A program made the position numbers and the translations under genes. Of a stretch of DNA of 57,156 bases, positions 1 to 57,156 are shown piece by piece. Each line of letters opens with the position of its first letter. Positions within the stretch are counted from its first letter, which is position 1. The stretch is taken from NCBI GenBank assembly GCA_048940645.1, contig JBHLOI010000018.1, forward strand, positions 1 through 57,156. The letters run 5' to 3'. This DNA is from Promethearchaeota archaeon. Its GTDB lineage: Archaea > Asgardarchaeota > Lokiarchaeia > Sigyniarchaeales > SOKP01. The notes beneath the pieces were generated by a model. It saw only the letters and a list, made by a program, of their open reading frames with translations. It did not search any database and was not told where the DNA came from.

Positions 1-69
1 CAAAATAAACTTGCCGATGCTGTGATAAGATTAATGGGAAAAGAAATAGAAGAAAAAGAGGAAACTTAA
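1..69 (+). CDS. 3' end of a gene entering from the left (QNKLADAVIRLMGKEIEEKEET*)
   Basis: Frame 1 is open from base 1 to TAA at 67-69 and is followed by T-tracts; product cannot be identified. Confidence 0.6.
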   Translation, partial: QNKLADAVIRLMGKEIEEKEET

Positions 70-108
70 TTTATTTATATTTTTTTACATACTTTTTTTA
101 GATAATTT

Positions 109-318
109 TTATCGTTTTATGAGATGAAAAACATACATTTGCTCTGAACCATGCACATTTACGAGATCATAGCCATTTTTTGTCATATAATCTTCGATAT
201 AAGCTAAAGCACTTTGGTAGAATCCCTTTTTTTCAAATTTCATAGTTTTAACTTCAGAAGAACTGGCATGGCTTAAAGAACGAGCAAGTAAATTTATCGT
301 AATTGTATCAATCTTCAC
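109..318 (-). CDS. small hypothetical protein (69 aa)
   Basis: GTG start preceded by a GGTGA-like Shine-Dalgarno sequence; natural-looking composition; no family recognised. Confidence 0.6.
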   Translation of the reverse strand: MKIDTITINLLARSLSHASSSEVKTMKFEKKGFYQSALAYIEDYMTKNGYDLVNVHGSEQMYVFHLIKR

Positions 319-457
319 TTTATATTCACCTTATAATTTTTGTTTTATTTTAAAAGTTCTTTTAACATTTTAATTCACATTAAGTTTTAAAAAAATCGAA
401 ATTTCATTAAGAATGCCTCTTTTTGGTAATTGTTTAATAAAAAAAATGAGATACAAA

Positions 458-955
458 ATGGAAGATAAGTTAAAGCAATGGTTGGATGAGCATAATATTC
501 AATATGTTTTACATACACACCCAGCAGTGTTCACAGTACCTGAAGCAAGAGAACATTGTGGACATATTCCTGGAACCCATTGTAAAAATTTATTTCTCAA
601 GAATAAAAAATCAGGACAATTATACTTGGTGACCATCCCTCATGAAAAGCGATTAGACTTAAATCAATTTCGTACAATGATAGGTGCTCCAAAAATTCGC
701 TTTGCTGGACCTGAAGATCTTGCTGAAATATTAGGCATTAGTGCTGGTGCTGTATCTCCACTTGGATTGGTTAATGATATGAATAATATGGTAATTTTCA
801 TAGTAGATGACATCATATGGAATGCTGATGAGATTTGTTGCCATCCAAATGTTAATACTGAGACATTACAAATTCCGGGATCTGATTTTCGGAAATTAAT
901 TAAAGCCACTGCGACTTCGATGGAAATAAAAAATCTTCCCTATTTAGGAAGCTGA
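458..955 (+). CDS. YbaK/ProX(PrdX)-family aminoacyl-tRNA deacylase
   Basis: HPAVFTV, CKNLFLK, GAVSPLGL and HPNVNTET motifs of PrdX-type editing domains; ATG at 458 preferred over 413. Confidence 0.9.
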   Translation: MEDKLKQWLDEHNIQYVLHTHPAVFTVPEAREHCGHIPGTHCKNLFLKNKKSGQLYLVTIPHEKRLDLNQFRTMIGAPKIRFAGPEDLAEILGISAGAVSPLGLVNDMNNMVIFIVDDIIWNADEICCHPNVNTETLQIPGSDFRKLIKATATSMEIKNLPYLGS

Positions 956-1140
956 TTTAAAATAATTCAAAGCTGTTAAAGCATATATTTTTGTGGCATT
1001 TATCATGTCATCAATATATACATATTCGTTTTGGGCATGATAATTATTATCCCCTCGCAGAGTACCTATTATAACAGTTTCAATTCCTTTCATTTGAAAA
1101 AGATGAGCCTATTTAAGATTTTTTTTTCCATGTCATCCAT
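944..1140 (-). pseudogene. remnant of an M20-family (ArgE/DapE-like) deacylase gene with a large internal deletion
   Basis: ATG at 1140 (MDDMEKKILN...) joins out of frame to AHLFQMKGIETVIIGTLRGDNNYHAQNEYVYIDDMINATKIYALTALNYF, which matches the M20 C-terminal H-x-x-N-E-Y-V pattern. Confidence 0.7.
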
Positions 1141-1340
1141 ATTAATCCCTCAATCTTTTTTAGATTGATATTTGAGTTTAACATTTATATAAATTATGAT
1201 AGAAAGGTTATTATCTTTTTAAAATTAGATTGTAAAGTTGAACTAATCTAAAACTAAAAAATTAAAAAACAATCTACCACATATTTAGATTGACTTTCCT
1301 AATTTTAATAGATTAAATTATTACAAACAAGTGAAAATAA

Positions 1341-2348
1341 ATGGCAAAAAGAGTAGCTATTAATGGTTTTGGTAGAATTGGACGATTGTTTTTTAGAGCT
1401 GTATATGATAACTATTGGAATGATATTGATATTGTTTCCATCAATGATCTCTTTGAAGCAAAATATTTGGCTTATGCTTTAAAATACGATTCTGTATTTG
1501 GAAGATTTAAAGGAAAAGTAGAAGCTAAAGAAACGTCATTAGTTATTGATGGTAAAGAGATTCCTATTACTGCTGAGAGAGATCCTGCGGATCTACCTCA
1601 TGGAAGCAATATGATTGATGTAGCTGTTGAATCAACTGGTCGCTTTACTGCTAGAGACGGAGCATCAAAGCATTTAACTGCTGGTGCCAGAAGAGTTCTC
1701 ATAAGCGCACCTGCAACAAACCCAGATATTACCGTAGTACTAGGTTGTAACGATCATCAAATAACAAGTGACCATAAAATCATTTCGAATGCTTCGTGCA
1801 CAACTAACTGTTTGGCTCCTGTGGTTAAAGTTTTGCATGATAATTTTAGAATTAAGTATGGTCTTATGACCACAATCCATTCCTACACTAATGATCAGAC
1901 TACAGCGGACATAGCGAGGTCAGGAACTCCTGAAAAAATGATCCGTGGAAGAGCAGCAGCTCAGAACATGATTCCCACATCTACAGGTGCTGCAAAGGCT
2001 ATTGGATTAGTTTTTCCAGATCTAGCAGGTAAATTGGATGGTATCGCTGTAAGAGTACCTACACTTGATGGTAGCGTAGTTGATTTAAAAGTTATAGTAG
2101 AAAATAGATGTAATGCTGAGGAAGTAAATTTGAAGATGAAAGAGGCTTCTAATAATAGCCTAAGGGGCATTCTAGATTACACTGATGATCCGATTGTAAG
2201 TAGTGATATAATTGGTAATGCTCATAGCTCAATATTCAATGGATTATGGACTAAAGTTGTTGAAGATGAAGTCTTCGTTTTAAGCTGGTATGATAATGAA
2301 TGGGGTTTCTCAAATCGAATGGCAGAGTTAATAATTAACAGATTATAA
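1341..2348 (+). CDS. gap: class I (bacterial/eukaryotic-type) glyceraldehyde-3-phosphate dehydrogenase
   Basis: INGFGRIGR, SNASCTTNCLAP, STGAAKA and WYDNEWGFS signatures. Confidence 0.97.
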   Translation: MAKRVAINGFGRIGRLFFRAVYDNYWNDIDIVSINDLFEAKYLAYALKYDSVFGRFKGKVEAKETSLVIDGKEIPITAERDPADLPHGSNMIDVAVESTGRFTARDGASKHLTAGARRVLISAPATNPDITVVLGCNDHQITSDHKIISNASCTTNCLAPVVKVLHDNFRIKYGLMTTIHSYTNDQTTADIARSGTPEKMIRGRAAAQNMIPTSTGAAKAIGLVFPDLAGKLDGIAVRVPTLDGSVVDLKVIVENRCNAEEVNLKMKEASNNSLRGILDYTDDPIVSSDIIGNAHSSIFNGLWTKVVEDEVFVLSWYDNEWGFSNRMAELIINRL

Positions 2349-2360
2349 ACTTCTCATAAT

Positions 2361-2393
2361 TATTTTTTACTTTTTTTTATTTACTTATTTTTA
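2361..2393 (+). terminator. probable archaeal oligo-T terminator downstream of gap
   Basis: TTTTTT and TTTTTTTT tracts immediately after the stop codon, between convergent genes. Confidence 0.5.
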
Positions 2394-2429
2394 TAGTATA
2401 AAAAGATTATTCTAAATTTTTGTTCAATC

Positions 2430-3020
2430 TTAAATGGTAAAATTTGTGAAAGTAATCGTGATTATTAAGAGTGTACTTAATAGAATTATAAATAGATTAG
2501 AACTCCAATGTCTTATTTGTCTTCTCATAAACATGAATTTAAATCCAACAGCAACATGGATTATGATTAGGATTAACAAGACAAAATCATAATACATATG
2601 TAATTCAAATGGTATTACTAATCCAATGCTTTTAATATAATATGCAAAACCAGATAATACAACCAGAGCAGCGAAAATAATAATTGCTCTATTTGTGATA
2701 AGTTGTATCAATCTTAATATGTAGATAGGGCGACTTCTCTTACTTTTTAAACCTTTATAGATACGAGTCCACCAAAGTTTCAAATATTTCTGTGAGAGTA
2801 TGCAATGGAAGATAAGAATTCCCAATAAAATCCATTCAGCTCCTTGGTGAAGAATCAAGTAAAAACTGTAAGTTTCAAGAAACTGACGTAGAGATACTAT
2901 GATAAGTACGCCCAATGAAAAAAAACTAAGCAACCAAGATAATTTCCTATGTACTTTTAATCCTCTTACGTTCATAATTAAATATAGTTTTTCATAAAAT
3001 TCCTTTGATAAATAAACCAA
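2430..3020 (-). CDS. polytopic membrane protein with His pairs, possibly cytochrome b-like
   Basis: About 5 hydrophobic segments; internally duplicated H-x13-H pattern (LHQ...FHC; LHM...IHV). Confidence 0.55.
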   Translation of the reverse strand: MVYLSKEFYEKLYLIMNVRGLKVHRKLSWLLSFFSLGVLIIVSLRQFLETYSFYLILHQGAEWILLGILIFHCILSQKYLKLWWTRIYKGLKSKRSRPIYILRLIQLITNRAIIIFAALVVLSGFAYYIKSIGLVIPFELHMYYDFVLLILIIIHVAVGFKFMFMRRQIRHWSSNLFIILLSTLLIITITFTNFTI

Positions 3021-3110
3021 TTTCCAGAATGGTTTTTTTTACTAAATTTGTGCTCTATTAGTATTTTAAAGTTAATTTATACTTAAGATTATAGATTACA
3101 AAATGGAAAT

Positions 3111-3536
3111 ATGATGATTTTAATGTATAATACACTAAAAAATTATAAGAAACAAATTTACACTGGAATGAGAGTTGGAGGAACTCATCACTGGCGTTAT
3201 AACAATGGGGAATGGTTAGAAACTAAAACAGCTCCAGATCAGTGGAAAATAAACTTTAATTGTATAAAAACGCGAGCAAAACCAGCACCAATTAATACGG
3301 GGGCTAATGTTGGCACAAAATATCATTGGTATATCATAGCAGATCAGATAGCTACTAAACTGGATAGTAATTCTTATGTGACAAATATGAGAGGATTAAA
3401 ATTTAAAGTGGGTCATAAACGACCATATTGGAGAACATTTAGTTATAATTATCCTGAACAAATCTCATACAAAAACAAAATCATTGAAATTTTAGAAGGT
3501 ATTATTAAAAAATTAAAAATGGGAGATTTAATTTAG
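3111..3536 (+). CDS. conserved hypothetical protein (basic, Trp/Tyr-rich)
   Basis: YTGMRVGGTHHWRY...YHWYIIADQ...GLKFKVGHKR resembles an uncharacterised family I recall from bacteria; start uncertain (3111-3123). Confidence 0.7.
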   Translation: MMILMYNTLKNYKKQIYTGMRVGGTHHWRYNNGEWLETKTAPDQWKINFNCIKTRAKPAPINTGANVGTKYHWYIIADQIATKLDSNSYVTNMRGLKFKVGHKRPYWRTFSYNYPEQISYKNKIIEILEGIIKKLKMGDLI

Positions 3537-3549
3537 TATTCTTAAAATT

Positions 3550-4260
3550 TTAAGATGATTGCGGAGTTTTTTTATCTTTTACATATTCACGCATTTTTTC
3601 GAAAAATTCATCATCTTCTTTCTTATGATCTTCAGTATACCATTTATCAAACCGAATATGTCCTATAACTCTTGCTAAAACAATAACTAAAACAGTAATT
3701 ACAATACCATCTATTACTTGAAGCCAAACTTCTGTTAAATTCCAAAAATAAGAAACATCTGCAGATGAAACAGTAATTATTATCATTAATTCAAATTCAA
3801 TTTGCTCTTCTTGTTCTAGTCCTCCAGCTAAAAATCTTATAAATGCTTCTCCTGAGAGATATATTTCATTATCTTTCTCAAGTATTAAATTAATATGACT
3901 TTTATGAAGTGAGTTTCTCGGAGGATCATAAGTAAATAAACGAGAAATTAATGTTTGTGTAATAAAAAACCTGTAAATGTTATATTCGATTGAGGTAATC
4001 CCAATCGGTTCAACTGAACCAGTTGTAATTACATTAAAATCAAGATTTGCCGTGTATTTATAATTAGAATCTAAGTATAAATCAAATTCAATATTTAAAC
4101 CTCCCGTTCCTCCAACAAGAGATTGATTAAAATTTATATTTGTATTATAATGCCCTATTCCTAGTACTTCTCTAAAATTATTAAATACTGGCAGTAATGC
4201 AATACATGTAACTAATAAAATAGTAATGCCTGCTAATTTATATTTATTTTTCTTTTCGAT
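3550..4260 (-). CDS. membrane-anchored exported protein (~236 aa), probably with a non-canonical ATC start
   Basis: The frame of the 78-aa ORF stays open to 4332 with no ATG/GTG/TTG. IEKKNKYKLAGITILLVTCIALLPVF looks like a signal peptide beginning at ATC 4260, downstream of GGAGTAGGA. There is a C-terminal TM helix. Confidence 0.7.
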   Translation of the reverse strand: MEKKNKYKLAGITILLVTCIALLPVFNNFREVLGIGHYNTNINFNQSLVGGTGGLNIEFDLYLDSNYKYTANLDFNVITTGSVEPIGITSIEYNIYRFFITQTLISRLFTYDPPRNSLHKSHINLILEKDNEIYLSGEAFIRFLAGGLEQEEQIEFELMIIITVSSADVSYFWNLTEVWLQVIDGIVITVLVIVLARVIGHIRFDKWYTEDHKKEDDEFFEKMREYVKDKKTPQSS

Positions 4261-4332
4261 CTTAAATCCTACTCCATTTATGATTAAATGTTTCTCTGAG
4301 TTAAAATAGAAAAGGAAACTTATAAAGATTGC

Positions 4333-4998
4333 TTAATTAAGAGTTTTAATAAAATTCAATTGATATACAAACCAATTACCGAAGCCTTCAATAAATTCTA
4401 ATCCCGCTTTTCTTGCCCATCGTTTTTCTGTTCTTCGAAGGGGATAATCTGGGTCTAGAAATAATTCGCTAAACGAAATTATACCATCTGATTTTAGAAT
4501 TCTCTTAAATTCTTTAAGTACTCTGACGGGTTCTGGTATTTCTGGAAGGCATGCAATCGCATAAATTCGATCTACAGATTCATCTTCAAAGGAAAGATTA
4601 TAAGCATTATCTACCATTGGAATTATATTAGAAATATTTTCTTTTTCGACTCTTTCTTTTAATCTTTTGATAATTGTCTTTTGAATATCAATAGCATAAA
4701 CTTTTCCATAAGGCAATATTTTGTCTGCTACAGCCTTGGTGTAGTTTCCTTTTCCTGGCCCAATTTCCACAACAATCATCCCTGATTTAAGGTTCAGCCT
4801 TTCAGCAATAACTTTAGGTTTTTGAATAAATCGTCTTCTAATGGGATTATCAATTAATCGAGTTAGGAACGAGGGAATAGGGAACTTGTATAATTTTCTA
4901 ATTATTTTTGCCAAGACAAACACCCAAAAAAGGAGACATAAAAAAATTATCCCTAAAATTAAAAATATGTTTTGGATTATAAGCAACCAATTAGACAT
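4333..4998 (-). CDS. class I SAM-dependent methyltransferase with N-terminal membrane anchor
   Basis: VVEIGPGKG motif I, YAIDIQ, LSFEDESVD, RILKSDG. Confidence 0.9.
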   Translation of the reverse strand: MSNWLLIIQNIFLILGIIFLCLLFWVFVLAKIIRKLYKFPIPSFLTRLIDNPIRRRFIQKPKVIAERLNLKSGMIVVEIGPGKGNYTKAVADKILPYGKVYAIDIQKTIIKRLKERVEKENISNIIPMVDNAYNLSFEDESVDRIYAIACLPEIPEPVRVLKEFKRILKSDGIISFSELFLDPDYPLRRTEKRWARKAGLEFIEGFGNWFVYQLNFIKTLN

Positions 4999-5101
4999 TA
5001 TTTAATCAGGACCACATATTAAAAGATTGGTAAATCAAAAATGAATCTTTAATATGATCTATTAGGAATAAATTTTTATATTCTCCCATTTTAGATTATT
5101 C

Positions 5102-6031
5102 ATGAATTTAAGCTCAGCTCGACGATTAGAAATTGAAGATAAGAAATTATTTGATAAATATTTTGATGATTTTCAACCTGAAATCTCAGAATTTACGTTT
5201 ACTAATCTTTTTATTTGGAAAGATTACTATAGTTTCTTGTTTATAGAATCTGATAATCATCTAATTATTTTTTCGCAAGATTATTTTAAAAGTTGGAAAA
5301 AATCAATTTCTAATTTAGATGAAGGAATATTTTTCTTAACCCCTATCGGTCCCACGCCAGAAAAACTCATAATCAACTTATTTAAACAGTTTGATAATAT
5401 TGAAATTCATAGAGTTCCCAAAGATATCATAGAAAAAGTAATTAATAAACCAGAATACCAAGTCTTAAATTTAGATATTCATGAAGATAGAATTAATTGG
5501 GATTATATTTATGAGATTAAATCTCTCATTGATTTACCAGGAAATAAATATCGTCAAAAAAGACGTTGGTTAAACAAGTTCTTGGAAATTTATAACTATG
5601 AATTTAATATAATTTCGGATGGTTATATAGATAAAGCACTTGAGCTACAATTGGAATGGTGTGATCAAAATGAATGTCAAAGTAATGAAGATTTAATTGA
5701 GGAACAAAAAGCAATAAAAACAGCGTTAGAAAATTTTAATGATTTAGGGATTTTTGGAGGCATAATTGGTGTTGATAATAAATGTGTAGCATATACTTTA
5801 GGAGAAATGATAAATAAAGAAAGTTTGGTTATCCATATAGAGAAAGCTCATATAGAATACGAGGGTTCATACCAAGCTATTAATAACTTATTTCTAAAAG
5901 AGTTTGGTAAAAACGCAAAATATGTGAATAGAGAACAAGATTTAGGAATTCCTGGTTTAAGAAGAGCAAAAGAAGCTTATAAACCGATTAGAATGGTAGA
6001 AAAAAGTATAATCTATCATAAAGAAGACTAA
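5102..6031 (+). CDS. DUF2156 / aminoacyl-phosphatidylglycerol synthase C-terminal-like domain protein
   Basis: SEFTFTNLFIW, WDYIY, IHIEKA and YVNREQDLGIPGLRRAKEAYKP signatures. Confidence 0.9.
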   Translation: MNLSSARRLEIEDKKLFDKYFDDFQPEISEFTFTNLFIWKDYYSFLFIESDNHLIIFSQDYFKSWKKSISNLDEGIFFLTPIGPTPEKLIINLFKQFDNIEIHRVPKDIIEKVINKPEYQVLNLDIHEDRINWDYIYEIKSLIDLPGNKYRQKRRWLNKFLEIYNYEFNIISDGYIDKALELQLEWCDQNECQSNEDLIEEQKAIKTALENFNDLGIFGGIIGVDNKCVAYTLGEMINKESLVIHIEKAHIEYEGSYQAINNLFLKEFGKNAKYVNREQDLGIPGLRRAKEAYKPIRMVEKSIIYHKED

Positions 6032-6144
6032 TTAAGGAATGGAATAGTGAAGATTTTTATACTCTTTTTAATTGACAAATCTAGTTAGTAAGTATTAATA
6101 AGTCATAATTATCTTATAATACCATAAAAATGAATATTATGTGA

Positions 6145-7845
6145 TTGTTTATGTCTGAAGATGAAAGTAAAGAAGGTCAAAAGCAAGAAATGCCTGTTGG
6201 TAGATTGATCGGAAAGACAACAGCTTACGAAGTTACGATGCAAGTTCAAGATCCTTCTGTATTTAAAAAAACATATCTTACAATATATGGAGAAAAAGAT
6301 AAAGAAGGGAACAAGGCTCATTATGTACTTAGCATATTAGATATGTGGAGCGATGAATCAGGAATGTTAGCTATCTTATCTGTTTTAGGAGAAAGGCCAA
6401 AAAGACCATTTGATGTAGGTGCTGAAGTTTATAAGGCAAAAGAGAAGCAAATTACAAAATTATTAGGAATTTACAATCCCCCTGAAGAATCAGTTTCTTT
6501 GGGAAAGTTACTTGGCTATGAATTTGATGTAAATTTATTAGTTAAGAACTTTGGAAGGATATTCATTACAGGAAAGAGTGGGTCTGGAAAATCATATACG
6601 ATGGGTGTATTATGTGAGGAATTTATGAAAAAAGGGATACCTATTGTTATATTAGATCGCCATGGAGAATATGGATCTCTTAAAGTAGCGGCTAAAGATG
6701 ATAATCAAGAAGGTGACAGTGGACAAAGTGAATTTGTGGATAAAATCATAGAATTTGCTGATTTGAAAATTAACAAGGGTGGTGATATTGATGTCGAATA
6801 TTTATTTTCTTTAGATGCTGGAGATATTGTTGCTCCTAATCTATGTACAATAGTAAACATGAGAGGAATGGATTTAAGCGTTCAAGAAATGATTGCTGGT
6901 AAATTGCTTAAAAAATTATATCAAGCAAGTACTTCAAGAAGAATTCCACCATTCTATTTATTCTTAGATGAAGCTCATCTTTTTGCGGGTAAGAAAAAAA
7001 CTGAAACATGTGAAACTGTAAAACTTTTTTCTCAGGAGGGAAGAAAATTCGGAGCTAATTTAGTAATAGGTACACAGAGACCCCAATTATTAGACACAAC
7101 TATACGAGCGCAAGCAGGTAGTTGGGTTGTTCATAATCTTACAGATATTCGAGATATTGATGTTACTATTTCAAGTGCCGAAGACTTAAGTCGCGACAAT
7201 AAGAAAGATATTTCAGGCTTGGATAAAGGAGAATCAATAATTTGTGGAGAGGCAGTAAAGGGTATTCCATTATATGTAAAAATTCGAAAGCGAAAAACTG
7301 AACATGGTGGAATTGGTTTTAATCCATTAGATTTCTTGCCTCAACAAACTGTAGAAGAGTTGCAGATGAGAAGGCAAAGAATTCTGGGAGATAAAAGTGC
7401 GAATGAATTGGAAACTGGAAAAGCCATTTTTGAAGAAATCACCGCTCCAAAAACATCTGCAGAGTATTTAGATGAAATAGGCGCTTTGAAAGTAAAAATA
7501 AAGGAGCTTGAAGAGGAAATCGAAATGCTTAAAGATAAAGTAGTTGAGTTAGAATCAGGTGGAGCAGAAGGAGTGCCTTTAACAGCGGAAAATATAGACG
7601 AGAAAGTAGAGGAACTACAAACAGAATTAAAAGTATGGCAAGAAAAGTATAATTACCTTAAAGAAACTTTAGAAAATCCAGATGCATTTCCTCAGTTAGG
7701 TGAAGAAAGTAGTGGAGCAATAATAGATTTACAAAATAAAACCATAGAGTTGGAAGCTGAACTACAAAAATATAGATCAAAATATACTGATGCAATAGTA
7801 CTTGCCGAAAAAGCAATTACTGAACTTAAAAAAAGAGGTAAATAA
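6145..7845 (+). CDS. HerA/DUF87-family P-loop ATPase with C-terminal coiled coil
   Basis: N-terminal HAS-barrel-like region; GKSGSGKS, LDRHGEY, FLDEAHLFA, EGRKFG and GTQRP motifs; heptad-rich tail. Confidence 0.88.
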   Translation: MFMSEDESKEGQKQEMPVGRLIGKTTAYEVTMQVQDPSVFKKTYLTIYGEKDKEGNKAHYVLSILDMWSDESGMLAILSVLGERPKRPFDVGAEVYKAKEKQITKLLGIYNPPEESVSLGKLLGYEFDVNLLVKNFGRIFITGKSGSGKSYTMGVLCEEFMKKGIPIVILDRHGEYGSLKVAAKDDNQEGDSGQSEFVDKIIEFADLKINKGGDIDVEYLFSLDAGDIVAPNLCTIVNMRGMDLSVQEMIAGKLLKKLYQASTSRRIPPFYLFLDEAHLFAGKKKTETCETVKLFSQEGRKFGANLVIGTQRPQLLDTTIRAQAGSWVVHNLTDIRDIDVTISSAEDLSRDNKKDISGLDKGESIICGEAVKGIPLYVKIRKRKTEHGGIGFNPLDFLPQQTVEELQMRRQRILGDKSANELETGKAIFEEITAPKTSAEYLDEIGALKVKIKELEEEIEMLKDKVVELESGGAEGVPLTAENIDEKVEELQTELKVWQEKYNYLKETLENPDAFPQLGEESSGAIIDLQNKTIELEAELQKYRSKYTDAIVLAEKAITELKKRGK

Positions 7846-8010
7846 ATTATCTTAAACCTCAAATAATATTTTGGTAATATTTTTTTAAATTCATATTTTT
7901 TCTATTCTTTTATCCATAATTTATAAATTTGGTTAATTTTATTTTAGATTGGTCAAACTATTAATTATCACATAAAAGTAATTAGATTAATTAATTTAAG
8001 GAGTTATAAA

Positions 8011-9078
8011 TTGAACTTAGAAAGCATTAAAAAACTTCAAAAAGAACTATCTGATCTATTTGGTGTTTCTGGATTTGAAGATGAGGTAAGTAATTTTATC
8101 TTGAACATGATTGAAAATGAAAATTTAGTTGACAAAGCTTGGAAGGACCCTCTTGGAAATGTACTTGCCATGAAAGAAGGAAATGAAGGGAAAAATCGAA
8201 TTCTATTTGATGCTCACACTGATGAAATTGGATTCATGGTCTCTTACATCGAGAAATCTGGATTTTTAAGATTTGTTTTGGTTGGTGGATGGGATATAAG
8301 GATATTGCAAGGACAGGCAGTAATCTTAAAATCACAATCAGGAAAACTTTTACATGGAATAATTGGATCAAAGCCTCCCCACTTAACAACCCCAAGTGAG
8401 AGGAAAAAAATTCCTGATCCTACTAAATTGTATATTGATGTCGGTATGAGTTCAGACAAAGAAGTGATAAATAGCGGGATTGATGTTGGTTCTGTTGCTA
8501 CTTTATATGATCCTTTTGAAGAATTTCCTAATAATATGGTTCGTGGAAAAGCATTTGATGATCGCACTGGATGTAATGTACTTCTTCAGTTGATGAGGCA
8601 ATTAAAAGAAAATTCATCGATTAATGACACTATTCTATTTAATTTTGCTGTGCAAGAAGAATTTGGAAGGATTGGAGCCGTTACAGGAGCTTTTAAACTA
8701 AAACCAACTATGGCTATAGCAGTAGAAAACACTACTGCGGCAGATGTACCAGGTATAAAAGATTCGCAAATCCCAGTTTATATTGGTAAAGGTCCAGCGA
8801 TCACCGTAGCAGATAAATCCATTATATGTTCGCCTCATATAAATAAAAGACTCATAGAAAATGCAAAGTATGAAAAAATTTCTTATCAAATCAAAAAACC
8901 TATGTATGGTTTAACAGATGCAGGGAAAATTCAACTTACACGCGAAGGTGTACCTAGCTCAGTAGTATCTGTTCCATGTCGCTATATACATTCTCCAACA
9001 TCTTTACTCAAGTTAGAAGATATAGCTAATACAATAAGATTGCTAGTAACTTTTATAAGGAATCCTGCTAATCTTTAG
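8011..9078 (+). CDS. M42-family (TET-like) aminopeptidase
   Basis: DAHTDEIG, KAFDDRTGC, VQEEFG, RYIHSP. Confidence 0.95.
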   Translation: MNLESIKKLQKELSDLFGVSGFEDEVSNFILNMIENENLVDKAWKDPLGNVLAMKEGNEGKNRILFDAHTDEIGFMVSYIEKSGFLRFVLVGGWDIRILQGQAVILKSQSGKLLHGIIGSKPPHLTTPSERKKIPDPTKLYIDVGMSSDKEVINSGIDVGSVATLYDPFEEFPNNMVRGKAFDDRTGCNVLLQLMRQLKENSSINDTILFNFAVQEEFGRIGAVTGAFKLKPTMAIAVENTTAADVPGIKDSQIPVYIGKGPAITVADKSIICSPHINKRLIENAKYEKISYQIKKPMYGLTDAGKIQLTREGVPSSVVSVPCRYIHSPTSLLKLEDIANTIRLLVTFIRNPANL

Positions 9079-9120
9079 CTTTAAAAAAAAATTTAAAAAA
9101 AATATAGGAATATTAGCTAA

Positions 9121-9681
9121 TTAATCACCAATTGGAAGAATTTTTCTTCCATATGATTCATTTATAATTTCTGCTATTGCTAAATAAATTGCACTTGAAC
9201 CACACAAAATTCCTTCATATCCTGCTATGATTTTAATTAACGATATACCAGTAAAATCACCAATAGCTAGTAGAAAAAATAATATAGCTAAACTTAAAAA
9301 GACGACCTGTAGAGCCCTATTCCTTTTCAATGTTCCAAAAAACATAAATAAAGTAAATAAGCCCCACATCAGAAGGTAAGATCCTACAGCAAATGTCTCT
9401 GGAGGTACACTCCATAATCCTGTATTTGGTAAAATATTTAGAAAAACTAATGTCAACCAAAACAATCCATAGGATGTAAAAGCTGTTGTCCCGAACGTAT
9501 TTCCTTTCTTATATTCCATAATACCCGCAATTATTTGGGCAATTCCTCCATAAAATATTCCCATACTTAAAATCATAGTCCCTAAGGGAAATAAACCAGC
9601 ATTATGAAGATTAAGTAGGACAGTAGTCATACCAAATCCCATCAGACCAAGCGGTGCTGGATTTGCCAATTCATCATTCAT
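9121..9681 (-). CDS. satP: acetate/succinate transporter (GPR1/FUN34/YaaH family)
   Basis: [19 protein letters not shown] and [15 protein letters not shown] signatures. Confidence 0.95.
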
Positions 9682-9922
9682 TTTTCTTTTACTCGTCTAT
9701 TATCAATTTAATTAGATTCATGTACTTATTTTGATTTTAAAATTTTTTGAAAGATAAAAACCTTATATTAATAAAAAATTAGGACATCTTCAATTGATAA
9801 AAAAAACCTTGTTTTAGGTTATAAAGATAAAAGTATCAAATTTATAGATAAAAATCTTATAAATTATAGTAAATATATTAAATAAAATAGAGAGAGATCG
9901 GAAAATAATAAATAAAAAAAAA

Positions 9923-10297
9923 TTGATTATCATGTCCTCAGCTAAAGGTTTTTTATGGAGCCTAGTATTCCTTTTAACCGCAGCTATTTATAGCTCAATT
10001 CCTACTTATTTAATTGTAACCTATTGGCAATGGTTAAATTCATTCACAATGGACGGGAGACCTGTATATACAATTCCTTTATTTACTTTATTCTTATGGA
10101 TTATTTCTTTAGTTGTTACTTTAATTTATCTTGTTGCTATGATAAGAGCGATAGTTCAGAGGAAAAATGAGGATTTAGGGATACCTAAGGGTGTAAAAGG
10201 TTTTGGACTTGTCTCTTCAATTATAGTATTTGTATTTATGGTTTTATGGTACATTCTATTTAATGAGATTGCCTTTTTCTCTATGATTCCTCCTTAA
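9923..10297 (+). CDS. small 3-TM membrane protein
   Basis: Three hydrophobic helices; probable ATG at 9932. Confidence 0.75.
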   Translation: MIIMSSAKGFLWSLVFLLTAAIYSSIPTYLIVTYWQWLNSFTMDGRPVYTIPLFTLFLWIISLVVTLIYLVAMIRAIVQRKNEDLGIPKGVKGFGLVSSIIVFVFMVLWYILFNEIAFFSMIPP

Positions 10298-10353
10298 TAC
10301 AATTGGTTTAGATTATTTTAAGGAAAAAATAAAAATTTAATTATTTACTTTAA

Positions 10354-11778
10354 TTATTCAGAAACTTGTTTTAATTTATCTTCATGGATTTTTACCAGTT
10401 TTTCTTTGATTTCTTCATACTTTTCTTTTGTAATGGGGAATTTTCTTAAGGTTAATATCCCTAAAGCAAGAGCAACAGCAGGAAAAACACAAATTAAAAT
10501 TCTAATTCCTAAAAGTGTTAGATTAGTGACTGTTGCTGGATCATAAGTTGCCCATCCCACAGTAGGAAAAACAATAGCTAGTGATAAAGCTACTGCAACT
10601 GTAGAAAAACGAATTATTAAAGCATTTACTCCATAATATGCACCTTCGCGTCTTATTCCTGTCTCAATTTCATCATAGTCGATAATAGCACTCATTACAA
10701 CATCTCGTCCAAACATGATACCAGCAAAACCAAATCCAATTAAAATATATGTTATTATGGCTCCTATAATTTCCCAAATGAATAATGTAGGGATTAAAGT
10801 AATTATTAAAGTTGCTAACGCTGTCATATGGGCCTTTTTTGCACCTTTTTTAGCAAAGAAATTTCGCCATATAATCATAAATATTATTGCGGAGATAAAA
10901 ATTATAGCTAATAATAATTGTTGCATTAAAGCATCCTCTTCACCTATAACATATCCTAGGAAATATGGATTGATTATGGGGAACAATCCAAAAACAAACC
11001 ACTGTGCAAAATTTGTCAAAACATACCATTTAAAAGCTTTATTTTTAAATGTAAGTTTTACAGATTTAAAGAATGATGGTGCTTTTTCAGGATCCTTAGA
11101 GTATTCTTTTCTTTCCTTTAATCCAAATATAATAAAAATAGAGGCAAAAATAGCTGCTATAGCTGCCATAATAAGTGAAGTTCCAATAAATTGTTTCTGA
11201 ATATTTGATCTTATTAGGGGATTGGTTGTATAAGGTATTAATTCTTCAATAAAAAAGCCAGGTAATAAAGCAGCGAATAATAATCCTATGATGTTAAAAA
11301 TTTGAACAAAATTATTAGCTTTTGTTCTCTCACCTAAATCCTGATACATTTCTGGAAATAAGCTTGTTTGATTTAAAGAATATGCTGTATAGAAAGTATC
11401 AAAAAGATTTATTATAATTATAAAATAAAGGAATTGAATCACTGTTGAACCTGTAATAGGTGCTGTCCATAAAAGAATTATAATTATACAGGTTGGAATA
11501 ATTCCTCCAATTACGTAGGGTCTTCTTCTTCCCCATTTTGATGTTGATCGATCTGATAAAGCACCTAAAAGCGGATCATTTAACGCATTCCAAACAGACC
11601 ACAATACGTAGCCTAATGAAACTAAAAGTATATCACCTATTATTACCGTATAATAGAAGTTAAATATATAAAATGTAAACATTTGATATGACATTGTGTC
11701 TGCTATTCCAGCAAAACTATAAAAGATGGTTGTTTTTGTAGATATTTTTTCCCTTGAGCTAAATTTTTCTTCACTCAT
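10354..11778 (-). CDS. MFS transporter, glycoside-pentoside-hexuronide (GPH) family
   Basis: WNALNDPLLGALSDRSTSKWGRRRPY and IIDYDEIETGIRREGAYYG; 12 TM. Confidence 0.93.
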   Translation of the reverse strand: MSEEKFSSREKISTKTTIFYSFAGIADTMSYQMFTFYIFNFYYTVIIGDILLVSLGYVLWSVWNALNDPLLGALSDRSTSKWGRRRPYVIGGIIPTCIIIILLWTAPITGSTVIQFLYFIIIINLFDTFYTAYSLNQTSLFPEMYQDLGERTKANNFVQIFNIIGLLFAALLPGFFIEELIPYTTNPLIRSNIQKQFIGTSLIMAAIAAIFASIFIIFGLKERKEYSKDPEKAPSFFKSVKLTFKNKAFKWYVLTNFAQWFVFGLFPIINPYFLGYVIGEEDALMQQLLLAIIFISAIIFMIIWRNFFAKKGAKKAHMTALATLIITLIPTLFIWEIIGAIITYILIGFGFAGIMFGRDVVMSAIIDYDEIETGIRREGAYYGVNALIIRFSTVAVALSLAIVFPTVGWATYDPATVTNLTLLGIRILICVFPAVALALGILTLRKFPITKEKYEEIKEKLVKIHEDKLKQVSE

Positions 11779-11900
11779 TTTTACTCTTTGTTTTTAATTT
11801 AATTTAGTTAATTTATTTTTGATATTGACATTTTTATATTTTTATTTATTTTGAGAAGTAGTAGAACATAAAACAATATAAAACTTTTTTTAAGTTTTTT

Positions 11901-13076
11901 TTAGAAAGAAAGGGGATATTTTCCAAATTCTTTTGTTGCTTTAACCATCCAGCGTAAATTTGGGACTTTAATAGCCGGATGCATATTTGCGGCACTCACA
12001 ATAAAGCCTCCTCCTGGACCAGCTGTTTTAATAGCATATTTAACTGCATCATACACTTCCTGTTTGGTTCCATAAGTTAATACATGAGCAACATCTATAT
12101 TACCCAATAAGCATAATTTATCCCCTACTTTCTTTTTAACTAATGCTAAATCAACATTAGCAGTAGGTTCAAGACTGTGTAAGCCATCAAATCCACAACC
12201 AATTATAAAATCTAATAGGGGAGTAATCTGCCCGTCTGTATGAAGAACTATTTTTCCTCCTCGCTCATGAACAGCATCAGTTATTGTCTTGTATGCTGGT
12301 AAAAGTAATTCATTAAACTTTTTTGGGTTCATCATAGGACCTGTATGATAGGCTAAGTCTCCTGATTCAACGAAGACTTCTGCACCTACCTCCATATAGC
12401 TTTTATAGCATTCTGCGGTAAATTCAGCTATGATTTCATGAACTTCTTTAATAAATTTTGGATTTTTATGAATCATTCTAGAGTAATATGGCATACCCAT
12501 GCCTTGAGAGGCGCTTTCAAATACGCCTGCTAAATCATTTGTTACAATCACAAATATTTTATCCTTGTGTTTTTTATTTATTCGGCGATAAAATTTTTTC
12601 ACCATTTTAGTATATTTTTCTGTCATTGGGCCTTGAATGTTTTCTTTAGTTTCTTTCCATTTGTCAAGTGAATTCATAGTGCCATATAAATAATAGGGAT
12701 TGAAATTACCTTCATTATTTTTTGCTTCCCATACACGTCCAAATATGTCTTTCATAAGATCTCTTTTATCATCAGGAACCTCCACAAATTCTAGGGGGAT
12801 TATACCAACTTGCATACAATCAAGTCCAACGTTGATCGCAGCTTCAACACACCGAGAAAAAACAGAAGTTTCTACACTTTCAAGTAAATTACTCATTTCT
12901 TCTCTCCAATTCTCTGGATTTTCGCGTTTTATTTGTTCTAATGTATCAAAATCTGATATTTGAGGTTTCCCAAGAATATTATCAACATTATTCGCATCAA
13001 TATAGATCGTATGAGATGGTACTCGATCTGGTTCTTCTAAATTTAAAGTAGCAAGAACTCTTTCTCTACATTCCAT
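11901..13076 (-). CDS. uroporphyrinogen decarboxylase / MtaA-like family protein
   Basis: RERVLATLNLEEPDRVP, LHTDG, LCLLGNID, GPGGGFIVS. Confidence 0.9.
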   Translation of the reverse strand: MECRERVLATLNLEEPDRVPSHTIYIDANNVDNILGKPQISDFDTLEQIKRENPENWREEMSNLLESVETSVFSRCVEAAINVGLDCMQVGIIPLEFVEVPDDKRDLMKDIFGRVWEAKNNEGNFNPYYLYGTMNSLDKWKETKENIQGPMTEKYTKMVKKFYRRINKKHKDKIFVIVTNDLAGVFESASQGMGMPYYSRMIHKNPKFIKEVHEIIAEFTAECYKSYMEVGAEVFVESGDLAYHTGPMMNPKKFNELLLPAYKTITDAVHERGGKIVLHTDGQITPLLDFIIGCGFDGLHSLEPTANVDLALVKKKVGDKLCLLGNIDVAHVLTYGTKQEVYDAVKYAIKTAGPGGGFIVSAANMHPAIKVPNLRWMVKATKEFGKYPLSF

Positions 13077-13120
13077 AAAATCATTACATATTTGTAAAAT
13101 TTATTTATTAAATAAACCAA

Positions 13121-13573
13121 TTAAGCCTTTTTAGTTATCATTTCTTTAATAACTTTTTTCTTGTCTTCAAATTTAAGTTCAAGTATTATTTTGCCCCATC
13201 CTCCACATTTTAATCCTATATCAAAACAACCAACTCTTTTAATTCTCATTTCATTAGGATCGATACCAGCATAAAATAATTCTTGAGCTGCAAAGATTAA
13301 CCTTTCCATCTCGCTCAATGCATAAATACAAATTCGCTTAGGATTTAATTTAGTAAGAAGATTTCCTGGGCCATCAAAATAAAATTTATCACCAATTTTA
13401 TGTAAACTGCTACATCCATGTGATTCTACAACTTTAATTATAATAGTCTTTTGCAATAAAGCTGGTACTTTCAAAAGAGCTTCTTTATTTCTAGGATTTT
13501 CCAACCACAGCTCCATCTCCTTATCTGTATACCCTAAACTGTTTTTTATAAAGTCTAGAACTTCTTTAGACAT
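13121..13573 (-). CDS. Cys-rich hypothetical protein, TIGR04076-like
   Basis: KVVESHGC...HKIGDKFYF...ICIYAL...GCFD pattern. Confidence 0.65.
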   Translation of the reverse strand: MSKEVLDFIKNSLGYTDKEMELWLENPRNKEALLKVPALLQKTIIIKVVESHGCSSLHKIGDKFYFDGPGNLLTKLNPKRICIYALSEMERLIFAAQELFYAGIDPNEMRIKRVGCFDIGLKCGGWGKIILELKFEDKKKVIKEMITKKA

Positions 13574-13708
13574 GATTTTTTTTCCCTCTATGTGTTATTA
13601 TATTTTTTTTATAGTATTTTTCTAATTTATTATTAGTATTAAGTTCAATTTATTCAATAATAAGGATATACTTCTTCATCAAAAGAATTAAAAAGGTAAA
13701 GAAATTTT

Positions 13709-14929
13709 TCATATCAGTAATCTTATAGATTTAAAAAATATAAAAGGATTTTTAATTACATACTGAAATAAAAACTTTAATACCACTGGGTTTTTAATCA
13801 TCTCAATTAACATTTTTGTTGGAAAGTCCATATCACCATATATAGATATCAAATTTTCTATATGATGTGTTTTAACTACTTTAAAAAAAGTTTCAAAATC
13901 TTTATTAGAAAACCGCTCTAAAATAAGCCGAATTAAGTAATGCGTCTTTAATTCTTTACCTATTGAGAATTGGCAAGGCGTTTCATAATTCTTTTTAATA
14001 AAACTTTTTGAGAAATCATTTTCTTTAAAACACATTTTTATACAATTTGAAGCTAATTTTGCTGCTGTTAACAGCATAATAATTCCTCCACCAGTAGTGG
14101 CTTTTACTTGGCCTGCTGCATCTCCAAGTAATAGAATATTATTAAAAGCTAATTTATTCATTAAACCGAAAGGAATGATACCTCCTTGTTGGTCGATTTT
14201 TTGTTCAATTTTAACCCCTATTTTTTTTAAGAAGTAAACTAATTTTCTTTTAATAGGTGGTGATGTCGCTAGGCCTACTCGATAAACTTTATTTCCTTCA
14301 GGTACAATCCAACCAAAAAGCTCTTTCCATTTTTTGTTAAAATATAAAGCCGCTTCATTTTCATCAAAATTTCCTTTAACACGGACTTGCATGGCATAAA
14401 GGATTTCATTTTGTATATTTAGGTGTTTTCCAACCAAAGACAACGGTCCATCACACCCGATTAACATTTTTGCTTTAATAACTCTCTTAGAAGTTTCAAT
14501 TATTACATGTTTTTTGCTACTTTTATTAATATATTTGAAAGTTTTGAATTTTTCTCCTAGAAAATAGACAATATTAGGATGGTCCTTAATCTTATCATAA
14601 AAGTAGTTATCTAAACCCACTCGATCAATGATGAAAGGATGCTCATCTCCAGAAAGTTTAATATACCTTCCTGAGGGCGCAATAATCTTAGCTACTTTAA
14701 CTCGATTTAAAATTATTTCTTTGGGAATTTGTGTTATTTTTGTTAGTTTTTGGGAGACAATTCCTGCACATTGAAATGGTAAACCAATTTGTTGATGCTC
14801 CTCGATAACTGATATTTTTAAGTTTGTATTAGTTAATAAATAACATAAATAATTTCCCGCGATACTTCCACCAATGATGCAAATATCAAAATATTCGAAA
14901 TCACTGCCCATTAAGAGATTGTATAACAT
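13709..14929 (-). CDS. geranylgeranyl reductase-family flavoprotein
   Basis: IIGGSIAG, PFQCAG, IGCDG, FGWIVP, LLGDAAGQVKATTGGGI. Confidence 0.92.
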   Translation of the reverse strand: MLYNLLMGSDFEYFDICIIGGSIAGNYLCYLLTNTNLKISVIEEHQQIGLPFQCAGIVSQKLTKITQIPKEIILNRVKVAKIIAPSGRYIKLSGDEHPFIIDRVGLDNYFYDKIKDHPNIVYFLGEKFKTFKYINKSSKKHVIIETSKRVIKAKMLIGCDGPLSLVGKHLNIQNEILYAMQVRVKGNFDENEAALYFNKKWKELFGWIVPEGNKVYRVGLATSPPIKRKLVYFLKKIGVKIEQKIDQQGGIIPFGLMNKLAFNNILLLGDAAGQVKATTGGGIIMLLTAAKLASNCIKMCFKENDFSKSFIKKNYETPCQFSIGKELKTHYLIRLILERFSNKDFETFFKVVKTHHIENLISIYGDMDFPTKMLIEMIKNPVVLKFLFQYVIKNPFIFFKSIRLLI

Positions 14930-14981
14930 TAAAAATAATAAATTTTCGGGATGAAAGAGAAAAATTATTTAAAATGAGAAA

Positions 14982-16013
14982 CTAAGAATAAAGTTTAAAG
15001 AATCTCTTTTCCTCTTCGGGAATAGAACGAAAACCTAATGATATCATCATGCCATACACGATTGCTAATGCAACTCCATTAAAAATAGAAGTATCCTCAA
15101 AAGGTAAATCTGTTCTAGGAGTTAGTAATGGCATAACCTTCTTTAAAATATATTTTGTTTCTGATTTCTCGTTATAAAATTTGATTATGCTTTCTTTAAA
15201 AAATGTCATAAATACTTCATGTTCCAATATCATTTTTTTTACATTCTCTTTACCATTAATCACTCCAAAATGTCCAAAACCAGCCTTTAATGGAACAATA
15301 TTCTTAAGATTATTCAATGTTTGCATATATTCTGCGTGATTATAGAATATAGGCATCGAGACTGGCATAGTTAATAATTTTGATGTGTTATAAATTGTTC
15401 CTGATGCTTCTCCTAAATAAATGAAATCAATTTCGCCATCTTTAATAAAGAGAGGTGTTTGATGATCAGGAACATGTCCTGGTGTTTTTAATATACATAA
15501 TCTGATTTCTTCTCCATTCTTCAAGAATCTATTAGTCACTTCAAGCTTATTAGGATCAGAATAAAATTTAGCACTAGGTTCTATAATTTCAAAGGCATAA
15601 TCATCAATAGGGCTCATAATACCAACTAGATCACTATAAGTCCGCCTTGCTCTATTTAAATGAGGTTTATAGTCATTAAGTAATTCTTTAGTCTTCTGAT
15701 TTGTTAAAATTTTAATATCTGGGTTATGATTTTTCAATATATCATATAGAAGATGCATTCCTCCCGCATGATCAAAATGATGATGAGATGGAACAAGATA
15801 CTTAAACGAGTCTAAGCGAATCTGGTTTTTTTTAAAATATCTTATTAACTTTTTTACATCTAGAGATGAACCACAATCAAACAGGATTGAACAATCATCA
15901 AATTCAGCTAGGTATACCGAAAGTCTACGTGATTGCCCATAGGCTTTTGCGTCTATATGATGAATATAGTCATTGATTTTACCTGAATCCACAGTAATTA
16001 GTTCTTGTACCAT
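14982..16013 (-). CDS. metallo-beta-lactamase-fold hydrolase
   Basis: SHHHFDHAGG, TPGHVPDH, FGHFG. Confidence 0.92.
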   Translation of the reverse strand: MVQELITVDSGKINDYIHHIDAKAYGQSRRLSVYLAEFDDCSILFDCGSSLDVKKLIRYFKKNQIRLDSFKYLVPSHHHFDHAGGMHLLYDILKNHNPDIKILTNQKTKELLNDYKPHLNRARRTYSDLVGIMSPIDDYAFEIIEPSAKFYSDPNKLEVTNRFLKNGEEIRLCILKTPGHVPDHQTPLFIKDGEIDFIYLGEASGTIYNTSKLLTMPVSMPIFYNHAEYMQTLNNLKNIVPLKAGFGHFGVINGKENVKKMILEHEVFMTFFKESIIKFYNEKSETKYILKKVMPLLTPRTDLPFEDTSIFNGVALAIVYGMMISLGFRSIPEEEKRFFKLYS

Positions 16014-16111
16014 AAAAAAGGAAATTATATATTTAATATGAACTATTCTGTTTTAGATTAAAAGTCCTAAAATAAAATTTAAAGATTTGAATATTGATAA
16101 AAAATAAATAT

Positions 16112-18286
16112 TTAGAGATTTAATTTTTGTTTCCAGAATTGCATTTTCATTTTTAAATCTTCTTTCTCAGGTTGACTAAGTACGTAGGTTTTAGCTTTTA
16201 GGTCATTGCTAGTATTATTTATATTTTTTAGAACACTATTATAGCCCTCTTTATTGATGTATTCAGTTTGAAATTTCTCTAAAGCTTTAGAGATTTCAAG
16301 ACCCGTCATCTTATCAAGACCATCAGAAACTAAATCAAATTGTTTTGAAAGTAGAGATTTTGCTTCAACACTTGGAGCAGGGACTTCTTTTAAGGGTTCT
16401 TCAGGCACTCTCGGTTTTTGGGCAATAGGCTTTATTTCTTCAACTGGTTTTGGCTCTAAGATTTGACGTTTCACATCATGGATTATTTCTTTTCTGGAGC
16501 CAAGCCAGGCTTCCTCGAGTATCGGGACAAATATTTTAATGTGTTCCTCAATAATACTGCCTATTCCAGCAATTTCAGTTACAATATCTCCTCTAATCTC
16601 GGTTTTCGAAAGTACACATACAACCACTTCCTCATAATCTTTATTAATACCCCAAAGATTTTGCAAGGCTCTATGTCTATAGTCTACATTATCCATACTA
16701 TCAAACTGCTCAATAATTGACTGATGTGTTGGATTTGTTGGATTAATACTGGTAGCTATTCTGAAGTTAATATGAGAAGGACGACTTTTAATTGCTTCTA
16801 TATCAATATCTGTTAACTGAGGAGCAACAATTAATATTCGCATTTTGGCTTTAGAAATTTCATCATTGATATGAGCTTTAGCACTTTCAGGAGACCTAAT
16901 GAACCAAATATCTTTCATGGTAAAACCAGTCCCTTTCTTCGCTTGGTTCCAGAATTCACTGGTCACTCTTTCAGATACTTCCAATTTCTGTAATATATCA
17001 TCCAAAGTACTATTTAAAGTTGAAACGATTTGATTTGAAAATACATCCCTCATGTCACCAAAGGATTCAATAACCCCTCCAGATATTCCTTCAATCTTTT
17101 CTTCAGCAGCTTTTACTGCTTTATTAAAGTTTTCTGCAATATCAGTATAAATTTTCTCCTTATCTTCCTCCACTTTTGAAGCAAGTCCATCAACACTTTT
17201 GATGGTGCTTTGTAAAGAATCCTTTAACTTAGCAATAACCTCTGGATCTATCCCTGTAGTCGCTTTTTTTAACTCATCTGAAAAAGCCATTTGACTAACA
17301 CTGAGTTGGACATTAACAGCATCAGTTATTTCTTTTAATCTAGCATCTATTATTTTTTCAAGAACTTGATCAACAGTTTGTTGAATAACTCCTAATCGAA
17401 GTTTTTGTAAATTTGAAGATACTGTTGATTTTATGTTATCAAATTCATTCTTTAATTCTGAGATTTGCCCTTTAATAATCTGGTTTGTTTTTTGATTAAT
17501 ATCCTCGAACTTTTTTGATACATCACCTAATTGATCTCCCACAACACTTGTAGTTGTTCCTTCCAATTTTGAAATATCTTCAGTTATACCACGTATTTGA
17601 TCCATAACTGCCATAGTCTCATCAAATTCTTTTTTCTGAGAACGTATTTGAGATAGCATTGTATCTTTAAGTTCCTTCATTAATTTTGTAGAATCTGGTG
17701 GAACTACTTTAGATGGTGTAGTTTCAATAGTGGTAAACGATTTATTTAATTGGGCGGGAATACTTGCTTTTATATCTGAGATATATTTATGAAATTTTTG
17801 TAATTGACTAATTAATGCTGCATATGGAGGTAAAGCGGTGTAATGAGGTTTTGCTCCTACGATTTCCTTGAATAATCCTTTTTCTACAAATTTTTTCGCA
17901 ATTCCTTGGCAATAATCTTTAGGTTTATTAATTAAAAGAGCCATTTCACCAATAGAAACTGCTTCTCTTCCTGTAGTCCGGAAGTATAATTCAATTTCCT
18001 CGTTATTTAAGCCCAGTTCACCTAAAACCTGTCTAGTTAATTCTTCCGAATAGGTTACCTCTTCTATTTTTAGAACATCCTTAACTTCAAAATTTTCTAC
18101 TTCTAGGTATTGATTTAGATAAATAATTAATTTATGAGGAGGGTCTCCATGTAAATTTTCTTTTTTAATAGGAAATTTAACTACAGCCTTATATTCTTCG
18201 GCTGTGATTTTGAATTTTATTTCTTTTAGACATACCTTACAAGAATAGGGGATTTCAAGCACTTCTTTATCTTTGAATAAATACAT
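16112..18286 (-). CDS. multidomain protein: CxxC/His domain, TrmB-like wHTH, long helical region and PLD-like effector domain
   Basis: CKVC...HGDPPH; LGLNNEEIELY...KFVEKGL...YTALPP (TrmB-like); heptad-rich middle; ISKAKMRILIVAP. Confidence 0.6.
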   Translation of the reverse strand: MYLFKDKEVLEIPYSCKVCLKEIKFKITAEEYKAVVKFPIKKENLHGDPPHKLIIYLNQYLEVENFEVKDVLKIEEVTYSEELTRQVLGELGLNNEEIELYFRTTGREAVSIGEMALLINKPKDYCQGIAKKFVEKGLFKEIVGAKPHYTALPPYAALISQLQKFHKYISDIKASIPAQLNKSFTTIETTPSKVVPPDSTKLMKELKDTMLSQIRSQKKEFDETMAVMDQIRGITEDISKLEGTTTSVVGDQLGDVSKKFEDINQKTNQIIKGQISELKNEFDNIKSTVSSNLQKLRLGVIQQTVDQVLEKIIDARLKEITDAVNVQLSVSQMAFSDELKKATTGIDPEVIAKLKDSLQSTIKSVDGLASKVEEDKEKIYTDIAENFNKAVKAAEEKIEGISGGVIESFGDMRDVFSNQIVSTLNSTLDDILQKLEVSERVTSEFWNQAKKGTGFTMKDIWFIRSPESAKAHINDEISKAKMRILIVAPQLTDIDIEAIKSRPSHINFRIATSINPTNPTHQSIIEQFDSMDNVDYRHRALQNLWGINKDYEEVVVCVLSKTEIRGDIVTEIAGIGSIIEEHIKIFVPILEEAWLGSRKEIIHDVKRQILEPKPVEEIKPIAQKPRVPEEPLKEVPAPSVEAKSLLSKQFDLVSDGLDKMTGLEISKALEKFQTEYINKEGYNSVLKNINNTSNDLKAKTYVLSQPEKEDLKMKMQFWKQKLNL

Positions 18287-18311
18287 TTTTTACATCATCT
18301 CTTTACTTTAA

Positions 18312-19568
18312 TTAAAATGTAACTTTCTCTGGATAAGATACTTCTAATAAATCCAAAGCCTTTTTTGCAACTTCATAGGTTATTTTTCCATCTGAATCCT
18401 CTTGTCTATATGCAGCTCTAATTTTAGGAAGTAAATATTCGGGGAATATTGTCAAAGGTTTAATATCAGTTAATAATAAAATCCAACTCCTCTTATTCTC
18501 ATCTTTAATCTCAGTAATTACGTTAAGCTTTTTCAAATTATCTAGCAGGATCTCAGTAACAGCAAACTCACTGAAAATTTTAGGGATTTTATCCAATGGA
18601 TAATGATTTGAACGCATCAATACAAAAAAATCATAAACATCTGGATTCAATAAAATTGAAGCTAATTTTTTTGTTTCTTCAATATCTTCTATATAAGGAT
18701 CATAGTGAGAAAAATAATCGGTTGCCTTTTGTTTAAAGGGTTCTATTAAATCATTATTTGTATCTTTAAAATGCTTTAATAAACTTTCGTTTGGTACACG
18801 CGAAAACATTATGTCTTTTATTAAAAAGAGATATTCTCCTTGATTCTTTATCACTCCAGTTTTTTTATCTTTCTCACCCTTAATCCAATCTCGTCTTACT
18901 AAGTTTAATTCAACAAAGGGGCGAAGAAGAATATCAATATTTGCTGTGGGTTTCATTTTTTCTACAATTTTTTTCATTTCATCCTTGGAAATTGGTCTTT
19001 CTCTTAAATTTTCTAACATTTTTAATCTAACATCGCTATTATATATCAATGCAACTTTTTGAAGTCTATCTAATTGACTCAATCGTTCAATTTGAAAAAT
19101 AGTGTATTTTAATTCATTCATCAAACGAATATTTACATTGGAAATCAGATCTAACTGTTTAGTATTTGTTGCTTTTGCTAATTTTTCAAAAATCGTATCT
19201 AATCTTTTTGCCATATCTTTAAGTATATCCTCAAAAAGCTCAATCTCATCATCTAATTCGAAAATAGATATAGTAAGATATTGAGTACCATCAGGTAGTT
19301 GCTTGAAATAAGATACCACTTGATAAGGTGTCTCTTTCAATTTACCTTCATAAAAATTACTGAAACCATACTTTGTTCCGAAAAGTCCAGTTGTGTGTTG
19401 ATAAAATGTAGCGAAGATATCATTTTCAATAATTAATTCAAAATAATTATTTTCATTAAACTGATTATTTTGAAAAACTAATTGCATCGGGCTAAATTCT
19501 GGATTAATTTCACCAGTCATTTCATTTTGGTTTAATAAAAAATTAAAAGTCAATATTCCTTGAATCAT
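18312..19568 (-). CDS. hypothetical protein, possibly longin-like N-terminus plus winged helices
   Basis: 418-aa ORF co-oriented with the downstream gene; MIQGILTFNF...G start and LLRPFVELNLVRRDW wHTH-like segment; fold call is weak. Confidence 0.55.
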   Translation of the reverse strand: MIQGILTFNFLLNQNEMTGEINPEFSPMQLVFQNNQFNENNYFELIIENDIFATFYQHTTGLFGTKYGFSNFYEGKLKETPYQVVSYFKQLPDGTQYLTISIFELDDEIELFEDILKDMAKRLDTIFEKLAKATNTKQLDLISNVNIRLMNELKYTIFQIERLSQLDRLQKVALIYNSDVRLKMLENLRERPISKDEMKKIVEKMKPTANIDILLRPFVELNLVRRDWIKGEKDKKTGVIKNQGEYLFLIKDIMFSRVPNESLLKHFKDTNNDLIEPFKQKATDYFSHYDPYIEDIEETKKLASILLNPDVYDFFVLMRSNHYPLDKIPKIFSEFAVTEILLDNLKKLNVITEIKDENKRSWILLLTDIKPLTIFPEYLLPKIRAAYRQEDSDGKITYEVAKKALDLLEVSYPEKVTF

Positions 19569-19861
19569 ATCGATGTCGCACTCTTAGATTTTTTATTTTT
19601 TTAAATTTTGTTTTCTTATAATTATTTCTTAAGTAATGTATTAAATTAAATTTAACCTAGTAGAATATTTAAAATTCATTATTTTGTCAAGGAATAACAC
19701 GAGGATTATAAATAATTTATAATTGGAAGTGGATATGTTATATTCTATAAATAAGAAAAATATTTTGACAATTAAATTAAATATTAAATTTACTTTATTA
19801 GCTTATTTAAAAATATTTAAACTATATGATGTTTTATAATTAAAATATTGAATTTTTAAAG

Positions 19862-21556
19862 GTGAGTTTCATGATTAAATTAATTAATAAGAAAAAAACC
19901 TATTTCTATCTTTTCACTATTTCATCATTGATTATTTTAAGTTCTACTATTTTCCTTCTAAATTCAAACCGAATGATATTTTACATTGAGAATGATAACC
20001 AGATAAAATCTTCTTCGTTAATACTTGGAGGAGGGTTGTGGCTTGATAATCCTAATTTTACTGATACTGTTGATCCATGGTTTCCAACGATAACAGGAGA
20101 TAATACTGATGTTGATGCTTCTTATACACCAGGTCAAGCAAATTTTGAAGTTATTGGGGATCAAAGAACTTTTTCAGAAATATCTGGCACTCCACTTGAG
20201 GAACAATGGTTAAACACTACTAATCCTCTTTTCCCTGCTTTACCAGATAACTATGGAATTGATCAATATGGTTGTTGGGCAAATCATACCTGGATTGATC
20301 CTGATGATCCTGTTCAAAGTCCTAGTATAAATTGGGAGAGAAACATTACCATGCCTGTCGATATGTCAGATTACGTAATAACCTCGGCTTCTATTTCAGC
20401 AGTCTATAATGCATCAGTAACAGCCTCTCCCGGTGGTGCAGGTTATCAACCAAATTCCTTTTATGGAGTAGACGTTCCTGGAGATACAGTAGATTCAGGT
20501 AGTGGATATACTAGAGATTACGATTCAGTAAGATTTTATGTATTAATCTCTGACTTAGAAAATACTGAAATACATGAAATAGCGTGGTATCAATCTATAG
20601 ACTTAGGAAAAGATTCAGCAGGTGCTTATGACAATATCACAGATTCATTTATGGATAAGGTCTTAGAAGAAACATTAATAATTTATTTGAGCTCCCTTTT
20701 TGATCGTGATAGTTCTCATTTTAAGATAACTCTTGGTATAAGAATTAAATGTGTTGATAATTGGGATTTTGATCGAGATCGCTGGGACCCTTTAAGAATT
20801 AAATCATGCAATTTAACCTTCACATATCAAAAAAAAATTGATCAATTTACTGCTATTTCATGGAATCAGATAGGAAATCAAATTAGTGGTGATAACGTAT
20901 ATATTACTGGAGCGAATCTTAACTTTAAATATAAAGTTAATGAAACTTGGCCTAATGCACTCTCCCCAAATTCTGAATTGAGAATATTATTAAACAATAA
21001 CTCACATTCCGAAGCAATCAATTTAAATTTAGCAACAACTAGTTTTCAAGAAGCCAAGTTAGAAGGATTTGACATTACATATCTTATATTAAAAGATATA
21101 AATATATCTCTTTCAATTCAACTCTACTTAGCTGATGAATTTCTATTTAATAAGTCTATAACAATTTCGATTGATGAGGTTTACCTTGAAATTTCATATA
21201 TTACTATTTTTGAGGAAACTCTGAGTGAACCTGAAATATTTCGGCTTTTACTAATATTAGCCTTAATAGTAGGCACAGCATTAGGAACATATCTCATCTT
21301 ATATCAAAAAATATTTAAATTTCCCCTACCAGTGAGAAAAGTTAGGAAATATAGGAGAACTCTTAATAAATCAGAACCTCCAAGTACCTCGATCACGGAT
21401 TCTGAGACCTCCTTTGACAAGCTATATAAAAAAGAATTAAATAAAAGTTCAAAATTTGTGAAAATTAGTTATAAAGAAGAATTAGGCAAAGCTAGCCCAA
21501 CAATTGAGAAGATTACAAAAAATGAATCTATAAAAACGAAGGGAGGAGGGAGCTAA
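19862..21556 (+). CDS. membrane-anchored surface glycoprotein, paralogue 1 of tandem family
   Basis: N-terminal signal/TM, ectodomain rich in N-x-S/T sequons, C-terminal TM and basic tail (FPLPVRKVRKYRR). Confidence 0.8.
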   Translation: MSFMIKLINKKKTYFYLFTISSLIILSSTIFLLNSNRMIFYIENDNQIKSSSLILGGGLWLDNPNFTDTVDPWFPTITGDNTDVDASYTPGQANFEVIGDQRTFSEISGTPLEEQWLNTTNPLFPALPDNYGIDQYGCWANHTWIDPDDPVQSPSINWERNITMPVDMSDYVITSASISAVYNASVTASPGGAGYQPNSFYGVDVPGDTVDSGSGYTRDYDSVRFYVLISDLENTEIHEIAWYQSIDLGKDSAGAYDNITDSFMDKVLEETLIIYLSSLFDRDSSHFKITLGIRIKCVDNWDFDRDRWDPLRIKSCNLTFTYQKKIDQFTAISWNQIGNQISGDNVYITGANLNFKYKVNETWPNALSPNSELRILLNNNSHSEAINLNLATTSFQEAKLEGFDITYLILKDINISLSIQLYLADEFLFNKSITISIDEVYLEISYITIFEETLSEPEIFRLLLILALIVGTALGTYLILYQKIFKFPLPVRKVRKYRRTLNKSEPPSTSITDSETSFDKLYKKELNKSSKFVKISYKEELGKASPTIEKITKNESIKTKGGGS

Positions 21557-21558
21557 GA

Positions 21559-23160
21559 ATGAAAAAAGGCAGAAAAACTTTCTATATTTTGATTATATTT
21601 ATATTGTTTGGAGTATCTGCTATAAGTTATAATTACTTTCATAATTTAGCTCCAATTGGAATTGAGGACCAAAATATTCGTTCTTCTAGGATCGAACAAA
21701 GAACTAAAGAAATAATAGAAAACCCTGATTTTTCAGATCCTATAGAGCCCTGGTATGATCAAGTATCAGGAGATACTTCAGATGTATTAACCAGCTATTC
21801 TCCTGGTGAAGGATATTTCAAGCTTATCGGCGAAGAATTCGTCTTTTCAGAAATATCTGGCATTCCTCTTAGCTCAGATTGGACACAAGTTCATAATCCA
21901 GAATTTCCTGCATATCCCGATAATGTTGCAATTACTCCACAAGGGTGTTATGCTAACCATCAATGGTCAGATAATGGTGCTGATCAATCACCAAGTGTTC
22001 ATTGGGAAAGAAATGTGAGTATGACTGTTGATATGTCAGATTATATAATTACTTCTGCATCAATTGCAGCAGTTGTGAATGCAAGTGCTAATACAAATAT
22101 AGAAACTCCTGGTGATGCCACTGGTAATGGTAATACGCAAAATTATACATGGGATTACGTTAGATTTTATGTTTTATTTTCAGATTTATCTAAAAAGAAA
22201 GTTTATGAAGTTGCATTTAACCAAACTGTATATTTAGGAAAAGATGCTGCTTCTAATCCCGATCTTATGACGGATACTCTTTTAACTTCTGCTTCAGAAG
22301 AAGATTTATGTTCCTATCTTACATCTGTTTTAGCTAGTGATAATCATAATTTTACAATTACTTTAGGAATAAGAATCTGGTGTGAAGACAATTGGTTTAG
22401 CGATCAAGATTATTGGAATTATCTATATATAAAATCCTGTAATCTTGCATTTACTTATCAAAAAAAAATAGATCAAGCCACAAAGGCTTCTTGGAATTAT
22501 ATAGGAGATAAAATTAGAGGGCAAAATGTCAGTATAATCGATGCAAATCTAAGATTTAAATACAAAATTAATCAAGCTTGGCCTACAGCATTATCTCCCA
22601 ATTCTAGACTAAAAATTCTTATAAATAATAATTCTCTCTTAGAATCAGTTAAATTGAGTACTGCATCTTTATCTTTTATTGAAGCTAAAGATGGGGGTTT
22701 TGATATTACTTATTTAATTTTGAAGGACATAAATATTTCGCTGACTATTCAATTATTTTTAGGAGATGAATTTCCTCTAAATCAAAATTATACTATCTCA
22801 ATTACGGATATTCATATGATGGTTATTTATAATGTATTCATTCCAGAAACAGGACAAGAACCTTGGTTTTTTGCTGGATTATTCATTATTGCTGCTATAG
22901 CTGCTACTGTGATATCTGGATTATTAATCGCATATATTAAAGTTTGGAGATTTCCAGTACCCATACGTAAGCTGCGCAAGCATAGAAAAGCTTTACCAAG
23001 TGAAAAAGCTCCTGATGTTAAAATTATTTCTCGTGAAGCAGCTTTTAAAGGTAATTTTCATAAAGAAATGGATAAAACATCAAAATTTTTAAAAGCTCCA
23101 TCTCTTGATGGAAAGATTGGGAAAGAAAGACTTTTTAGAAAAGAAGCTGGAAAACCATAA
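21559..23160 (+). CDS. membrane-anchored surface glycoprotein, paralogue 2
   Basis: Shares DMSDY-ITSAS, IKSCNL-FTYQKKIDQ, LSPNS and GFDITYLILKDINIS motifs with its neighbours; GGAGG Shine-Dalgarno. Confidence 0.8.
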   Translation: MKKGRKTFYILIIFILFGVSAISYNYFHNLAPIGIEDQNIRSSRIEQRTKEIIENPDFSDPIEPWYDQVSGDTSDVLTSYSPGEGYFKLIGEEFVFSEISGIPLSSDWTQVHNPEFPAYPDNVAITPQGCYANHQWSDNGADQSPSVHWERNVSMTVDMSDYIITSASIAAVVNASANTNIETPGDATGNGNTQNYTWDYVRFYVLFSDLSKKKVYEVAFNQTVYLGKDAASNPDLMTDTLLTSASEEDLCSYLTSVLASDNHNFTITLGIRIWCEDNWFSDQDYWNYLYIKSCNLAFTYQKKIDQATKASWNYIGDKIRGQNVSIIDANLRFKYKINQAWPTALSPNSRLKILINNNSLLESVKLSTASLSFIEAKDGGFDITYLILKDINISLTIQLFLGDEFPLNQNYTISITDIHMMVIYNVFIPETGQEPWFFAGLFIIAAIAATVISGLLIAYIKVWRFPVPIRKLRKHRKALPSEKAPDVKIISREAAFKGNFHKEMDKTSKFLKAPSLDGKIGKERLFRKEAGKP

Positions 23161-23341
23161 AAAAATAAAAATTCTTTTCCTTTTTAAATCTGAAATTTTT
23201 ACATTTTATTAAGTAAACTATAAAACTAAAACTAAAAATTATTAATATCAATATAGTTAATAATTGTTAATAGTTTTTTATTTAATTAATAATAGCTTAA
23301 AAACTAAATTCAATTTACTCTATCAAGAGGAAAATAATTTT

Positions 23342-26300
23342 ATGATTTTAAAAAAGCGCAATAACAAAAAAAAGATTTATCTCTCTACGATTATAGTTCT
23401 TGCGTTCACGATTCTTGGCTTATCAATATATTCCACTTATCAGATTAACCATCAAAATTATATTCAAGATAAAATTCTCTTTTCAAGCGACGGAGGACTT
23501 TTAGGACAATGGTTTACTGAATCACATCAGAAGCAGTGGATTGATAATTATGATTTCAATAATACTGTAGGATGGATTTCTGAATATGGTGGGGATGTCA
23601 CTGATGTGGATGCAGATATTAGTGGGGGTTATGCTAATTTTCATGTAATCGGAGATACTCATACAACAAAATTGATTTCAGGGACTCCAAACTCTTCAAG
23701 CTCTCAAAATTGGTATAATGCCATCAATCCTGATATTCCTGTATACCCCACCCAAGGTCATAAAATTAATAAATCGGGATGTTTTGCTTCTCACTTATGG
23801 GCTGAGCATAATTTAGCAACTACAAACGCTTATCAAAAAACCAGTGTCCATTGGGAAAAAGTTATCACGACGCCATATAACATGTCAGATTATATTATTA
23901 CTAACGCATCCCTTAGGGTGTTAATTAATGCTACAGCGAAAGCTTATGAAGGAATTGGGGGAGGAGACGTTTGGCACTGGGAAGGTATTGAAGTTGCTGG
24001 TGATGATTTTTCAGATCCTTCTTTTACTTTTTTTACAGAGGGAGATTATATCAAATTCTATGTTAGGCTTTCAAATTTAGACAAGAGTGTTAATTACAAA
24101 ACTATTGAATATAAAACTACCAATTTAGGTCAAGATGGTAGTTTAACTCCTGATAGTTATGATTATTTGAATGATACAATTTTTGAAGCCGATAATGTCG
24201 AGGATCTTATTTTTTATTTGAATCAAGTATTAGAGACCGGTGATTACCAAAATTTTATAATTATCCTTGGAATAGAATTTAACTGCGAAGATAATTGCTC
24301 AACGGACCTTGATGAATTTACAGAAGCTTACATTAAATCCTGTAATTTAACCATTAGTTATGTAAAAAGAATCGATCAATTAACTTCAGCTTCATGGAAA
24401 TACCTTGGAAATCAAATTGACAATAAAGGTGGAGTTGTAAGGGTGACAAATGCAAAATTATTTTTTAATTTCAAAATTGATAAAAACTGGATTACAAATT
24501 TATCGCCTAATTCTGAACTAAGAATCGTTGTTAATGATTTGGTTCATACTGAGACAATAAAATTAAGTAATGCTAAAACAACATTTAGTTCAGCCAAACA
24601 AAATGGTTTTGACATTACACGATTAATCCCTGCTTACGAGGAAATTAATATCTCTATACAATTGTTTCTTGCTGACGAATTTCAACTAAATGAAAACTAC
24701 ACCATAACTATTGATAATGTTTTTTTAAATCTCTCATATGATTTATTCTTTGAAGCCCAATTAAACCTATTATATCAGATACTGTTGGCAGTAGCTATAG
24801 TAGCATCAAGTTTATTATCATTCTATTATATCTATTATCGTAGAGTATTACGATTTCCTAAATCAATTAGAAAATTGCGAAAGTTCAGGAAATCATTGAA
24901 TAAAGAAAGTCCCCCAGATGTTCAAATAGTCAAACGCAATAGAGCATTTCAAGAACAATATAAAGACGAAGTAAAAACAATATCGAGAGTTTTAGGTGCC
25001 AAACAAAACGTAAAAAGCATGGATATTAAGAAAGATTCAAAAATTAAGAGTAAACAACTTATTTTAATACTTTTCATTCTATTAGGCTTCTTTTTCTTCC
25101 CATTACTGGTAAATGCGGAGCCTTTTAATCCTAAAATTAAAAATCAAGAAAATTATCTTGTTATATCGCAATCTAGCCCATCAGATCAATATACGCGTGA
25201 AACAAGAGTGGTTGATTGGATACAAAATTCTCAATTTAATACAGATGAAAATTGGAGCCAGATATTACATGGTGATTCATCAGATTTAAATGCAGATATT
25301 AGTAATGGTTATGCTAATTATAGAGTGATAGGAGATTCGGGAAGCCAAGAATTTTATGAAAATGGGCTAAGTAGTGGTTGGGTTCGAATAGAAAATGATG
25401 ATGGGGTAGCATTACCTGATGTTATTGGTGGTGGTGGCTATGGAATGGATAGTAGAGGGTGGTATGCCTATTATAATTGGCCAGATAATCAACCACAATC
25501 AGTAAGAGTGCAGTGGATGAAGAATTTTTCGATGGGTATCAACATGTCCGATTATTATATTACGTCTGCTTCTTTAAAAGCGTGGATTAATGGGAGTGCT
25601 CAAGCTACTCCTGTATATGATCTTGCCCTTGGAGGAGGTATAGATCGTCCTGGTGACACGATAAATGGCAGTACGACTGTTCAAATTGCAACGGGTGATT
25701 TTGCTAGGTATTTTGTTTTAATATCTGACCCAGAAAATAACAGAGAATTTACTTCAGCAGAATATCAAACTGATGATTTAGGTAAAGATGGACCACCAGA
25801 AATTACTGAATTAAATGATACCCTAATTGTGCCAATTAATGAAGAAACCTTAATATTTTTCTTGGAACAAGTTTTAGAATATGATCACCAGAACTTTTCT
25901 ATTACCCTAGGAATATATATATGGTGTGAAGATTCTGGACATCCTGGTGACCAAGATAATTGGCAGAGTTTAATTATTAAGAATTTCAATTTATCAATTT
26001 CCTATGAGAAAAAAATTGACCAATTTTCATCAATATCATGGGAATATTTAGGAGACCAAATTGAAGCAAATGGTTATAGAGTAGAAGTCACAAATGCAGT
26101 ATTTAATTTTGATTATCTTATTAATCCCCTATGGCCAACTTCATTATCTCCTAATTCAGAAATAAAGTTTTCTATTAATGATGTTGAATATTCTGAAACT
26201 ATTAAATTAAGCAGAGCTACAATAGCTTCACAAAGTGCTAGTGCCTTAGGTTTTGATGTGACAGATTTGATCCCAATTGATCAAGGAATCAATGTTTCAA

Positions 26301-26746
26301 TTCAAGCATACTTAGCAGACGAGTTTATTCTATCAGATAATATAACTCTTTCGATTGATAATGTAATACTTCTAATTACTTATGATGTATTCATTCCAGT
26401 AGAAGAATCTTATTTATTTCAAATTTTATTTGCTATTGCCGTGCTTGCTGCTGCCGTACTGACAACTTATATAATATATTATCAAAAAGTTTTGAAGTAT
26501 CCTAAGCCAGTAAGAAAAGTTCGTAAGTATCGAGGCTCCCTAAACAAAGAAATACCCCCAAGTTCGCCAATACTAGAGCGTGATAAAGCTTTTAAAAATA
26601 AGTATCAAGTAGAATTGAAAAAAACATCAAGATTTCTAAAAGGCACCCCACTAAATGGGAAAATATTAAGAGAGAAAATTTTAGGAAAAATTGACAAACA
26701 AACGCTAAAATTATCAAATGATAAAATCAATATGGAAAAAAAATAA
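23342..26746 (+). CDS. membrane-anchored surface glycoprotein with two tandem copies of the family unit
   Basis: The same motif set occurs twice, separated by TM, basic linker and a second TM; ATG at 23342 preferred. Confidence 0.8.
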   Translation: MILKKRNNKKKIYLSTIIVLAFTILGLSIYSTYQINHQNYIQDKILFSSDGGLLGQWFTESHQKQWIDNYDFNNTVGWISEYGGDVTDVDADISGGYANFHVIGDTHTTKLISGTPNSSSSQNWYNAINPDIPVYPTQGHKINKSGCFASHLWAEHNLATTNAYQKTSVHWEKVITTPYNMSDYIITNASLRVLINATAKAYEGIGGGDVWHWEGIEVAGDDFSDPSFTFFTEGDYIKFYVRLSNLDKSVNYKTIEYKTTNLGQDGSLTPDSYDYLNDTIFEADNVEDLIFYLNQVLETGDYQNFIIILGIEFNCEDNCSTDLDEFTEAYIKSCNLTISYVKRIDQLTSASWKYLGNQIDNKGGVVRVTNAKLFFNFKIDKNWITNLSPNSELRIVVNDLVHTETIKLSNAKTTFSSAKQNGFDITRLIPAYEEINISIQLFLADEFQLNENYTITIDNVFLNLSYDLFFEAQLNLLYQILLAVAIVASSLLSFYYIYYRRVLRFPKSIRKLRKFRKSLNKESPPDVQIVKRNRAFQEQYKDEVKTISRVLGAKQNVKSMDIKKDSKIKSKQLILILFILLGFFFFPLLVNAEPFNPKIKNQENYLVISQSSPSDQYTRETRVVDWIQNSQFNTDENWSQILHGDSSDLNADISNGYANYRVIGDSGSQEFYENGLSSGWVRIENDDGVALPDVIGGGGYGMDSRGWYAYYNWPDNQPQSVRVQWMKNFSMGINMSDYYITSASLKAWINGSAQATPVYDLALGGGIDRPGDTINGSTTVQIATGDFARYFVLISDPENNREFTSAEYQTDDLGKDGPPEITELNDTLIVPINEETLIFFLEQVLEYDHQNFSITLGIYIWCEDSGHPGDQDNWQSLIIKNFNLSISYEKKIDQFSSISWEYLGDQIEANGYRVEVTNAVFNFDYLINPLWPTSLSPNSEIKFSINDVEYSETIKLSRATIASQSASALGFDVTDLIPIDQGINVSIQAYLADEFILSDNITLSIDNVILLITYDVFIPVEESYLFQILFAIAVLAAAVLTTYIIYYQKVLKYPKPVRKVRKYRGSLNKEIPPSSPILERDKAFKNKYQVELKKTSRFLKGTPLNGKILREKILGKIDKQTLKLSNDKINMEKK

Positions 26747-26873
26747 TATAATTATTTTTAAATTTATTTTTATTAACAATTTTTTAGAAGAAGAAATAAT
26801 TTTATTGGAAACTAACTAAATTTATACTAAATCTAATATTTTAAAAACTATATCCATTCAAGTGCTATTATAA

Positions 26874-27920
26874 TTGATTGACAATATTAAAGTATTTAAA
26901 TTAACGTATTCAGGAAATTTAGAAGAGGTTCTACAAGAAGATATATTAACAAGTTTCACATTATTTGATATTTTGACTTTTTATCTTTTAAATCAAAGAC
27001 GCATGTATATTTGGATTAGTAAAAAAGCTTCCCAGTCGTTAAAAAGGCATATACCTTCGATTCGAGAAACATTTTTAAAAGATTATCCTAATTTAAAAAT
27101 ATTACGTAATATCACCGTAGAATTTGGTTCTGAACCTTTAGCATTTTTTGAAGCTATTGAAATTTCAGAAAAGACTTATCGGGAGTATCTTAATGAATTA
27201 GAAACAAAATTACTCCCTGTATTATCTGGAATTAATCGATTAAAAGATGAAGCAGATAAAAATTTCATTTCAGAAAAATATGAAAAATCAATTATTTTTG
27301 CTCAAAAAATTGTGGATTTAGCTAAAGAAATTGATGATAAGTCTCTTGAAATAAATCTCCTCAATTTTATTGAAGAGGCAAAGTCTAAGGCGAAAGCTAA
27401 AGAGGTACTACTACAAATTGAAAGTGAATGTAAAATTAAAATGCAAATATTTGATAATTTAAATAAAGCTGAAAAATATAAAGAAGCTCATAAAATAGTA
27501 ATGGAGTTCCGAAAAAAGTATGAACGTGATTATAATTTACTTTCAATATCAGTAGCCCATGACTTGCTATTAAAGGATGAAAATATGCTTTATAATCTAA
27601 GGCAAGAACAGCAATTACTAAAAGCTAAAATTGATGAGTTAGAAAGAGAAATAGAGAATTTACTATCATTTAACAAATTAAGTCAAGCAGAAAGAATTTT
27701 AGAAGAAAGTAAAAGGTTAACAGATAAAATAATTGATAAAGAGATAACAAATAAGTGGGATTCATTAAAAAATAATTATATAAAAATAAAGGAAATTAAA
27801 AAGAAAGAAATTGAAGAATTAAGTGATGTTGCACTTAACTTTCTTAATAAACGTAATTTATTGGAAGCTATTGATAATTATAACGAAATTATTGATAAAT
27901 TAGAGCAATTTATTGAATAA
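26874..27920 (+). CDS. gelsolin-like domain fused to helical (TPR-like/coiled-coil) repeats
   Basis: MYIWISKKAS ... VEFGSEPLAFFEAI matches the gelsolin-domain pattern; helical C-terminus. Confidence 0.65.
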   Translation: MIDNIKVFKLTYSGNLEEVLQEDILTSFTLFDILTFYLLNQRRMYIWISKKASQSLKRHIPSIRETFLKDYPNLKILRNITVEFGSEPLAFFEAIEISEKTYREYLNELETKLLPVLSGINRLKDEADKNFISEKYEKSIIFAQKIVDLAKEIDDKSLEINLLNFIEEAKSKAKAKEVLLQIESECKIKMQIFDNLNKAEKYKEAHKIVMEFRKKYERDYNLLSISVAHDLLLKDENMLYNLRQEQQLLKAKIDELEREIENLLSFNKLSQAERILEESKRLTDKIIDKEITNKWDSLKNNYIKIKEIKKKEIEELSDVALNFLNKRNLLEAIDNYNEIIDKLEQFIE

Positions 27921-27932
27921 ATTTTTATACTC

Positions 27933-29090
27933 GTGTTTTTAATGAGTTTGGAGCCAGAAAAATTGGAAGATAGGAAAAAAAAGATCATTATTATTTCAGA
28001 GATTGACGAATTAAAGGTAATTGCAAACAATCATTACATTATGGGCAAATATGATGAAGCTATAAAAACCGCAAAAGAAATTATTAACCTAGCAAAAAAA
28101 GTTGAATTGAATTCTATAATAAGGGAGCAAGAAAAATTCATAACCAATCTATATCAAACTATTGAAAAAGAAGACCAAAAATCTTTTATCGTTGACGATT
28201 TTGAAGATTTGAAAATTAAATTTGATAAGTTATCTAATAATGGAAGAATTGAGGAAGCCCATGAAGTAGTTGAAAAATTTAAACAAAAATATGATAAAAT
28301 AATTGATTTGAGTCCAAATCTATCAATAAAAGAATTATTTGAAGAAGAACAGAAAATTTGGAATAAATATTCTACTGAGCAAAATAACTTGAAAACCCAA
28401 TTAGAACCGCTGGAAATACAATTAGAAAGTTATTTGAGCACTAATAATGTATTATTAGCAAGGGAAACTCTCCAAAAAGCAAAACCCCTTTTAAAAAATC
28501 TTAAGAATATTGCTTTATTAGAACGATGGGGGACTATGGAGGCTATGTTTCATGAACTTAAAACTAGTTTTGATTTTCGAGAGGAAGTTGAAAAGTCGAT
28601 GGAAGAAATTACAAAATTAACAGATGAGTATAAATTTGATCAAGCTAAAAAATTAATTAGATCTTTAAACCAATTAATTGAAGTGAAACCATTTACTGAT
28701 TATAAAAAAGAGTTAAAAATTAAAGAGAGATCAATCCTTGATGCGGAACAAAAGTATAATAAACTTATAAAGGATATTGAGAACCTAGAGAATTTAATCG
28801 AAGCAAATATTAAAAAATTCTTATTTAATGACGCTATAAATAATTGTAAACAAATAATAAAAATATCGAGATTCATTGGAAAATTAAATTATGTGGATAA
28901 ATATTCTAAATATATTGCAGATATTGAATCCAAAATACAAGCATATGATAAGTTTGAAAACCTCAGAGGAAACCTTATTTCTATTAATAAAGATGCATTA
29001 AACGCATTAGATAAGGGAGATTTTTCATTAGCACTAAATAAATTTAAAGAAATTAGAGAAAAATTACTAAATTTTACAAAAACAAGGTAA
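27933..29090 (+). CDS. all-helical TPR-like/coiled-coil protein
   Basis: Repeated GKYDEAI/YKFDQAK/GDFSLAL helical hairpin patterns; resembles the helical part of the upstream ORF. Confidence 0.7.
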   Translation: MFLMSLEPEKLEDRKKKIIIISEIDELKVIANNHYIMGKYDEAIKTAKEIINLAKKVELNSIIREQEKFITNLYQTIEKEDQKSFIVDDFEDLKIKFDKLSNNGRIEEAHEVVEKFKQKYDKIIDLSPNLSIKELFEEEQKIWNKYSTEQNNLKTQLEPLEIQLESYLSTNNVLLARETLQKAKPLLKNLKNIALLERWGTMEAMFHELKTSFDFREEVEKSMEEITKLTDEYKFDQAKKLIRSLNQLIEVKPFTDYKKELKIKERSILDAEQKYNKLIKDIENLENLIEANIKKFLFNDAINNCKQIIKISRFIGKLNYVDKYSKYIADIESKIQAYDKFENLRGNLISINKDALNALDKGDFSLALNKFKEIREKLLNFTKTR

Positions 29091-29137
29091 TTTCTTACTC
29101 ATCTCCTCTATTAGTGGATTAATAACTATTTTAAATT

Positions 29138-29617
29138 TTGTCCAAGATCTATACTATATTTAAGAAATTATTAAATATCCAATGGATAAAATTGATCCAA
29201 GAAATCATTATTTTATCTAATACAGGAATTCCATTGTTTAATCATACATTAGATGGCAATTTCAATGAGAAATATGATTACCGCTTAATCGCTAGTTATT
29301 TTGATCAAATTTGTCGATTTACAAAATATCGTTTTAGCGAAAGTTTAGTCACTTTAAAATTAAATAAAAGTGAATTTTATTTTTATACTCATCCAGAAAA
29401 ACTATGCCATTTGATCGTGAAGGTGGATGATAAAAATAATAGGAAAAAATCTATAGATCGATTGGCGCGGGAAATTTTTGAACGGTTTACAGCTAAGTTT
29501 AGACGTTATCTAGTTGATTTTAATGGAAATATAAATATTTTTAAATCATTTTCAACTGAACTTGAAGAAGTATTAAAATCCAAGGGGATAAGGTCTTTAT
29601 TGTCAAACTTCCTTTAA
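29138..29617 (+). CDS. longin-like domain protein
   Basis: IIILSNTGIPLF ... EIFERFTAKF ... FNGNINIFKSF pattern; probable TTG start at 29192. Confidence 0.7.
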   Translation: MSKIYTIFKKLLNIQWIKLIQEIIILSNTGIPLFNHTLDGNFNEKYDYRLIASYFDQICRFTKYRFSESLVTLKLNKSEFYFYTHPEKLCHLIVKVDDKNNRKKSIDRLAREIFERFTAKFRRYLVDFNGNINIFKSFSTELEEVLKSKGIRSLLSNFL

Positions 29618-30157
29618 ACATGCTAATATAATCGCATCATGATAATTACCATTCAAATTTAGATATTCTTTCAAAATTCCTTCCTCTCTAAACCCAGAGT
29701 TTCTAAAAGCATTTATTGACCTTATATTTTTTAAAGCGATATGTGCTTCAAGGCGATTAAGTTTAAGATGAAAAAATGCTATATTTTTTATCAGCTCTAG
29801 AGTACTTTTACCAATTCCTTTTTTCCAATAGCTTGGAATAAGCCATACCCCAACTTCGGCTCTCTTATGCTGCCAACTTAGGCTCCATAAACTGATAGAG
29901 CCAATCTTGAGAGGTTTGGAACCTTCTCTAAGTTCTATTATATAATTGAATTGGATGTATTTATCCCAATACCTTAGATAATTTTTAATCAAACTTTTTG
30001 AATGATCTAATGATCTTAAAGGACCTAAAGACAGATAATCAGTTATATTCTGATCCTTTAAACTCTCATAAAAAAAGCGAGTGTCTTCTTTAGATATTTT
30101 TCTCAGGAAAAGATTTCCATTATTAATTTCTTCTACAATATTAATATCATGCCACAT
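29603..30157 (-). CDS. GNAT N-acetyltransferase, RimJ/RimL family
   Basis: RAEVGVWLIPSYWKKGIG, LNRLEA, GFREEGILKE. Confidence 0.93.
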   Translation of the reverse strand: MWHDINIVEEINNGNLFLRKISKEDTRFFYESLKDQNITDYLSLGPLRSLDHSKSLIKNYLRYWDKYIQFNYIIELREGSKPLKIGSISLWSLSWQHKRAEVGVWLIPSYWKKGIGKSTLELIKNIAFFHLKLNRLEAHIALKNIRSINAFRNSGFREEGILKEYLNLNGNYHDAIILACLKEV

Positions 30158-30192
30158 TATTTTTTAAAGAAAAAAAAATTAAAAAAGAATAA

Positions 30193-31146
30193 TTAAAGAC
30201 CTTTAAAGTGTGGAGTGTCCTTTATTCTTTTTCTTCCTCCACAATTTTCACAGGTGCTTCCATCTTCCATTTTTCCCTTACCGTTGCACACAGGACATCT
30301 AACTCTCCTATTGAATGCTGCAACACCTTCTTTAGAATCAAAACTTGCACTATTGATTCCAAATCCCAGTTGTTCCATTATCAGACCTAATTGTGGATAT
30401 CGGGTCCCAAATTTGACACACTTCTTTATAATAAATAACGCAGTTGTTGGAGCATCACCCAACCATTTTGCTTTTTCATGAACTAATTTTTCAAATTCTT
30501 CACCTGCAGGTGCCATCCAACTTACCAAACCCCAATCTAGCATTGTTTTTGAATCAAATTGTTCTCCAAAATAAGCTACACGCAAGGCCCTATTAAGTCC
30601 AATTCTAGCAGCTAGTCTAGTTATTCCTCCATTAGCAGGAAAAATTCCACGATGGATTTCTGGTGTCCCAAAAATTGCTCTATCACTTGCAATAACAACA
30701 TCACAGGCTAGAACTAATTCAAGTCCTCCACCCAAAGCAAAACCATCAACAGCAGCAATTAAAGGCTTAGAAAATTGCTCCATCTCATCATAATCTCGAT
30801 GTCTCGTTCTCATTGCCATACTCATATGCATAGGAACATTCATTTTTAATCTTGGATCCACCATAGCTGCGAGGTCTGCGCCCGCAGAAAAAGCAGGTTT
30901 TTTAGTAAAGTCCTTTGTACCTCTTAAAACCACAGCTCTGACTGACAGGTCGAGTTGCAGAATCCTAAGAGCTCTAGAGATTTCAGCAACAGTTTGTTCA
31001 GTTAAAGCATTTAGTCTATCAGGCCTATTAATCGAAATTACGGCATAATTTCCGTCGATTGTTCCTTTTCGAATTATATTTCCTTCATCATCTTTCAATG
31101 TTGGCCAATCAATTTTTATATGCTCAAATTTCGCTTCTTCCGTCAT
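30193..31146 (-). CDS. enoyl-CoA hydratase/isomerase (crotonase) with inserted C-terminal zinc finger
   Basis: INRPDRLNAL, FSAGADL, AAVDGFALGGGLELVLACD; CPVCNGKG...CENCGG near the C-terminus. Confidence 0.92.
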   Translation of the reverse strand: MTEEAKFEHIKIDWPTLKDDEGNIIRKGTIDGNYAVISINRPDRLNALTEQTVAEISRALRILQLDLSVRAVVLRGTKDFTKKPAFSAGADLAAMVDPRLKMNVPMHMSMAMRTRHRDYDEMEQFSKPLIAAVDGFALGGGLELVLACDVVIASDRAIFGTPEIHRGIFPANGGITRLAARIGLNRALRVAYFGEQFDSKTMLDWGLVSWMAPAGEEFEKLVHEKAKWLGDAPTTALFIIKKCVKFGTRYPQLGLIMEQLGFGINSASFDSKEGVAAFNRRVRCPVCNGKGKMEDGSTCENCGGRKRIKDTPHFKGL

Positions 31147-31349
31147 TTTAATAACCTTTTTTTAATCCGATTTTTTCTTATTTTAATCTAATTATATTCT
31201 AATTTAAAACAAATAGTTAAATAATTTTTAAAATTAAAAACTTTCAAATTTTAGTAATTCTAAAAAAATATTAAAAAGCAAAAAGATGTTAACTATGAGA
31301 TAAATTATATTGATAAAAAATTATAAAAAAAATTAAAGAATTAAGAAAA

Positions 31350-32546
31350 TTACTTTCTCATTTTAAGAAATTCTCCAGATTTCATCAAATCAATAGGTCG
31401 AAAATACTCTTTGCCAGTTTTATTTGCTAAGTCGTCTAAAACTTTAGCCCACTGCTCATAATTCTTTTTTCCAGCACCAAAAGGACCTGGAGCGTTCATA
31501 CCTGCCATGTTTGCATCATCAATAACTTTGAAACCACTTGATATACCTTCATCTAAGATACGACAACCTTCATTTAACATGATAGCAAAGATTGTATTTA
31601 AATCAAATATACCTGCTGGTTCGGCTTTTTTAATTTTCTCCATAATTGCATCTCTTCCTTGGCTCCAATCGTAAAATCCCTTTCCGGTTTTTGGACCTAA
31701 ATCTCCTTTTTCATATAATTCTTTTATAACCTTTCCAGGTTCAAAATCAGGGGAAAGAGTTTCTTTATAATAATTCATAATATGAAAGTTTGTGTCTATA
31801 CCAGTAAAATCTGTCAAAACGCAAGGTGGCATTGGCATTTTACCACCCGCATCAGCATCTAAACGTTCCCAAGGGATACCTCGTTTATCAGCTTCATCAA
31901 AAGCCCAGTGCAAATAGATAATAACTGGAGCATTCATTCGATTCACAATAAATCCTGGTCGATCTTTTAATACTGGAGCAATATATCTTTGACCCCTCAA
32001 ACATGGTAATTTGCCAGCAAGATCCATAGCAATATTAAATGTTTCATCAGAAGTATCTGCTCCTTTTATTACTTCAATACATCGCATTAAAGGAACTGGA
32101 TTGAAAAAATGCATACCACATACTCGATCTGGAGCACCAGAATCTTTAGCTATTTCTGTGATGCTCATAGTAGATGTATTTGAAGCAAAAATAATGTGAG
32201 AAGGGCCATTATCCATAGTTGTTTTACACACCTGCTTTTTGATATCCATTTTTTCTATAACAGCTTCTATTACAATATCAATATCCTTAACAGCAGAGGC
32301 AAGATCAATTGATTTCTTTAATCTTAACATAACATCGGATGCTGTTACGCCCTCTCCTAAAGCATTTTTTGATTCTAATTTTTTTAATCCTGCTTCTATT
32401 TTAGTAACGCCTTTATCGACGAATTCATCTTTTATATCTACTAGAGTAACATTATAGCCTGCCATTAAAGCAACTTGAGCAATTCCATGCCCCATTAAAC
32501 CGGCTCCTAAAACTAAAACATTTTTAACGTCCATTTTCAGTTTCAA
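31350..32546 (-). CDS. 3-hydroxyacyl-CoA dehydrogenase
   Basis: GAGLMGHGIA, ASNTST, GMHFFNPV, PGFIVNR, GPKTGKGFY. Confidence 0.95.
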   Translation of the reverse strand: MKLKMDVKNVLVLGAGLMGHGIAQVALMAGYNVTLVDIKDEFVDKGVTKIEAGLKKLESKNALGEGVTASDVMLRLKKSIDLASAVKDIDIVIEAVIEKMDIKKQVCKTTMDNGPSHIIFASNTSTMSITEIAKDSGAPDRVCGMHFFNPVPLMRCIEVIKGADTSDETFNIAMDLAGKLPCLRGQRYIAPVLKDRPGFIVNRMNAPVIIYLHWAFDEADKRGIPWERLDADAGGKMPMPPCVLTDFTGIDTNFHIMNYYKETLSPDFEPGKVIKELYEKGDLGPKTGKGFYDWSQGRDAIMEKIKKAEPAGIFDLNTIFAIMLNEGCRILDEGISSGFKVIDDANMAGMNAPGPFGAGKKNYEQWAKVLDDLANKTGKEYFRPIDLMKSGEFLKMRK

Positions 32547-32880
32547 TCTTCTTTAATATAATTTAAGATTAAGATTTTAATAAGTAATTAAATCTTATTT
32601 TTTTTATAACTTTTAACATTTTATTTATCTGAAAAGTTAACGTGATGATCTTTTTCTTTAGTAATTATATTATTTTCATTAAATTATTCAAATTTTGAGC
32701 TTTTTATTTAAAAGATCAAGGGGAGATCTAACTTTTATTTATAATAAAAATAACCCATTTAATTTCGAGTGATAATACATAGTATTTTATATCTTATTTT
32801 GTAGGTTTATAATAGAAAGAGTTACTGGGGTTTATTGTAATTATTTTAAAATTTTATAAAAAAAATTATTTATTTTTGGG

Positions 32881-34014
32881 GTGTTAAATATAAAAATCGG
32901 TAAAGTTTATGGAATAGAAATCAAATTACATATAAGTACATTATTGATAATTGGTTTAGTGGGATTTTATGCCGCAAATTTTTATGCTACGTTAGTTCCT
33001 ACCGTGTCTTTGATCGATTTACTATTGGTTGGAATAATTAATGGATTAATCATATTAATATCAATATTAGTTCATGAATTGGCTCATTCTATTGTAGCCC
33101 AAAGATATGGATTGAAAGTTAAAGAGATTGAACTATATTTATTTGGAGGAGCATCAAAGATAGAAGAAGAACCTAGAACTCCTAAAAGTGAAATAATCAT
33201 TTCTATCGTTGGACCACTCTCTAGCTTAATAATTGGAGGTTTATTATTAGTATTCTTGTATATTTTTCCACTTATTTTGCCTTTAGGAGTAGCTATAACT
33301 TTATTTTACTCTGGAATTTCTAATTTAGGGTTAGGGCTATTTAATCTATTGCCTGCGTTTCCAGTTGATGGTGGTAGAATCTTAAGAGCAACCCTGTGGG
33401 CTAAAAGTAAAAATTTAGTTTCTGCTACGAAAACTGCCTCAAGAGTTGGGAGTTTTTTTGCTTATGGACTTATGATTTATGGTTTTATACAATTCCTATT
33501 ATTCGGACTAAACGGGATATGGTTAATTCTTATTGGAACATTCCTAAATAATCAAACAAGACAATCGTATCTTCAGGTTTTAAATGAAGAATCTCTTTCA
33601 CACTTGAATGCTAAAGATATGATTAGTTTACCAAGATTAGAAATACCTTTCGATTTAACTTTATCAGAAGCAGTTAGTCAATATTTTATGCTGTATAAAA
33701 AAGATTATTTTCCGGTAATAAAAAACTCCTTAATTATTGGAATTATACATATTGATGACATTAAAAAAGTTCCCTTTGAACAAAGATCAGAAATTATTGT
33801 AGGATATAGGATGAGAAAATTGAAGGATTTTCCTTCTATTTATGATGATGATTCAGGAAAACAAGTTATGAAGAAATTTATACAAATGGAGACTAAACCG
33901 CAATTACTTATAGTAAAAGAACATGGAGACGATTTTATTTTAGGTTTGATTGGTAAAGATGATTTAGTATCGTCTCTAAGATTTTGTCAGTTAAATCCAG
34001 AAAAATGTAAATGA
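32881..34014 (+). CDS. site-2 protease (M50) with CBS domains
   Basis: HELAH, NLLPAFPVDGGRI, C-terminal CBS pair. Confidence 0.94.
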   Translation: MLNIKIGKVYGIEIKLHISTLLIIGLVGFYAANFYATLVPTVSLIDLLLVGIINGLIILISILVHELAHSIVAQRYGLKVKEIELYLFGGASKIEEEPRTPKSEIIISIVGPLSSLIIGGLLLVFLYIFPLILPLGVAITLFYSGISNLGLGLFNLLPAFPVDGGRILRATLWAKSKNLVSATKTASRVGSFFAYGLMIYGFIQFLLFGLNGIWLILIGTFLNNQTRQSYLQVLNEESLSHLNAKDMISLPRLEIPFDLTLSEAVSQYFMLYKKDYFPVIKNSLIIGIIHIDDIKKVPFEQRSEIIVGYRMRKLKDFPSIYDDDSGKQVMKKFIQMETKPQLLIVKEHGDDFILGLIGKDDLVSSLRFCQLNPEKCK

Positions 34015-34106
34015 TCTCTTTTTTTTCTTTAAAATTAAATTTGATTAGTTCTACTATATTATTAAAGAATCTAAAAAGGAAAATAGATTTACTATTAGTG
34101 GTATCT

Positions 34107-34718
34107 ATGCTCTTATATAATGTTGCTGAAAATGGCGCATTGAGAAAGACTTCCATAGTTAATTTTAATGATAGTAGTAGGGTATATCTCATTGATGAGG
34201 AAAAAATAATTTATTTATGGCAAGGAAACAAAGCATCTAAAAAGAAAAAGGACCTAAGTTTGAAAAGGGCACAATTATTGAACAAATCAAGAGATGATAC
34301 TGCTAAAATTCAGATAATTCAACAAAATAGTGAGTTTGGAGGATTTTTAGCAATTATGGATGCTTTAAAAGAAGGCCAAATCAAAACTGGAACCGTTAAA
34401 ACTCGTCCTGAATTAGAATTAGAAATAGATGATACTAAAGAACTTATTGAAGCAGGATTGGAACCAGATCTAATTGCTGAGATTAATTTAGCGGCTTATG
34501 AACTCGCTCAAAAAAATAAAGATTATAAATCTCTATGTAGAGATCTTGCTAAGCTTCAATTATCTATAACGAAGGGAGCAGAAAAACCACCTGAAAGCGA
34601 AATTAAAAATAAGACAGAAATAATTTTTAGATCATCCTCTACTTATGAAGAAGTTTGTTGGTTGATCTCGGAGTTAAAAATTTTATCAAGTAAAAATTAT
34701 TTTAAGAAAAAAGTTTAA
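34107..34718 (+). CDS. single gelsolin-like domain protein with C-terminal helical extension
   Basis: VYLIDEEKIIYLWQGNKASKKKK...IQIIQQNSEFGGFL is the gelsolin pattern; ATG at 34107 preferred. Confidence 0.75.
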   Translation: MLLYNVAENGALRKTSIVNFNDSSRVYLIDEEKIIYLWQGNKASKKKKDLSLKRAQLLNKSRDDTAKIQIIQQNSEFGGFLAIMDALKEGQIKTGTVKTRPELELEIDDTKELIEAGLEPDLIAEINLAAYELAQKNKDYKSLCRDLAKLQLSITKGAEKPPESEIKNKTEIIFRSSSTYEEVCWLISELKILSSKNYFKKKV

Positions 34719-34730
34719 TTAGAAAAGGTA

Positions 34731-35264
34731 TTACTTATTCAAGTTTTCTAATATCTTCTCAAATTCTTTATAATCTGGCAGTGTTTCAAGATAAATTGAA
34801 ATATTCCTAATGTTTACATTCCTCTCAAAAATATATTTTTTAATAGTTTTGAGGATAAGTTCAGCACAAGTTTGAGCATTGAAACCAATAACCTCTAAAG
34901 AAAGCGGAGGAAAACAGATTGACTTTATGTTTTCTTTTTGATCAGCTAATTTTAATGAATTCCAAATTGCTAAAATTAATTTCTTTTTATCATGACCAGA
35001 TCGAATATGTAATATAAATTTTGAAGTAAGATCTCCTCCAGATGTTATAACTACCTCTCCCATAGGAATATTTGATATTTTTTGCATTATTCGATTACAT
35101 TCAACTTGTACTTGTGATCCTGCTTTTCGTAATACTCTGCATCTTATTGTTCCAGAAGGTAAGAGCCGACTATTAGTAGGAATAACTATAGCATCGCATT
35201 CTGCGTTAACTATATCATTTACGGCGATCTCTATAGTTGTATCATTAAAGATTAGTTTATTCAT
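34731..35264 (-). CDS. macro domain (ADP-ribose-binding) protein, divergent
   Basis: DIVNAECDAIVIPTNSRL, VVITSGGDL, SICFPPLS. Confidence 0.85.
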   Translation of the reverse strand: MNKLIFNDTTIEIAVNDIVNAECDAIVIPTNSRLLPSGTIRCRVLRKAGSQVQVECNRIMQKISNIPMGEVVITSGGDLTSKFILHIRSGHDKKKLILAIWNSLKLADQKENIKSICFPPLSLEVIGFNAQTCAELILKTIKKYIFERNVNIRNISIYLETLPDYKEFEKILENLNK

Positions 35265-35383
35265 TAAATATCTAACTAAACAAGTGATATTTATATTTTT
35301 TTAGTATTTTTATATTGTTCAAACACCAAAAATGAGTGTTTTTACTAATTTGTTAAAAAAAATATATAGTGCTGGTTTTTTGC

Positions 35384-35902
35384 TTAAAACCCTGATTTAT
35401 TCATTTCTATTATTTTTTTTATCATTTTTTCAATATTGGTGTCTATAGTTTTAAGAACTTTCTTATAAATAGCATAACTCGTGTAATAAGGGTCAATAAT
35501 GTCTAAATCGCCTTTATTCTCATTAAATTCTTTCAATGTAAGAGTTTTTTTATCAATGTCGCTAATTTGGGGATAATTTCTGATGATATCGTTTGCTTGA
35601 GATTGTTCCATTGTTATTATTAAATCTTGTTTTTCTAATAGAGTTCTATTTAGAATCTTAGGCCTAAAATCTGAAGATTTTATCCCTTTTAGATCTAAAT
35701 ATTCTTTAGATTCTGGTTGCATATAGAAAAAAGCGTTAAAAAAGCCACAAGAATCAACATATAAATTAATATCATATTTTTTAGCATAATATTTAGCTAA
35801 ATACTCTGCTACCGGACTCCTTGCCGTGTTTATGGTTTTTTTGTGTTTTACAAATTAAAAATTTCCAGCACAGACAAAGAGTATATTTTTAATGTTAGCC
35901 AT
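35384..35902 (-). CDS. low-molecular-weight protein phosphatase/ArsC-family protein, split by a 33-nt insert (exons 35902-35863 and 35829-35384; 161 aa when joined)
   Basis: ATG 35902 gives MANIKNILFVCAGN, then an insert with in-frame TAA, then TARSPVAEY...DSCG...DLIITME...IIDPYY; removing the insert gives CAGNTARS. Confidence 0.85.
35830..35862 (-). other. candidate BHB-type (tRNA-endonuclease-spliced) mRNA intron, 33 nt
   Basis: mRNA reads GUG-CUGG-AA^A-UUUUU...AAAA-CCAU-AA^A-CAC: two AAA bulges around a 4-nt central helix, an exon-exon stem and an intron hairpin; the cuts restore frame and motif. Confidence 0.75.
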
Positions 35903-36014
35903 GAGTAATCGTGAAATAAAATGGAATTAAAGTTTTTTTAATATTTCTTACATAAATATTAAATTAATGGATATCTAAAAACATATTATATTCAATTATT
36001 GCTAAATCTCAAGG

Positions 36015-37646
36015 ATGTCAACATTTAAATTTAAAAGTAAGATTAGTAAAGTTGTTTTTGCAGATATTGCTCTTCCAAAAATTAGTTTTCTATATTTACT
36101 TCTTTCTTTTAGTTCTCTCGCTATAATAACAGAAGCATTGCTCTTCAAATACGCCTTTATAGTAGAGTATCAAGCAGCAATTAATTTAGAAGTATTTATT
36201 ATTTTATTCATAATTAGTATTAGCTTTTTAGTATCTGGAAGAGTAGTAGATTTTATAAAGAATAGAACCGCTTCATTTAATTATATTTTATTCTTAACCA
36301 TAATAGGATTGTTTTTAACGGTCTTCAGTGAGCTTATTGTGTATTACACTGGTTTATTCATTATCCTCCTTACTTTGCCTCTGCTAATTGTATTATGGTT
36401 CACAATTTTGGTCCATGAAACCAATATATTAAATCGAGGTCGTGTTACTGCCTTTTTAATAATCATTAGTTTTGTTATTGGAACCACGGGAGCATTTTTC
36501 GTACTTTTCGAGCCATTATACAACTATCTTTATATTTTAGAGGGTGTTATGTTAATCTTAATATGGATTTTATCTAAGAAATATAAATATCTTGAAACAG
36601 AAGAAAGGTTAAGATCTAAAAAAAAATATTTCAAAATAATCTTTGAAAAGCATTTCTTTCGTTATTCCTCAAGCTTTACAATCTTAAGTTTTATTTTAGG
36701 CAATCTATTAGCAACTCACGGATATGATATGGACTTATTAGTATTTTGTATAGCATCTTTTTTTTATTTAATTGCTGCTGGTTGGTTTTTAGATAATGTA
36801 GGTAGAAAAATCTCAATTGTTTTAGGAATATTATTATTGTCTTTTTTTCTAATATCGTCGGGATCTTTTATAGGTAGTGAATATATTTTCGGAATCCCGA
36901 AAAGGATATTTCTTGGAATACATTACGCATTTTCCATTACTCCATTATTATTAGCAATTTTTACAATATCTGGAGATTTCTCAATAGAAAGAGGAAATTT
37001 GAAGTTTAGGGGAAGAATTAATGGTTTATTTATGGGGCTTATGTTTTTAGGTATAATTATTGGCTTTGTTTTTACAAGATGGATAAGTGATCTACCCGGC
37101 GTGGATCTTTTTATACCAAATTTTTCAAGTTTAATAAATTCATTTGCTTTAGTTATTTTATTAGTGTGGATGATGTCAATGAAAGAATTTCTAGTCTCAA
37201 AGGAGAGAAATTGGGCATCGACGATAAAGATCCTTTATGTTTTTAACAATACAGGTGTGTGTTTCTATAGTTATAATTTTGAATCAAAAGATCAGAAACT
37301 ATATGCTAAAGAAGATGAATGTATGGATGAGGATTTAGTATCAAGTGCCTTAACAGGGGTTTTATCAATTTTATCCGAAATTACTCATAGTAAAAAGAAA
37401 TTGAGGAGAATAGAAAAAGATGATGATTATCTATATTTCAGTTATGGAAAGAATCACGTTGCTACTTTAATTTCATCAATGGATCTGCCTGTTTTAACTC
37501 GTAAACTCGATAATTTTTCAAAGGATTTTGAAGATAAGTTTGATGAAGATCTTAAACAATTTGTTGGTAATATGACACCCTTCGAATCGACCAAATATTT
37601 AATTAAGAAGAATTTTACTCAGAAATATGCATTTCTCACAGAATAA
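36015..37646 (+). CDS. MFS-like multi-TM protein fused to a C-terminal longin-like domain
   Basis: About 12 TM with MFS loop motifs (GRVVDFIKNR, GWFLDNVGRK); C-terminal LYVFNNTGVCFY...FEDKF...FVGNMTPF. Confidence 0.75.
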   Translation: MSTFKFKSKISKVVFADIALPKISFLYLLLSFSSLAIITEALLFKYAFIVEYQAAINLEVFIILFIISISFLVSGRVVDFIKNRTASFNYILFLTIIGLFLTVFSELIVYYTGLFIILLTLPLLIVLWFTILVHETNILNRGRVTAFLIIISFVIGTTGAFFVLFEPLYNYLYILEGVMLILIWILSKKYKYLETEERLRSKKKYFKIIFEKHFFRYSSSFTILSFILGNLLATHGYDMDLLVFCIASFFYLIAAGWFLDNVGRKISIVLGILLLSFFLISSGSFIGSEYIFGIPKRIFLGIHYAFSITPLLLAIFTISGDFSIERGNLKFRGRINGLFMGLMFLGIIIGFVFTRWISDLPGVDLFIPNFSSLINSFALVILLVWMMSMKEFLVSKERNWASTIKILYVFNNTGVCFYSYNFESKDQKLYAKEDECMDEDLVSSALTGVLSILSEITHSKKKLRRIEKDDDYLYFSYGKNHVATLISSMDLPVLTRKLDNFSKDFEDKFDEDLKQFVGNMTPFESTKYLIKKNFTQKYAFLTE

Positions 37647-37656
37647 AATCAAATTT

Positions 37657-38178
37657 TTATTCCTCTTCCTCGGAATTATTCATTTTTATAATTTTTTCAA
37701 TTACTTTGATTACTCCTTCTTCTATTCTTTGTAATACTTTGTTATATTCTATCTCATCCAAATAAAAAGGATCTTTAATTTCTAAATTTTCAGTTTCACC
37801 TGCAAATTCCATTAAAAGAAAAACTTTATTATTCAAATTCGCAATGTGCTTAAATTTTCTTTTTAATTTGTTAATATGCCATTTTCTTTCAAATCCTAAT
37901 ATAAGGTCTTGATTTTCAATTAAAACATCATCAACATCTTTTGCCTTAAAATCGCTTATATTAATTCCTTTTGAATTAAGATATTTCAGTGTTCCCTCTT
38001 GAGGTTCCTCATAATAATGATAAAGGCCAGCAGAATCAAACTGAATTCCTTTCAATTCATCTTTATATTTAGTTCTTTTTAGCCATTTTGCTAAATATTC
38101 AGCAAAAGGACTACGGCAAGTGTTTCCAGAGCATAAGAAAAGCACGTTATGGATTTTAGTCAATTTAGTCCTCATCAA
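37657..38178 (-). CDS. low-molecular-weight protein phosphatase/ArsC-family protein (intact paralogue)
   Basis: VLFLCSGNTCRSP, DSAG, IKDPF. Confidence 0.93.
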   Translation of the reverse strand: MMRTKLTKIHNVLFLCSGNTCRSPFAEYLAKWLKRTKYKDELKGIQFDSAGLYHYYEEPQEGTLKYLNSKGINISDFKAKDVDDVLIENQDLILGFERKWHINKLKRKFKHIANLNNKVFLLMEFAGETENLEIKDPFYLDEIEYNKVLQRIEEGVIKVIEKIIKMNNSEEEE

Positions 38179-38384
38179 AAGTTATTTTACTTAATATCTC
38201 CGTTTATTTTAAAAATATTATATATTTTATAATACATATACCCTACGCAATAAAAAGTAGAAATATTAAAAAAGATATCACTTTAAGAATAAATTATTAA
38301 TTCTCATTTGTATTTAGGATATTAATTTAAATATTAATATGAAAAAATAAATTCATTCAAATAATTGGGGATTGTAGGAATTTT

Positions 38385-39956
38385 TTGAAAATTAAGACAG
38401 ATATTTTATTAGTCGGAGGAGGTATCTCCGGATTATCATTGGCAATTAAACTAGCGAAATTAATACCAGATCAAGATATACTTTTAATTACTAAGGAGAA
38501 CCTCAGAGAATCTAATACATTTTATGCTCAAGGAGGTATTGCTTGTGTGTGGAATGGAAATGATAGTTTTGAAAACCATATTAAAGATACCTTAATTGCA
38601 GGAGATGGATTATGCAATGAACTGGTTGTTAAAAAAATTATAACGCAAGCCCCAGAAAGGATAAAAGAGTTAATTGATTTAGGAGTTGAGTTTAACCGGG
38701 GTGAGAATGGTGAATACGATCTGGGAAAAGAAGGGGGTCATTCTGAAAGAAGAATCTTACACGTCAATGATTTAACAGGCCAAAATGTAGAAAAGAAACT
38801 GATTGAAGAAGTGAAAAAACACCCTAATATTCAAATAAAGGAATATTGGTGTGCAATTAATTTATTTTCAGCTAATTTTAGGTGTGATGGAGCTTATGTT
38901 TTAGATCAAGAAAATGATGAGATCCATAATATAGCAGCTAAAATAACTGTGTTGGCGACTGGCGGAGCGGGGAAAATTTATCTTTATACTACAAATCCAG
39001 ACGTGGCGTCAGGAGATGGGATTGCTATGGCTTACCGAGCAGGAGCTATAATTGCAAATATGGAATTTTATCAATTTCATCCAACATGCTTATACCATCC
39101 ATATGCAAAATCAATTTTAATCACCGAAGCCATGAGAGGAGAGGGAGCTATTCTTAAAGACATAAACGGACATCAGTTCATGCAAGAATATCATCCCGCT
39201 AAAGAATTAGCTCCACGGGATATTGTGTCTAGAGCAATTGATGCTGAACTTAAAAAATCAGGAGATGATTATGTATATCTAGATATAGCCTCATATAGGA
39301 GTTCAGCTTTTATTAGAAGTCACTTTCCAGGAGTTTATGAAGCCTGTCAAAATTTTAACATAGATATAACTAATGAACCGATTCCTGTTGTTCCAGCAGC
39401 GCATTATTGTTGTGGAGGTGTATTAACAAAAATTGATGGATCTACCAAAGTGAAAAACTTATATGTAATTGGAGAATCTACTTGTACAGGATTACATGGT
39501 GCAAATCGATTAGCTAGTAATTCTCTATTAGAAGGTTTAGTTTGTGCCCATGAATGTGCAAATACCCTTGCAAATAAATTGGGAGATTTAAAGATAAGAG
39601 AATTTAAAGAATGGGAGCCAGGTAGTGCAGTACCCTCAACCGAAGCAGTTATTATATCCCAAAATTGGGATGAAATCAGAAGATTTATGTGGAATTATGT
39701 TGGAATTGTTAGAACCGATTTAAGGCTTCAAAGAGCAAAGAAGAGAATTAACCTTTTGCTTGATGAAATAAACCAATATTATTGGGATTTTAAAATTGAA
39801 AAAAATCTTGTTGAATTAAGAAATTTAGCTACAGTAGCAAAATTGATAATAGTAAGTGCTATTTCAAGAAAAGAGAGTCGAGGAATTCATTATAACCTGG
39901 ATTATCCTGAGAAATCTACCATGAGTAGGCCAACTACTCTTAGAAGACCTTGGTAA
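38385..39956 (+). CDS. nadB: L-aspartate oxidase
   Basis: SNTFYAQGGIA, EGGHSERRILH, QFHPT, LHGANRLASNSLLEG, ESRGIHY. Confidence 0.96.
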   Translation: MKIKTDILLVGGGISGLSLAIKLAKLIPDQDILLITKENLRESNTFYAQGGIACVWNGNDSFENHIKDTLIAGDGLCNELVVKKIITQAPERIKELIDLGVEFNRGENGEYDLGKEGGHSERRILHVNDLTGQNVEKKLIEEVKKHPNIQIKEYWCAINLFSANFRCDGAYVLDQENDEIHNIAAKITVLATGGAGKIYLYTTNPDVASGDGIAMAYRAGAIIANMEFYQFHPTCLYHPYAKSILITEAMRGEGAILKDINGHQFMQEYHPAKELAPRDIVSRAIDAELKKSGDDYVYLDIASYRSSAFIRSHFPGVYEACQNFNIDITNEPIPVVPAAHYCCGGVLTKIDGSTKVKNLYVIGESTCTGLHGANRLASNSLLEGLVCAHECANTLANKLGDLKIREFKEWEPGSAVPSTEAVIISQNWDEIRRFMWNYVGIVRTDLRLQRAKKRINLLLDEINQYYWDFKIEKNLVELRNLATVAKLIIVSAISRKESRGIHYNLDYPEKSTMSRPTTLRRPW

Positions 39957-40119
39957 TCTTTTTATCTCAAATCCAATCCCTTGAGATTCTTATTCAATTT
40001 TTTCCAAAATTGTAATAAAAGTAAATAAATTCAAAAAGAGTAGTTAGTTTTAAGTTATTAATCACTATTAAATAATTCCAATAAGCTTAATTTATTTAAT
40101 ATTCATTTTATTCAAATTT

Positions 40120-41631
40120 TTGGTATTTCTCTTGAAAAACTACAATGTAATTCTAATTCATCCACCTAGAAGCGTACAGCCAAATTTTGGTAAAAACGCT
40201 AAATTCAGGCGTGGTCGATATATCTTTATTCCGATGGGTGTTTTTGCTATTGCTGATATTCTTGAAAGAGAGGGTTTTGGGGTTAAAATTATAAATTATC
40301 CTTTAGAACAATATCTAAACCATAATTGGATTATAACTAATTTTCTCAAAAATACTGATATTGATGTATGTGGAATAGATTTACATTGGATACATAACGC
40401 CTATGGCGCTATAGAAGTTGCCAGAATCATAAAAGAGATAAATCCTAATTCTAAAGTGATCTTTGGAGGTAATACTGCTTCATATTACCATCATCAAATA
40501 TTAAAATATTATAATGAAATTGATGGTGTAATTAGAGGAGAAGGTGAAATCCCCCTACTAAAATATGTTCAGAGTATTGTTAAAAATCATTCTTTAGATT
40601 CCGTTCCAAATTTAACTTATCGTGATTCTTCTAAACATATAAAAATCAATTCTCTATCGTATACTGCAAAAACATTAGATGATTTAAATTTTACAAATGT
40701 ATCACTCCTAGAAAATGCAAAATCTTATTTTGAATGTAGTAGAAAACTTATGGGCATATCTTTTAATCTTTCCATTGGAAGGGGTTGTCCATTTAATTGC
40801 CCATTTTGTGGAGGAGGTCAGAGAGCTCAACAAAAGTTCGCAGGACGTAATGAAGTGATTCTAAGAAGCCCTGAAAAAGTAATAGAAGATATTAACAAAA
40901 TAAAAGACAATTATAGAATTCAAAGTGTTTTTTTTGGACATGGCAGTTATCCTGCTAATTTAAAATATTGGGAAAATTTATTTGGGTTAATTAAAAAAGA
41001 GAAGCTTGATATAGGTGCAGACTTGGAAATATGGCGTTTACCATTTCCTAAAAAGATGTGGAAAATGTTTCATGACACTTTTCCTAGAAGATTTTCTTCA
41101 ATAAGCGTCTCTCCTCGAACTATGTCTGAAAAAGTTCATTCCAAAATAACTGAAAAATGTGATCCAACCTTTAAATTTTCAAGAGCTCAAATTAACGATT
41201 TAATAAGGAATGCGAATCTCTTTAGGAGGACATTGAGAATATGGTTAACGCTCGGTTTTCCGTTTCAAACCCGCCTTGATGTTTTGAAAGATTTTCTTTT
41301 TATGATGAAGTGTGCATTAAAATATGGAACGACTAAATCCAAACCGATTACAATCATGAATGAATTATATCACATTTTTCCTGGGTCACCTGCGCATGAA
41401 TCGCCAGAAGATTATGCAGTAAAATTAAAATACAAATCTTTTCCCGAGATTGCTGAAGTTTTTAAAAGATCTAAAATATCATACTTTTACAGTGTGATAA
41501 ATTATGACTCAAAAGCCTTTTCTGCTTCTTCAATACGGATAATAAATACACTTTCATTTTTAAGTACTGTAAACATGCTGTTAACTACTGGCTCAAAACA
41601 ACCTGAAGTGGAAGGCAGAAGAAATAAATAA
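40120..41631 (+). CDS. B12-binding domain radical SAM protein (Ta0216/TIGR04190-like)
   Basis: IPMGVFAIAD, GIDLHW, RGEGE, GRGCPFNCPFC. Confidence 0.88.
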   Translation: MVFLLKNYNVILIHPPRSVQPNFGKNAKFRRGRYIFIPMGVFAIADILEREGFGVKIINYPLEQYLNHNWIITNFLKNTDIDVCGIDLHWIHNAYGAIEVARIIKEINPNSKVIFGGNTASYYHHQILKYYNEIDGVIRGEGEIPLLKYVQSIVKNHSLDSVPNLTYRDSSKHIKINSLSYTAKTLDDLNFTNVSLLENAKSYFECSRKLMGISFNLSIGRGCPFNCPFCGGGQRAQQKFAGRNEVILRSPEKVIEDINKIKDNYRIQSVFFGHGSYPANLKYWENLFGLIKKEKLDIGADLEIWRLPFPKKMWKMFHDTFPRRFSSISVSPRTMSEKVHSKITEKCDPTFKFSRAQINDLIRNANLFRRTLRIWLTLGFPFQTRLDVLKDFLFMMKCALKYGTTKSKPITIMNELYHIFPGSPAHESPEDYAVKLKYKSFPEIAEVFKRSKISYFYSVINYDSKAFSASSIRIINTLSFLSTVNMLLTTGSKQPEVEGRRNK

Positions 41632-41750
41632 CACTTAATGCTTTTACTTATTTGTAAAACCTCATTGCATTTAATTAAATTTTTAATTGATGGTTGTGTT
41701 TAGTTTTACTATTAAAGAAAATTTATTCGATATTGACTAATTGAAATTAT

Positions 41751-42542
41751 ATGAATATGCATTATTGTAAAAAAAAACCTAAAAATATAAGATCATTTAG
41801 CATATTATTCTTCATTTTTTCATGTTTACCAATTGCTTTCATTTTTATTCTTTTAAGATTTATCCCAAAAGCACTACCTTTAATGGAGGCTTATATTAAT
41901 TCTGGTTCTTCTTTTTTCGTTCCTATTATACCTAATATCAATTTATTACCTGAAAAAGGTCAATTAATTGGATTAACTCTCGGTCAATTGATTGATATTA
42001 TCATAATGGTTAATTTACTTGGTTTTATTGAAAGTAGTATATACCATTTTTTCAAAAAGAAATTCTCTATTGAACAATTTTCAGAAATTAGTTTAACCTT
42101 AAATTGGCTCACAACAGAGGAAGAACTTTTTTTATCATCTCAAGAACAAGATGATTTGTTTGGATTAGAGGTTAATTTACTTTTTTTAAATAATTGTTTT
42201 AATAAAGATTTTGTAAAAACTTTCAATATTTATCAGAAAGACCTACTATTCTATTACTTGCATGCTCTTGAACAAGATAGAAAATTTAAGAATGATAAGA
42301 GATTCTATACGAAATCCAAATTTATATCTTATTATTATAACAAAAACCGTGTTTCTTCTTTATTTACTCTTTTTAAATTAAAAAATCCTTATCTTAAGAA
42401 TATAAATCCCCTCCTTATTTGTAATTTTCCAACTATTTTTAATGAAAGTATAAGAGGAGAGGAATTATTAATTATGCATTTAAAATTCAAAATTAAATCT
42501 ATGTTAAATCCTAAGTTAATTATTTCAAGAAAAAGTGAATAA
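41751..42542 (+). CDS. hypothetical membrane protein, very AT-rich
   Basis: 263-codon ORF with 2 hydrophobic segments; no family recognised. Confidence 0.45.
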   Translation: MNMHYCKKKPKNIRSFSILFFIFSCLPIAFIFILLRFIPKALPLMEAYINSGSSFFVPIIPNINLLPEKGQLIGLTLGQLIDIIIMVNLLGFIESSIYHFFKKKFSIEQFSEISLTLNWLTTEEELFLSSQEQDDLFGLEVNLLFLNNCFNKDFVKTFNIYQKDLLFYYLHALEQDRKFKNDKRFYTKSKFISYYYNKNRVSSLFTLFKLKNPYLKNINPLLICNFPTIFNESIRGEELLIMHLKFKIKSMLNPKLIISRKSE

Positions 42543-42543
42543 T

Positions 42544-43902
42544 ATGGAATGGAATAAAGATATAAAAGAACTATATGGATTGATTACTGAACAAGTTCCT
42601 GAAGCATTTCGTGCATCAGTCAAACCTATGTTGCTTGAAGCTGCTGAAAGAGCAGCACGCCTTAGGAATTCTGGATTTGTAAGTAGGGATGATTTGTTAT
42701 CCGCACTATTTGAGATAACACCTGAAGCATTTAAACCAACAGTAGTTGCGGATTTGAAAAAAATAGGAATAGAATCAGATAGATATGTAAAATTATCAGA
42801 AATTAGGAAAGAATATGCTCGTACTTGGGATGAAATTGGTGGAGCATTTTTACCTGGTGTTTATCATTTTACTATGTATCTAACTGATCGATGCAACCAA
42901 AAATGTATTCATTGTGCTGCTGAGGTTATGGAAAATCGTCCAGAATTATCAACAGATCAATGGATTCGGATTATTGAAAATATTGAACAAACTTTAAGAA
43001 ATCAGGGTCGCAGAGGTTGTTATATTTGGTTTGGTGGAGAACCTACCCTTCGTAAAGATCTTAAAGATTTGATTAAATATTGTGGTGAAAAAGGCTATTA
43101 CCAAGCAATTTCTACAAATGGTATGCTATTCGATGAAGAACTTGCGAGAATATGCGCTGATGCCAAGATGAGTCACGTCTTTATTAGCTATGATAGTGTT
43201 TATCCACAAAGAGCTGCAAAGATAAGGGGTGTATCAAATGCATATGAGGCGGCTGAAAATGCTATTAAATTAGCTTTAAAGTATGGTCATTTTGTTATAT
43301 GTACGGAAACGGTTCAAAAAGAGAATCTTGATGAAATTGAAAAAATAAAAGAGAGATTAGAATCTATGGGAGTTATACCATATTTTAGGGCAATTATAAA
43401 ACAGAGAACTGCTGAAATAAACTGGGATGAAATTGGGTTAGATCATGATGAATATATAAAGTTTTATGAATTCAAATACAAGCAAGTCGTTCATGCTATT
43501 AGAAAAGGAGAAGCTTCATCTCTCAATAAATTCTATACTTATGACATGGTACCTTTCATGGAATGTCCTCTTAATGATGAGGAGCGAACTGCATTAGAGT
43601 GGGGAGTGGGTTGTCAAGCATGTCGCTCAGTTTCGGGTATTGATGTTAATGGAGATTTCTTCCCCTGTGATTATCCATCTACATTGATTCTGGGTAATGT
43701 ATTAGAGCAACCCTTTGAGGAGATTATGGAATCGGAAATGTTTAAATCAATCAGGGACAGAAAAATAAAAGGTAAGTGTGCTACTTGTCATCATCTAGAA
43801 TTATGCGGGGGAGGTTGTAGGGTTCATGCTGAAAATGAAACAGGTGACTTTTTGGCTCCATTCCCTTTCTGCTGGCATGATAATAATCATGAACATGAAT
43901 GA
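42544..43902 (+). CDS. radical SAM/SPASM protein with N-terminal DUF2621/PCP_red-like helical module
   Basis: CNQKCIHC, FGGEP, GCQAC...FFPCD and KCATCHHLELCGGGCR SPASM cysteines. Confidence 0.9.
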   Translation: MEWNKDIKELYGLITEQVPEAFRASVKPMLLEAAERAARLRNSGFVSRDDLLSALFEITPEAFKPTVVADLKKIGIESDRYVKLSEIRKEYARTWDEIGGAFLPGVYHFTMYLTDRCNQKCIHCAAEVMENRPELSTDQWIRIIENIEQTLRNQGRRGCYIWFGGEPTLRKDLKDLIKYCGEKGYYQAISTNGMLFDEELARICADAKMSHVFISYDSVYPQRAAKIRGVSNAYEAAENAIKLALKYGHFVICTETVQKENLDEIEKIKERLESMGVIPYFRAIIKQRTAEINWDEIGLDHDEYIKFYEFKYKQVVHAIRKGEASSLNKFYTYDMVPFMECPLNDEERTALEWGVGCQACRSVSGIDVNGDFFPCDYPSTLILGNVLEQPFEEIMESEMFKSIRDRKIKGKCATCHHLELCGGGCRVHAENETGDFLAPFPFCWHDNNHEHE

Positions 43903-43923
43903 TGTATTTAAAAGTGAAGCTTT

Positions 43924-45327
43924 ATGGAGTGGGAAAAAGAGACTCAAATTCTATTCGATAGAATAGTAGAACAAATGCCTCAGGGATTTAGGCCTTCTGT
44001 TGAACCGTTAATAGTAGAAGCGGCAGAAAAAAGGTGCCTTGAACGAAATGGCGCTTACATTAATGATGCGGATGTAATCATGGGGATTTTTGATATTATC
44101 CCTGAAGCATTTAAATCTGTAATGGTTGAAGATCTGACAACGTTAGGAATTGATGTTGAGCGATATATTGAACTTAAAGATATAAAAGATCGACTTAAAG
44201 TCTCTTGGGAAAAATTAGAAAGAGGATTTCATCCCGGAAATATTCATTTTGCTATGTATCTTACGGATAAATGCAACCAAAAATGTATACACTGTGCTGC
44301 TGACGATCTCGTGCCACGTACAGAACTAACTACAGAACAATGGTGCCAGATAATCGAAAATGTTGAAACTGGATTGAGAAAACAAGGAAGACATGCATGT
44401 TTCGTGTGGTTTGGGGGAGAACCTACTTTGCGTAAAGATATAGGTGAAATCATGAAATTTTGCAAAGAAAAAGATTACATTCATGCTCTTATTACCAACG
44501 GTGTGAGATTTGACGAACCGTTCGTTAAAATGTGTAAGGAAAACAATATTAGTCATATATTCGTAAGTTTTGACAGTGCAGACCCAAAGAAAAACGATCA
44601 AATTCGTGGGTTCCCGAATTCCTTAGATTATGCTAAAAAAGCTATAGATCTCTGTTTAAAAAGTGGAATTTTTGTGTGTTCATCAATCACTGTCATGAAA
44701 CAAAATATTGATGAGTTGGAAGAACTTAAAGAATTATCAGAAAAATGGGGTTCACAACCATATTTTAGATGTGTGGTCAAACAAAATCGAGCTGCTGAGT
44801 TTTGGGATGAAATAGGCCTTAATACGGAAGAATACAAAAAAATGTATGAATTTAAATACAAACATGCCGTTGAAACGATAAAAAAAGGTGAGGCAGGGAT
44901 ATTACCTGCTTATGAAATTTATGATATGGTACCCTTTATGGAACAACCTAAAGACGATAAGGAAATAGCGGCAATCGAATGGGGTGTAGGGTGTTTAGCT
45001 TGTAGGACGATGATGGGTATTGGCATAGATGGTACAATATACCCTGCAGGGTATCCCACTACATTGACGCTTGGAAACGCATTAAAGAATAATTTTGAAA
45101 ATGTGCTTAATTCTCAACTATACAAAGATATTCGCGATAGAAAAAAAATTAAAGGGAAATGCGCGACATGCCATCATCTTAAGTATTGTGGTGGTGGATG
45201 TCGTGTGACTGCAGAATATATCACAGGGGATTTTTTTGGTTCATTTCCTTTTTGCTGGCATGAAAATGATCATGAACATCAAGTTGATTTTGTTCAAAAG
45301 AAAGAGATAGAATTTTTCGAACAATAA
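43924..45327 (+). CDS. radical SAM/SPASM protein (paralogue) with the same N-terminal module
   Basis: CNQKCIHC, FGGEP, KCATCHHLKYCGGGCR; collinear with the preceding gene. Confidence 0.9.
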   Translation: MEWEKETQILFDRIVEQMPQGFRPSVEPLIVEAAEKRCLERNGAYINDADVIMGIFDIIPEAFKSVMVEDLTTLGIDVERYIELKDIKDRLKVSWEKLERGFHPGNIHFAMYLTDKCNQKCIHCAADDLVPRTELTTEQWCQIIENVETGLRKQGRHACFVWFGGEPTLRKDIGEIMKFCKEKDYIHALITNGVRFDEPFVKMCKENNISHIFVSFDSADPKKNDQIRGFPNSLDYAKKAIDLCLKSGIFVCSSITVMKQNIDELEELKELSEKWGSQPYFRCVVKQNRAAEFWDEIGLNTEEYKKMYEFKYKHAVETIKKGEAGILPAYEIYDMVPFMEQPKDDKEIAAIEWGVGCLACRTMMGIGIDGTIYPAGYPTTLTLGNALKNNFENVLNSQLYKDIRDRKKIKGKCATCHHLKYCGGGCRVTAEYITGDFFGSFPFCWHENDHEHQVDFVQKKEIEFFEQ

Positions 45328-45349
45328 TAGGTTTCTCTTAAGAATAAAC

Positions 45350-46774
45350 GTGAGAATAATGCGAGTGTTAATAATTTCTGGGAGTAGGGAGATAGTACAT
45401 GTTATGGTTCCGCCATTAGGAGAAGCATATTTGGGTTCCTATTTAATTAATCAAGGACATGATGTAAAGTTGCTTGATTTAACCTTAAGTAATGATTATA
45501 AACAAGATGTTTCAAAAGCAATATATGATTTCAATCCACAAGTAATTGGCATTTCAATTCGTAATATTGATTCAACTACATACCCTGGTAATCTTTTCTT
45601 TTATCTACCAGTTAAAAATATTATTCAATATATTAAACGACTTGTAGAACCAGATATTCCAATAATTTTAGGTGGGGCTGGTTTTTCTATTTTTTCTGAA
45701 GAAATTTTGAGGGATTTAAATCACGATTTGGGTGTTGTTGGCGATGGAGAATACGTATTTGCTGAGATACTAAAAAGAATTAGAAATAATGAAGACCCCA
45801 GAAATATTGAAAGGGGTATTTGTTTTTTGGACAATAAAGGCGAATACCATCAAAATCCACCATGGCGAGTTGAAAATTTAGATGAACTTCCTTTTCCAAT
45901 ACGGGATATTATGGATAATGATTCGTATCTTATAGATCCATTGAATAAATCTGGTCCAATTTGGGGAAATATTCAAACTAAAAGGGGCTGCCCTATGAAT
46001 TGCATTTATTGTAGCTATAGATTTATTGAAGGAACCAATGTACGTTATAGATCTCCAGAAAATGTTACGGAAGAGCTCGATTTAATAGTAAATAATTATG
46101 GAATTAAAAATGTGTTTATTGTAGATAGTATTGTCAATTTAAATTATGATCATTTAAAAGAAACATGCCAAGAGATTATTAATCATAAAATACATGTCAA
46201 TTGGGGAGCAAATTACGTTCCAAGTGAGAAATTTCTTGATTTAATGCCACTGATGAAAGAAAGTGGTGCTATACATTTCGCAACTGGTATTGAGTCATTA
46301 TCAGAGGAAATGCTAAAAAATATGAATAAAAATCGATCCCCAGATGAGGCGATCCTTACTTCTAAAAAGTGTATTGATCTTGAAATTGAACAATTAATCC
46401 ATATTATTGTTGGAGGTCCAGGGGAAACACTTGAAACAGTTCGAGCTTCATTAGACCAGTTAGAAACTATAGAGAGTTATAGAGGAAATTTATGGCAAGG
46501 AGATGGAGATGTAATCGTTTTTATAGGTATGAGAATTTATCCTCACACTCCTCTTCAGCGAATTGCAGAAGAAGAAGGAACTATTTTGAAGGGAGAAAAG
46601 TTACTTAAACCCAAATTTTATATCTCTCCAAAAATCAAAGAAGTAGATCTTTATCAAATAGTAAGAGAGTATGGTGAAGCAAATCCAAGATGGATGATGC
46701 CTGGACTTGGGTTCAACAATCCAGACGGGTTTGCTGAATTAAGTAATATTCAATTTGCAAAATATCAAAATTAA
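45350..46774 (+). CDS. B12-binding radical SAM protein, similar to the lipid-biosynthesis TIGR04072 type
   Basis: PPLG, GISIRNID, GGAGFS, TKRGCPMNCIYC, GGPGET, GMRIYPHT. Confidence 0.88.
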   Translation: MRIMRVLIISGSREIVHVMVPPLGEAYLGSYLINQGHDVKLLDLTLSNDYKQDVSKAIYDFNPQVIGISIRNIDSTTYPGNLFFYLPVKNIIQYIKRLVEPDIPIILGGAGFSIFSEEILRDLNHDLGVVGDGEYVFAEILKRIRNNEDPRNIERGICFLDNKGEYHQNPPWRVENLDELPFPIRDIMDNDSYLIDPLNKSGPIWGNIQTKRGCPMNCIYCSYRFIEGTNVRYRSPENVTEELDLIVNNYGIKNVFIVDSIVNLNYDHLKETCQEIINHKIHVNWGANYVPSEKFLDLMPLMKESGAIHFATGIESLSEEMLKNMNKNRSPDEAILTSKKCIDLEIEQLIHIIVGGPGETLETVRASLDQLETIESYRGNLWQGDGDVIVFIGMRIYPHTPLQRIAEEEGTILKGEKLLKPKFYISPKIKEVDLYQIVREYGEANPRWMMPGLGFNNPDGFAELSNIQFAKYQN

Positions 46775-46793
46775 AAAAAAAGGTATTAATAAG

Positions 46794-47966
46794 ATGGATT
46801 GGCAACAAGAAGTTAAAAAGCTTTATGAAGATATGGTCTTAAGAATTCCAGAAATGGTGAGACCTGTAATTAAGCCAGAACTTTTTAAAGCAGCTGAGCA
46901 AAAATGTGAGGAGCGAAATGGAAAACGGGTGGCTGAGATAGATCTTGTTGTGGCAATGTTTGAAGTCACACCACCAGCTTTTCAACCAACGATGATTGAG
47001 GATTTAAAAGCTTTGGGGGTTAATTATGACTTATATATGCCTAAAGTAAATTCTGATTTTAAACTTGAAAACGATCTTAATCAATTAGTTAATGATATTT
47101 TTAAGCTTGGTGAGATTACAGGTGTAAAATGTAATAGAGAAGCTATTTGGAAGACATTAAATTCTTACAAGGATTTTTTTTCCGGATCTTCTATTTCGAT
47201 TAGAACAACTACCAAACCCATTGAAGAGAGGGATATTTCTGCAAGATATGTTGAAATGATGATCCCCCATAATCCAGATCCTTATAAAACTGCAATAAGA
47301 AAAGGATTAATTAAAAAGAACGGGCATCCAATTCATAAAATGATATTAGAAGCATTTGATACTTTTAATATTATGGGTTATGGTATTGATTTGGATTCTA
47401 GATTTGGATTATCTAAGATATGGCCTTTTATAGTGCCAGGGCCTATAGATCCGCTTTTTTCAATGAATTATGTCCCTAAAAGTATGAAAAAATACGAGGA
47501 CTACTTTAAAAAACATGGATTGACAATATTTAGTCTTTTTGCTTTTGATTTCTTTAAGAATTCGACAAATATTTATTTCATGCTTAAAGATCCCTCTAAA
47601 AACAAAATTGCAGATTGTAAAGCACTTGTAAAAGATTTAGGTTTTACTTTAGCATCTGAAGAGATTATGGAAAAATGTTGCGATGCAGTACATCTCAATT
47701 ATACTTTTAGCTGGGATTCAGAAAAGATCGAGCGTATCTGCTTTGGTATGACTTGTCATGATAAAAAGGAAGTTCCAGTGCACTTCCATCCGTTAATAGA
47801 AGAATTCGTTGAAAATTCACTGTTCCAAAGTGAAATTCATAAGTTTATTTACGGAGTAACTTTCACACCAAAAGGGTTTTACTATAAGATTGAAAATGAT
47901 TATAATGGAACTATGGTAGATTTTCTATTAATGGGTTCTAGAGCAGGAATTGATTCCTATAAGTGA
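46794..47966 (+). CDS. ABBA-family aromatic prenyltransferase (NphB/Orf2/CloQ-like) with N-terminal helical module
   Basis: DPYKTAIRKGLIKKNGHPI, YGID...GLSKIW, FKKHGL, NIYF, WDSEKIERICF and IYGVTFTPKGFYYKI align by eye with NphB segments. Confidence 0.85.
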   Translation: MDWQQEVKKLYEDMVLRIPEMVRPVIKPELFKAAEQKCEERNGKRVAEIDLVVAMFEVTPPAFQPTMIEDLKALGVNYDLYMPKVNSDFKLENDLNQLVNDIFKLGEITGVKCNREAIWKTLNSYKDFFSGSSISIRTTTKPIEERDISARYVEMMIPHNPDPYKTAIRKGLIKKNGHPIHKMILEAFDTFNIMGYGIDLDSRFGLSKIWPFIVPGPIDPLFSMNYVPKSMKKYEDYFKKHGLTIFSLFAFDFFKNSTNIYFMLKDPSKNKIADCKALVKDLGFTLASEEIMEKCCDAVHLNYTFSWDSEKIERICFGMTCHDKKEVPVHFHPLIEEFVENSLFQSEIHKFIYGVTFTPKGFYYKIENDYNGTMVDFLLMGSRAGIDSYK

Positions 47967-48045
47967 TAAAGAAATCTTATCTTATGGTAAAACTATGTAA
48001 TCAAGTAATTATTAAAAATGAGAAAATAGAATGGAGGTAAAAAAA

Positions 48046-48432
48046 ATGAATACAAAAGAAGAATGGGCAGCGTATCTTACGCGTTTTATGAAAGCCTATA
48101 ATGAGTTACCAGATTTGAAACCGATGTTAGAGCCAATAGCACCATTGGTTTTTCAATATATAATAACTGATGACCTTGAGATGAGTTATTGGCAATTAAT
48201 CGAAAAGGATCGAATGGATTGGGGAATGGGTGAATACTCAGGACCTGATGCTCCGAAAATCATCCATAAAACGGATTTTGAAACTATCAAAAAAGTAAAT
48301 TCAGGGGAGTCCGATCCTATTAAAGCTACTATGGAGGGTACTTATGTTGTAGAAGGTGACGTTTCTAAACTTATGGCTTGTGCACCTTTATTACCACTGA
48401 ACGCAAAAGCTCACGCTGAAGCAGTAAAATGA
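48046..48432 (+). CDS. SCP2 sterol/lipid-carrier domain protein
   Basis: TDFETIKKVNSGESDPIKATMEGTYVVEGDVSKLM is the SCP2 C-terminal pattern; GGAGG Shine-Dalgarno before ATG 48046. Confidence 0.85.
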   Translation: MNTKEEWAAYLTRFMKAYNELPDLKPMLEPIAPLVFQYIITDDLEMSYWQLIEKDRMDWGMGEYSGPDAPKIIHKTDFETIKKVNSGESDPIKATMEGTYVVEGDVSKLMACAPLLPLNAKAHAEAVK

Positions 48433-48500
48433 TGAGTAGATGATAAAAATTAAATTAATTTGTTTTTTTTATTTTAAAGTTATTAATAAATAATAAAAAG

Positions 48501-49916
48501 GTGAAAAAAGTTCAGTTTTGTGTAGCTACAAATTGGGATTTCGAGCTTATAGATAAATTAACAGAATACCCTGTAACTGATGTATATGGTGTTGCAGATC
48601 ATACTATCGTAGGAGGAGGCCGCCCATCTTTTTTACTAACAAAAATTTCTGAAGAAAAAATAGCAGAATATATTAAGAGAATTCATGAGAAAAAAATGGA
48701 ATTCTCTTATTTATTAAATGCTCCATGTATGAACAATATGGAATATGATACACATTACCATAAAGAACTGCTTAAATATCTTCAATGGATTAGTGATATA
48801 GGAACTGATAACGTGATAGTAACCAATCCATTTTTAATACAGCTAATCAATAAACAATTTCCAAAACTAAAAATTCGAGTTTCGACCATTGCACACGTCA
48901 ATAGCGTGAACCGCGCAAAATTTTATGAAATGATGGGAGCAAATGAAATAACTCCAGATGTAATGATTAACCGAGATTTTAAAACTTTAGAAAAAATAAA
49001 GAAAGCAGTAAAATGTAAAATCGTTTTACTTTTAACTGATGGTTGTTTATATCAATGCCCCTTTAGATATTATCATTATAATATCTTAGGACATGCATCC
49101 CAATCTCATCAACAATTTGAGCGTAATTATATTGATACATGTATCTTAAATTGTAGTGTTATAAAATTTTCAAATCCAACCGAAGTACTTAAAGCAAGGT
49201 GGATTCGTCCAGAAGATTTATCTCATTATGAAGCTATAGGGATCAATAATTTTAAAATCGCTGGTCGGCGGATGTCAACAGAATGGATTATTAGAGCAGT
49301 AAAAGCATTCTCTTCACAAAAATATGATGGAAATCTAATTGATATTATTCAAGGGTTCTCAATGTCATTTGGAGGTCTAGAACAAAAAGATCCTAATCTA
49401 AAATTAACTAAAACTCTTGGGAAAGAGTTTAAGTCAAAATTGTATATAGACAATACCAAATTAGATGGCTTTATAGATTTTTTTAAAAAACAAGATTGCA
49501 TAGCAATGTGTAATGAATGTAACTATTGTGAAAAATGGGCAAAAAAGGCTGTGATACTAGAAAAAGAGGAATCTACTAGATATGTAGAATCTTTAAAGAA
49601 CTATATTGATGATATTGTATCCAGTCGTGAATTTGGAGTCACATCAACTAAACCTAAAGAAAAGGAAAAAATAGGTTTAATATGGGATTCTGAAACTGAG
49701 ATCCTTTTTAATAAATTAATAGAGTTAACACCTCCTCAATTTCAACCAATAGCACGGGTTGCAATTTCATCTCTCGCAGAGGAAAAAGCCAAAAAAAGAT
49801 CTTCACAACAAGTAGAACACGTGGATATGATCGAAGCTTTCTTAGAAGGAACTCCAGGACCTTTTCAAGCTGATATGAGGGAAGGACTTAAAAAGTATGG
49901 TCTAATAGATGAATAA
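48501..49916 (+). CDS. peptidase U32-family (Fe-S hydroxylase-like) protein with C-terminal helical module
   Basis: YLLNAPC, RVSTIAHVNS, INRDF, GCLYQCP...C...C, WIRPEDL, FKIAGR; C-terminal WDSETE...TPGPFQ module. Confidence 0.87.
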   Translation: MKKVQFCVATNWDFELIDKLTEYPVTDVYGVADHTIVGGGRPSFLLTKISEEKIAEYIKRIHEKKMEFSYLLNAPCMNNMEYDTHYHKELLKYLQWISDIGTDNVIVTNPFLIQLINKQFPKLKIRVSTIAHVNSVNRAKFYEMMGANEITPDVMINRDFKTLEKIKKAVKCKIVLLLTDGCLYQCPFRYYHYNILGHASQSHQQFERNYIDTCILNCSVIKFSNPTEVLKARWIRPEDLSHYEAIGINNFKIAGRRMSTEWIIRAVKAFSSQKYDGNLIDIIQGFSMSFGGLEQKDPNLKLTKTLGKEFKSKLYIDNTKLDGFIDFFKKQDCIAMCNECNYCEKWAKKAVILEKEESTRYVESLKNYIDDIVSSREFGVTSTKPKEKEKIGLIWDSETEILFNKLIELTPPQFQPIARVAISSLAEEKAKKRSSQQVEHVDMIEAFLEGTPGPFQADMREGLKKYGLIDE

Positions 49917-50058
49917 TTAGTGATAACAAATGTTTTTCTTAAAATCAAGGTTAATCACCAAGGTTAGATTGTTTCCATAAAAAAGAAGTATAATTTTAAA
50001 TTTTAACTCTCATTTATTACGAATAAATCTGAGAATAAAAGAGGATTTTAAAAGTAAA

Positions 50059-50856
50059 GTGAATGTTGGAAAAAATATTAGAATTGAACGAATTATAAGT
50101 AGAAAAACGAATAGAACGATTATAATTCCAATGGATCATGGATTAACTTTGGGCACAATTAGAGGTTTAGAAAATTTAGCAGATATGGTAAATAAAGTTG
50201 CTTTAGGAGGCGCAAATGCAGTTTTAATGCATTCTGGTATGATTGGAGCAGGTCATAGACGTTATGGTAAAGATATTGGTTTAATTGTTCACTTATCTGG
50301 AGCTACTAATCTGGCTCCAGATCCAAATCGAAAAGTATTAGTTTGTTCTGTAGAGAGAGCAATAAAAATGGGTGCTGATGCTGTCTCAATTCATATAAAT
50401 ATCGGTGCTAATGAAGAACCAGAAATGCTTCAAGATGCTCAAAAAGTTGTGGAATCTTCAGGAGAGTGGGGAATACCTCTAATCGCTATGATGTATCCAA
50501 GAGGTAAAAAAATAAGCGATGAGAATAACCCAGAGGTAGTGAATATTGCGGTGAGGGCAGGAGCAGAATTAGGAGCAGATATAGTTAAAACAAATTACAC
50601 TGGAGATATTGATTCCTTTAAATACATTGTAAAAAGCGTTCATATTCCAGTAATTATTGCTGGCGGTCCAAAAATGGATACAATCGTTGATTTATTACAA
50701 GTTGTTTATGATTCGATTCAAGCTGGGGGAACTGGAGTAGCTTTCGGAAGAAATGTCTTTCAAGCAGATGATCCTACAAAATTAGTTAGTGCAATTGCAA
50801 AAATTGTACATCATAATTACACTGTGGAAGAAGTTTTAAAAGAATACAAGTTTTAG
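50059..50856 (+). CDS. 2-amino-3,7-dideoxy-D-threo-hept-6-ulosonate synthase / class I DhnA-type aldolase (AroA'/MJ0400-like)
   Basis: [47 protein letters not shown]. Confidence 0.9.
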
Positions 50857-50881
50857 AAATTTAGTATAAAAGTGTGTTTAA

Positions 50882-51022
50882 ATGAAAGAACAGAAGATTG
50901 TTTCATACAATCATTTGGTTAAAAGAGCTATTAAAATTGCTATAGAATTCATTATCATTTGCATAATATTATTTTATTTACCAGAGATAATTTTGTTTTT
51001 TAGATTCCTTTACGGTTTTTAA
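50882..51022 (+). CDS. small single-TM protein (46 aa) absent from the ORF track
   Basis: MKEQKIVSYNHLVKRAIKIAIEFIIICIILFYLPEIILFFRFLYGF* fills the gap between two co-oriented genes. Confidence 0.55.
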   Translation: MKEQKIVSYNHLVKRAIKIAIEFIIICIILFYLPEIILFFRFLYGF

Positions 51023-51038
51023 TGCTGAGGGGATTATA

Positions 51039-51566
51039 ATATTTCCAATATTTCACGTAGCAATACCATTATTGATTTTTGAATTACCCCAAATTAAAAA
51101 AAAGTTTCAATTTAATCGCTTTGCTTTAATAATCGGGTCTCTAATACCTGATTTAATTGATAAGGCTCTAATGTTTTTAAGTATTAGTTCTGGAAGAAGC
51201 TATTCTCATACAATCCTATTTTCTGTGGTGAGTTCTTTATTTGTTTTTTTAATTACAAAGAGGAGTAAGATAATCTCGATTTCTTATTTCGTTGGAACTC
51301 TTTTCCATTTATTATTAGATTTACCTGATATACCTATATTATTTCCATTTATTCCTTATGATTTTATATATATAGAAGATCCATTCGGATTTTGGTTATA
51401 TAAACTGATATATGACCCCTTTACTTATATTACAGAGATTGCAGGATTAAGTATTTTGATTTTCATAATTATCAATAATAAACTATTTAGTTTTAATAAA
51501 ATCAAAGTATTTTTATTGAAAAATTCTAAAAAAGAACTAAAGATTGAAAACAAATATCAGGACTAA
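51039..51566 (+). CDS. membrane-bound metal-dependent hydrolase (YdjM-like)
   Basis: GSLIPDLIDK, GRSYSHTI, HLLLD; the N-terminal His (FPIFHVA) lies upstream of TTG 51072, implying an ATA start near 51039. Confidence 0.8.
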   Translation: MFPIFHVAIPLLIFELPQIKKKFQFNRFALIIGSLIPDLIDKALMFLSISSGRSYSHTILFSVVSSLFVFLITKRSKIISISYFVGTLFHLLLDLPDIPILFPFIPYDFIYIEDPFGFWLYKLIYDPFTYITEIAGLSILIFIIINNKLFSFNKIKVFLLKNSKKELKIENKYQD

Positions 51567-51675
51567 TTAACCTTATGATAATAAATAAATAATATGGTAA
51601 AACTATTTTTCTTTTAAATACCAATATAATAGTAATAAACTTAAAAGGAATTAATTTCTCTGATTTGATAAAAAT

Positions 51676-52422
51676 ATGGAGCAAAAGAAAATACCGCACA
51701 TTATTGTAGATACTAGAGAACAAAAACTAAGTAAAATCTTGGATAGTAAGAAAGATCGAATCACTTATGAAAATAAGCAGTTAGACATTGCTGATATTGT
51801 CGTTTCTGAGGAAGTGGCAATAGAAAGAAAGGAAGGTTTTGATTTTGTGTCTTCAATCATGGATAATCGTCTATTTGAGCAAATAATGAGGTTGCAGGAA
51901 ACTTATAATACACCAATTTTAATTCTAGAAGGTTTAAATGACAATGTATTTGAAAATGTTGGAATGAAGATATCCTCAATTTATGGTGCTCTTGCGTTTA
52001 CATCATATAAACTAGGAATTGCTGTAATTCCTACGAGGAATATAGAAGACACTGCTATTGTGGTCGAACGTGTAGCTTATAGAGAACAAATTAAGGACGG
52101 GGCTATAATATTAGCAAGAAAAGCACCTAAAGGAATGAGCATTGAAGAAAGAAGAACTTTTATTATCGAGGGTCTTGTAGATATCGGTCCTAAAAAAGCA
52201 AAATCGTTAATTGAACAATATAAGACGCCTCATAAGGTATTTAAAGCAATTAAGCATACTGAGATAACTTATACAAGAACAGGTAACCCTAAAGGAATTC
52301 AAGGTCCTTTAAGTAAAATAAAGGGATTTAGTTGGAAGTTTATTGAAAAAAATAAGAAATTGGTATTTGGTAAAAAGCATCGTTATATCCAAAAAAAACT
52401 TGATGACATACTAAATGAATAA
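51676..52422 (+). CDS. ERCC4/XPF-family structure-specific nuclease (short form)
   Basis: IVDTRE, ADIVVS...IERK, SIMDNRLFEQ, LILEG, HhH motif GLVDIGPKKA. Confidence 0.92.
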   Translation: MEQKKIPHIIVDTREQKLSKILDSKKDRITYENKQLDIADIVVSEEVAIERKEGFDFVSSIMDNRLFEQIMRLQETYNTPILILEGLNDNVFENVGMKISSIYGALAFTSYKLGIAVIPTRNIEDTAIVVERVAYREQIKDGAIILARKAPKGMSIEERRTFIIEGLVDIGPKKAKSLIEQYKTPHKVFKAIKHTEITYTRTGNPKGIQGPLSKIKGFSWKFIEKNKKLVFGKKHRYIQKKLDDILNE

Positions 52423-52435
52423 CTAGATATATTTC

Positions 52436-53140
52436 TCAAGATTTCTTAATAAACTTGTCTATTGTTTTTGTATGAAAGTTTCGTTCGATTTCCATATCTT
52501 TCTTTTCTTGATATTTTCTTGGCATATTTTGGTTAAAAAGTTTTAGATTTTCTCTTGATTTGATGAATTGGGATTCATAAAAAGACTTAAATAATTCTTT
52601 GGAATCAAGCTCATTATCTAAAAGGGGTTTAATACTGTTATATTTTGCTAATAAGGGGGAGATTATTGAAATGACTTTTTTTAGTTTCAGGTTAGAGCTC
52701 CCTATGAGGTAATCCTTTTTAATAGTGTACTTTATTATCTTTAATTTCTTTAGATCATCACTGATTTGCTTTGGTGTAATCATGTAAGTTTTATTTTTTT
52801 TGCCTGAAAATAAGATTATTGTGTATTTAGGAAATCTGTTATAAAAGAATTCTAAAATTAAATCTTCCACTGAATGTATTGGTTGAATATAACCTGTAAG
52901 GACCATGTTTTCTTCTATTCTGAACCGTGTAAACATCTTATTATAGTGTATTTCTTTGGAAACAGCACGAGCCATCTTATAATAATTCCTAGCTTGCGTT
53001 GTCAATGTAGTTTCAATTACTGCTTTAGAATCTCTCATTAATCCCCGAATTATTTTCTCTCTTTCTCTTTGCGGTTTAATCAGAAAATTTTTGTGTCTTT
53101 TCAATAAATTAATAATCTTGGTTCTATTCATACTAAACAT
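52436..53140 (-). CDS. DUF4130/TIGR03915-like partner of the DNA-repair radical SAM
   Basis: VSKEIHYNKMFTRF, FFYNRFP, FYES...IKSRENLKLFNQNMPRKY; adjacent to the TIGR03916-type gene. Confidence 0.8.
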   Translation of the reverse strand: MFSMNRTKIINLLKRHKNFLIKPQREREKIIRGLMRDSKAVIETTLTTQARNYYKMARAVSKEIHYNKMFTRFRIEENMVLTGYIQPIHSVEDLILEFFYNRFPKYTIILFSGKKNKTYMITPKQISDDLKKLKIIKYTIKKDYLIGSSNLKLKKVISIISPLLAKYNSIKPLLDNELDSKELFKSFYESQFIKSRENLKLFNQNMPRKYQEKKDMEIERNFHTKTIDKFIKKS

Positions 53141-53177
53141 TTTTCAATTTACCTTATGAGTTTTTTAATTCAATCAA

Positions 53178-54491
53178 TTATACGATAAATGTTTTAAGGG
53201 TTGATTGGTAACCATTTCCAAATTTAATATAAGGTTCTGCTCTTTTAAGTACGATCCCTATATTTTTTAATTGAATTTTCTTAGTTATCTTGATTCCTTC
53301 ATTTCTTAATTTCATAATTCTTCTGGCAGATGTTATACCAATCCCTGGGATTCTAAGAAGCTCTGAATATGGTAAATTATTAATGTCATTAGGTTTTATT
53401 CCATCAAAATAATTTTTTGCCAATTTTATTTTGGGATCCGTTCGTGGTAAATAATGATCATCTGTCAGAATATCTTTGATTTCTTTCAAGGGAATCTTGT
53501 AAATTCTCATCAACCAATCTGTTTGGTAAAGACGGTGCTCTCTTAACAAAGGAGTAGCTGGTTTCTTTTCTAAAGGCGTTCCAATTATGGGGTAAAATGC
53601 TGAAAAATAACCTCTACGCAGTTTGATAGACTTATATTCCCAATTAAGCCTATTAAGAATGTCCCAGTCTGTTTCGTCAGCAGCACCAACAACAAATTGC
53701 GTAGTTTGTCCAGCAGGTAATTGTTTTGCCCTATTATAATTCACTTCACAGATTTGATTAGATCTTTTATTATCTAGCTGCGTATCAAATGATTGTATTT
53801 TATCAACCTTTTCCCAATCATTGAAATTTTTTTCTGACACATCTCGAATCCATTCTTGCCTACGTAATATGTCAGTTTTCAATGATTTTTGATCTGCAAT
53901 TTCTGATAAATGGCTTTCTGTAGGCGATTCAAGATTTATACTCATTCTATCAACGTACTGAGCAGCTCTCTGAATTATCTCCCTTGATGCTCCAGGAAGA
54001 CATTTAAAATGAATATATCCTCGAAAATTATGTTTTTCTCTTAAAAGAATAACTGCTTGAAGCATTTTTTCCATTGTTACATCTGCATTTTTGGTTATTC
54101 CAGATGAGAGAAACATCCCCTCTACATAATTTCCTAAATATAGATGCATAAAGGCTCTAGCATACTCCTCTGGAGAAAGGCTGATTTTCATCCTATTAGC
54201 CTTATTAAAACAATATTTGCAGTTAAATATACAAGCATTGGAAAATAAAACTTTAAAAAGAGAGATACATCTACCATCTGGGGTGAAACTGTGACATATA
54301 CCGCTTGAAAGAGTAGAACCAAAATAAGATTTGGTCTTTATTTTGTTAGAACTTCTTTCTTGATTTTTCCCTTGATTTGTTTTTTGCTTTTTATTTAGAA
54401 TATTTGAATTTGAAATACAGCCACTTGATGCGCATATATCATATTTTCCTGCAGCTCCTAGTACTCTAATCTTTTCTAATAGGGTCGGCAT
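53178..54491 (-). CDS. putative DNA modification/repair radical SAM protein (TIGR03916 type)
   Basis: KYDICASS, GICHSFTPDGRCISLFK, CIFNCKYC, PAGQTTQ, REHRLYQTDWLMR, C-terminal HhH. Confidence 0.93.
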   Translation of the reverse strand: MPTLLEKIRVLGAAGKYDICASSGCISNSNILNKKQKTNQGKNQERSSNKIKTKSYFGSTLSSGICHSFTPDGRCISLFKVLFSNACIFNCKYCFNKANRMKISLSPEEYARAFMHLYLGNYVEGMFLSSGITKNADVTMEKMLQAVILLREKHNFRGYIHFKCLPGASREIIQRAAQYVDRMSINLESPTESHLSEIADQKSLKTDILRRQEWIRDVSEKNFNDWEKVDKIQSFDTQLDNKRSNQICEVNYNRAKQLPAGQTTQFVVGAADETDWDILNRLNWEYKSIKLRRGYFSAFYPIIGTPLEKKPATPLLREHRLYQTDWLMRIYKIPLKEIKDILTDDHYLPRTDPKIKLAKNYFDGIKPNDINNLPYSELLRIPGIGITSARRIMKLRNEGIKITKKIQLKNIGIVLKRAEPYIKFGNGYQSTLKTFIV

Positions 54492-54648
54492 TTTTACTTA
54501 CAAGAAGAGAAGCCTATAACAATTTTTATTGTGAGATTAAATATCAATATTTATAGCTTTAAAATATGAAAAACTATTATCGAATAAAAAAAAATGAGGT
54601 TAAAGATTTAGTGTAATACTAATGATTAAGAAAAAAAAGAAAATTAAG

Positions 54649-55383
54649 TTAAAGAATTGCTGTTTTTCGCTGAAATAGAAGAATACCGAGAATAATTAGC
54701 CCTATTCCCCATATAGTAACCCATATTAAATTTAATCCAACTGGATCAAATGCTGTGCTTCCATATATCATTACAGCTCCCATTGCTTCTGCTGCTAAAG
54801 ATGTAGGTATAAAACCTAGAACTGGAGCTGTAAGTAATCCCCCTAAAAATTGGAGTGGTAAAATGATAAACCAAGCAAGACCACCTGCAGAGCCAGCAGT
54901 TTTTACAAAGGATGCAAGGAGTAAACCAAATCCAAGAGATGTAAATGCAACTAAAAACGGAATAAAGAATAGCAAAAAAATATTTGCATTAGGATGGAAA
55001 TATGCTCCGAATAATAAGGTCAAAAGAAGCATAATTACAATTTGTATTGCTGCAACTATCAATTGGGAAAACAATCCTGATAATAATATTGTTTGACGAG
55101 ATACAGGCGTAGTAATTAAGCGTTGTAGTGTTCCTGATTCTTTTTCATCAGCAAAATGGCCTGCTAGTTGTGAAATTAGTACAATAGGAGCTAAGATTAT
55201 AACACCTGGTGCAAATAAATTATAAGTCTCTAAACCATATGCATACCTAAGTAAGAGAATAAAAACTAAAGGGTAACCGAAAATCCAAATTAACTGACTT
55301 AGCTCACGAATCATTGATTTGAAGTTTTTTATAGTTAAATACCAAAGCTGTTTGGTAACTTTAGGTTCCATTTTTAATTCCAT
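54649..55383 (-). CDS. ABC-2 type exporter permease
   Basis: EKESGTLQRLITTPVSR; 6 TM. Confidence 0.92.
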   Translation of the reverse strand: MELKMEPKVTKQLWYLTIKNFKSMIRELSQLIWIFGYPLVFILLLRYAYGLETYNLFAPGVIILAPIVLISQLAGHFADEKESGTLQRLITTPVSRQTILLSGLFSQLIVAAIQIVIMLLLTLLFGAYFHPNANIFLLFFIPFLVAFTSLGFGLLLASFVKTAGSAGGLAWFIILPLQFLGGLLTAPVLGFIPTSLAAEAMGAVMIYGSTAFDPVGLNLIWVTIWGIGLIILGILLFQRKTAIL

Positions 55384-56330
55384 TAATCTCTCAACCTCCT
55401 ACCTGTTAAATCAATAAAAACATCCTCTAAAGTATTTTTACGAACAGAAATATCTTCCATTTTAATTTTAACAACATCCATAATTTCTGAGACACGTCTT
55501 AATCCGTCAAGAGCATTTAGAACTATCCTGTGTTTTCCAACTGGTTTGCCCCATCTTACAAAATCTAATGTTTTTACGCGCTCAATAATTCCCTCTCTTT
55601 GCTCTATTTCCTTGATCCTAAATTCTAGTATATCTCCTTCTCCCAGTTTTCCTTTCAATTCGTCTGGAGTACCCTGGGCAATTATTTTTCCATAATCAAT
55701 AATTACAAGTTCATCCGAAAGATCATCTGCTTCTTCCATATTATGTGTGGTTAATATTATAGTACATTCTCTCTCTTGAAAATCGCGGATAAAATCCCAT
55801 ACTACTCGTCGCGACTGAGGATCAAGCCCCGCTGTGGGTTCATCAAAAAATAATAACTCTGGTTCATGGATAACTGCCATTAATACATTTATTCGCCGTT
55901 TCATTCCACCTGAGAATCCTTTAACTAAAGAGTTTGCACGATCCAACAGATTCATTTTTCCTAACAAATCATCAGTTCTTTCTTTATAATCTTTCTTTGC
56001 CATCCCATGCATTTGGGCAATTAAATGAATATTCTCTCTTGCTGTTAGGCGTGGATAAACCACAAGTTCTTGAGGACATAAACCAATCCTTCTTTTAATC
56101 TCACTTGCCTCTTTTTTTACGTCGAATCCTAAAATTTCAGCATCTCCACTTGTTGGATGTAAAATTGTAGATAACATCCTGATAGTTGTTGTTTTTCCTG
56201 CACCATTTGGTCCAAGAACACCAAAAAGAGCACCTTTAGGTACTTTTAAATCAATTCCATCAACAGCATGTATGTCACCAAAATACTTTTTTAAATCTCT
56301 AGTTTCAATCGCATAAGACATTAAATTCAC
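55383..56330 (-). CDS. ABC exporter ATP-binding subunit (DrrA-like)
   Basis: GPNGAGKTT, FSGGMKRR, FFDEPTAGLDP, TLEDVF. Confidence 0.96.
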   Translation of the reverse strand: MNLMSYAIETRDLKKYFGDIHAVDGIDLKVPKGALFGVLGPNGAGKTTTIRMLSTILHPTSGDAEILGFDVKKEASEIKRRIGLCPQELVVYPRLTARENIHLIAQMHGMAKKDYKERTDDLLGKMNLLDRANSLVKGFSGGMKRRINVLMAVIHEPELLFFDEPTAGLDPQSRRVVWDFIRDFQERECTIILTTHNMEEADDLSDELVIIDYGKIIAQGTPDELKGKLGEGDILEFRIKEIEQREGIIERVKTLDFVRWGKPVGKHRIVLNALDGLRRVSEIMDVVKIKMEDISVRKNTLEDVFIDLTGRRLRD

Positions 56331-56521
56331 ATTTTTATAACGTGTATTATAGTATTTATTCCATACTATCTTATATATAGTATAAAATTTAAATTTTTAT
56401 TCAATTTCGAAGAATGTGTCAATATTCTTCTTTTAATTATAAAAAGTTTTCTGTTTTAGACTTGAAAGTAAAATGTTATTCTAAAAGCTTTTACTTAAAA
56501 AAAATTTTGAACTCTTATAAG

Positions 56522-57156
56522 ATGAGTATTTATCTAATTTTAATTCCAATTTTTTTTTCGAGTATGGTTTATGGCATCATAGGGTTTGGAGATGCCCTGA
56601 TATTAATTCCTATCATTACTCCAATAATTGGAGTAAAAGCAGCAGTAATTCTAGTGAATCTTTGGGGAACTTTTCCGGCTCTAATTAACTTTATTAAATA
56701 TAGAGAATTTTTAGATAAGGGATATTTCCTTCGATTCTTATCTTTAGGAGTACCTGCTACAATTCTAGGAACATACTTAATTTTAAATATTCGAACAGAA
56801 TGGATTGAGTTAATTTTTGGAATTTTCATTTTTATTTATTCTTCAATAAAACTCATTCAATATATTAGAAATCCGATCAAACATGATATAGAAAAGCAAA
56901 TAAACTCAACATCTCCGATTATATTTATTGGTGGATTCTCATATGGACTACTAACTGGTTTAATAAGTGCAGCTGGTCCTCTTAATGTAGCATTATTAGA
57001 AAAAACTGGACACTATAAAGAGAATTTCATTGAAAATTTTGGAGCTATTGGAACTGTGTTATCAATATCTAGAATCCCATTTTATTTCATTGAAAATGTA
57101 TTTCCTTATGACTTATTTTTAGTTTTTTTAATCGCATTTCCAGTGATATTCGTTGG
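56522..57156 (+). CDS. TauE/SafE-family sulfite exporter-like membrane protein (runs off the window)
   Basis: MSIYLILIPIFFSSMVYGIIGFGDALILIP... and GGFSYGLLTGLISAAGP; frame open to the end. Confidence 0.8.
   Translation, partial: MSIYLILIPIFFSSMVYGIIGFGDALILIPIITPIIGVKAAVILVNLWGTFPALINFIKYREFLDKGYFLRFLSLGVPATILGTYLILNIRTEWIELIFGIFIFIYSSIKLIQYIRNPIKHDIEKQINSTSPIIFIGGFSYGLLTGLISAAGPLNVALLEKTGHYKENFIENFGAIGTVLSISRIPFYFIENVFPYDLFLVFLIAFPVIFV

What the first reader, a model, noticed from the sequence alone, without database searches (positions are those of the whole stretch)
35819..35902. Candidate bulge-helix-bulge intron inside an mRNA, splitting the catalytic P-loop of a phosphatase
Seen in sequence: on the minus strand the gene reads ATG...TGT GCT GGA A|AT TTT TAA TTT GTA AAA CAC AAA AAA ACC ATA A|AC ACG GCA AGG AGT. 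The 33 nt between the bars (35862-35830) carry an in-frame TAA and interrupt the C-x5-R motif. The RNA can form an exon-exon stem (CUUUGUC[U]GUG with CAC-GGCAAGG), a 4-nt central helix (CUGG/CCAU, 3 pairs plus a C-U mismatch) and two 3-nt AAA bulges on opposite strands. The intron itself forms a hairpin (UUUU/AAAA plus UUUGU-AAAAC-ACAAA). Established: archaeal splicing endonuclease cuts BHB bulges after the second nucleotide and RtcB ligates; the best-known mRNA case is crenarchaeal cbf5. Cutting here at exactly those positions gives TGT GCT GGA AAC ACG = CAGNTARS and a complete 161-aa protein. Inference: endonuclease-type mRNA splicing of a non-cbf5 gene in a probable Asgard archaeon, which automated annotation would call a truncated ORF.
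Basis: partly seen in the sequence, partly recalled or inferred. Interest (0 to 1): 0.97.

Follow-up and report, generated by a model that had tools for sequence, protein, structure and literature searches.

The report
tRNA-type mini-intron in Asgard phosphatase mRNA
A 33-base insert breaks the active-site codons of a phosphatase gene in a Loki-type Asgard archaeon; it has the RNA shape cut by the tRNA-splicing enzyme and 13 diverged relatives keep that shape at the same spot, so the mRNA is very probably spliced, which papers I could search report inside only one other archaeal coding sequence (cbf5).

Summary
No RNA data were available.

- **The gene.** The minus-strand gene 35902..35384 is a low-molecular-weight phosphatase. 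Its Cys-x5-Arg loop is split by 33 nt (35862-35830) carrying an in-frame TAA.
- **The fold.** The RNA folds as helix, 3-nt bulge, 4-bp helix (one C·U mismatch), 3-nt bulge, helix. Cutting after the second base of each bulge gives CAGNTARS and an intact 161-aa protein.
- **Strength of the window alone.** On its own the fold is only modestly unusual (z -2.0).
- **The decisive evidence.** Thirteen other insert sequences of 20, 21, 22 or 33 nt sit at the same codon, in orthologues and in a 37%-identical paralogue. All keep the motif, with compensatory changes, and all restore the frame by the same cutting rule.
- **Selection.** Two clades that inherited the insert show purifying selection (dN/dS 0.22-0.32).
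- **Intron-less alleles.** Some carry exactly the predicted junction, and one has lost the pairing codons.
- **Machinery.** The genome encodes two EndA subunits and RtcB.
- **Spread.** The insert also travels with a recombining 5' gene patch.

This scan had already noted a 21-nt insert in the same gene family on other DNA (e1-5572077). I found no paper describing it.

The parts
35863..35902 (-). Exon 1 (40 nt): ATG to GGA-A. It encodes MANIKNILFVCAG plus the first base of the Asn codon.
35830..35862 (-). 33-nt intervening sequence with an in-frame TAA; the predicted BHB intron.
   Evidence: A homologous 33-nt insert with 4 differences lies in metagenome locus L058.
35384..35829 (-). Exon 2 (446 nt including the stop). 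It supplies AC of the Asn codon, then TARSP... to the end of the LMW phosphatase.
   Evidence: Pfam LMWPc E 1.3e-19; full spliced frame of 161 aa
35869..35881 (-). 5' strand of the outer exon-exon helix (CUCUUUGUCUGUG, the Leu-Phe-Val-Cys codons plus G of the Ala codon).
   Evidence: It pairs with 35817-35828, with one bulged U.
35817..35828 (-). 3' strand of the outer helix (CACGGCAAGGAG, the Asn-Thr-Ala-Arg-Ser codons).
35865..35868 (-). Central helix, 5' strand (CUGG, exon).
   Evidence: It pairs with 35832-35835 (CCAU): 3 pairs plus C·U here, and 4 pairs in L058, G023, G010, L065, L068, L069, L080 and both paralogues.
35832..35835 (-). Central helix, 3' strand (CCAU, intron).
35862..35864 (-). 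5' bulge AA|A; predicted cut between 35863 and 35862.
   Evidence: cutting rule taken from the established BHB geometry
35829..35831 (-). 3' bulge AA|A; predicted cut between 35830 and 35829.
35836..35861 (-). Intron interior: inner helix (U-run with A-run) and a small hairpin.
   Evidence: The inner helix covaries across alleles (pairs 22-44 and 23-43 of alignment A1).

Best explanation
The 33 nt at 35862-35830 are a bulge-helix-bulge (tRNA-type) intron inside the coding sequence of an LMW phosphatase.

Proposed mechanism:
1. The pre-mRNA folds so that the Leu-Phe-Val-Cys codons pair with the Thr-Ala-Arg-Ser codons (outer helix).
2. CUGG of the Ala-Gly codons pairs with CCAU near the intron's 3' end (central helix).
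3. Two AAA bulges are exposed on opposite strands.
4. The heteromeric splicing endonuclease EndA cuts after the second base of each bulge.
5. RtcB joins GGAA to ACACGG, recreating the Asn codon and the catalytic loop CAGNTARS.

Unspliced RNA can give only a 15-residue peptide.

The intron is an optional, heritable element of this gene family within one Asgard genus. It is inherited vertically in some clades and lost precisely in some alleles. It is also moved between lineages, and probably into a tandem paralogue, by recombination of a short gene patch that carries the intron together with the exon codons forming half of its recognition motif.

Shown: the anatomy, its conservation and covariation, frame restoration, purifying selection, and presence of the enzymes.
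Inferred: cleavage and ligation in the cell.
For: - **Anatomy.** The fold has the motif and excision gives an intact 161-aa LMWPc protein.
- **Same site, many forms.** Fourteen distinct insert sequences of 20, 21, 22 and 33 nt lie at the same GGAA|..|AYAC position. They occur in 4 orthologues and 2 paralogues of 42 genomes of the genus, and in metagenome contigs. The reversed-pattern control found 0.
- **One rule restores every frame.** One cutting rule gives 156-171 aa intact proteins in the 13 alleles whose contig holds the whole gene. The fourteenth (L073) is open to its contig end, and the 22-nt L080 allele was read at the junction only. In the 20-nt alleles only this register recreates the conserved Asn.
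- **Structure counts.** On alignment A1, 95.7% of cells pair against 38-52% for slid registers. Four pairs change on both sides: A-U/G-C/G-U in the outer helix, C-G/G-U in the central helix, and two in the inner helix. None of 500 shuffles reaches the covariation score.
- **Exon codons track the intron.**
  - The full pairing codon set (CTC TTT .. AGG AGY) is present in 7 of 7 alleles found without forcing it, against 1 of 46 intron-less genes.
  - Outer-helix energy is -9.3 to -14.1 kcal/mol, against a mean of -3.9.
  - An intron-less sister allele has drifted at exactly these sites (L079).
- **Precise junction in DNA.** Intron-less alleles L019, L083, L084 and L085 carry exactly the predicted junction.
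- **Selection.** dN/dS is 0.22-0.32 within the G023 clade and for G000 versus L058, where intron and gene diverged together.
- **Machinery.** There is an EndA with the Tyr/His/Lys triad, a second EndA-fold protein without the His, and RtcB. Asgard EndA is reported as the broad-specificity (alpha-beta)2 type (PMC5829648).
- **Not an artefact.** The insert is identical in independent assemblies.
Against: - No RNA evidence was available. No protein identical to the spliced product of this allele exists in the 5.8-billion-protein collection, only truncated 149- and 112-aa gene calls.
- This allele's central helix has a C·U mismatch, and the fold is only z -2.0. This copy could splice poorly.
- Intron-bearing alleles share exon flanks partly through common descent and recombination of one patch. 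The codon association and the tree count of gains and losses therefore overstate independence. Low dN/dS for the 20-nt class is uninformative for the same reason.
- The genome has two further LMW phosphatase genes, so loss of this one might be tolerated.
- My naive genome-wide scan (motif plus reading-frame test) showed no excess over shifted registers.
Confidence: 0.85

Rival explanations
1. The gene is dead or dying. The insert is a DNA-level lesion (a slip, a small insertion or a recombined patch) that is never removed from the RNA, and the gene is tolerated as a pseudogene because paralogues exist.
For: Two other LMW phosphatase genes are in the genome. The insert is polymorphic, and most orthologues lack it. 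No spliced product was found in protein collections.
Against: - Fourteen different inserts lie at one codon, all with the same motif and covariation.
- None of the 13 whole-gene alleles carries any second lesion, and the partial L073 is open to its contig end.
- dN/dS is 0.22-0.32 in clades that inherited the insert vertically, with dS up to 0.47.
- Frame-shifting 20- and 22-nt versions are kept across diverged backgrounds.
- Synonymous sites forming the helix are frozen only in insert-bearing alleles.
Confidence: 0.05
2. Programmed translational bypassing. The ribosome takes off at the Asn codon and lands on a matching codon at the end of the insert, as in phage T4 gene 60 or the yeast mitochondrial byp elements.
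For: In this allele AAU could take off and AAC lies just before ACG. A stop codon follows shortly after the take-off site, and the insert holds a hairpin.
Against: In the 20-nt alleles (G021, L070, L072, L073) the triplet before ACA is UAU, and no landing codon matches GGA or the codon after it (AUU in G021 and L070, AAU in L072 and L073). A hop could not recreate the conserved Asn, whereas the BHB cut does. The conserved features are the two bulges and the 4-bp helix, with covariation in helices that bypassing does not need. I know of no archaeal bypassing.
Confidence: 0.03
3. The motif is cut by EndA but the halves are not productively rejoined. It would be an mRNA destruction or gating site rather than a constitutive intron.
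For: A BHB in the 5' UTR of Haloferax HVO_1309 affects expression (PMC7714728). An intron-less paralogue sits 1.8 kb away.
Against: Exact restoration of frame and active site in every whole allele, including inserts whose length is not a multiple of three, is unexplained unless ligated product matters. RtcB is present.
Confidence: 0.05
4. The insert is an assembly or sequencing artefact.
For: The genome is a metagenome-assembled draft of 126 contigs.
Against: The sequence is identical on six contigs from independent assemblies. Homologous inserts occur in unrelated metagenomes.
Confidence: 0.01

Closest known systems
BHB intron in the cbf5 pre-mRNA of Crenarchaeota (Desulfurococcales, Sulfolobales; Watanabe 2002; Yokobori 2009, PMC2738675)
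   Same: A short intron inside an archaeal coding sequence, with a bulge-helix-bulge or relaxed motif. It is removed by a heteromeric splicing endonuclease, has lineage-specific presence and loss, and is missed by gene callers.
   Different: Here the host gene (LMW phosphatase), the phylum (Asgard) and the position (inside the catalytic loop) all differ. The insert comes in several lengths (20-33 nt) at one site, is present in a paralogue, and spreads by recombination of a gene patch. Splicing was shown experimentally for cbf5 but not here.
Archaeal tRNA introns, including the heavily interrupted tRNA genes of Asgard archaea (bioRxiv 10.64898/2026.10.13.758758; PMC5829648)
   Same: Same recognition motif, same predicted enzymes, similar size range, and half of the motif built from exon sequence.
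   Different: The substrate is an mRNA, and the exon half of the motif is made of codons. Protein and RNA-structure constraints therefore act on the same bases.
BHB intron in the 5' UTR of Haloferax volcanii HVO_1309 (PMC7714728)
   Same: A non-tRNA, non-rRNA substrate of the archaeal splicing endonuclease, located on an mRNA.
   Different: That intron lies in the untranslated leader and does not interrupt a reading frame.
HAC1/XBP1 unconventional mRNA splicing in eukaryotes (Ire1 cut, RtcB or Trl1 ligation)
   Same: Spliceosome-independent excision of a short mRNA segment, with ligation by RtcB-type chemistry, that changes what is translated.
   Different: The endonuclease (Ire1) and the motif (two stem-loops) are different, and that system has an established regulatory role. 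No regulation is shown here.

Membership tests
Archaeal bulge-helix-bulge (EndA-dependent) intron | [quoted passage not shown] | tested here: met
   CUGG AA|A ... CCAU AA|A. This allele has 3 pairs plus C·U. There are 4 of 4 pairs in L058, G023, G010, L065, L068, L069 and both paralogues and in L080. The 20-nt class and L067 have 3 of 4.
Archaeal bulge-helix-bulge (EndA-dependent) intron | Flanking helices h (exon-exon) and h' (intron) | tested here: met
   a 12-pair outer helix with one bulged U (97% of cells paired) and an inner helix (90% paired, with two covarying pairs).
Archaeal bulge-helix-bulge (EndA-dependent) intron | Cuts at the canonical bulge positions yield a functional product | tested here: met
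   the 13 whole-gene alleles give intact 156-171 aa phosphatases with CxGNTARS. L073 is open to its contig end. The junction of the 22-nt allele L080 reads the same.
Archaeal bulge-helix-bulge (EndA-dependent) intron | Structure supported by compensatory change | tested here: met
   4 pairs changed on both sides, and 0 of 500 shuffles reach the covariation score. Slid registers pair at 38-52%. Caveat: the structure was derived from these sequences, and the sequences are related.
Archaeal bulge-helix-bulge (EndA-dependent) intron | Host encodes splicing endonuclease and RtcB ligase | tested here: met
   two PF01974 genes (one with the Tyr/His/Lys triad, one lacking the His) and one RtcB.
Archaeal bulge-helix-bulge (EndA-dependent) intron | Cleavage and ligation observed (spliced RNA, circular intron) | not testable with these tools
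   No RNA data could be reached. No protein identical to the spliced product exists in the protein collection.
cbf5 pre-mRNA intron family | Host gene is cbf5 (pseudouridine synthase) of Crenarchaeota | tested here: not met
   The host is an LMWPc phosphatase of an Asgard archaeon. Same mechanism class, but not a member.
Low-molecular-weight phosphatase (Pfam PF01451 LMWPc) | Family profile match above the curated cut-off | tested here: met
   71.2 bits against a cut-off of 23.2, for exon 2 alone.
Low-molecular-weight phosphatase (Pfam PF01451 LMWPc) | Cys-x5-Arg-Ser/Thr loop and the Asp of the DPYY loop | tested here: met
   CAGNTARS appears only after excision, and DIIDPYY is present. That these motifs are catalytic rests on established knowledge of the family.
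Programmed translational bypass (T4 gene 60 type) | Matched take-off and landing codons flanking the gap | tested here: not met
   the 20-nt alleles have no matching landing codon that keeps the frame and the Asn.

The most novel reading that the evidence does not exclude
Enzymatic (EndA/RtcB) splicing of messenger RNA is a routine step of gene expression in this Asgard genus. Mini-introns of 20-40 nt would sit in conserved motifs of many genes, persist because their recognition motif is half-built from constrained codons, and move between alleles and paralogues as exon-intron patches by recombination. In this genome I confirmed a 31-nt frame-shifting insert with a 4-bp central helix in the only S27ae hit found, and two in-frame stops in the only PFK hit found. 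Earlier notes of this scan list dnaG and others.
Probability: 0.45. Interest if true: 0.92.

Novelty: new member of a known kind. Interest (0 to 1): 0.8.

Why it matters
In the literature I could search, protein-coding introns of the tRNA type are reported for one archaeal gene (cbf5) and one 5' UTR.

A second, independent case in Asgard archaea, the closest prokaryotic relatives of eukaryotes, has three consequences:
- mRNA splicing by the tRNA machinery would not be a crenarchaeal oddity.
- Gene callers truncate such genes. Here they produced 149- and 112-aa calls instead of 161 aa.
- There is a natural system in which RNA-structure and protein constraints act on the same codons.

The presence/absence polymorphism, the precise losses and the patch transfer give a tractable model of intron gain, loss and spread without a spliceosome.

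Tried and rejected
- **Spliced product in public proteins.** I looked in 5.8 billion public proteins. There is none for this allele. Full-length proteins in the G023 clade come from intron-less contigs. One is labelled as a metagenome; for the two others I cannot tell DNA from cDNA.
- **Genome-wide scan.** I scanned for strict BHB motifs whose excision joins long open frames, using shifted cut registers as control. There was no excess at the true register. Gene boundaries dominate the background, so the scan is uninformative. It also missed the S27ae insert, because I required A-rich bulges and a strong outer helix.
- **tRNA introns.** ARAGORN found only 13 tRNA genes and gave unreliable intron boundaries. 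This was no use for defining this organism's bulge preferences.
- **Other copies of the insert.** blastn of the insert against the genome found none, so it is not a repeat family.
- **Known RNA families.** An Rfam scan of 35300-36100 found nothing.
- **Protein naming.** NCBIfam gave only weak, sub-threshold names for the protein.
- **Tree counting.** The tree suggests 8 gains or losses. I reject it as a count of independent events because the 5' end recombines.
- **Rejected explanations.** Assembly artefact, in-frame tolerated insertion (the 20- and 22-nt lengths rule this out), and a self-splicing intron (the insert is far too short).

Full report
**What is in the window**

On the minus strand an open frame starts at ATG 35902 and reads MANIKNILFVCAGNF, then TAA. 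Frame-compatible sequence resumes as TARSPVAEYL... and runs to the stop at 35384. That downstream part alone matches Pfam LMWPc at E 1.3e-19 over profile positions 10-142 of 144. Only the first nine profile positions are missing, and these are the beta-strand and the Cys of the catalytic loop. Deleting 35862-35830 (33 nt) joins GGA-A to AC-ACG and gives a 161-aa protein with CAGNTARS and DIIDPYY.

The neighbours are a macro-domain gene and a gelsolin-domain gene. G+C is about 30%. Close homologues are named Lokiarchaeota or Promethearchaeota in public records. The host is therefore a Loki-type Asgard archaeon.

**The fold**

- an outer helix between the Leu-Phe-Val-Cys codons and the Thr-Ala-Arg-Ser codons;
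- a central UGG/CCA helix whose fourth pair is C·U;
- AAA on the 5' strand between the central and inner helices;
- three unpaired bases on the 3' strand between the central and outer helices;
- an inner U-run/A-run helix capped by a small hairpin.

In the established BHB geometry each cut falls after the second bulge base. Here that gives ...CUGGAA + ACACGG....

Taken alone this evidence is weak to moderate. The fold z-score is -2.0. Shuffled introns reach the same central and inner pairing in 0.3% of trials. A strict form of the motif occurs at 1.4e-5 per position and length in this genome. In this allele four neighbouring registers give the same product, because AAA is repeated at both ends.

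**Not an artefact**

The same sequence, base for base, is present on six contigs of independent public assemblies, including GCA_048941225.1 and GCA_048938325.1.

**Relatives decide the case**

I searched the 42 genomes of the genus with an intron-less orthologue, and the 154 genomes of the order with a degenerate pattern that forces only the amino-acid motif. Inserts at the same codon turned up as follows.

| Source | Gene | Insert length |
|---|---|---|
| G023 | orthologue | 21 nt |
| G010 | orthologue | 21 nt |
| G021 | orthologue | 20 nt |
| G020 and G018 | 37%-identical tandem paralogue | 21 nt |

The reversed-pattern control gave 0 hits, and no genome outside the genus matched. Protein look-ups and one metagenome scan added more:
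- a second 33-nt allele (L058, 87% protein identity, 4 intron differences, perfect CUGG/CCAG);
- further 21-nt and 20-nt alleles;
- a 22-nt allele found in three assemblies.

In all there are 14 distinct insert sequences of four lengths. In the 13 alleles whose contig holds the whole gene, cutting GGAA| ... |AYAC restores an intact 156-171 aa phosphatase. L073 runs off its contig with the frame still open, and the 22-nt allele was read at the junction only. In the 20-nt alleles only this register recreates the conserved Asn codon, and the insert would otherwise shift the frame.

**Structure conservation**

The evidence comes from alignment A1 (13 sequences) and its pair counts.
- 95.7% of cells form standard pairs in the proposed structure. 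The figure is 38-52% when partners are slid by 1-3 columns.
- Four pairs change on both sides:
  - the outer pair next to the central helix is A-U, G-C (this window) or G-U (L058);
  - the first central pair is C-G in orthologues and G-U in the paralogues;
  - two inner-helix pairs switch among G-C, A-U and U-A.
- No shuffle out of 500 reaches the observed covariation score.

The intron interiors are otherwise very different. The bulges are almost always AA|N and AN|A.

**Codons that build the motif**

Seven alleles were found without forcing these bases. All seven use CTC TTT GTY TGT upstream and AGG AGY downstream. Only 1 of 46 intron-less orthologues and paralogues uses that set (relatedness inflates the p-value of 5e-8). 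The outer-helix duplex energy is -9.3 to -14.1 kcal/mol in intron-bearing alleles. In 31 intron-less orthologues the mean is -3.9.

Within the G023 clade, intron-less alleles L019, L083, L084 and L085 carry exactly the predicted spliced junction. The intron-less allele L079 has changed ACT GGA..GCA AGG to ACG GGC..GCT CGT. This is what relaxed structural constraint after intron loss would produce.

**Selection and history**

dN/dS between intron-bearing alleles is 0.14-0.32. This is informative for G000 versus L058 and within the G023 clade, where intron, exon 1 and the rest of the gene have diverged together.

It is not informative for the 20-nt class. G021 is about 96% identical to the intron-less gene of G017 from 30 nt after the Cys codon onward, but unrelated upstream (39 of 90 bases). 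L072 and L073 carry the same 5' module on other backgrounds. The intron therefore travels with a recombining patch comprising the upstream region, exon 1, the intron and the first codons of exon 2.

This also means that the 8 gains or losses suggested by the tree are not independent events. In G020 and G018 the paralogue has the intron, while the adjacent orthologue lacks it but keeps part of the pairing codons. That pattern suggests ectopic conversion between tandem copies. This last step is inference.

**Machinery**

The genome has two PF01974 genes. One carries the Tyr, His and Lys of the catalytic triad; the other lacks the His. This fits an alpha-beta heteromer. There is also one RtcB. 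PMC5829648 reports that Asgard archaea have the (alpha-beta)2 enzyme with the loop insert associated with broad substrate range. That would accommodate the 3-of-4 central helices seen in this window and in the 20-nt class.

**Rivals**

- *Pseudogene.* This is hard to reconcile with 14 different inserts at one codon, no second lesion in any allele, purifying selection, and frozen pairing codons.
- *Translational bypassing.* This fails for the 20-nt alleles, which have no matching landing codon.
- *Cleavage without ligation.* This does not explain exact frame restoration.
- *Assembly error.* This is excluded.

**Weaknesses**

- There is no RNA evidence.
- No protein identical to this allele's spliced product exists in public collections.
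- This allele's motif is the least canonical of the set.
- Two other LMW phosphatase genes in the genome could buffer loss.

**Comparison with what is known**

The mechanism class is that of the crenarchaeal cbf5 pre-mRNA intron (PMC2738675). In 2020 this was still described as the only BHB intron inside an archaeal coding sequence, alongside one 5'-UTR case in Haloferax (PMC7714728). My searches up to late 2026 found no report for Asgard coding sequences. A 2026 preprint on Asgard tRNA introns does not mention mRNA. I therefore class this as a new member of a known kind.

This scan had already noted a 21-nt insert in the same gene family in another genome (e1-5572077), which my searches independently recovered. 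It had also noted other candidate mRNA introns in this genome. I re-checked two of those:
- The only S27ae hit found has a 31-nt frame-shifting insert with a UAUG/CAUA central helix, whose excision restores ADHYDRSSCGKCGYT.
- The only PFK hit found has two in-frame stops.

**Verdict**

My confidence that the insert is removed from the mRNA by the tRNA-splicing pathway is about 0.85. Direct RNA evidence is the missing step.

Noticed in passing
window 37672-38160 (-): A second LMW phosphatase gene lies 1.8 kb upstream. It is about 40% identical to the split gene and is intron-less in this genome. The same paralogue carries a 21-nt insert at the identical codon in genomes G020 and G018, with central helix GUGG/CCAU.
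   Followed up: yes
L059 (G021:C10) versus L008 (G017:C87): This is a mosaic gene. The two are about 96% identical from 30 nt after the Cys codon onward but unrelated upstream. The breakpoint lies right after the exon half of the motif, so the intron moves with a 5' gene patch.
   Followed up: yes
G000 C88:49914-50015 (-), locus L077: The only Ribosomal_S27 (S27ae) hit found in the genome is broken by a 31-nt insert. The insert has a UAUG/CAUA central helix, AU|A and AA|A bulges and a 9-bp inner hairpin. Excision restores ADHYDRSSCGKCGYT.
   Followed up: partly
G000 C37:3362-4333 (+), locus L078: The only PFK-family hit found in the genome has one TAG and one TAA inside the match. Earlier notes of this scan call these two mini-introns. 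I did not examine them.
   Followed up: no
whole genome G000: ARAGORN recognises only 13 tRNA genes in 3.8 Mb, 6 of them with predicted introns. This fits the heavy interruption of Asgard tRNA genes described in bioRxiv 10.64898/2026.10.13.758758.
   Followed up: partly
window 35384-35902 (-) and homologues: The catalytic loop is CxGN-T-xRS, with Thr after the Asn. From memory, that residue marks YwlE-type protein arginine phosphatases rather than tyrosine phosphatases. Some public homologues are named protein-arginine-phosphatase. I did not test this.
   Followed up: no
window 34011-34718 (+) and 34731-35264 (-): A gelsolin-repeat protein and a macro-domain protein flank the phosphatase. The same trio (phosphatase, macro, gelsolin) is kept on metagenome contig L058.
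   Followed up: no
window 36015-37646 (+): A 543-aa multi-pass membrane protein with only a weak MFS match (E 0.0025) and a soluble C-terminal domain lies between the two phosphatase genes.
   Followed up: no

What the first reader, a model, noticed from the sequence alone, without database searches (positions are those of the whole stretch)
35384..38178. Intron-containing and intronless LMW-phosphatase paralogues side by side: a possible splice-gated switch
Seen in sequence: the paralogue at 37657-38178 has the uninterrupted junction TCT GGA AAC ACT (CSGNTCRS), the same GGAAACAC produced by splicing the first gene. Both exons of the split gene are otherwise free of lesions and keep DSCG, DLIITM and DPYY. 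Unspliced RNA gives only MANIKNILFVCAGNF*. The split copy lacks the second P-loop Cys (NTAR vs NTCR). Inference: the activity of one phosphatase depends entirely on splicing, and the imperfect central helix might make splicing tunable. This would loosely parallel HAC1/XBP1-type endonuclease/ligase splicing.
Basis: partly seen in the sequence, partly recalled or inferred. Interest (0 to 1): 0.75.

Follow-up and report, generated by a model that had tools for sequence, protein, structure and literature searches.

The report
tRNA-type mini-intron splits phosphatase gene
One of two neighbouring phosphatase genes in this Loki-type Asgard archaeon is broken in its catalytic loop by a 33-base insert shaped like a tRNA intron; it is very probably cut out of the mRNA, but it looks like a wandering mini-intron, not a purpose-built on/off switch.

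Summary
On the minus strand, a low-molecular-weight phosphatase (LMW-PTP) gene (35902-35384) carries a 33-nt insert (35862-35830) with an in-frame TAA. The insert splits the catalytic loop into CAGN | TARS. The paralogue at 38178-37657 is uninterrupted (CSGNTCRS).

[quoted passage not shown] Cutting after the second base of each bulge restores the reading frame. The same site is interrupted in three more orthologues of the genus (20 or 21 nt; the 20-nt one shifts the frame) and in the other paralogue of two further species (21 nt). The exon-exon and central helices pair in 96% of cells across these six genes. Carrier genes evolve under purifying selection. The genome has two EndA genes and RtcB. 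It also has at least three more such mini-introns, two in pfk and one in a VWA gene.

The "splice-gated switch" reading is not supported. The five closest relatives lack the intron. Carriers are scattered over the gene tree. The C·U mismatch is private to this genome. The intron appears to have moved together with its exon flanks between species and between the two paralogues.

No RNA data exist, so splicing itself is inferred. This scan has reported similar Asgard mRNA mini-introns on other genomes. In print I found only cbf5 inside a coding sequence.

The parts
35863..35902 (-). Exon 1 of the split LMW-PTP gene: ATG at 35902, 13 codons plus 1 nt, ending ...TGT GCT GGA A. It holds the catalytic Cys.
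35830..35862 (-). 33-nt BHB mini-intron with an in-frame TAA. Because both bulges are AAA, the cut can be placed 1-2 nt further 5' and give the same product.
35384..35829 (-). Exon 2 (AC ACG GCA AGG ... TAA): the Arg-Ser of the P-loop, DSCG, DLIITM and DPYY. Pfam LMWPc 1.3e-19.
35869..35881 (-). 5' strand of the exon-exon helix h: 7 bp distal, one bulged U at 35874, 5 bp proximal.
   Evidence: alignment columns 7-19
35817..35828 (-). 3' strand of the exon-exon helix h. It lies in the Asn-Thr-Ala-Arg-Ser codons.
   Evidence: alignment columns 60-71
35865..35868 (-). Central helix H, 5' strand (CUGG, exon 1).
35832..35835 (-). Central helix H, 3' strand (CCAU, end of the intron). The U at 35832 faces the C at 35868, giving the C·U mismatch.
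35862..35864 (-). 5' bulge AAA. The predicted cut is after its second base.
   Evidence: cut rule as stated in PMC2738675
35829..35831 (-). 3' bulge AAA. The predicted cut is after its second base.
35836..35861 (-). Intron-internal helix h' (UUUUU 35861-35857 with AAAAA 35840-35836) and an inner hairpin (35853-35850 with 35844-35841).
37657..38178 (-). Uninterrupted paralogue B (173-aa ORF; the real start is probably the ATG at 38175). The P-loop CSGNTCRS is at 38133-38110. About 39-40% identical to the split gene.
36015..37646 (+). Membrane-protein gene lying between the two paralogues. It has no Pfam hit and is not part of the intron story.

Best explanation
The 33-nt insert is an archaeal bulge-helix-bulge (tRNA-type) mini-intron inside the coding sequence of a low-molecular-weight phosphatase.

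Inferred mechanism: the pre-mRNA pairs the codons for L-F-V-C with those for N-T-A-R-S, giving a 12-bp exon-exon helix. It adds a 4-position central helix (3 bp plus a C·U mismatch), two AAA bulges and an A/U helix inside the intron. The two-subunit splicing endonuclease EndA cuts after the second base of each bulge. RtcB joins the exons. The result is an mRNA for a 161-aa enzyme with an intact C-A-G-N-T-A-R-S loop. Unspliced RNA gives only a 15-residue peptide.

The intron is most likely spliced constitutively. It behaves as a neutral or selfish passenger, one of several such mini-introns in this genome. It arose within this genus. It spread, together with about 20 nt of exon on each side, by recombination between species and between the two neighbouring paralogues.

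The side-by-side arrangement of the paralogues is ancestral and is not linked to the intron. At most, adjacency makes such exchanges easier. The C·U mismatch looks like a leftover of such a transfer: the intron end CCAUAA pairs G·U with the AGU codon of the B-type gene.
For: BHB geometry and frame. The predicted cuts restore the P-loop in all six carriers: G000 33 nt, G010 21 nt, G021 20 nt (frame-breaking if left in), G023 21 nt, and paralogue B of G020 and G018 21 nt. G006 and G023 are sister genes that differ by exactly the predicted 21 nt.

Structure. The h and H helices pair in 95.8% of cells, against 34-50% when the partner is slid. There are two pairs with changes on both sides, and one of them includes a synonymous AAT>AAC change in G000.

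Selection. dN/dS of G000 against its sisters is 0.14-0.17, the same as among intronless genes. The G000 branch has 9 synonymous and 6 nonsynonymous changes. The two intron-bearing B genes have dN/dS 0.145 at dS 0.49.

Machinery. The genome has two EndA paralogues, RtcB, and 13 of 29 ARAGORN tRNA calls with introns.

Same genome, other genes. pfk intron 2 splits IGG|DDT, with Pfam PFK profile positions 24-100 before it and 103-276 after it. pfk intron 1 splits GGG|DCPG. A VWA_CoxE-like gene has a 30-nt intron whose constrained BHB energy is -22 kcal/mol, and its intronless orthologues are exactly 410 aa.

Against a dedicated switch, and for mobility. Carriers fall in four separate supported clades. 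G021's flanks are 36/37 identical to G023's gene, which is 65% identical elsewhere, but only 26/37 to its sister G017, which is 95% identical elsewhere. The B genes of G020 and G018 read NTARSPAAEY (A-type) followed by SKWLK (B-type). No insert was seen in about 90 genomes of other genera.

The insert is in DNA of an independent study.
Against: There is no RNA evidence at all: no RNA run holds the locus. Excision, ligation and constitutive splicing are therefore all inferred.

The central helix has a mismatch and h' is pure A-U, so cleavage could be inefficient. The minimum-free-energy fold of the region alone is not significant (z = -1.73).

Shared exon flanks among carriers could partly reflect convergent selection for the helix and not transfer. 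Six carriers are a small and related sample.

The intron lies only 40 nt from the start codon, so translation could compete with folding. That leaves room for regulation.
Confidence: 0.72

Rival explanations
1. Splice-gated switch. Splicing of this one paralogue is rate-limiting and regulated, for example through the weak central helix, EndA level, temperature, or competition with ribosomes starting 40 nt upstream. The cell would then tune phosphatase A independently of its always-on neighbour B.
For: Activity must depend on splicing. The helix is imperfect in G000. The 5' splice site lies close to the AUG. In each of the six carrier genomes only one of the two paralogues is interrupted. A negative-regulator role was once proposed for the cbf5 intron (PMC2738675).
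Against: The intron is absent from the 5 nearest relatives and from 34 of 38 orthologues. It sits in the other paralogue in two species. The mismatch is not conserved. Similar introns occur in pfk and a VWA gene of the same genome. No regulated EndA is known, to my knowledge.
Confidence: 0.12
2. Dead gene. The insert is a disabling insertion in a pseudogene and is never removed. Only paralogue B is functional.
For: There is an in-frame stop 15 codons into the gene. The closest relatives do without the insert. No RNA data are available.
Against: Exon 2 is intact and under purifying selection. The insert has BHB geometry in the exact frame-restoring register in six genes. Two carriers of the B intron have stayed intact over dS 0.49. 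The promoter-proximal sequence is conserved with intronless sisters.
Confidence: 0.05
3. The intron is real, but its history is different. It was already present in the ancestor of the genus (or of both paralogues) and was lost precisely many times. The shared exon flanks reflect structural constraint and not lateral transfer.
For: The site is the same in all carriers. Intronless G006 and G020 keep helix-competent flanks, as expected after a recent loss. Precise loss through cDNA recombination was proposed for cbf5 (PMC2738675).
Against: This history needs many independent losses on the tree. G021's whole exon 1 differs from sisters that are 95% identical elsewhere, and its intron core matches G023's. 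The B genes of G020 and G018 are A/B mosaics. No insert was seen in other genera.
Confidence: 0.15
4. Translational bypass or recoding. Ribosomes hop over the 33 nt (take-off at AAU, landing at AAC), or read TAA as sense.
For: In G000 the insert is a multiple of 3, and Asn codons flank it.
Against: TAA terminates this very gene and its neighbours. In other carriers the gap is 20 or 21 nt with different flanking bases. An 11-residue insertion in the P-loop would destroy the active site. BHB geometry explains all six cases.
Confidence: 0.02

Closest known systems
BHB intron in the cbf5 (pseudouridine synthase) pre-mRNA of Desulfurococcales and Sulfolobales (Watanabe 2002; Yokobori 2009, PMC2738675)
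   Same: Both are tRNA-type introns inside an archaeal coding sequence. Both are predicted to be cut between the second and third base of each bulge by a hetero-oligomeric EndA. Both sit at a catalytic residue. Both are patchily distributed through gain and loss. A regulatory role was once proposed for cbf5 too.
   Different: The gene and the phylum differ (Loki-type Asgard). The intron is much smaller (20-33 nt). It sits at one site in two paralogues. Here there are signs that the intron moved with its exon flanks between species and between paralogues. cbf5 itself is uninterrupted in this genome. Splicing is shown experimentally for cbf5, not here.
Archaeal tRNA and rRNA BHB introns, and the 5'-UTR intron of Haloferax HVO_1309 (PMC7714728)
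   Same: The motif (3-nt bulge, 4-bp helix, 3-nt bulge) and the enzymes (EndA, RtcB) are the same. The host genome is rich in tRNA introns (bioRxiv 10.64898/2026.10.13.758758 for Asgard generally).
   Different: Here the helix halves are built from protein-coding sequence, so codon choice and RNA structure constrain each other. Removal is needed for the reading frame, not for RNA function.
HAC1 / XBP1 unconventional mRNA splicing
   Same: Both are spliceosome-independent: a protein endonuclease cuts and an RNA ligase joins (RtcB in animals). In both, a short intron blocks production of the active protein.
   Different: Ire1 cuts twin stem-loops, not a BHB, and is switched on by stress. No Ire1-type RNase domain was found here, though that search was uninformative, and no regulation is shown.
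Low-molecular-weight protein tyrosine phosphatases (Pfam PF01451, for example Wzb or YwlE)
   Same: The fold family is the same. The spliced product has C-x5-R-S and the DPYY acid loop.
   Different: Clade A has Ala in place of the second P-loop Cys. No NCBIfam subfamily reaches its cut-off, so the substrate is unknown.

Membership tests
Archaeal BHB (EndA-spliced) intron | [quoted passage not shown] | tested here: met
   Both bulges are AAA. The central helix is CUGG:CCAU, 3 bp plus a C·U mismatch, in G000. It is fully paired in 4 of the other 5 carriers.
Archaeal BHB (EndA-spliced) intron | Flanking helices h (exon-exon) and h' (intron-intron) | tested here: met
   h is 12 bp with one bulged U and pairs in 95.8% of cells over 6 genes. 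h' is 5 A-U pairs plus an inner hairpin.
Archaeal BHB (EndA-spliced) intron | Cutting after base 2 of each bulge yields a functional product | tested here: met
   The cut restores C-x5-R-S and the reading frame in 6 of 6 carriers, including a 20-nt insert.
Archaeal BHB (EndA-spliced) intron | Splicing endonuclease and RtcB ligase encoded in the genome | tested here: met
   Two PF01974 genes (C2, C25) and one RtcB gene (C7).
Archaeal BHB (EndA-spliced) intron | Excision seen in RNA (spliced junction, circular intron) | not testable with these tools
   No RNA holder is listed for the locus.
LMW protein tyrosine phosphatase (PF01451) | Profile match over the domain | tested here: met
   Exon 2 alone scores 1.3e-19 over profile positions 10-142 of 144.
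LMW protein tyrosine phosphatase (PF01451) | Contiguous C-x5-R-(S/T) P-loop and a DP acid loop | tested here: met
   The P-loop is met only in the spliced reading (CAGNTARS). DPYY is present in exon 2.
HAC1/XBP1-type regulated splicing | Ire1-type RNase cutting twin stem-loops; stress-dependent | tested here: not met
   The cut sites lie in BHB bulges, not in twin 7-nt loops. No PF06479 match, but the control rang nowhere, so that part is uninformative. Condition dependence is untestable.
Programmed translational bypass (T4 gene 60 type) | Matched take-off and landing codons, with a stop directly after take-off | tested here: not met
   The codons are AAU and AAC, not identical. The stop is one codon further on. 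Gap length and flanks differ among carriers.

The most novel reading that the evidence does not exclude
The intron is a working gate. Because the 5' splice site lies 40 nt from the AUG and the central helix is weakened, the share of transcripts spliced depends on conditions such as EndA or RtcB level, temperature, or ribosome loading. In each carrier genome exactly one of two neighbouring phosphatases would then be under post-transcriptional control. This would be an Asgard counterpart of HAC1/XBP1-style regulated, spliceosome-free mRNA splicing.
Probability: 0.1. Interest if true: 0.85.

Novelty: new member of a known kind. Interest (0 to 1): 0.62.

Why it matters
In the papers I could search, tRNA-type splicing inside an archaeal coding sequence is documented for one gene only. 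That gene is cbf5 in Crenarchaeota; PMC7714728 says so explicitly. This case would add a second gene family, in the archaeal group closest to eukaryotes, with the intron placed in the middle of an active site.

The comparative pattern is the more useful part. One fixed site is occupied in 4 of 38 orthologues and in 2 copies of the paralogue, with exon flanks that travel with the intron. That gives a concrete picture of how a protein-spliced intron can be gained, passed between species and between paralogues, and lost precisely. It also shows how RNA structure can constrain codon choice.

It matters for annotation as well. Gene callers will report this phosphatase, pfk and the VWA gene as truncated or broken.

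The regulatory idea that made the finding attractive is not supported by the distribution of the intron.

Tried and rejected
- RNA evidence: no RNA holder is listed for the locus. My single read-laying run went to DNA contigs. These confirmed the insert in an independent study and also picked up intronless relatives' contigs.
- Plain MFE folding of 86 nt: z = -1.73, not significant alone, and it chose a slightly different register.
- Rfam: nothing relevant.
- Bacterial-type promoter and terminator scan: uninformative for an archaeon.
- NCBIfam: only sub-threshold hits to Wzb and ArsC models, so no subfamily name can be given.
- Comparing the mismatch with this genome's tRNA introns: ARAGORN's intron boundaries were too noisy to use.
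- Genome-wide BHB plus ORF screen: 249,447 raw motifs reduced to 10,463 ORF-joining candidates, mostly spurious (antisense or low-complexity ORFs, such as C111:1962-1994 and C11:108706-108804). Only the phosphatase, VWA and pfk sites were convincing. My filters miss relaxed motifs (pfk intron 1 was found by eye), so the count is a minimum.
- Candidate at C11:86090-86113: rejected as an intron. It is more likely a TGA-selenocysteine redoxin.
- Ire1 domain search: uninformative, because the control rang nowhere.
- BLAST of the intron against its own genome: only short AT-rich matches, the best being 19/20 at C43.
- TAA recoding and ribosome hopping: considered and rejected (see rivals).
Full report
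**What is there.** The minus strand of 35384-35902 encodes a low-molecular-weight phosphatase (LMW-PTP). Its reading frame is interrupted after 14 codons by 33 nt that carry a TAA. Read straight through, the frame gives MANIKNILFVCAGN-F*FVKHKKTIN-TARSPVAEYL... The insert is therefore in frame but closed, and it sits inside the C-x5-R catalytic loop. Exon 2 alone matches Pfam LMWPc (1.3e-19). The intact paralogue at 37657-38178 also matches (1.3e-23) and reads CSGNTCRS. Earlier notes of this scan place the organism among Loki-type Asgard archaea; I did not test that placement.

**The insert has the shape of a bulge-helix-bulge (BHB) intron.**
- Exon 1 bases CUGG (35868-35865) pair with CCAU at the end of the insert (35835-35832), giving three pairs and one C·U mismatch.
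- On each strand this helix is followed by an AAA bulge.
- Beyond the bulges lie two helices. One is a 12-bp exon-exon helix with one bulged U, formed between the L-F-V-C codons and the N-T-A-R-S codons. The other is an A/U helix inside the insert.
- Cutting after the second base of each bulge is the rule quoted for cbf5 in PMC2738675. Applied here, it removes exactly 35862-35830 and gives GGA A|AC ACG GCA AGG, which reads G-N-T-A-R.
- A strict motif of this kind occurs at about 3e-4 of all (site, length) pairs in this genome. Hitting the one frame-restoring register is therefore not a chance expectation.
- The same DNA, without a single difference, is present in contigs of an independent study.

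**Relatives.**
- The genus holds 42 genomes, and 38 have the orthologue, which I call clade A.
- Four carry an insert at the same site: this genome (33 nt), G010 (21 nt), G023 (21 nt) and G021 (20 nt, which would shift the frame). In each case the BHB rule restores C-x-G-N-T-A-R-S.
- G006 and G023 are sister genes that differ by exactly the predicted 21 nt.
- The other paralogue, clade B, carries a 21-nt insert at the same site in G020 and G018.
- Over these six genes the exon-exon and central helices pair in 95.8% of cells, against 34-50% when the partner strand is slid.
- Two pairs change on both sides. In this genome A-U became G-C next to the central helix, and the 3' change is a synonymous AAT>AAC.

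**The carrier genes are alive.**
- All 38 exon-2 frames are intact.
- dN/dS between this gene and its sisters is 0.14-0.17, the same as among intronless genes.
- Changes private to this genome are 9 synonymous and 6 nonsynonymous.
- The two intron-bearing B genes show dN/dS 0.145 at dS 0.49.
- The genome encodes two EndA paralogues and RtcB, which is consistent with the two-subunit endonuclease reported for most Asgard genomes (bioRxiv 10.64898/2026.10.13.758758).
- 13 of 29 ARAGORN tRNA calls have introns.

**This is not a peculiarity of the phosphatase.** I screened the whole genome for BHB motifs whose removal joins open frames. The screen recovered this intron and found three more:
- A 30-nt intron in a VWA_CoxE-like gene (C72:6691-6720). 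Its constrained BHB energy is -22 kcal/mol. G019 shares it, and it is absent from orthologues that are exactly the spliced length of 410 aa.
- A 30-nt intron in pfk that splits IGG|DDT. The Pfam PFK profile covers positions 24-100 before it and 103-276 after it.
- By eye, a 31-nt intron further upstream in pfk that splits GGG|DCPG.

All of these sit on G-rich codons for conserved motifs. In this AT-rich genome such codons can build stable helices. This scan has reported the same kind of mini-intron in other Lokiarchaeia genomes. In print I found only cbf5 inside a coding sequence and one Haloferax 5'-UTR case (PMC2738675, PMC7714728). cbf5 is uninterrupted in this genome.

**Is it a switch?** The evidence points away from that.
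- The five nearest relatives (84-88% amino-acid identity) lack the intron.
- The four clade-A carriers lie in four separate well-supported clades.
- In two species the intron is in paralogue B and not in A.
- About 90 genomes of other genera show no insert at the site ("not found in those searched").
G010 and G023 have C-G at that position, the B-type introns have G·U, and G021 is weakened at the other end of the helix.
- The intron end CCAUAA of this genome is the form found in the B-type introns, where it pairs with the AGU codon. The mismatch therefore looks like a legacy of transfer from a B-type gene into a gene with GCU. That is an inference from 17/21 shared intron positions in an AT-rich sequence, so it is weak.

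**Mobility.**
- All carriers share the exon flanks CTCTTTGTYTGT-R-[CG]-TGGAA and AYAC-N-GC-M-AGGAG, whatever their position in the tree.
- G021's flanks are 36/37 identical to those of G023, a gene only 65% identical elsewhere. They are only 26/37 identical to its sister G017, which is 95% identical elsewhere. The intron cores of G021 and G023 also match.
- The B genes of G020 and G018 read NTARSPAAEY, the clade-A version, directly after the intron. They then continue with the clade-B sequence SKWLK.
- Across the G020 and G018 loci, identity drops from about 90% (upstream region and B) to about 70% (A) at the gene boundary.

The simplest reading is that the intron travels as a cassette with the exon halves of its BHB motif, by homologous recombination between species and between the adjacent paralogues. 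Only recombinants that bring the whole motif remain spliceable. Convergent selection on the helix may contribute to the shared flanks, and an older origin with repeated precise loss cannot be excluded.

**Shown and inferred.**
- Shown: the sequence features, the geometry, the conservation of pairing, the purifying selection, the presence of the enzymes, the patchy distribution and the mosaics.
- Inferred: that the RNA is cut and ligated, that this is constitutive, and that the intron spread laterally.

No RNA run holds this locus. The regulatory reading therefore cannot be excluded and keeps a small probability. The closeness of the 5' splice site to the start codon (40 nt) is the one feature that could make splicing compete with translation.

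**Verdict.** The intron reading is well supported and the switch reading is not. This is a new member of a known but very sparsely documented kind (the cbf5-type mRNA BHB intron). Its most useful aspect is an unusually clear comparative record of gain, transfer between paralogues and precise loss.

Noticed in passing
G000 contig C72:6691-6720 (minus); locus L042/L044: A 30-nt BHB mini-intron with an in-frame TAA sits in a VWA_CoxE-like gene and splits ...VVIVGDAA|MASWEL.... It is the strongest BHB in the genome (7-bp h, 4-bp H, 10-bp h'). G019 shares it, with changes in the hairpin. G030, G018, G033 and G021 are contiguous and 410 aa long.
   Followed up: yes
G000 contig C37:3329-3359 and 3645-3674 (plus); locus L043: The phosphofructokinase gene carries two mini-introns (31 and 30 nt) that split the GGG|DCPG and IGG|DDT motifs. 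The Pfam PFK profile is continuous across the second one. The first has a relaxed exon-exon helix and was missed by my screen. The start codon of the first exon is unclear: there is no ATG, GTG or TTG after the upstream stop.
   Followed up: partly
L006:978-998 (G020) and L027:978-998 (G018): Paralogue B of two other species has a 21-nt intron at the same P-loop site, and its P-loop is converted from NTCRS to NTARS. Identity between the two loci drops from about 90% to about 70% at the B/A gene boundary.
   Followed up: yes
G000 contig C11:85978-86451 (plus): A redoxin-like ORF has an in-frame TGA (...VVIVLFRSKN-TGA-PYAKAH...). My screen flagged it as an intron candidate. A tRNA-SeC is called at C101:14409-14501, so this is probably a selenoprotein.
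   Followed up: no
window 36015-37646 (+): A 543-aa multi-pass membrane protein with a soluble C-terminal domain lies between the two phosphatase genes. It has no Pfam hit. Another note of the scan calls it an MFS-longin fusion. The same A-gene/membrane-gene/B-gene order is seen in G019.
   Followed up: no
relatives, e.g. G029:C61:96199-96678, G021:C10:14824-15303: Many species of the genus have a third tandem LMW-PTP paralogue (P-loop C-Y-A-N-N-T-C-R-S) next to clade A. It was not found at this locus in G000.
   Followed up: no
G000 contig C43:44397-44416: The intron core has a 19/20 match here, antisense to an ARAGORN 'tRNA-Stop(tta)' call with an intron. It is possibly chance in AT-rich DNA.
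   Followed up: no
G000 contig C7:15049-15390 (minus): cbf5 (TruB_N), the one archaeal gene with a published coding-sequence BHB intron, is a single uninterrupted 345-aa frame in this genome.
   Followed up: yes

Follow-up and report, generated by a model that had tools for sequence, protein, structure and literature searches.

Which molecule is built or modified by a set of genes that unites a soluble aromatic prenyltransferase with four radical SAM enzymes, an SCP2 lipid-binding protein and a U32-family protein in a Loki-type Asgard archaeon? Within the window (i.e., the whole 57,156-nucleotide stretch of DNA that was analysed) these genes locate to positions 40120-49916 of the forward strand, where eight genes share one orientation and every reading frame is intact. 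All nine genes named in the first-pass annotation, which had counted a downstream AroA'-type aldolase as cluster member, were found undamaged on the same strand. From the gene of a small membrane protein through that of the U32-like protein, consecutive genes are spaced by 1-68 nt; 119 nt separate the first B12-radical SAM gene from the membrane gene and 142 nt the U32 gene from that of AroA'. The latter (ADH synthase, 50059..50856, + strand; NF005556, 388 bits) is a backbone neighbour outside the conserved unit, since it adjoins the cluster in four loci only (the window, L008, L048 and L070) and in G207 lies directly beside a flavoprotein gene whose window counterpart sits upstream of the cluster. 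A second AroA' copy is encoded on contig C11 of the genome.

The first-pass annotation had itself offered a failure of the genes to co-occur elsewhere as grounds for its rejection; the search was run, and the gene order of the cluster was found again at about 50 related loci in MAGs of Promethearchaeota (Lokiarchaeia), in several modular forms. A helical module which is shared by four of the cluster proteins is present in 26 of the 301 genomes sampled across the phylum, and the prenyltransferase family (PF11468) in 19 of the 301, with all 19 falling among the 26 module-positive ones. The order kept in about 50 loci and the confinement of the prenyltransferase to module-carrying genomes place the clustering far beyond chance, and the cluster is confirmed to be genuine, operon-like and co-inherited. 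At the genus level the module was found in 11 of 27 sampled genomes (G000 not counted), and several of the negative genomes are 98-100% complete; the cluster is accessory and patchily inherited, yet conserved. Intact short forms which lack the prenyltransferase were identified in G207 and G258 (B12 enzyme 1, membrane protein, SPASM enzyme 1, SCP2, U32) and in G144 (membrane protein, SCP2, U32, B12 enzyme 2), hence the conserved core does not depend on a first step in which an aromatic ring is prenylated, and must possess a prenyltransferase-independent substrate. The cluster itself was found to contain no polyprenyl synthase, UbiD/X, UbiE/G or chorismate-using gene. Full-text literature searching for Asgard or Lokiarchaeia combined with these enzyme families returned no description, in agreement with the first-pass annotation, which had recognised no described pathway with this combination; with no paper found, the operon is taken to be undescribed.

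The soluble ABBA (Orf2/NphB-type) prenyltransferase (46794..47966, + strand) is the sole PF11468 gene of the genome, scores 165 bits (cut-off 22) and aligns over the whole barrel with its closest solved structures, AmbP3, EpzP (4ee6), AmbP1 and NphB, which like CloQ and PpzP serve bacterial secondary metabolism. Its invariant residues K208, N259, R314 and K365 match K119, N173, R228 and K284 of NphB in the alignment, meaning that the diphosphate-binding Lys/Asn/Arg/Lys set is retained, whereas the NphB Mg ligand D62 is replaced by Ser, with invariant Arg146 and Arg151 nearby. Unlike its bacterial counterparts, the window enzyme is archaeal, carries the shared module at its N-terminus and is encoded among the radical SAM and U32 genes of an anaerobic operon instead of in a cluster for polyketides or phenazines. 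This family of ABBA enzymes is known for aromatic acceptors, and the nearest enzymes act on indole, phenazine and naphthalene rings.

The stand-alone SCP2 protein (48031..48432, + strand; PF02036, 23.8 bits, cut-off 21.3) had its fold confirmed by an AF2 model (pLDDT 92), the top Foldseek match of which was UbiJ-SCP2 (6h6p, E 1.6e-5, TM 0.66/0.74). Across the loci SCP2 is either free, as in the window, or joined to U32 or to SPASM enzymes; SPASM-SCP2 fusions occur in Asgard loci and in one bacterial MAG, and U32-module-SCP2 as well as multi-SCP2 proteins were found in bacteria. The U32-module-SCP2 fusions of sister clusters are 680-689 aa long, and their C-terminal domain shares 72-83% identity with the window SCP2, which, as judged from sequence, is a split-off piece of such a fusion; a ubiT-ubiU gene fusion provides a published precedent (PMC6747719). 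The U32-family Fe-S protein (48501..49916, + strand) is divergent: PF01136 matched with 53.7 bits over the first part of the model only, the genome search gave 49 bits as compared to about 260 bits for three canonical U32 genes, and the PDB match was 5d88 (E 1.2e-7). It possesses ten invariant Cys (positions 76, 172, 182, 186, 214, 218, 333, 337, 340 and 343) and a C-terminal shared module at residues ~392-471 (module match 114.8 bits). Its relation to UbiU/UbiV is remote, the sole family match being TrhP with 31 bits (cut-off 534). The first-pass annotation had seen the logic of the proteobacterial UbiT/UbiU/UbiV system (PMC6747719) in this gene pair, and the parts are indeed alike, as in both systems an SCP2 lipid-binding protein is encoded beside a U32-family Fe-S protein, SCP2-U32 gene fusions are known and the setting is anaerobic. 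However, the window U32 is not a UbiU/UbiV orthologue, given that its Cys spacing departs from the published CX6CX15CX3/4C motif (PMC6747719) and an extra CX3CX2CX2C motif is present. Further differences are that a single U32 protein stands in place of a heterodimer pair, that no quinone-using enzymes were found in the window genome and that the cluster also encodes an ABBA prenyltransferase, a membrane protein and four radical SAM enzymes, with an adaptor module common to several of its proteins.

All four radical SAM enzymes retain their cluster motif, and as their scores lie under every equivalog cut-off, their chemistry is deduced from enzyme class only. B12-radical SAM enzyme 1 (40120..41631, + strand; PF02310 58 bits, PF04055 40 bits) is a distant relative of TIGR04190 (238 bits, cut-off 500) and has a CX3CX2C motif at residue 223 that is invariant across eight orthologues; its gene lies beside the membrane gene in many loci and a few kb away in others. 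SPASM enzyme 1 (42544..43902, + strand; PF04055 77 bits, PF13186 42 bits) has AhbD, AhbC and NirJ as top named families (about 140 bits, cut-offs 500-650), a CX3CX2C motif, eight invariant C-terminal Cys and an N-terminal module at residues 1-89 (139.9 bits). SPASM enzyme 2 (43924..45327, + strand; PF04055 83 bits, PF13186 30 bits), likewise with an N-terminal module (147 bits), is encoded by the best-conserved gene of the cluster, its orthologues being 86-90% identical in the nearest sister loci, a value that falls to ~61-63% in type-B clusters; it possesses seven invariant C-terminal Cys and no counterpart to C378 of enzyme 1. B12-radical SAM enzyme 2 (45350..46774, + strand), with an invariant CX3CX2C motif, is nearest to the families TIGR04072 'lipid biosynthesis' (272.6 bits, cut-off 360) and BzaD (214 bits, cut-off 450); among PDB entries it is closest to the Trp C2-methyltransferase 6wte (E 1.9e-20), and bacterial U32/SCP2 clusters encode homologues that are 31-34% identical to it. 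The small membrane protein (41751..42542, + strand), which is without Pfam or NCBIfam match, heads nearly every locus. Its N-terminal ~105 aa, comprising two predicted TM helices and a conserved loop, are conserved and its tail is hypervariable, such that among 14 orthologues the N-terminal third alone aligns, with the frame still open over 226-264 aa; the GC content of its gene (0.232) is the cluster minimum.

The module common to the two SPASM enzymes, the prenyltransferase and the U32 protein comprises ~85 aa and four helices, and its four occurrences in the genome search all lie within the cluster. Its predicted fold resembles the DUF2621 clusters of the Atlas (TM 0.82-0.88) and, to a lower degree, those of PCP_red (~0.62). 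The DUF2621 (PF11084) sequence match is weak in all four copies (best E 8.6e-5), PCP_red (PF08369) was matched by sequence in related fusion proteins, and the sequence scores lie below the Pfam cut-offs; small helical domains of this kind are known e.g. from the BchB C-terminus of protochlorophyllide reductase. This match names the fold of the module and not its role. Elsewhere the module is fused to U32, prenyltransferase, radical SAM/SPASM, 2Fe-2S ferredoxin, HpaB and PNPOx proteins, and further to methyltransferase, VOC and FMN reductase proteins. It is best described as an adaptor-like domain on four cluster enzymes, and no Ubi enzyme is known to carry such a fused module. The repetition of one small domain on several tailoring enzymes recalls the PqqD-like RRE of RiPP maturases; however, the RRE is a winged helix and the module all-helical, no precursor peptide was identified for the cluster, and the module associates with SCP2.

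That the cluster could anaerobically produce a membrane electron carrier resembling a quinone or a phenazine, in a manner akin to O2-independent ubiquinone synthesis, was suggested by the SCP2 and U32 pair, by the ring preference of the nearest prenyltransferases and by the capacity for C-methylation and hydroxylation. This reading was weakened and is now considered improbable, as a search of the genome, which is 89.6% complete, detected none of five families of quinone-dependent membrane enzymes (NrfD, NarI/HdrE-type cytochrome b, NuoH, cytochrome bd and cytochrome b), the cluster holds no ring-forming, decarboxylase or O-methyltransferase genes, and both the short forms without prenyltransferase and the patchy occurrence within the genus, including nearly complete negative genomes, speak against it. 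The same short forms favour modification of an isoprenoid lipid native to the cell membrane (archaeol/GDGT chain, polyprenol or head group) instead of construction of a prenyl-aromatic, whereby the SCP2, U32 and B12-radical SAM core would hydroxylate and methylate the cell's own lipid and the prenyltransferase block would be an optional decoration. The TIGR04072 relationship of B12 enzyme 2, the confirmed SCP2 fold, the membrane protein heading the operon and the CDP-alcohol phosphatidyltransferase and GT2 glycosyltransferase flanking the cluster are consistent with this. Yet these lipid-enzyme neighbours are confined to one genus, the ABBA family is known for aromatic acceptors, a genuine Tes gene exists elsewhere while the cluster SPASM enzymes reach only ~58 bits against Tes, and patchiness inside one genus is unusual for core membrane chemistry, leaving this explanation rather unlikely.

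A RiPP-like system, in which the membrane protein serves as precursor and is recognised through the module by the radical SAM, prenyltransferase and U32 enzymes, would account for the conserved head and the hypervariable but always open tail, for the module on several tailoring enzymes and for the radical SAM/SPASM and B12-radical SAM enzymes, which are typical peptide maturases. It was judged very improbable: a Pfam domain search of the cluster proteins found no PqqD/RRE domain, the module occurs on many non-peptide enzymes, the joining of SCP2 to U32 and SPASM enzymes suggests a lipid-like ligand, the prenyltransferase belongs to the Orf2 type, which acts on small molecules, no such membrane protein accompanies the core in its bacterial relatives, and the AT-rich drift of the tail fits a loosely constrained linker. 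Equally doubtful is a catabolic or detoxifying pathway for anaerobic attack on an environmental hydrophobic aromatic compound, an idea arising from bacterial U32/SCP2/B12-radical SAM core relatives, which lie beside aldehyde:ferredoxin oxidoreductases, an alpha/beta hydrolase, amidohydrolase_2, a cupin and cyclases; such genes were found in none of the Asgard loci, and no catabolic role is known for a prenyltransferase and several B12-radical SAM enzymes.

The explanation that was considered reasonably probable is an accessory operon that has the SCP2 protein at its centre and tailors a small hydrophobic molecule without O2. The tailored molecule is probably greasy and prenylated. The ABBA enzyme would transfer a prenyl group onto a probably aromatic acceptor, or onto the substrate of the core, and SCP2 would keep the greasy intermediate out of the membrane. 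By analogy to UbiU/UbiV and their prephenate-derived oxygen, the U32 protein may insert a hydroxyl group without O2, U32 enzymes being prephenate-dependent O2-independent hydroxylases (PMC10990095). The B12-radical SAM enzymes may methylate or otherwise change unactivated carbons, and the SPASM enzymes may carry out another radical reaction, be it oxidative decarboxylation, cross-linking or cyclisation. The shared module would draw the tagged enzymes to a common partner, i.e., SCP2, an electron donor or each other, and the small membrane protein may anchor the assembly or hand the substrate over into or out of the membrane. This arrangement resembles the Ubi metabolon, where UbiJ-SCP2 is the lipid-binding hub that holds intermediates for several tailoring enzymes (PMC6747719), in that a soluble SCP2 hub would present a prenylated intermediate to successive enzymes; it differs in that assembly of the window proteins is presumed and that the candidate docking element is fused onto the enzymes. 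From the interpretation given in the first-pass annotation, the genuine cluster, the resemblance of its parts to the SCP2/U32 logic and its absence from the literature searched endured, AroA' was removed and the quinone-like carrier lost ground. For the archaea that possess the cluster, a lipid or metabolite of accessory kind is a likelier product than a respiratory quinone.

Eight intact genes, all oriented along the forward strand, were identified at positions 40120-49916 in the order B12a, memb, SPASM1, SPASM2, B12b, PTase, SCP2 and U32, whereby B12a and B12b are two B12-radical SAM enzymes, memb is a small membrane protein of 263 aa without assigned family, SPASM1 and SPASM2 are radical SAM/SPASM enzymes, PTase is an ABBA prenyltransferase of the Orf2/NphB type, SCP2 comprises 133 aa and U32 is a divergent U32-family protein of 471 aa. 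From memb to U32 the intergenic gaps amount to 1-68 nt, with 119 nt preceding memb and 142 nt following U32. All co-oriented genes named in the first-pass annotation are present and intact on this strand; the aldolase AroA' was not retained as a member of the cluster. AroA' was recognised as an ADH synthase (equivalog-level match, 388 bits) that adjoins the cluster only in the window and in the related loci L008, L048 and L070, while in the sampled genome G207 it is paired, outside the cluster, with the flavoprotein that lies upstream of the cluster in the window, the order being flavoprotein, directly AroA', then a 424-aa gene and a YdjM-like gene, and then the cluster. Since the flavoprotein directly adjoins AroA' in G207, the window cluster was concluded to sit between two backbone genes. 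The flanking backbone comprises the upstream flavoprotein (38385-39956; 523 aa, FAD_binding_2/Succ_DH_flav_C, NadB- or fumarate-reductase-like), a YdjM-family membrane protein (51072-51566) and an ERCC4 nuclease (51676-52422), of which the flavoprotein and the YdjM-family gene retain the AroA' neighbourhood in G207. A second ADH synthase copy resides on contig C11 of the genome to which the window belongs, which in total encodes two full AroA' paralogues (C19:50065-50841 and C11:14937-15710) and a DeoC-like third gene (C59:16742-17482), the latter having a further B12-radical SAM gene (C59:17742-18773) some 260 nt away. DHQ synthase II was considered as a pointer to the housekeeping AroA' copy and was dismissed, as it sits on a different contig, C52.

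The cluster is real, co-inherited and accessory, which follows from its repeated order, the nesting of its marker families and its patchy presence. Its gene order recurs in about 50 places, counting PTase-carrying contigs and loci fetched via the SCP2 gene, so that the co-occurrence elsewhere on which the first-pass annotation had made its proposal depend is borne out. Besides the window form, [B12a]-memb-SPASM1-SPASM2-[B12b]-PTase-SCP2-U32, there is a "U32 trio" form, where two U32-like genes (about 383 and 683 aa) lie between PTase and the 471-aa U32, there are SCP2-fusion forms, in which one or two genes encode SPASM-SCP2 fusions, there is a B12-less form (SPASM1-PTase-U32(383)-U32(669)-SPASM2), and there are short forms without PTase, represented by B12a-memb-SPASM1-SCP2-U32 (G258 and the 100%-complete G207) and by memb-SCP2-U32-B12b (G144). 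PTase homologues are mostly 53-75% identical, distant ones down to about 37%, and those with a source name all come from Asgard MAGs. Among 301 genomes spread evenly over the phylum, which are related and hence not independent, an approximately 85-aa module shared by four of the cluster proteins was found in 26, being almost absent outside the family (11 of 27 sampled genomes of the genus and 22 of 68 of the family, G000 not counted); the prenyltransferase family PF11468 was found in 19 of the 301, and all 19 fall among the 26 module genomes, the nesting thus being complete. Organism labels of MAGs were used as deposited, and two contigs labelled Candidatus Deferrimicrobium sp. (DATKTP01; L064, L065) carry PTase-SCP2-SPASM1 with 64-72% identity to Asgard genes at a GC of 0.38 and may be mis-binned Asgard contigs. 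L065 and L022, the latter being contig C17 of G294, both measure 2865 bases and have the same gene layout.

The shared module forms the N-terminal start of SPASM1, SPASM2 and PTase and the C-terminal end of U32. Its copies are 28-42% identical to the first copy, and in the genome from which the window derives (3.83 Mb) a profile built from the four copies matched these four sites and no others. All four copies weakly match Pfam DUF2621 (best E 8.6e-5), the scores of 16.7-18.8 bits where shown lying below the Pfam cut-off of 27.7, so that the module was not assigned to this family at sequence level. The AF2 model of the module (pLDDT 93.8) predicts four helices, and this predicted fold superposes on Atlas DUF2621 clusters with TM 0.82-0.88, as expected for the same fold, and on PCP_red clusters with about 0.62. 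In the Atlas it likewise matches, at TM 0.82-0.92, the N-terminal parts of SPASM enzymes and prenyltransferases from Promethearchaeota; stand-alone DUF2621 proteins and a 321-member family of U32 proteins of approximately 479 aa are further superposition partners. Helical matches in the PDB were middling, the PCP_red domain of BchB (2kru) reaching a Z of only 5.1; a PDB sequence search returned chance-level matches only, and Foldseek found none in the PDB at E<=1e-3. Foldseek rows for a histone and RuvBL were set aside as weak helical look-alikes, as were AAA+ lid domains (VIA-align, Z ~7), which lie inside the chance range for helical models. A search of 1.84 billion representatives with the module yielded 236 clusters at E<=0.001, from which long multi-copy matches were discarded as false positives (TPR proteins). 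Among the 52 scanned, the module is fused to U32 in 12, to PTase_Orf2 in 11 (at either end), to rSAM/SPASM in six and to a 2Fe-2S ferredoxin in three, further partners in the scanned architectures being HpaB, PNPOx, a SAM methyltransferase and SCP2; additional fusions are to LuxC-rSAM/SPASM and to multi-SCP2 proteins. Because the true architectures fuse it to so many partners, the module is a promiscuous domain of adaptor-like character within the DUF2621/PCP_red superfamily. The stand-alone module genes examined reside on contigs whose shortness makes them uninformative, and full-text literature searches yielded no description of DUF2621. In locus L027 (7420-12850), LuxE, LuxC and a 949-aa LuxC-module-rSAM/SPASM fusion are consecutive, and the module there joins a fatty-acyl reductase to a SPASM enzyme.

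As to the enzymes themselves, PTase matches PF11468 with 165 bits over profile positions 3-283 of 287, i.e., over the whole PT-barrel domain, and its PDB relatives (E 1e-37 to 1e-25) include AmbP3, EpzP, AmbP1 and NphB, with which the whole barrel was aligned. The basic and polar NphB residues K119, N173, R228 and K284, which bind the prenyl diphosphate, align with PTase K208, N259, R314 and K365, and these are invariant in 26 homologues; NphB D62, the Mg ligand, aligns with a Ser, with the invariant residues R146 and R151 nearby. B12a and B12b match PF02310 and PF04055 above both cut-offs, identifying them as class B (B12-dependent) radical SAM enzymes, and the CX3CX2C motif is invariant in all four radical SAM enzymes. 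B12b is nearest to TIGR04072 ("lipid biosynthesis B12-binding/radical SAM protein"; 272.6 bits against a cut-off of 360) and then to BzaD, B12a is nearest to TIGR04190 (238 bits against 500), and with lower scores for the other models neither was assigned to HpnR, BchE, BzaD, TsrM, TIGR04072 or TIGR04190. SPASM1 and SPASM2 exceed the cut-offs of PF04055 and PF13186 and possess eight and seven invariant C-terminal Cys residues, respectively; they are nearest to AhbD, AhbC and NirJ at about 140 bits against cut-offs of 500-650 and are not orthologues of AhbD, NirJ, PqqE or MftC. With scores this far short of the equivalog cut-offs, it is the enzyme class alone that is established for the radical SAM genes. 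A tetrapyrrole-modifying function, as brought to mind by the likeness to AhbD, NirJ, BchE and PCP_red, was rejected, the scores being far under cut-off and SCP2 and PTase pointing elsewhere; likewise rejected was an assignment of the SPASM enzymes as tetraether synthase Tes (about 58 bits against 450), the true Tes (473 bits) residing on contig C102.

SCP2 matches PF02036 (23.8 bits) and provides the cluster with the SCP2 partner typical of the UbiT/UbiU/UbiV system; its AF2 model (pLDDT 92) is closest to UbiJ-SCP2 (6h6p; E 1.6e-5, TM 0.66/0.74), which leads other SCP2 proteins by a small margin only. The free SCP2 of the window shares 72-83% identity with the C-terminal domain of 680-689-aa U32-module-SCP2 fusions in sister clusters, and judged by this identity the window form looks like a reduced version retaining SCP2 as its own gene. 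U32 scores 53.7 bits for PF01136 (cut-off 22.4) over profile positions 2-64 of 233 only and, in the genome search, 49.4 bits over positions 2-191, with the three canonical U32 genes of the genome at about 260 bits. No NCBIfam model for UbiU or UbiV matched it at E<=0.001, and its best NCBIfam match was TrhP (31 bits against a cut-off of 534). Of the UbiT/UbiU/UbiV system to which the first-pass annotation had pointed, the SCP2 partner is present, judged by its family, its fold and its fusions to U32 in sister clusters, whereas U32 was not identified as an orthologue of UbiU or UbiV. U32 possesses ten invariant Cys residues, including C182-x3-C186-x27-C214-x3-C218 and C333-x3-C337-x2-C340-x2-C343, a spacing which differs from the four Cys published for the 4Fe-4S cluster of Ubi U32 proteins (CX6CX15CX3/4C or the UbiV variant; PMC6747719). 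Furthermore, UbiU and UbiV form a heterodimer of two U32 proteins, whereas the window cluster holds a single U32 gene, with sister clusters encoding two additional U32 proteins (about 383 and 683 aa), and UbiT/UbiU/UbiV belong to genomes with quinone respiration, whereas the window's genome, which is 89.6% complete, gave no match to NrfD, NarI, NuoH, cytochrome bd and cytochrome b. The SCP2-plus-U32 logic has precedent, since in Zymomonas ubiT and ubiU are fused and UbiT, an SCP2 protein, works with UbiU-UbiV (PMC6747719) in a hydroxylation that takes its oxygen from prephenate (PMC10990095).

Related parts were also encountered outside the Asgard archaea: SPASM-SCP2 fusions occur in a bacterial MAG with a GC of 50% as well as in Asgard loci. 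The locus concerned (L067, 6879-11298; uncultured bacterium MAG CBFDCR010000010.1, GC 0.50, Gram-negative-type) encodes two SPASM-SCP2 fusions, whose SCP2 parts are >50% identical to Asgard SCP2, and a module-SPASM gene, with prenyltransferase and U32 absent; an inter-domain transfer of part of the system is likely. In other bacterial MAGs, a U32-module-SCP2 protein and a 1104-aa U32-like multi-SCP2 protein have as neighbours several B12-rSAM genes, B12b homologues at 31-34% and U32 homologues at 34-37% identity, as well as an alpha/beta hydrolase and aldehyde:ferredoxin oxidoreductases. The clusters of the bacterial MAGs GCA_040752695 and GCA_024644125 (L026 and L028) hold four B12-radical SAM genes and up to three U32 genes, one of which is fused to module and SCP2, together with an alpha/beta hydrolase and aldehyde:ferredoxin oxidoreductases of the tungsten type; they represent an anaerobic pathway that is related to the core of the Asgard cluster and has not been described. 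The genome of the window holds 15 SCP2-domain matches in 3.8 Mb, an unusually large lipid-carrier set for an archaeon.

The best-supported reading, which we consider probable, is that a hydrophobic small molecule is tailored around SCP2 independently of O2, in a line in which the ABBA enzyme would prenylate, U32 would hydroxylate, the four radical SAM enzymes would methylate or act otherwise by radical chemistry, the shared module would recruit the enzymes and memb would serve as anchor or gate; parts list, fusions and co-inheritance alone are observed here, while each chemical step is what we infer. A catabolic role for the same genes was regarded as very improbable. A quinone- or phenazine-like carrier, of which the first-pass annotation had named the quinone-like kind among its options, lost ground and is now deemed improbable, as the five quinone-enzyme families (NarI as NarI/HdrE) went unmatched in the 89.6%-complete genome, whereas control genomes were matched, and as the cluster is patchy, having gone undetected in many genomes of its genus that are close to complete. 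Somewhat less doubtful, yet still rather unlikely, is the idea of an endogenous isoprenoid lipid as the substrate of the core. The PTase-less short forms are intact, and the SCP2-U32-rSAM core must therefore have a substrate without need of this PTase; moreover, B12b resembles the lipid biosynthesis model TIGR04072, and a CDP-alcohol phosphatidyltransferase and a GT2 lie beside the cluster, in one genus only. The phosphatidyltransferase gene is divergent from B12a in L015 (16627-17565) and L016 (300-1238) and from memb in L024, where the positions concerned are 6792-7733 and 5370-6545 and where the GT2 glycosyltransferase and a further three genes for B12-radical SAM enzymes are also encoded; these neighbours hint at a membrane-lipid context.

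A further alternative is a RiPP-like system with memb as precursor. The memb gene (41751-42542) is lower in GC (0.232) than any other gene of the cluster, and 14 orthologues align over the first approximately 105 residues only, a stretch made up of a conserved loop and two predicted TM helices; the 120-160 residues that follow cannot be aligned, yet the frame is open in every orthologue; an Atlas lookup returned nothing usable for memb. By our own estimate the chance of a random 150-codon stretch staying open at this composition is ~1e-6, and since the open frame is improbable by chance yet unalignable, the tail is concluded to be translated but under loose constraint, nearly free to vary. This hypervariable tail is the sole candidate substrate for a RiPP-like system; a profile scan matched no PqqD/RRE domain in the cluster, and gaps of 1-119 nt leave no room for a small ORF encoding a precursor peptide. 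We consider this alternative very improbable. Returning to the SCP2-centred tailoring line, a bolder version of it was tentatively considered, namely that Lokiarchaeia might synthesise, with no need of oxygen, lipid-like molecules of a new class that are prenylated, hydroxylated and methylated on an SCP2 hub, each tailoring enzyme being brought in by its fused DUF2621/PCP_red adaptor; an unrecognised membrane redox or signalling lipid may be an example of its product. If true, this would be a small-molecule counterpart of RiPP recognition-element logic and would give the DUF2621/PCP_red superfamily its first function.

The enzyme families are each known; pathway and product are undescribed, and neither the cluster nor its gene combination was found described in full-text literature searches, in agreement with the initial impression that it fits no characterised pathway. 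An ABBA prenyltransferase, a U32 protein resembling O2-independent hydroxylases, B12- and SPASM radical SAM enzymes and SCP2 are families not reported together, and their combination therefore predicts a concrete, testable new metabolite, for the dissection of whose pathway the long, U32-trio, SCP2-fusion and short forms constitute natural experiments. The cluster further offers a first entry point into the function of the DUF2621/PCP_red module, which many redox enzymes carry fused. Among known prokaryotes, Asgard archaea are the closest relatives of eukaryotes, and to our knowledge their chemistry of lipids and small molecules has hardly been explored; here, the cluster would extend prephenate-type anaerobic hydroxylation past ubiquinone and RNA and would bring soluble aromatic prenyltransferases into archaeal metabolism.

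Follow-up and report, generated by a model that had tools for sequence, protein, structure and literature searches.

An ancient, predicted all-helical module of about 80 residues forms part of four soluble enzymes in an eight-gene operon, which occupies positions 40120-49916 of the window (the 57,156-nucleotide stretch of Promethearchaeota archaeon DNA analysed here). It is a real, constrained domain, conserved as much as the catalytic domains to which it is joined. As to its role, we tentatively favour a non-catalytic accessory that pairs with its own enzyme, acting as a gate or as a hand-off adaptor for a greasy intermediate moving to or from the SCP2 carrier. It is probably not glue between tagged enzymes.

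Four module copies in one operon

The four copies lie where they had originally been predicted, at the N-termini of both SPASM enzymes and of the prenyltransferase and at the C-terminus of the U32 protein (Table 1). They align significantly. Aligned together they show no internal gap, and 11 columns are invariant (W3, L10, P19, A34, E35, R41, D50, P60, F63, L71, and G75). Pairwise BLASTP gives E-values of 3e-25 for SPASM #1 against the prenyltransferase and 1e-13 for the prenyltransferase against U32, SPASM #1 against U32 being weak as a single pair (0.002). The motif first described does recur four times, except that in the U32 copy its "F-[ED]-x-[TI]-P" element is shifted by one residue (F-L-E-G-T-P). 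Pfam assigns the hosts to Radical_SAM plus SPASM, PTase_Orf2, and Peptidase_U32. The original idea of one portable module shared by three unrelated folds holds, and the module is non-catalytic. Run against the whole 3.83-Mb assembly (89.6% complete), a profile built from the four copies, as had been proposed along with a survey of fusions, recovers them with E-values of 1e-33 to 1e-43 and no others, the next match being at E 0.68. Many fusions were found in other genomes (see below). Each copy contains at most one Cys or one His, and an invariant Cys/His column is absent, so a metal or cluster site in the module is unlikely.

Table 1. Genes of the operon and the module copies within them (window coordinates)
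Feature	Position	Strand	Basis and remarks
B12-binding radical SAM (TIGR04190/Ta0216-type), without module, first operon gene	40120..41631	+	Pfam B12-binding + Radical_SAM
Orphan membrane protein, 263 aa, without module	41751..42542	+	Hydrophobic segments ~aa 12-46, 71-101 (hydropathy)
Radical SAM/SPASM #1, start set at ATG 42544	42544..43902	+	Pfam Radical_SAM 77.5, SPASM 42 bits
Module copy 1	42544..42789	+	aa 1-82 of SPASM #1; DUF2621 16.9 bits, E 0.0065
Radical SAM/SPASM #2	43924..45327	+	Pfam Radical_SAM 83.4, SPASM 30.3 bits
Module copy 2	43924..44169	+	aa 1-82 of SPASM #2; DUF2621 23.2 bits, E 7.4e-5
Second B12-binding radical SAM, without module	45350..46774	+	Pfam
Soluble ABBA aromatic prenyltransferase (PTase_Orf2), start set at ATG 46794	46794..47966	+	PF11468 165 bits
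Module copy 3	46794..47039	+	aa 1-82 of the Orf2-type prenyltransferase
SCP2 lipid-carrier protein, free-standing	48031..48432	+	PF02036 23.8 bits
Divergent U32-family protein	48501..49916	+	PF01136 53.7 bits
Module copy 4	49671..49913	+	aa 391-471, C-terminus of the U32 protein; DUF2621 22 bits, E 1.7e-4

The other genes give the module its setting. The top NCBIfam match of the first B12-binding radical SAM enzyme is TIGR04190 (238 bits, below the cut-off). Its orthologues (58-71% identity) adjoin the cluster or a module-bearing U32 gene in all five related genomes checked, and a free-standing module gene comes immediately after the Heimdall orthologue (67% identity). The second such enzyme comes nearest to TIGR04072, "lipid biosynthesis B12-binding/radical SAM" (272.6 bits against a cut-off of 360). 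The nearest NCBIfam models of SPASM #1 are AhbD, AhbC, and NirJ, with scores far under the cut-offs.

The orphan membrane protein has no family in Pfam, NCBIfam, or the Atlas, and is 40% identical over 142 residues to the same-position gene of a Heimdall cluster. It is present in nine of 25 family genomes, eight of them among the nine that bear modules, and it stands directly upstream of SPASM #1 in eight clusters of seven module-bearing genomes. Judged by gene order it is a syntenic member of the operon, but one that diverges fast (29-36% identity within the genus, against ~70% for the modules).

Orthologues of the prenyltransferase, 390 residues long, occur across Asgard lineages. The SCP2 protein, a single copy in this genome, is 65-87% identical across the same lineages and probably starts at M6, since most orthologues have 128 residues. 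In the U32 protein, Cys motifs (C182-x3-C186...C214-x3-C218; C333-x3-C-x2-C-x2-C343) are followed by a K/E/S/T-rich linker and then by the module; the genome has three canonical U32 genes elsewhere, all of them lacking the module. The operon appears to modify, without oxygen, a compound that is hydrophobic, prenylated, and probably aromatic.

Fold and family of the module

The AF2 model of module copy 1 (pLDDT 90.3) has four helices and only two isolated bridge residues. In hhalign its two halves match one another with a probability of 81% (E 1.2e-5). We are confident, on this model, that the module is a closed four-helix bundle built of two duplicated helix-"P-x-A-F"-helix hairpins, with a period of ~41 residues.

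A likeness to two known domains, DUF2621 and PCP_red, had been suggested in the original prediction. The first has been corroborated. The model superimposes on Atlas models of stand-alone bacterial DUF2621 proteins with TM 0.85-0.92 (rmsd 1.2-1.4 A over 81-82 residues), and the language-model neighbours of the module are DUF2621 clusters (score 0.90-0.92). The copies fall short of the PF11084 gathering cut-off of 27.7 bits, with scores of 14.4-23.2 bits (E 7e-5 to 0.07). Nevertheless, they rank as the genome's best four matches, and homologues picked up by the module profile do exceed the cut-off, at 29-32 bits (P0213 32.2, P0265 30.9, P0165 30.3). Judged by its modelled fold, the module belongs structurally to the uncharacterised DUF2621 family, with the copies themselves sub-threshold in Pfam. 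What the two have in common is the four-helix fold of ~80 residues. There are differences, too. In the modules the match to the Pfam model is limited to its C-terminal two thirds (positions ~52-138), and in this operon the domain is multiplied over four enzymes, whereas the family has no assigned function.

The second likeness is remote only. Nothing in the genome matches the PCP_red profile (PF08369) at E<=10, and no BchB chain was found in the PDB via the module profiles. Structural comparison gives Z 6.3 with 2L09 and 5.4 with 2KRU (rmsd 2.9-3.3 A over 57-60 residues), values that unrelated helical bundles also reach. These two NMR structures are the only compact Foldseek matches to the module (rmsd ~3 A, E 0.15-0.48). 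Some distant members of the module family score 21-28 bits against PCP_red (cut-off 32.5), and in one Atlas cluster DUF2621 is found on 54% of members and PCP_red on 24%. PCP_red, the C-terminal domain of BchB/ChlB in dark-operative protochlorophyllide reductase, is also a small helical appendage of an Fe-S enzyme with a hydrophobic substrate, but it covers ~45 residues, roughly one hairpin of the module. In BchB the substrate cavity is covered by a C-terminal helix (PMC4071322).

Other resemblances are to general helical architecture. Among PDB structures the closest is the lid domain of BchI, an AAA+ protein (Z 8.5, 71 residues); this Z lies in the range of common helical arrangements, and no ATPase is attached to the module. 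Each half, as helix, P-[ED]-A-F-[RKQ]-P, helix, also aligns with the TPR_10/TPR_12 repeat unit of STAND NTPase arrays. A TPR repeat protein was nevertheless rejected, the resemblance being at the level of the motif: the module is a closed bundle of two hairpins and its period differs from that of 34-residue solenoid repeats. No TPR family is among the Pfam matches of the four copies at E<=10. Matches to TPR arrays in the profile search were counted as cross-matches, outside the module family.

What the module may do

All three kinds of fusion (SPASM, prenyltransferase, and U32) recur across Asgard lineages. Orthologous modules are 72-77% identical and the catalytic domains 67-80%, and in 41 of 48 comparisons of orthologues the prenyltransferase module is better conserved than its catalytic barrel. 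Modules of one host class share 69-71% identity and those of different classes 26-45%, with the U32 module the most divergent (26-29% to the other three), and the surface-type residues that are invariant across classes are few (E35, R41, and D50). The fusions are ancient and class-specific, and the pattern fits modules that co-evolve with their own enzymes. Asgard clusters contain four to five modules each, and a genome with two clusters contains nine; all are within clusters and none elsewhere. Some U32 proteins bear two in tandem, which AF2 renders as independent beads on a disordered linker (pTM 0.49, from a shallow alignment), a model that is uninformative on contact between module and enzyme.

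In other genomes the module is found on methyltransferases, HpaB, PNPOx-like, VOC/glyoxalase, and LuxC-radical SAM proteins, in type II PKS-like or aromatic tailoring clusters, as well as on SCP2 and ferredoxin. Nearly all of these additional host enzymes have hydrophobic or aromatic small molecules as their substrates. A link to the SCP2 carrier had been one of the partners originally proposed, and a functional tie is supported by the fusions. A congeneric genome encodes a U32-module-SCP2 protein whose SCP2 part is 79% identical to the free SCP2 of the window (a congeneric cluster has three U32 genes), a bacterial protein consists of U32, module, three SCP2-type domains, and a second module (P0152), and two others are SCP2-module fusions (P0159 and P0218). 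The module also occurs as a separate gene. Free genes of 83-104 codons come directly after a B12-radical-SAM gene in Heimdall locus L021 and in bacterial loci L024 and L026; in L024 the module start overlaps the stop of the enzyme gene, and in another locus (L010) B12-radical-SAM genes are on both flanks. HpaB shows both arrangements, a fusion (P0239) and a free module gene directly after it (L025).

Could the modules be docking tags? They might bind each other or a common hub (SCP2, a B12-radical-SAM enzyme, or the orphan membrane protein) and so assemble the tagged enzymes into a metabolon, as UbiJ/UbiK do in the Ubi complex. We regard this as possible but rather doubtful. It would account for the crowding of modules within clusters and nowhere else, for tandem modules on U32 proteins, and for carriers that are tagged in other organisms (SCP2, and a 2Fe-2S ferredoxin with two modules). 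The hairpin motif resembles units of protein-binding repeats, the high identity of SCP2 across lineages is expected of a protein with many partners, and there is a precedent in UbiJ, an SCP2 protein that binds intermediates and structures the multi-enzyme Ubi complex (PMC6747719). However, some bacterial clusters have a single module (L011, L012, and L014), and L026 is an isolated B12-radical-SAM and module pair with other pathway genes absent nearby. Tag-to-tag docking is therefore not the general mode. Mutual docking, as first suggested, is also at odds with free modules that follow one enzyme gene and with the low identity of paralogues beside ~70% for orthologues, and with the scarcity of invariant surface-type residues. 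The unpacked tandem modules count against it too, weakly given the alignment, and the candidate membrane hub diverges much faster than the modules that it would have to hold.

The SCP2 fusions and the free modules directly after one enzyme gene are the reasons for favouring a pairwise accessory over pure tag-to-tag docking. A split module would serve its enzyme only by binding, and the equivalence of fusion and fission therefore suggests contact between module and enzyme. On this pairwise reading each module would pair with its own enzyme through a class-specific surface, the SCP2 fusions would reflect a link to the carrier, and the module might let the enzyme take a greasy intermediate from SCP2 or give it back. 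The last step draws on analogy with the covering helix of BchB, and the kinship of PCP_red to the module is remote.

Two further observations weigh against the hand-off idea. The two modules fused to a 2Fe-2S thioredoxin-like ferredoxin (P0238) are easier to reconcile with recruitment into a complex than with gating of a substrate, and a profile search of this genome found no module, fused or free, for the operon's two B12-radical-SAM enzymes.

The ferredoxin fusion also touches another of the original proposals, docking to an electron donor, whereby enzymes that require external electrons would receive them from a ferredoxin, flavodoxin, or reductase bound by the module. HpaB is a two-component flavin monooxygenase, and hosts and neighbours are mostly redox proteins (radical SAM/SPASM, B12-radical SAM, U32 Fe-S, HpaB, PNPOx-like, and BchB/BchZ). 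Nevertheless, this proposal is improbable, because it leaves unexplained the modules on the non-redox prenyltransferase, on SAM methyltransferases, and on SCP2. The prenyltransferase module is among the most constrained, and the module has no conserved Cys or His.

Perhaps, then, the module brings soluble enzymes to the membrane that holds a prenylated substrate? The substrate is probably hydrophobic (SCP2, the prenyltransferase, and the lipid-type B12-radical-SAM enzyme point this way), and a membrane protein is encoded in the operon. Yet we consider peripheral targeting to a membrane or lipid surface very unlikely. The four modules are acidic (pI 4.3-5.1), hydrophilic (GRAVY -0.03 to -0.29), and compact, and hydropathy detects no hydrophobic segment in them; free-standing modules would be without cargo; and generic membrane binding would not predict class-specific conservation.

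Related systems and implications

A pairwise accessory that is either fused or free has a counterpart in RiPP clusters. There the RRE (PqqD-like) is a small non-catalytic domain on several unrelated enzymes, typically at the N-terminus of a radical SAM/SPASM protein, or a free small protein beside the enzyme it serves. Its fold is a winged helix with a beta-sheet, and its ligand is a leader peptide. The module shares this logic of one domain, fused or free, for many enzymes of one cluster, but it is all-helical, and its cluster has an SCP2 carrier and no obvious precursor peptide. Membership of the RRE family itself was rejected, since the all-helical model contrasts with a winged helix that has a three-stranded sheet, and no PqqD-type Pfam match was found in the four copies at E<=10.

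The chemistry recalls the oxygen-independent ubiquinone hydroxylation of Proteobacteria, in which UbiT, UbiU, and UbiV combine an SCP2 protein with U32-family Fe-S proteins on a prenylated aromatic. SCP2 and U32 genes are adjacent in the operon as well, and the U32 protein has four Cys. However, these are spaced C-x3-C-x27-C-x3-C rather than C-x6-C-x15-C-x3/4-C as in the four-Cys [4Fe-4S] motif of the Ubi proteins, the protein is very divergent (49-54 bits), and this cluster has one U32 gene instead of a UbiU/UbiV pair. The ABBA prenyltransferase, SPASM, and B12-radical-SAM partners are unlike the Ubi enzymes, and a shared appended domain is not described for Ubi proteins.

A bolder and rather unlikely extension is that DUF2621 modules form a general recognition system of small-molecule pathways, a lipid counterpart of the RRE, in which unrelated enzymes would each have one module, fused or as a partner, that recognises SCP2 as their common non-covalent carrier or the intermediate bound to it. 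An anaerobic prenylated-aromatic-lipid pathway in Asgard archaea would then be a carrier-mediated assembly line.

No publication on the shared module was found in the literature. DUF2621, to which no function is assigned, emerges as a widely reused accessory part on at least 10 unrelated enzyme families, a lipid carrier, and a ferredoxin. Asgard archaea have multiplied it over most of the soluble enzymes of a conserved, undescribed, oxygen-independent operon. The two-gene units of a B12-radical-SAM enzyme and a free module offer a minimal system for module function. If the partner were found, it would become clear how radical enzymes and a prenyltransferase, all of them soluble, can work on one greasy substrate, and DUF2621 would gain a function. 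The module could then also serve as pull-down bait and operon marker in identifying the prenylated product that these archaea, the closest to eukaryotes, make.

A recurrent module and its operon

It is clear that the module recurs on four enzymes encoded together, as the original prediction had claimed. Positions 42544-49916 hold six genes, all in the same direction. In both SPASM enzymes and in the prenyltransferase the module is N-terminal (residues 1-82); in the U32 protein it takes up the C-terminal 81 residues. An alignment of the four copies needs no internal gaps and has 11 invariant columns. In BLASTP the modules of SPASM #1 and the prenyltransferase match at E = 3e-25 and those of the prenyltransferase and the U32 protein at 1e-13; the SPASM #1/U32 pair alone is weak (0.002). 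Searched against the 3.83-Mb assembly, which is 89.6% complete, a profile of the four copies recovers precisely those four, the next match being at E = 0.68. The fourfold recurrence is real and far exceeds chance. Start codons are probably not those of the longest open reading frames at 42535/42544, 46755/46794 and 48031/48046. For SPASM #1 (42544) and the prenyltransferase (46794) the likely start is the ATG that opens the module, as in orthologues, and SCP2 orthologues are mostly 128 aa long, pointing to M6 (48046) as the start.

The link between the cluster and two upstream genes comes from related genomes. Orthologues of the upstream B12-binding radical SAM enzyme adjoin the cluster or a module-bearing U32 gene in all five related genomes checked. 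The Heimdall orthologue (67% identity) lies at a separate locus (L021), where a free 83-aa module gene follows directly on its 3' side. The orphan membrane protein occurs in nine of 25 family genomes, eight of which are among the nine with modules. It is encoded directly upstream of SPASM #1 in eight clusters from seven of these genomes, one genome having two clusters with this arrangement in both, and in a Heimdall cluster the counterpart is also upstream and close by, at the second gene before SPASM #1. Because both genes are linked to the cluster in this way, the operon comprises eight genes, 40120-49916. Four carry the module; it is absent from SCP2, from the membrane protein and from both B12-radical-SAM enzymes. 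The membrane protein, the operon's only one, has no family in Pfam, NCBIfam or Atlas and is a candidate anchor or exporter. It changes rapidly: in most of the genus's genomes identity is 29-36%.

Genes of the operon, the module copies they carry and the additional cysteine motif of the U32 protein
Feature	Position	Strand	Basis	Module copy
TIGR04190/Ta0216-like B12-binding radical SAM enzyme (below cut-off)	40120-41631	+	operon member	
Orphan 263-aa membrane protein	41751-42542	+	operon member by synteny	
Radical SAM/SPASM #1	42544-43902	+	Pfam	42544-42789
Radical SAM/SPASM #2	43924-45327	+	Pfam	43924-44169
B12-binding radical SAM enzyme	45350-46774	+	Pfam	
Orf2-type ABBA aromatic prenyltransferase	46794-47966	+	Pfam	46794-47039
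SCP2	48031-48432	+	Pfam	
Divergent U32-family protein	48501-49916	+	Pfam	49671-49913
Extra Cys motif of the U32 protein (aa 333-343)	49497-49529			

Fold and relatives of the module

An AlphaFold2 model from a 34-sequence alignment (mean pLDDT 90.3, pTM 0.77) predicts a compact four-helix domain, with helices at residues 5-16, 20-40, 48-58 and 61-73. Each half consists of a helix, then P-x-A-F, then a second helix, and the two halves are mutually related (hhalign probability 81%, E = 1.2e-5). All four copies are acidic (pI 4.3-5.1) and hydrophilic, each has at most one Cys or one His, and none of the Cys/His columns is invariant. For these reasons a catalytic, metal-binding or membrane-inserting role is unlikely. 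Membrane targeting, which would also be a poor fit to so acidic and hydrophilic a module, is very improbable.

The proposed resemblance to DUF2621 holds up. The Pfam scores of the four copies (14-23 bits) are below the cut-off of 27.7, yet they are the four best in the genome. Relatives fetched with the module profile pass the cut-off, and the model matches predicted structures of stand-alone bacterial DUF2621 proteins with TM 0.85-0.92. A membrane-anchored form of DUF2621 was also considered and set aside, as the small relatives examined, several of them fragments of U32 C-termini, have no hydrophobic segment upstream of the module.

The second resemblance proposed, to the PCP_red domain of BchB/ChlB, survives only as remote kinship. 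PF08369 scores 21-28 bits in some distant family members and has no match at E ≤ 10 in the whole genome. The structural Z of the module to the solved PCP_red structures 2KRU and 2L09 is 5.4-6.3; the top structural match is the lid of the AAA+ protein BchI, at a Z of 8.5 that is within the range of common helical arrangements. Foldseek finds no PDB match at E ≤ 0.001. Nothing significant emerged when PDB sequences were searched with two profiles of the module and with two individual relatives; BchB chains were absent, and the top matches, all weak, were to histone folds and AAA+ lids.

The module profile also matches, with E down to 7e-19, the TPR_10/TPR_12 arrays of STAND NTPases that carry TIR or trypsin-like N-terminal domains. 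It does so because the same hairpin motif is present there, in the repeated form L-Y-R-A-L-A-x-x-R-P-D-A-F-R-P-D-L-A (P0145 and P0160, both checked against Pfam, and about 14 other long proteins). Multi-stretch matches on proteins of 850-1600 aa were set aside as cross-matches to this common motif rather than family members. The likeness may reflect convergence or a distant common origin.

Host enzymes, SCP2 and free-standing copies

By word-indexed search the module turned up on 163 longer proteins, of which 120 were listed. Among the matches listed, every Pfam-annotated protein belongs to one of the same three host families, and the named sources are all Asgard MAGs (Promethearchaeota/Lokiarchaeota, Thor-, Hod-, Heimdall- and Odinarchaeota). 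In these matches SPASM enzymes and prenyltransferases invariably have the module at the N-terminus and U32 proteins at the C-terminus, and at least two of the U32 proteins carry a tandem pair. Module identity is 69-71% within a host class and 26-45% between classes. It follows from this grouping by host enzyme that the fusions predate the divergence of these Asgard lineages. Between orthologues the modules are about as well conserved (72-77%) as the catalytic domains (67-80%), and in the prenyltransferase the module is more conserved than the remainder in 41 of 48 comparisons. The cluster is patchy across the phylum sample: modules occur in 11 of 151 genomes, a count that includes the present assembly and one weak partial match. 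The remaining nine come from the family of the present assembly; within its genus, five of 12 further genomes are positive.

When 1.84 billion cluster representatives were searched exhaustively with the profile, 269 proteins matched at E ≤ 0.001; 150 of them were listed and classified. About 50 of those listed are the three Asgard-type fusions or their fragments, some of them bacterial, and about half are 55-170-aa proteins without another domain, some being gene fragments. Further hosts among those listed are a class I methyltransferase (P0227), a PNPOx-like protein (P0237) and HpaB (P0239). To these can be added another radical SAM enzyme (P0273), a LuxC-module-radical SAM/SPASM protein (P0196) and a protein in which two modules precede a thioredoxin-like 2Fe-2S ferredoxin (P0238). 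On one prenyltransferase the module is at the C-terminus instead (P0136). The Atlas contributes VOC/glyoxalase fusions and many bacterial U32-DUF2621 proteins.

One clue to a partner is fusion with SCP2. SCP2-module proteins exist (P0159, P0218), as does a bacterial U32-module-(three SCP2-type domains)-module protein (P0152). The most telling case is in the congeneric genome G113, which encodes a 683-aa U32-module-SCP2 protein, whose SCP2 part is 79% identical to the free SCP2 of the window and whose gene adjoins an orthologue (77% identical) of the window's U32 gene. This Rosetta-stone evidence suggests that the module-bearing U32 protein and SCP2 work in physical proximity. When SCP2 and the module were modelled as a complex, from alignments of 27 and 34 rows respectively, the score was 0.01 against a mark of 0.32, which speaks neither for nor against contact.

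The G113 cluster (L023, G113:C27:160500-175500, at 8392-13036) is larger than that of the window. It encodes a module-less U32-like protein (383 aa, 24% identity), the U32-module-SCP2 fusion and the U32 orthologue, with no free SCP2 gene. By comparison, the cluster in the window has the look of a reduced form from which SCP2 was split off. About 50 residues before its module, the U32 protein also has a C-x3-C-x2-C-x2-C motif followed by EKWAKKA, additional to C182-x3-C186...C214-x3-C218 and kept in the congeneric orthologue. It may be the site of a second Fe-S cluster. Several small 'stand-alone' matches, among them fragments of U32 C-termini, are headed by a similar C-x2-C-x2-C 'EWA' motif. 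A bacterial MAG (Candidatus Deferrimicrobium) is the annotated source of an SCP2 (P0364) with 66% identity to the Asgard one, and bacterial MAGs also hold the P0136 and P0152 proteins. This hints that parts of the system were transferred between Asgard archaea and anaerobic bacteria.

Seven neighbourhoods of free-standing module genes were examined. As at L021, a B12-radical-SAM gene immediately precedes the module gene at L024, where stop and start overlap, and at L026, where no other related gene is nearby; at L010 the module gene has such a gene on each side. It comes right after the gene for HpaB at L025, the enzyme to which it is fused in P0239. At L022 it follows a gene for a CCG/Fer4 protein, and at L012 it lies between PNP_UDP_1 and ApbA genes in a type II PKS-like cluster. 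The equivalence of fused and split forms implies that the module would serve the enzyme to which it is attached, and that in split form it would have to bind that same enzyme.

A possible adaptor role

What might such a module do? The favoured reading, put forward only tentatively, is that it is an enzyme-accessory adaptor that acts pairwise with its own enzyme via a class-specific surface. Most likely it would serve as a gate or hand-over point for a hydrophobic intermediate moving between each active site and its carrier, SCP2. Three analogies or precedents favour this. The module would follow the logic of the RRE of RiPP pathways, where a single small domain, either fused or free, is shared by many enzymes that are unrelated. 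The C-terminal helix of BchB lies over the substrate cavity (PMC4071322), and the SCP2 protein UbiJ keeps intermediates for the multi-enzyme Ubi complex (PMC6747719).

A strong rival, somewhat unlikely in itself, is the docking or metabolon tag of the original prediction. It gives the best account of why a single operon has several modules and why ferredoxin and SCP2 carry them as fusions. What does not fit is that bacterial clusters with a single module-bearing protein exist (L011, L014), and tag-to-tag docking therefore cannot be the general mechanism. A natural tandem of U32 modules modelled as one chain gives two independent beads on a disordered linker, with no confident module-module packing (pTM 0.49), a weak result from only four alignment rows. 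That the module is instead a docking site for a redox partner is improbable, as this fails for the prenyltransferase, the methyltransferase and SCP2.

The PCP_red link and the nearest NCBIfam radical-SAM models (AhbD/AhbC/NirJ and BchE) raise the idea of a tetrapyrrole as common substrate. This is unlikely. All of these models score far below their cut-offs, and genes for ALAD, porphobilinogen deaminase and TP_methylase, a family that would include diphthine synthase, were not found in the 89.6% complete assembly, though at that completeness they could have been missed. With two B12-dependent radical SAM enzymes in the operon and those genes not found, corrinoid uptake is implied.

DUF2621 is present in Pfam without an assigned function, and no paper was found on the function of DUF2621/PCP_red or on this Asgard cluster. 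If the adaptor reading is right, the module would be a portable adaptor domain whose context is lipids, not peptides or polyketides.
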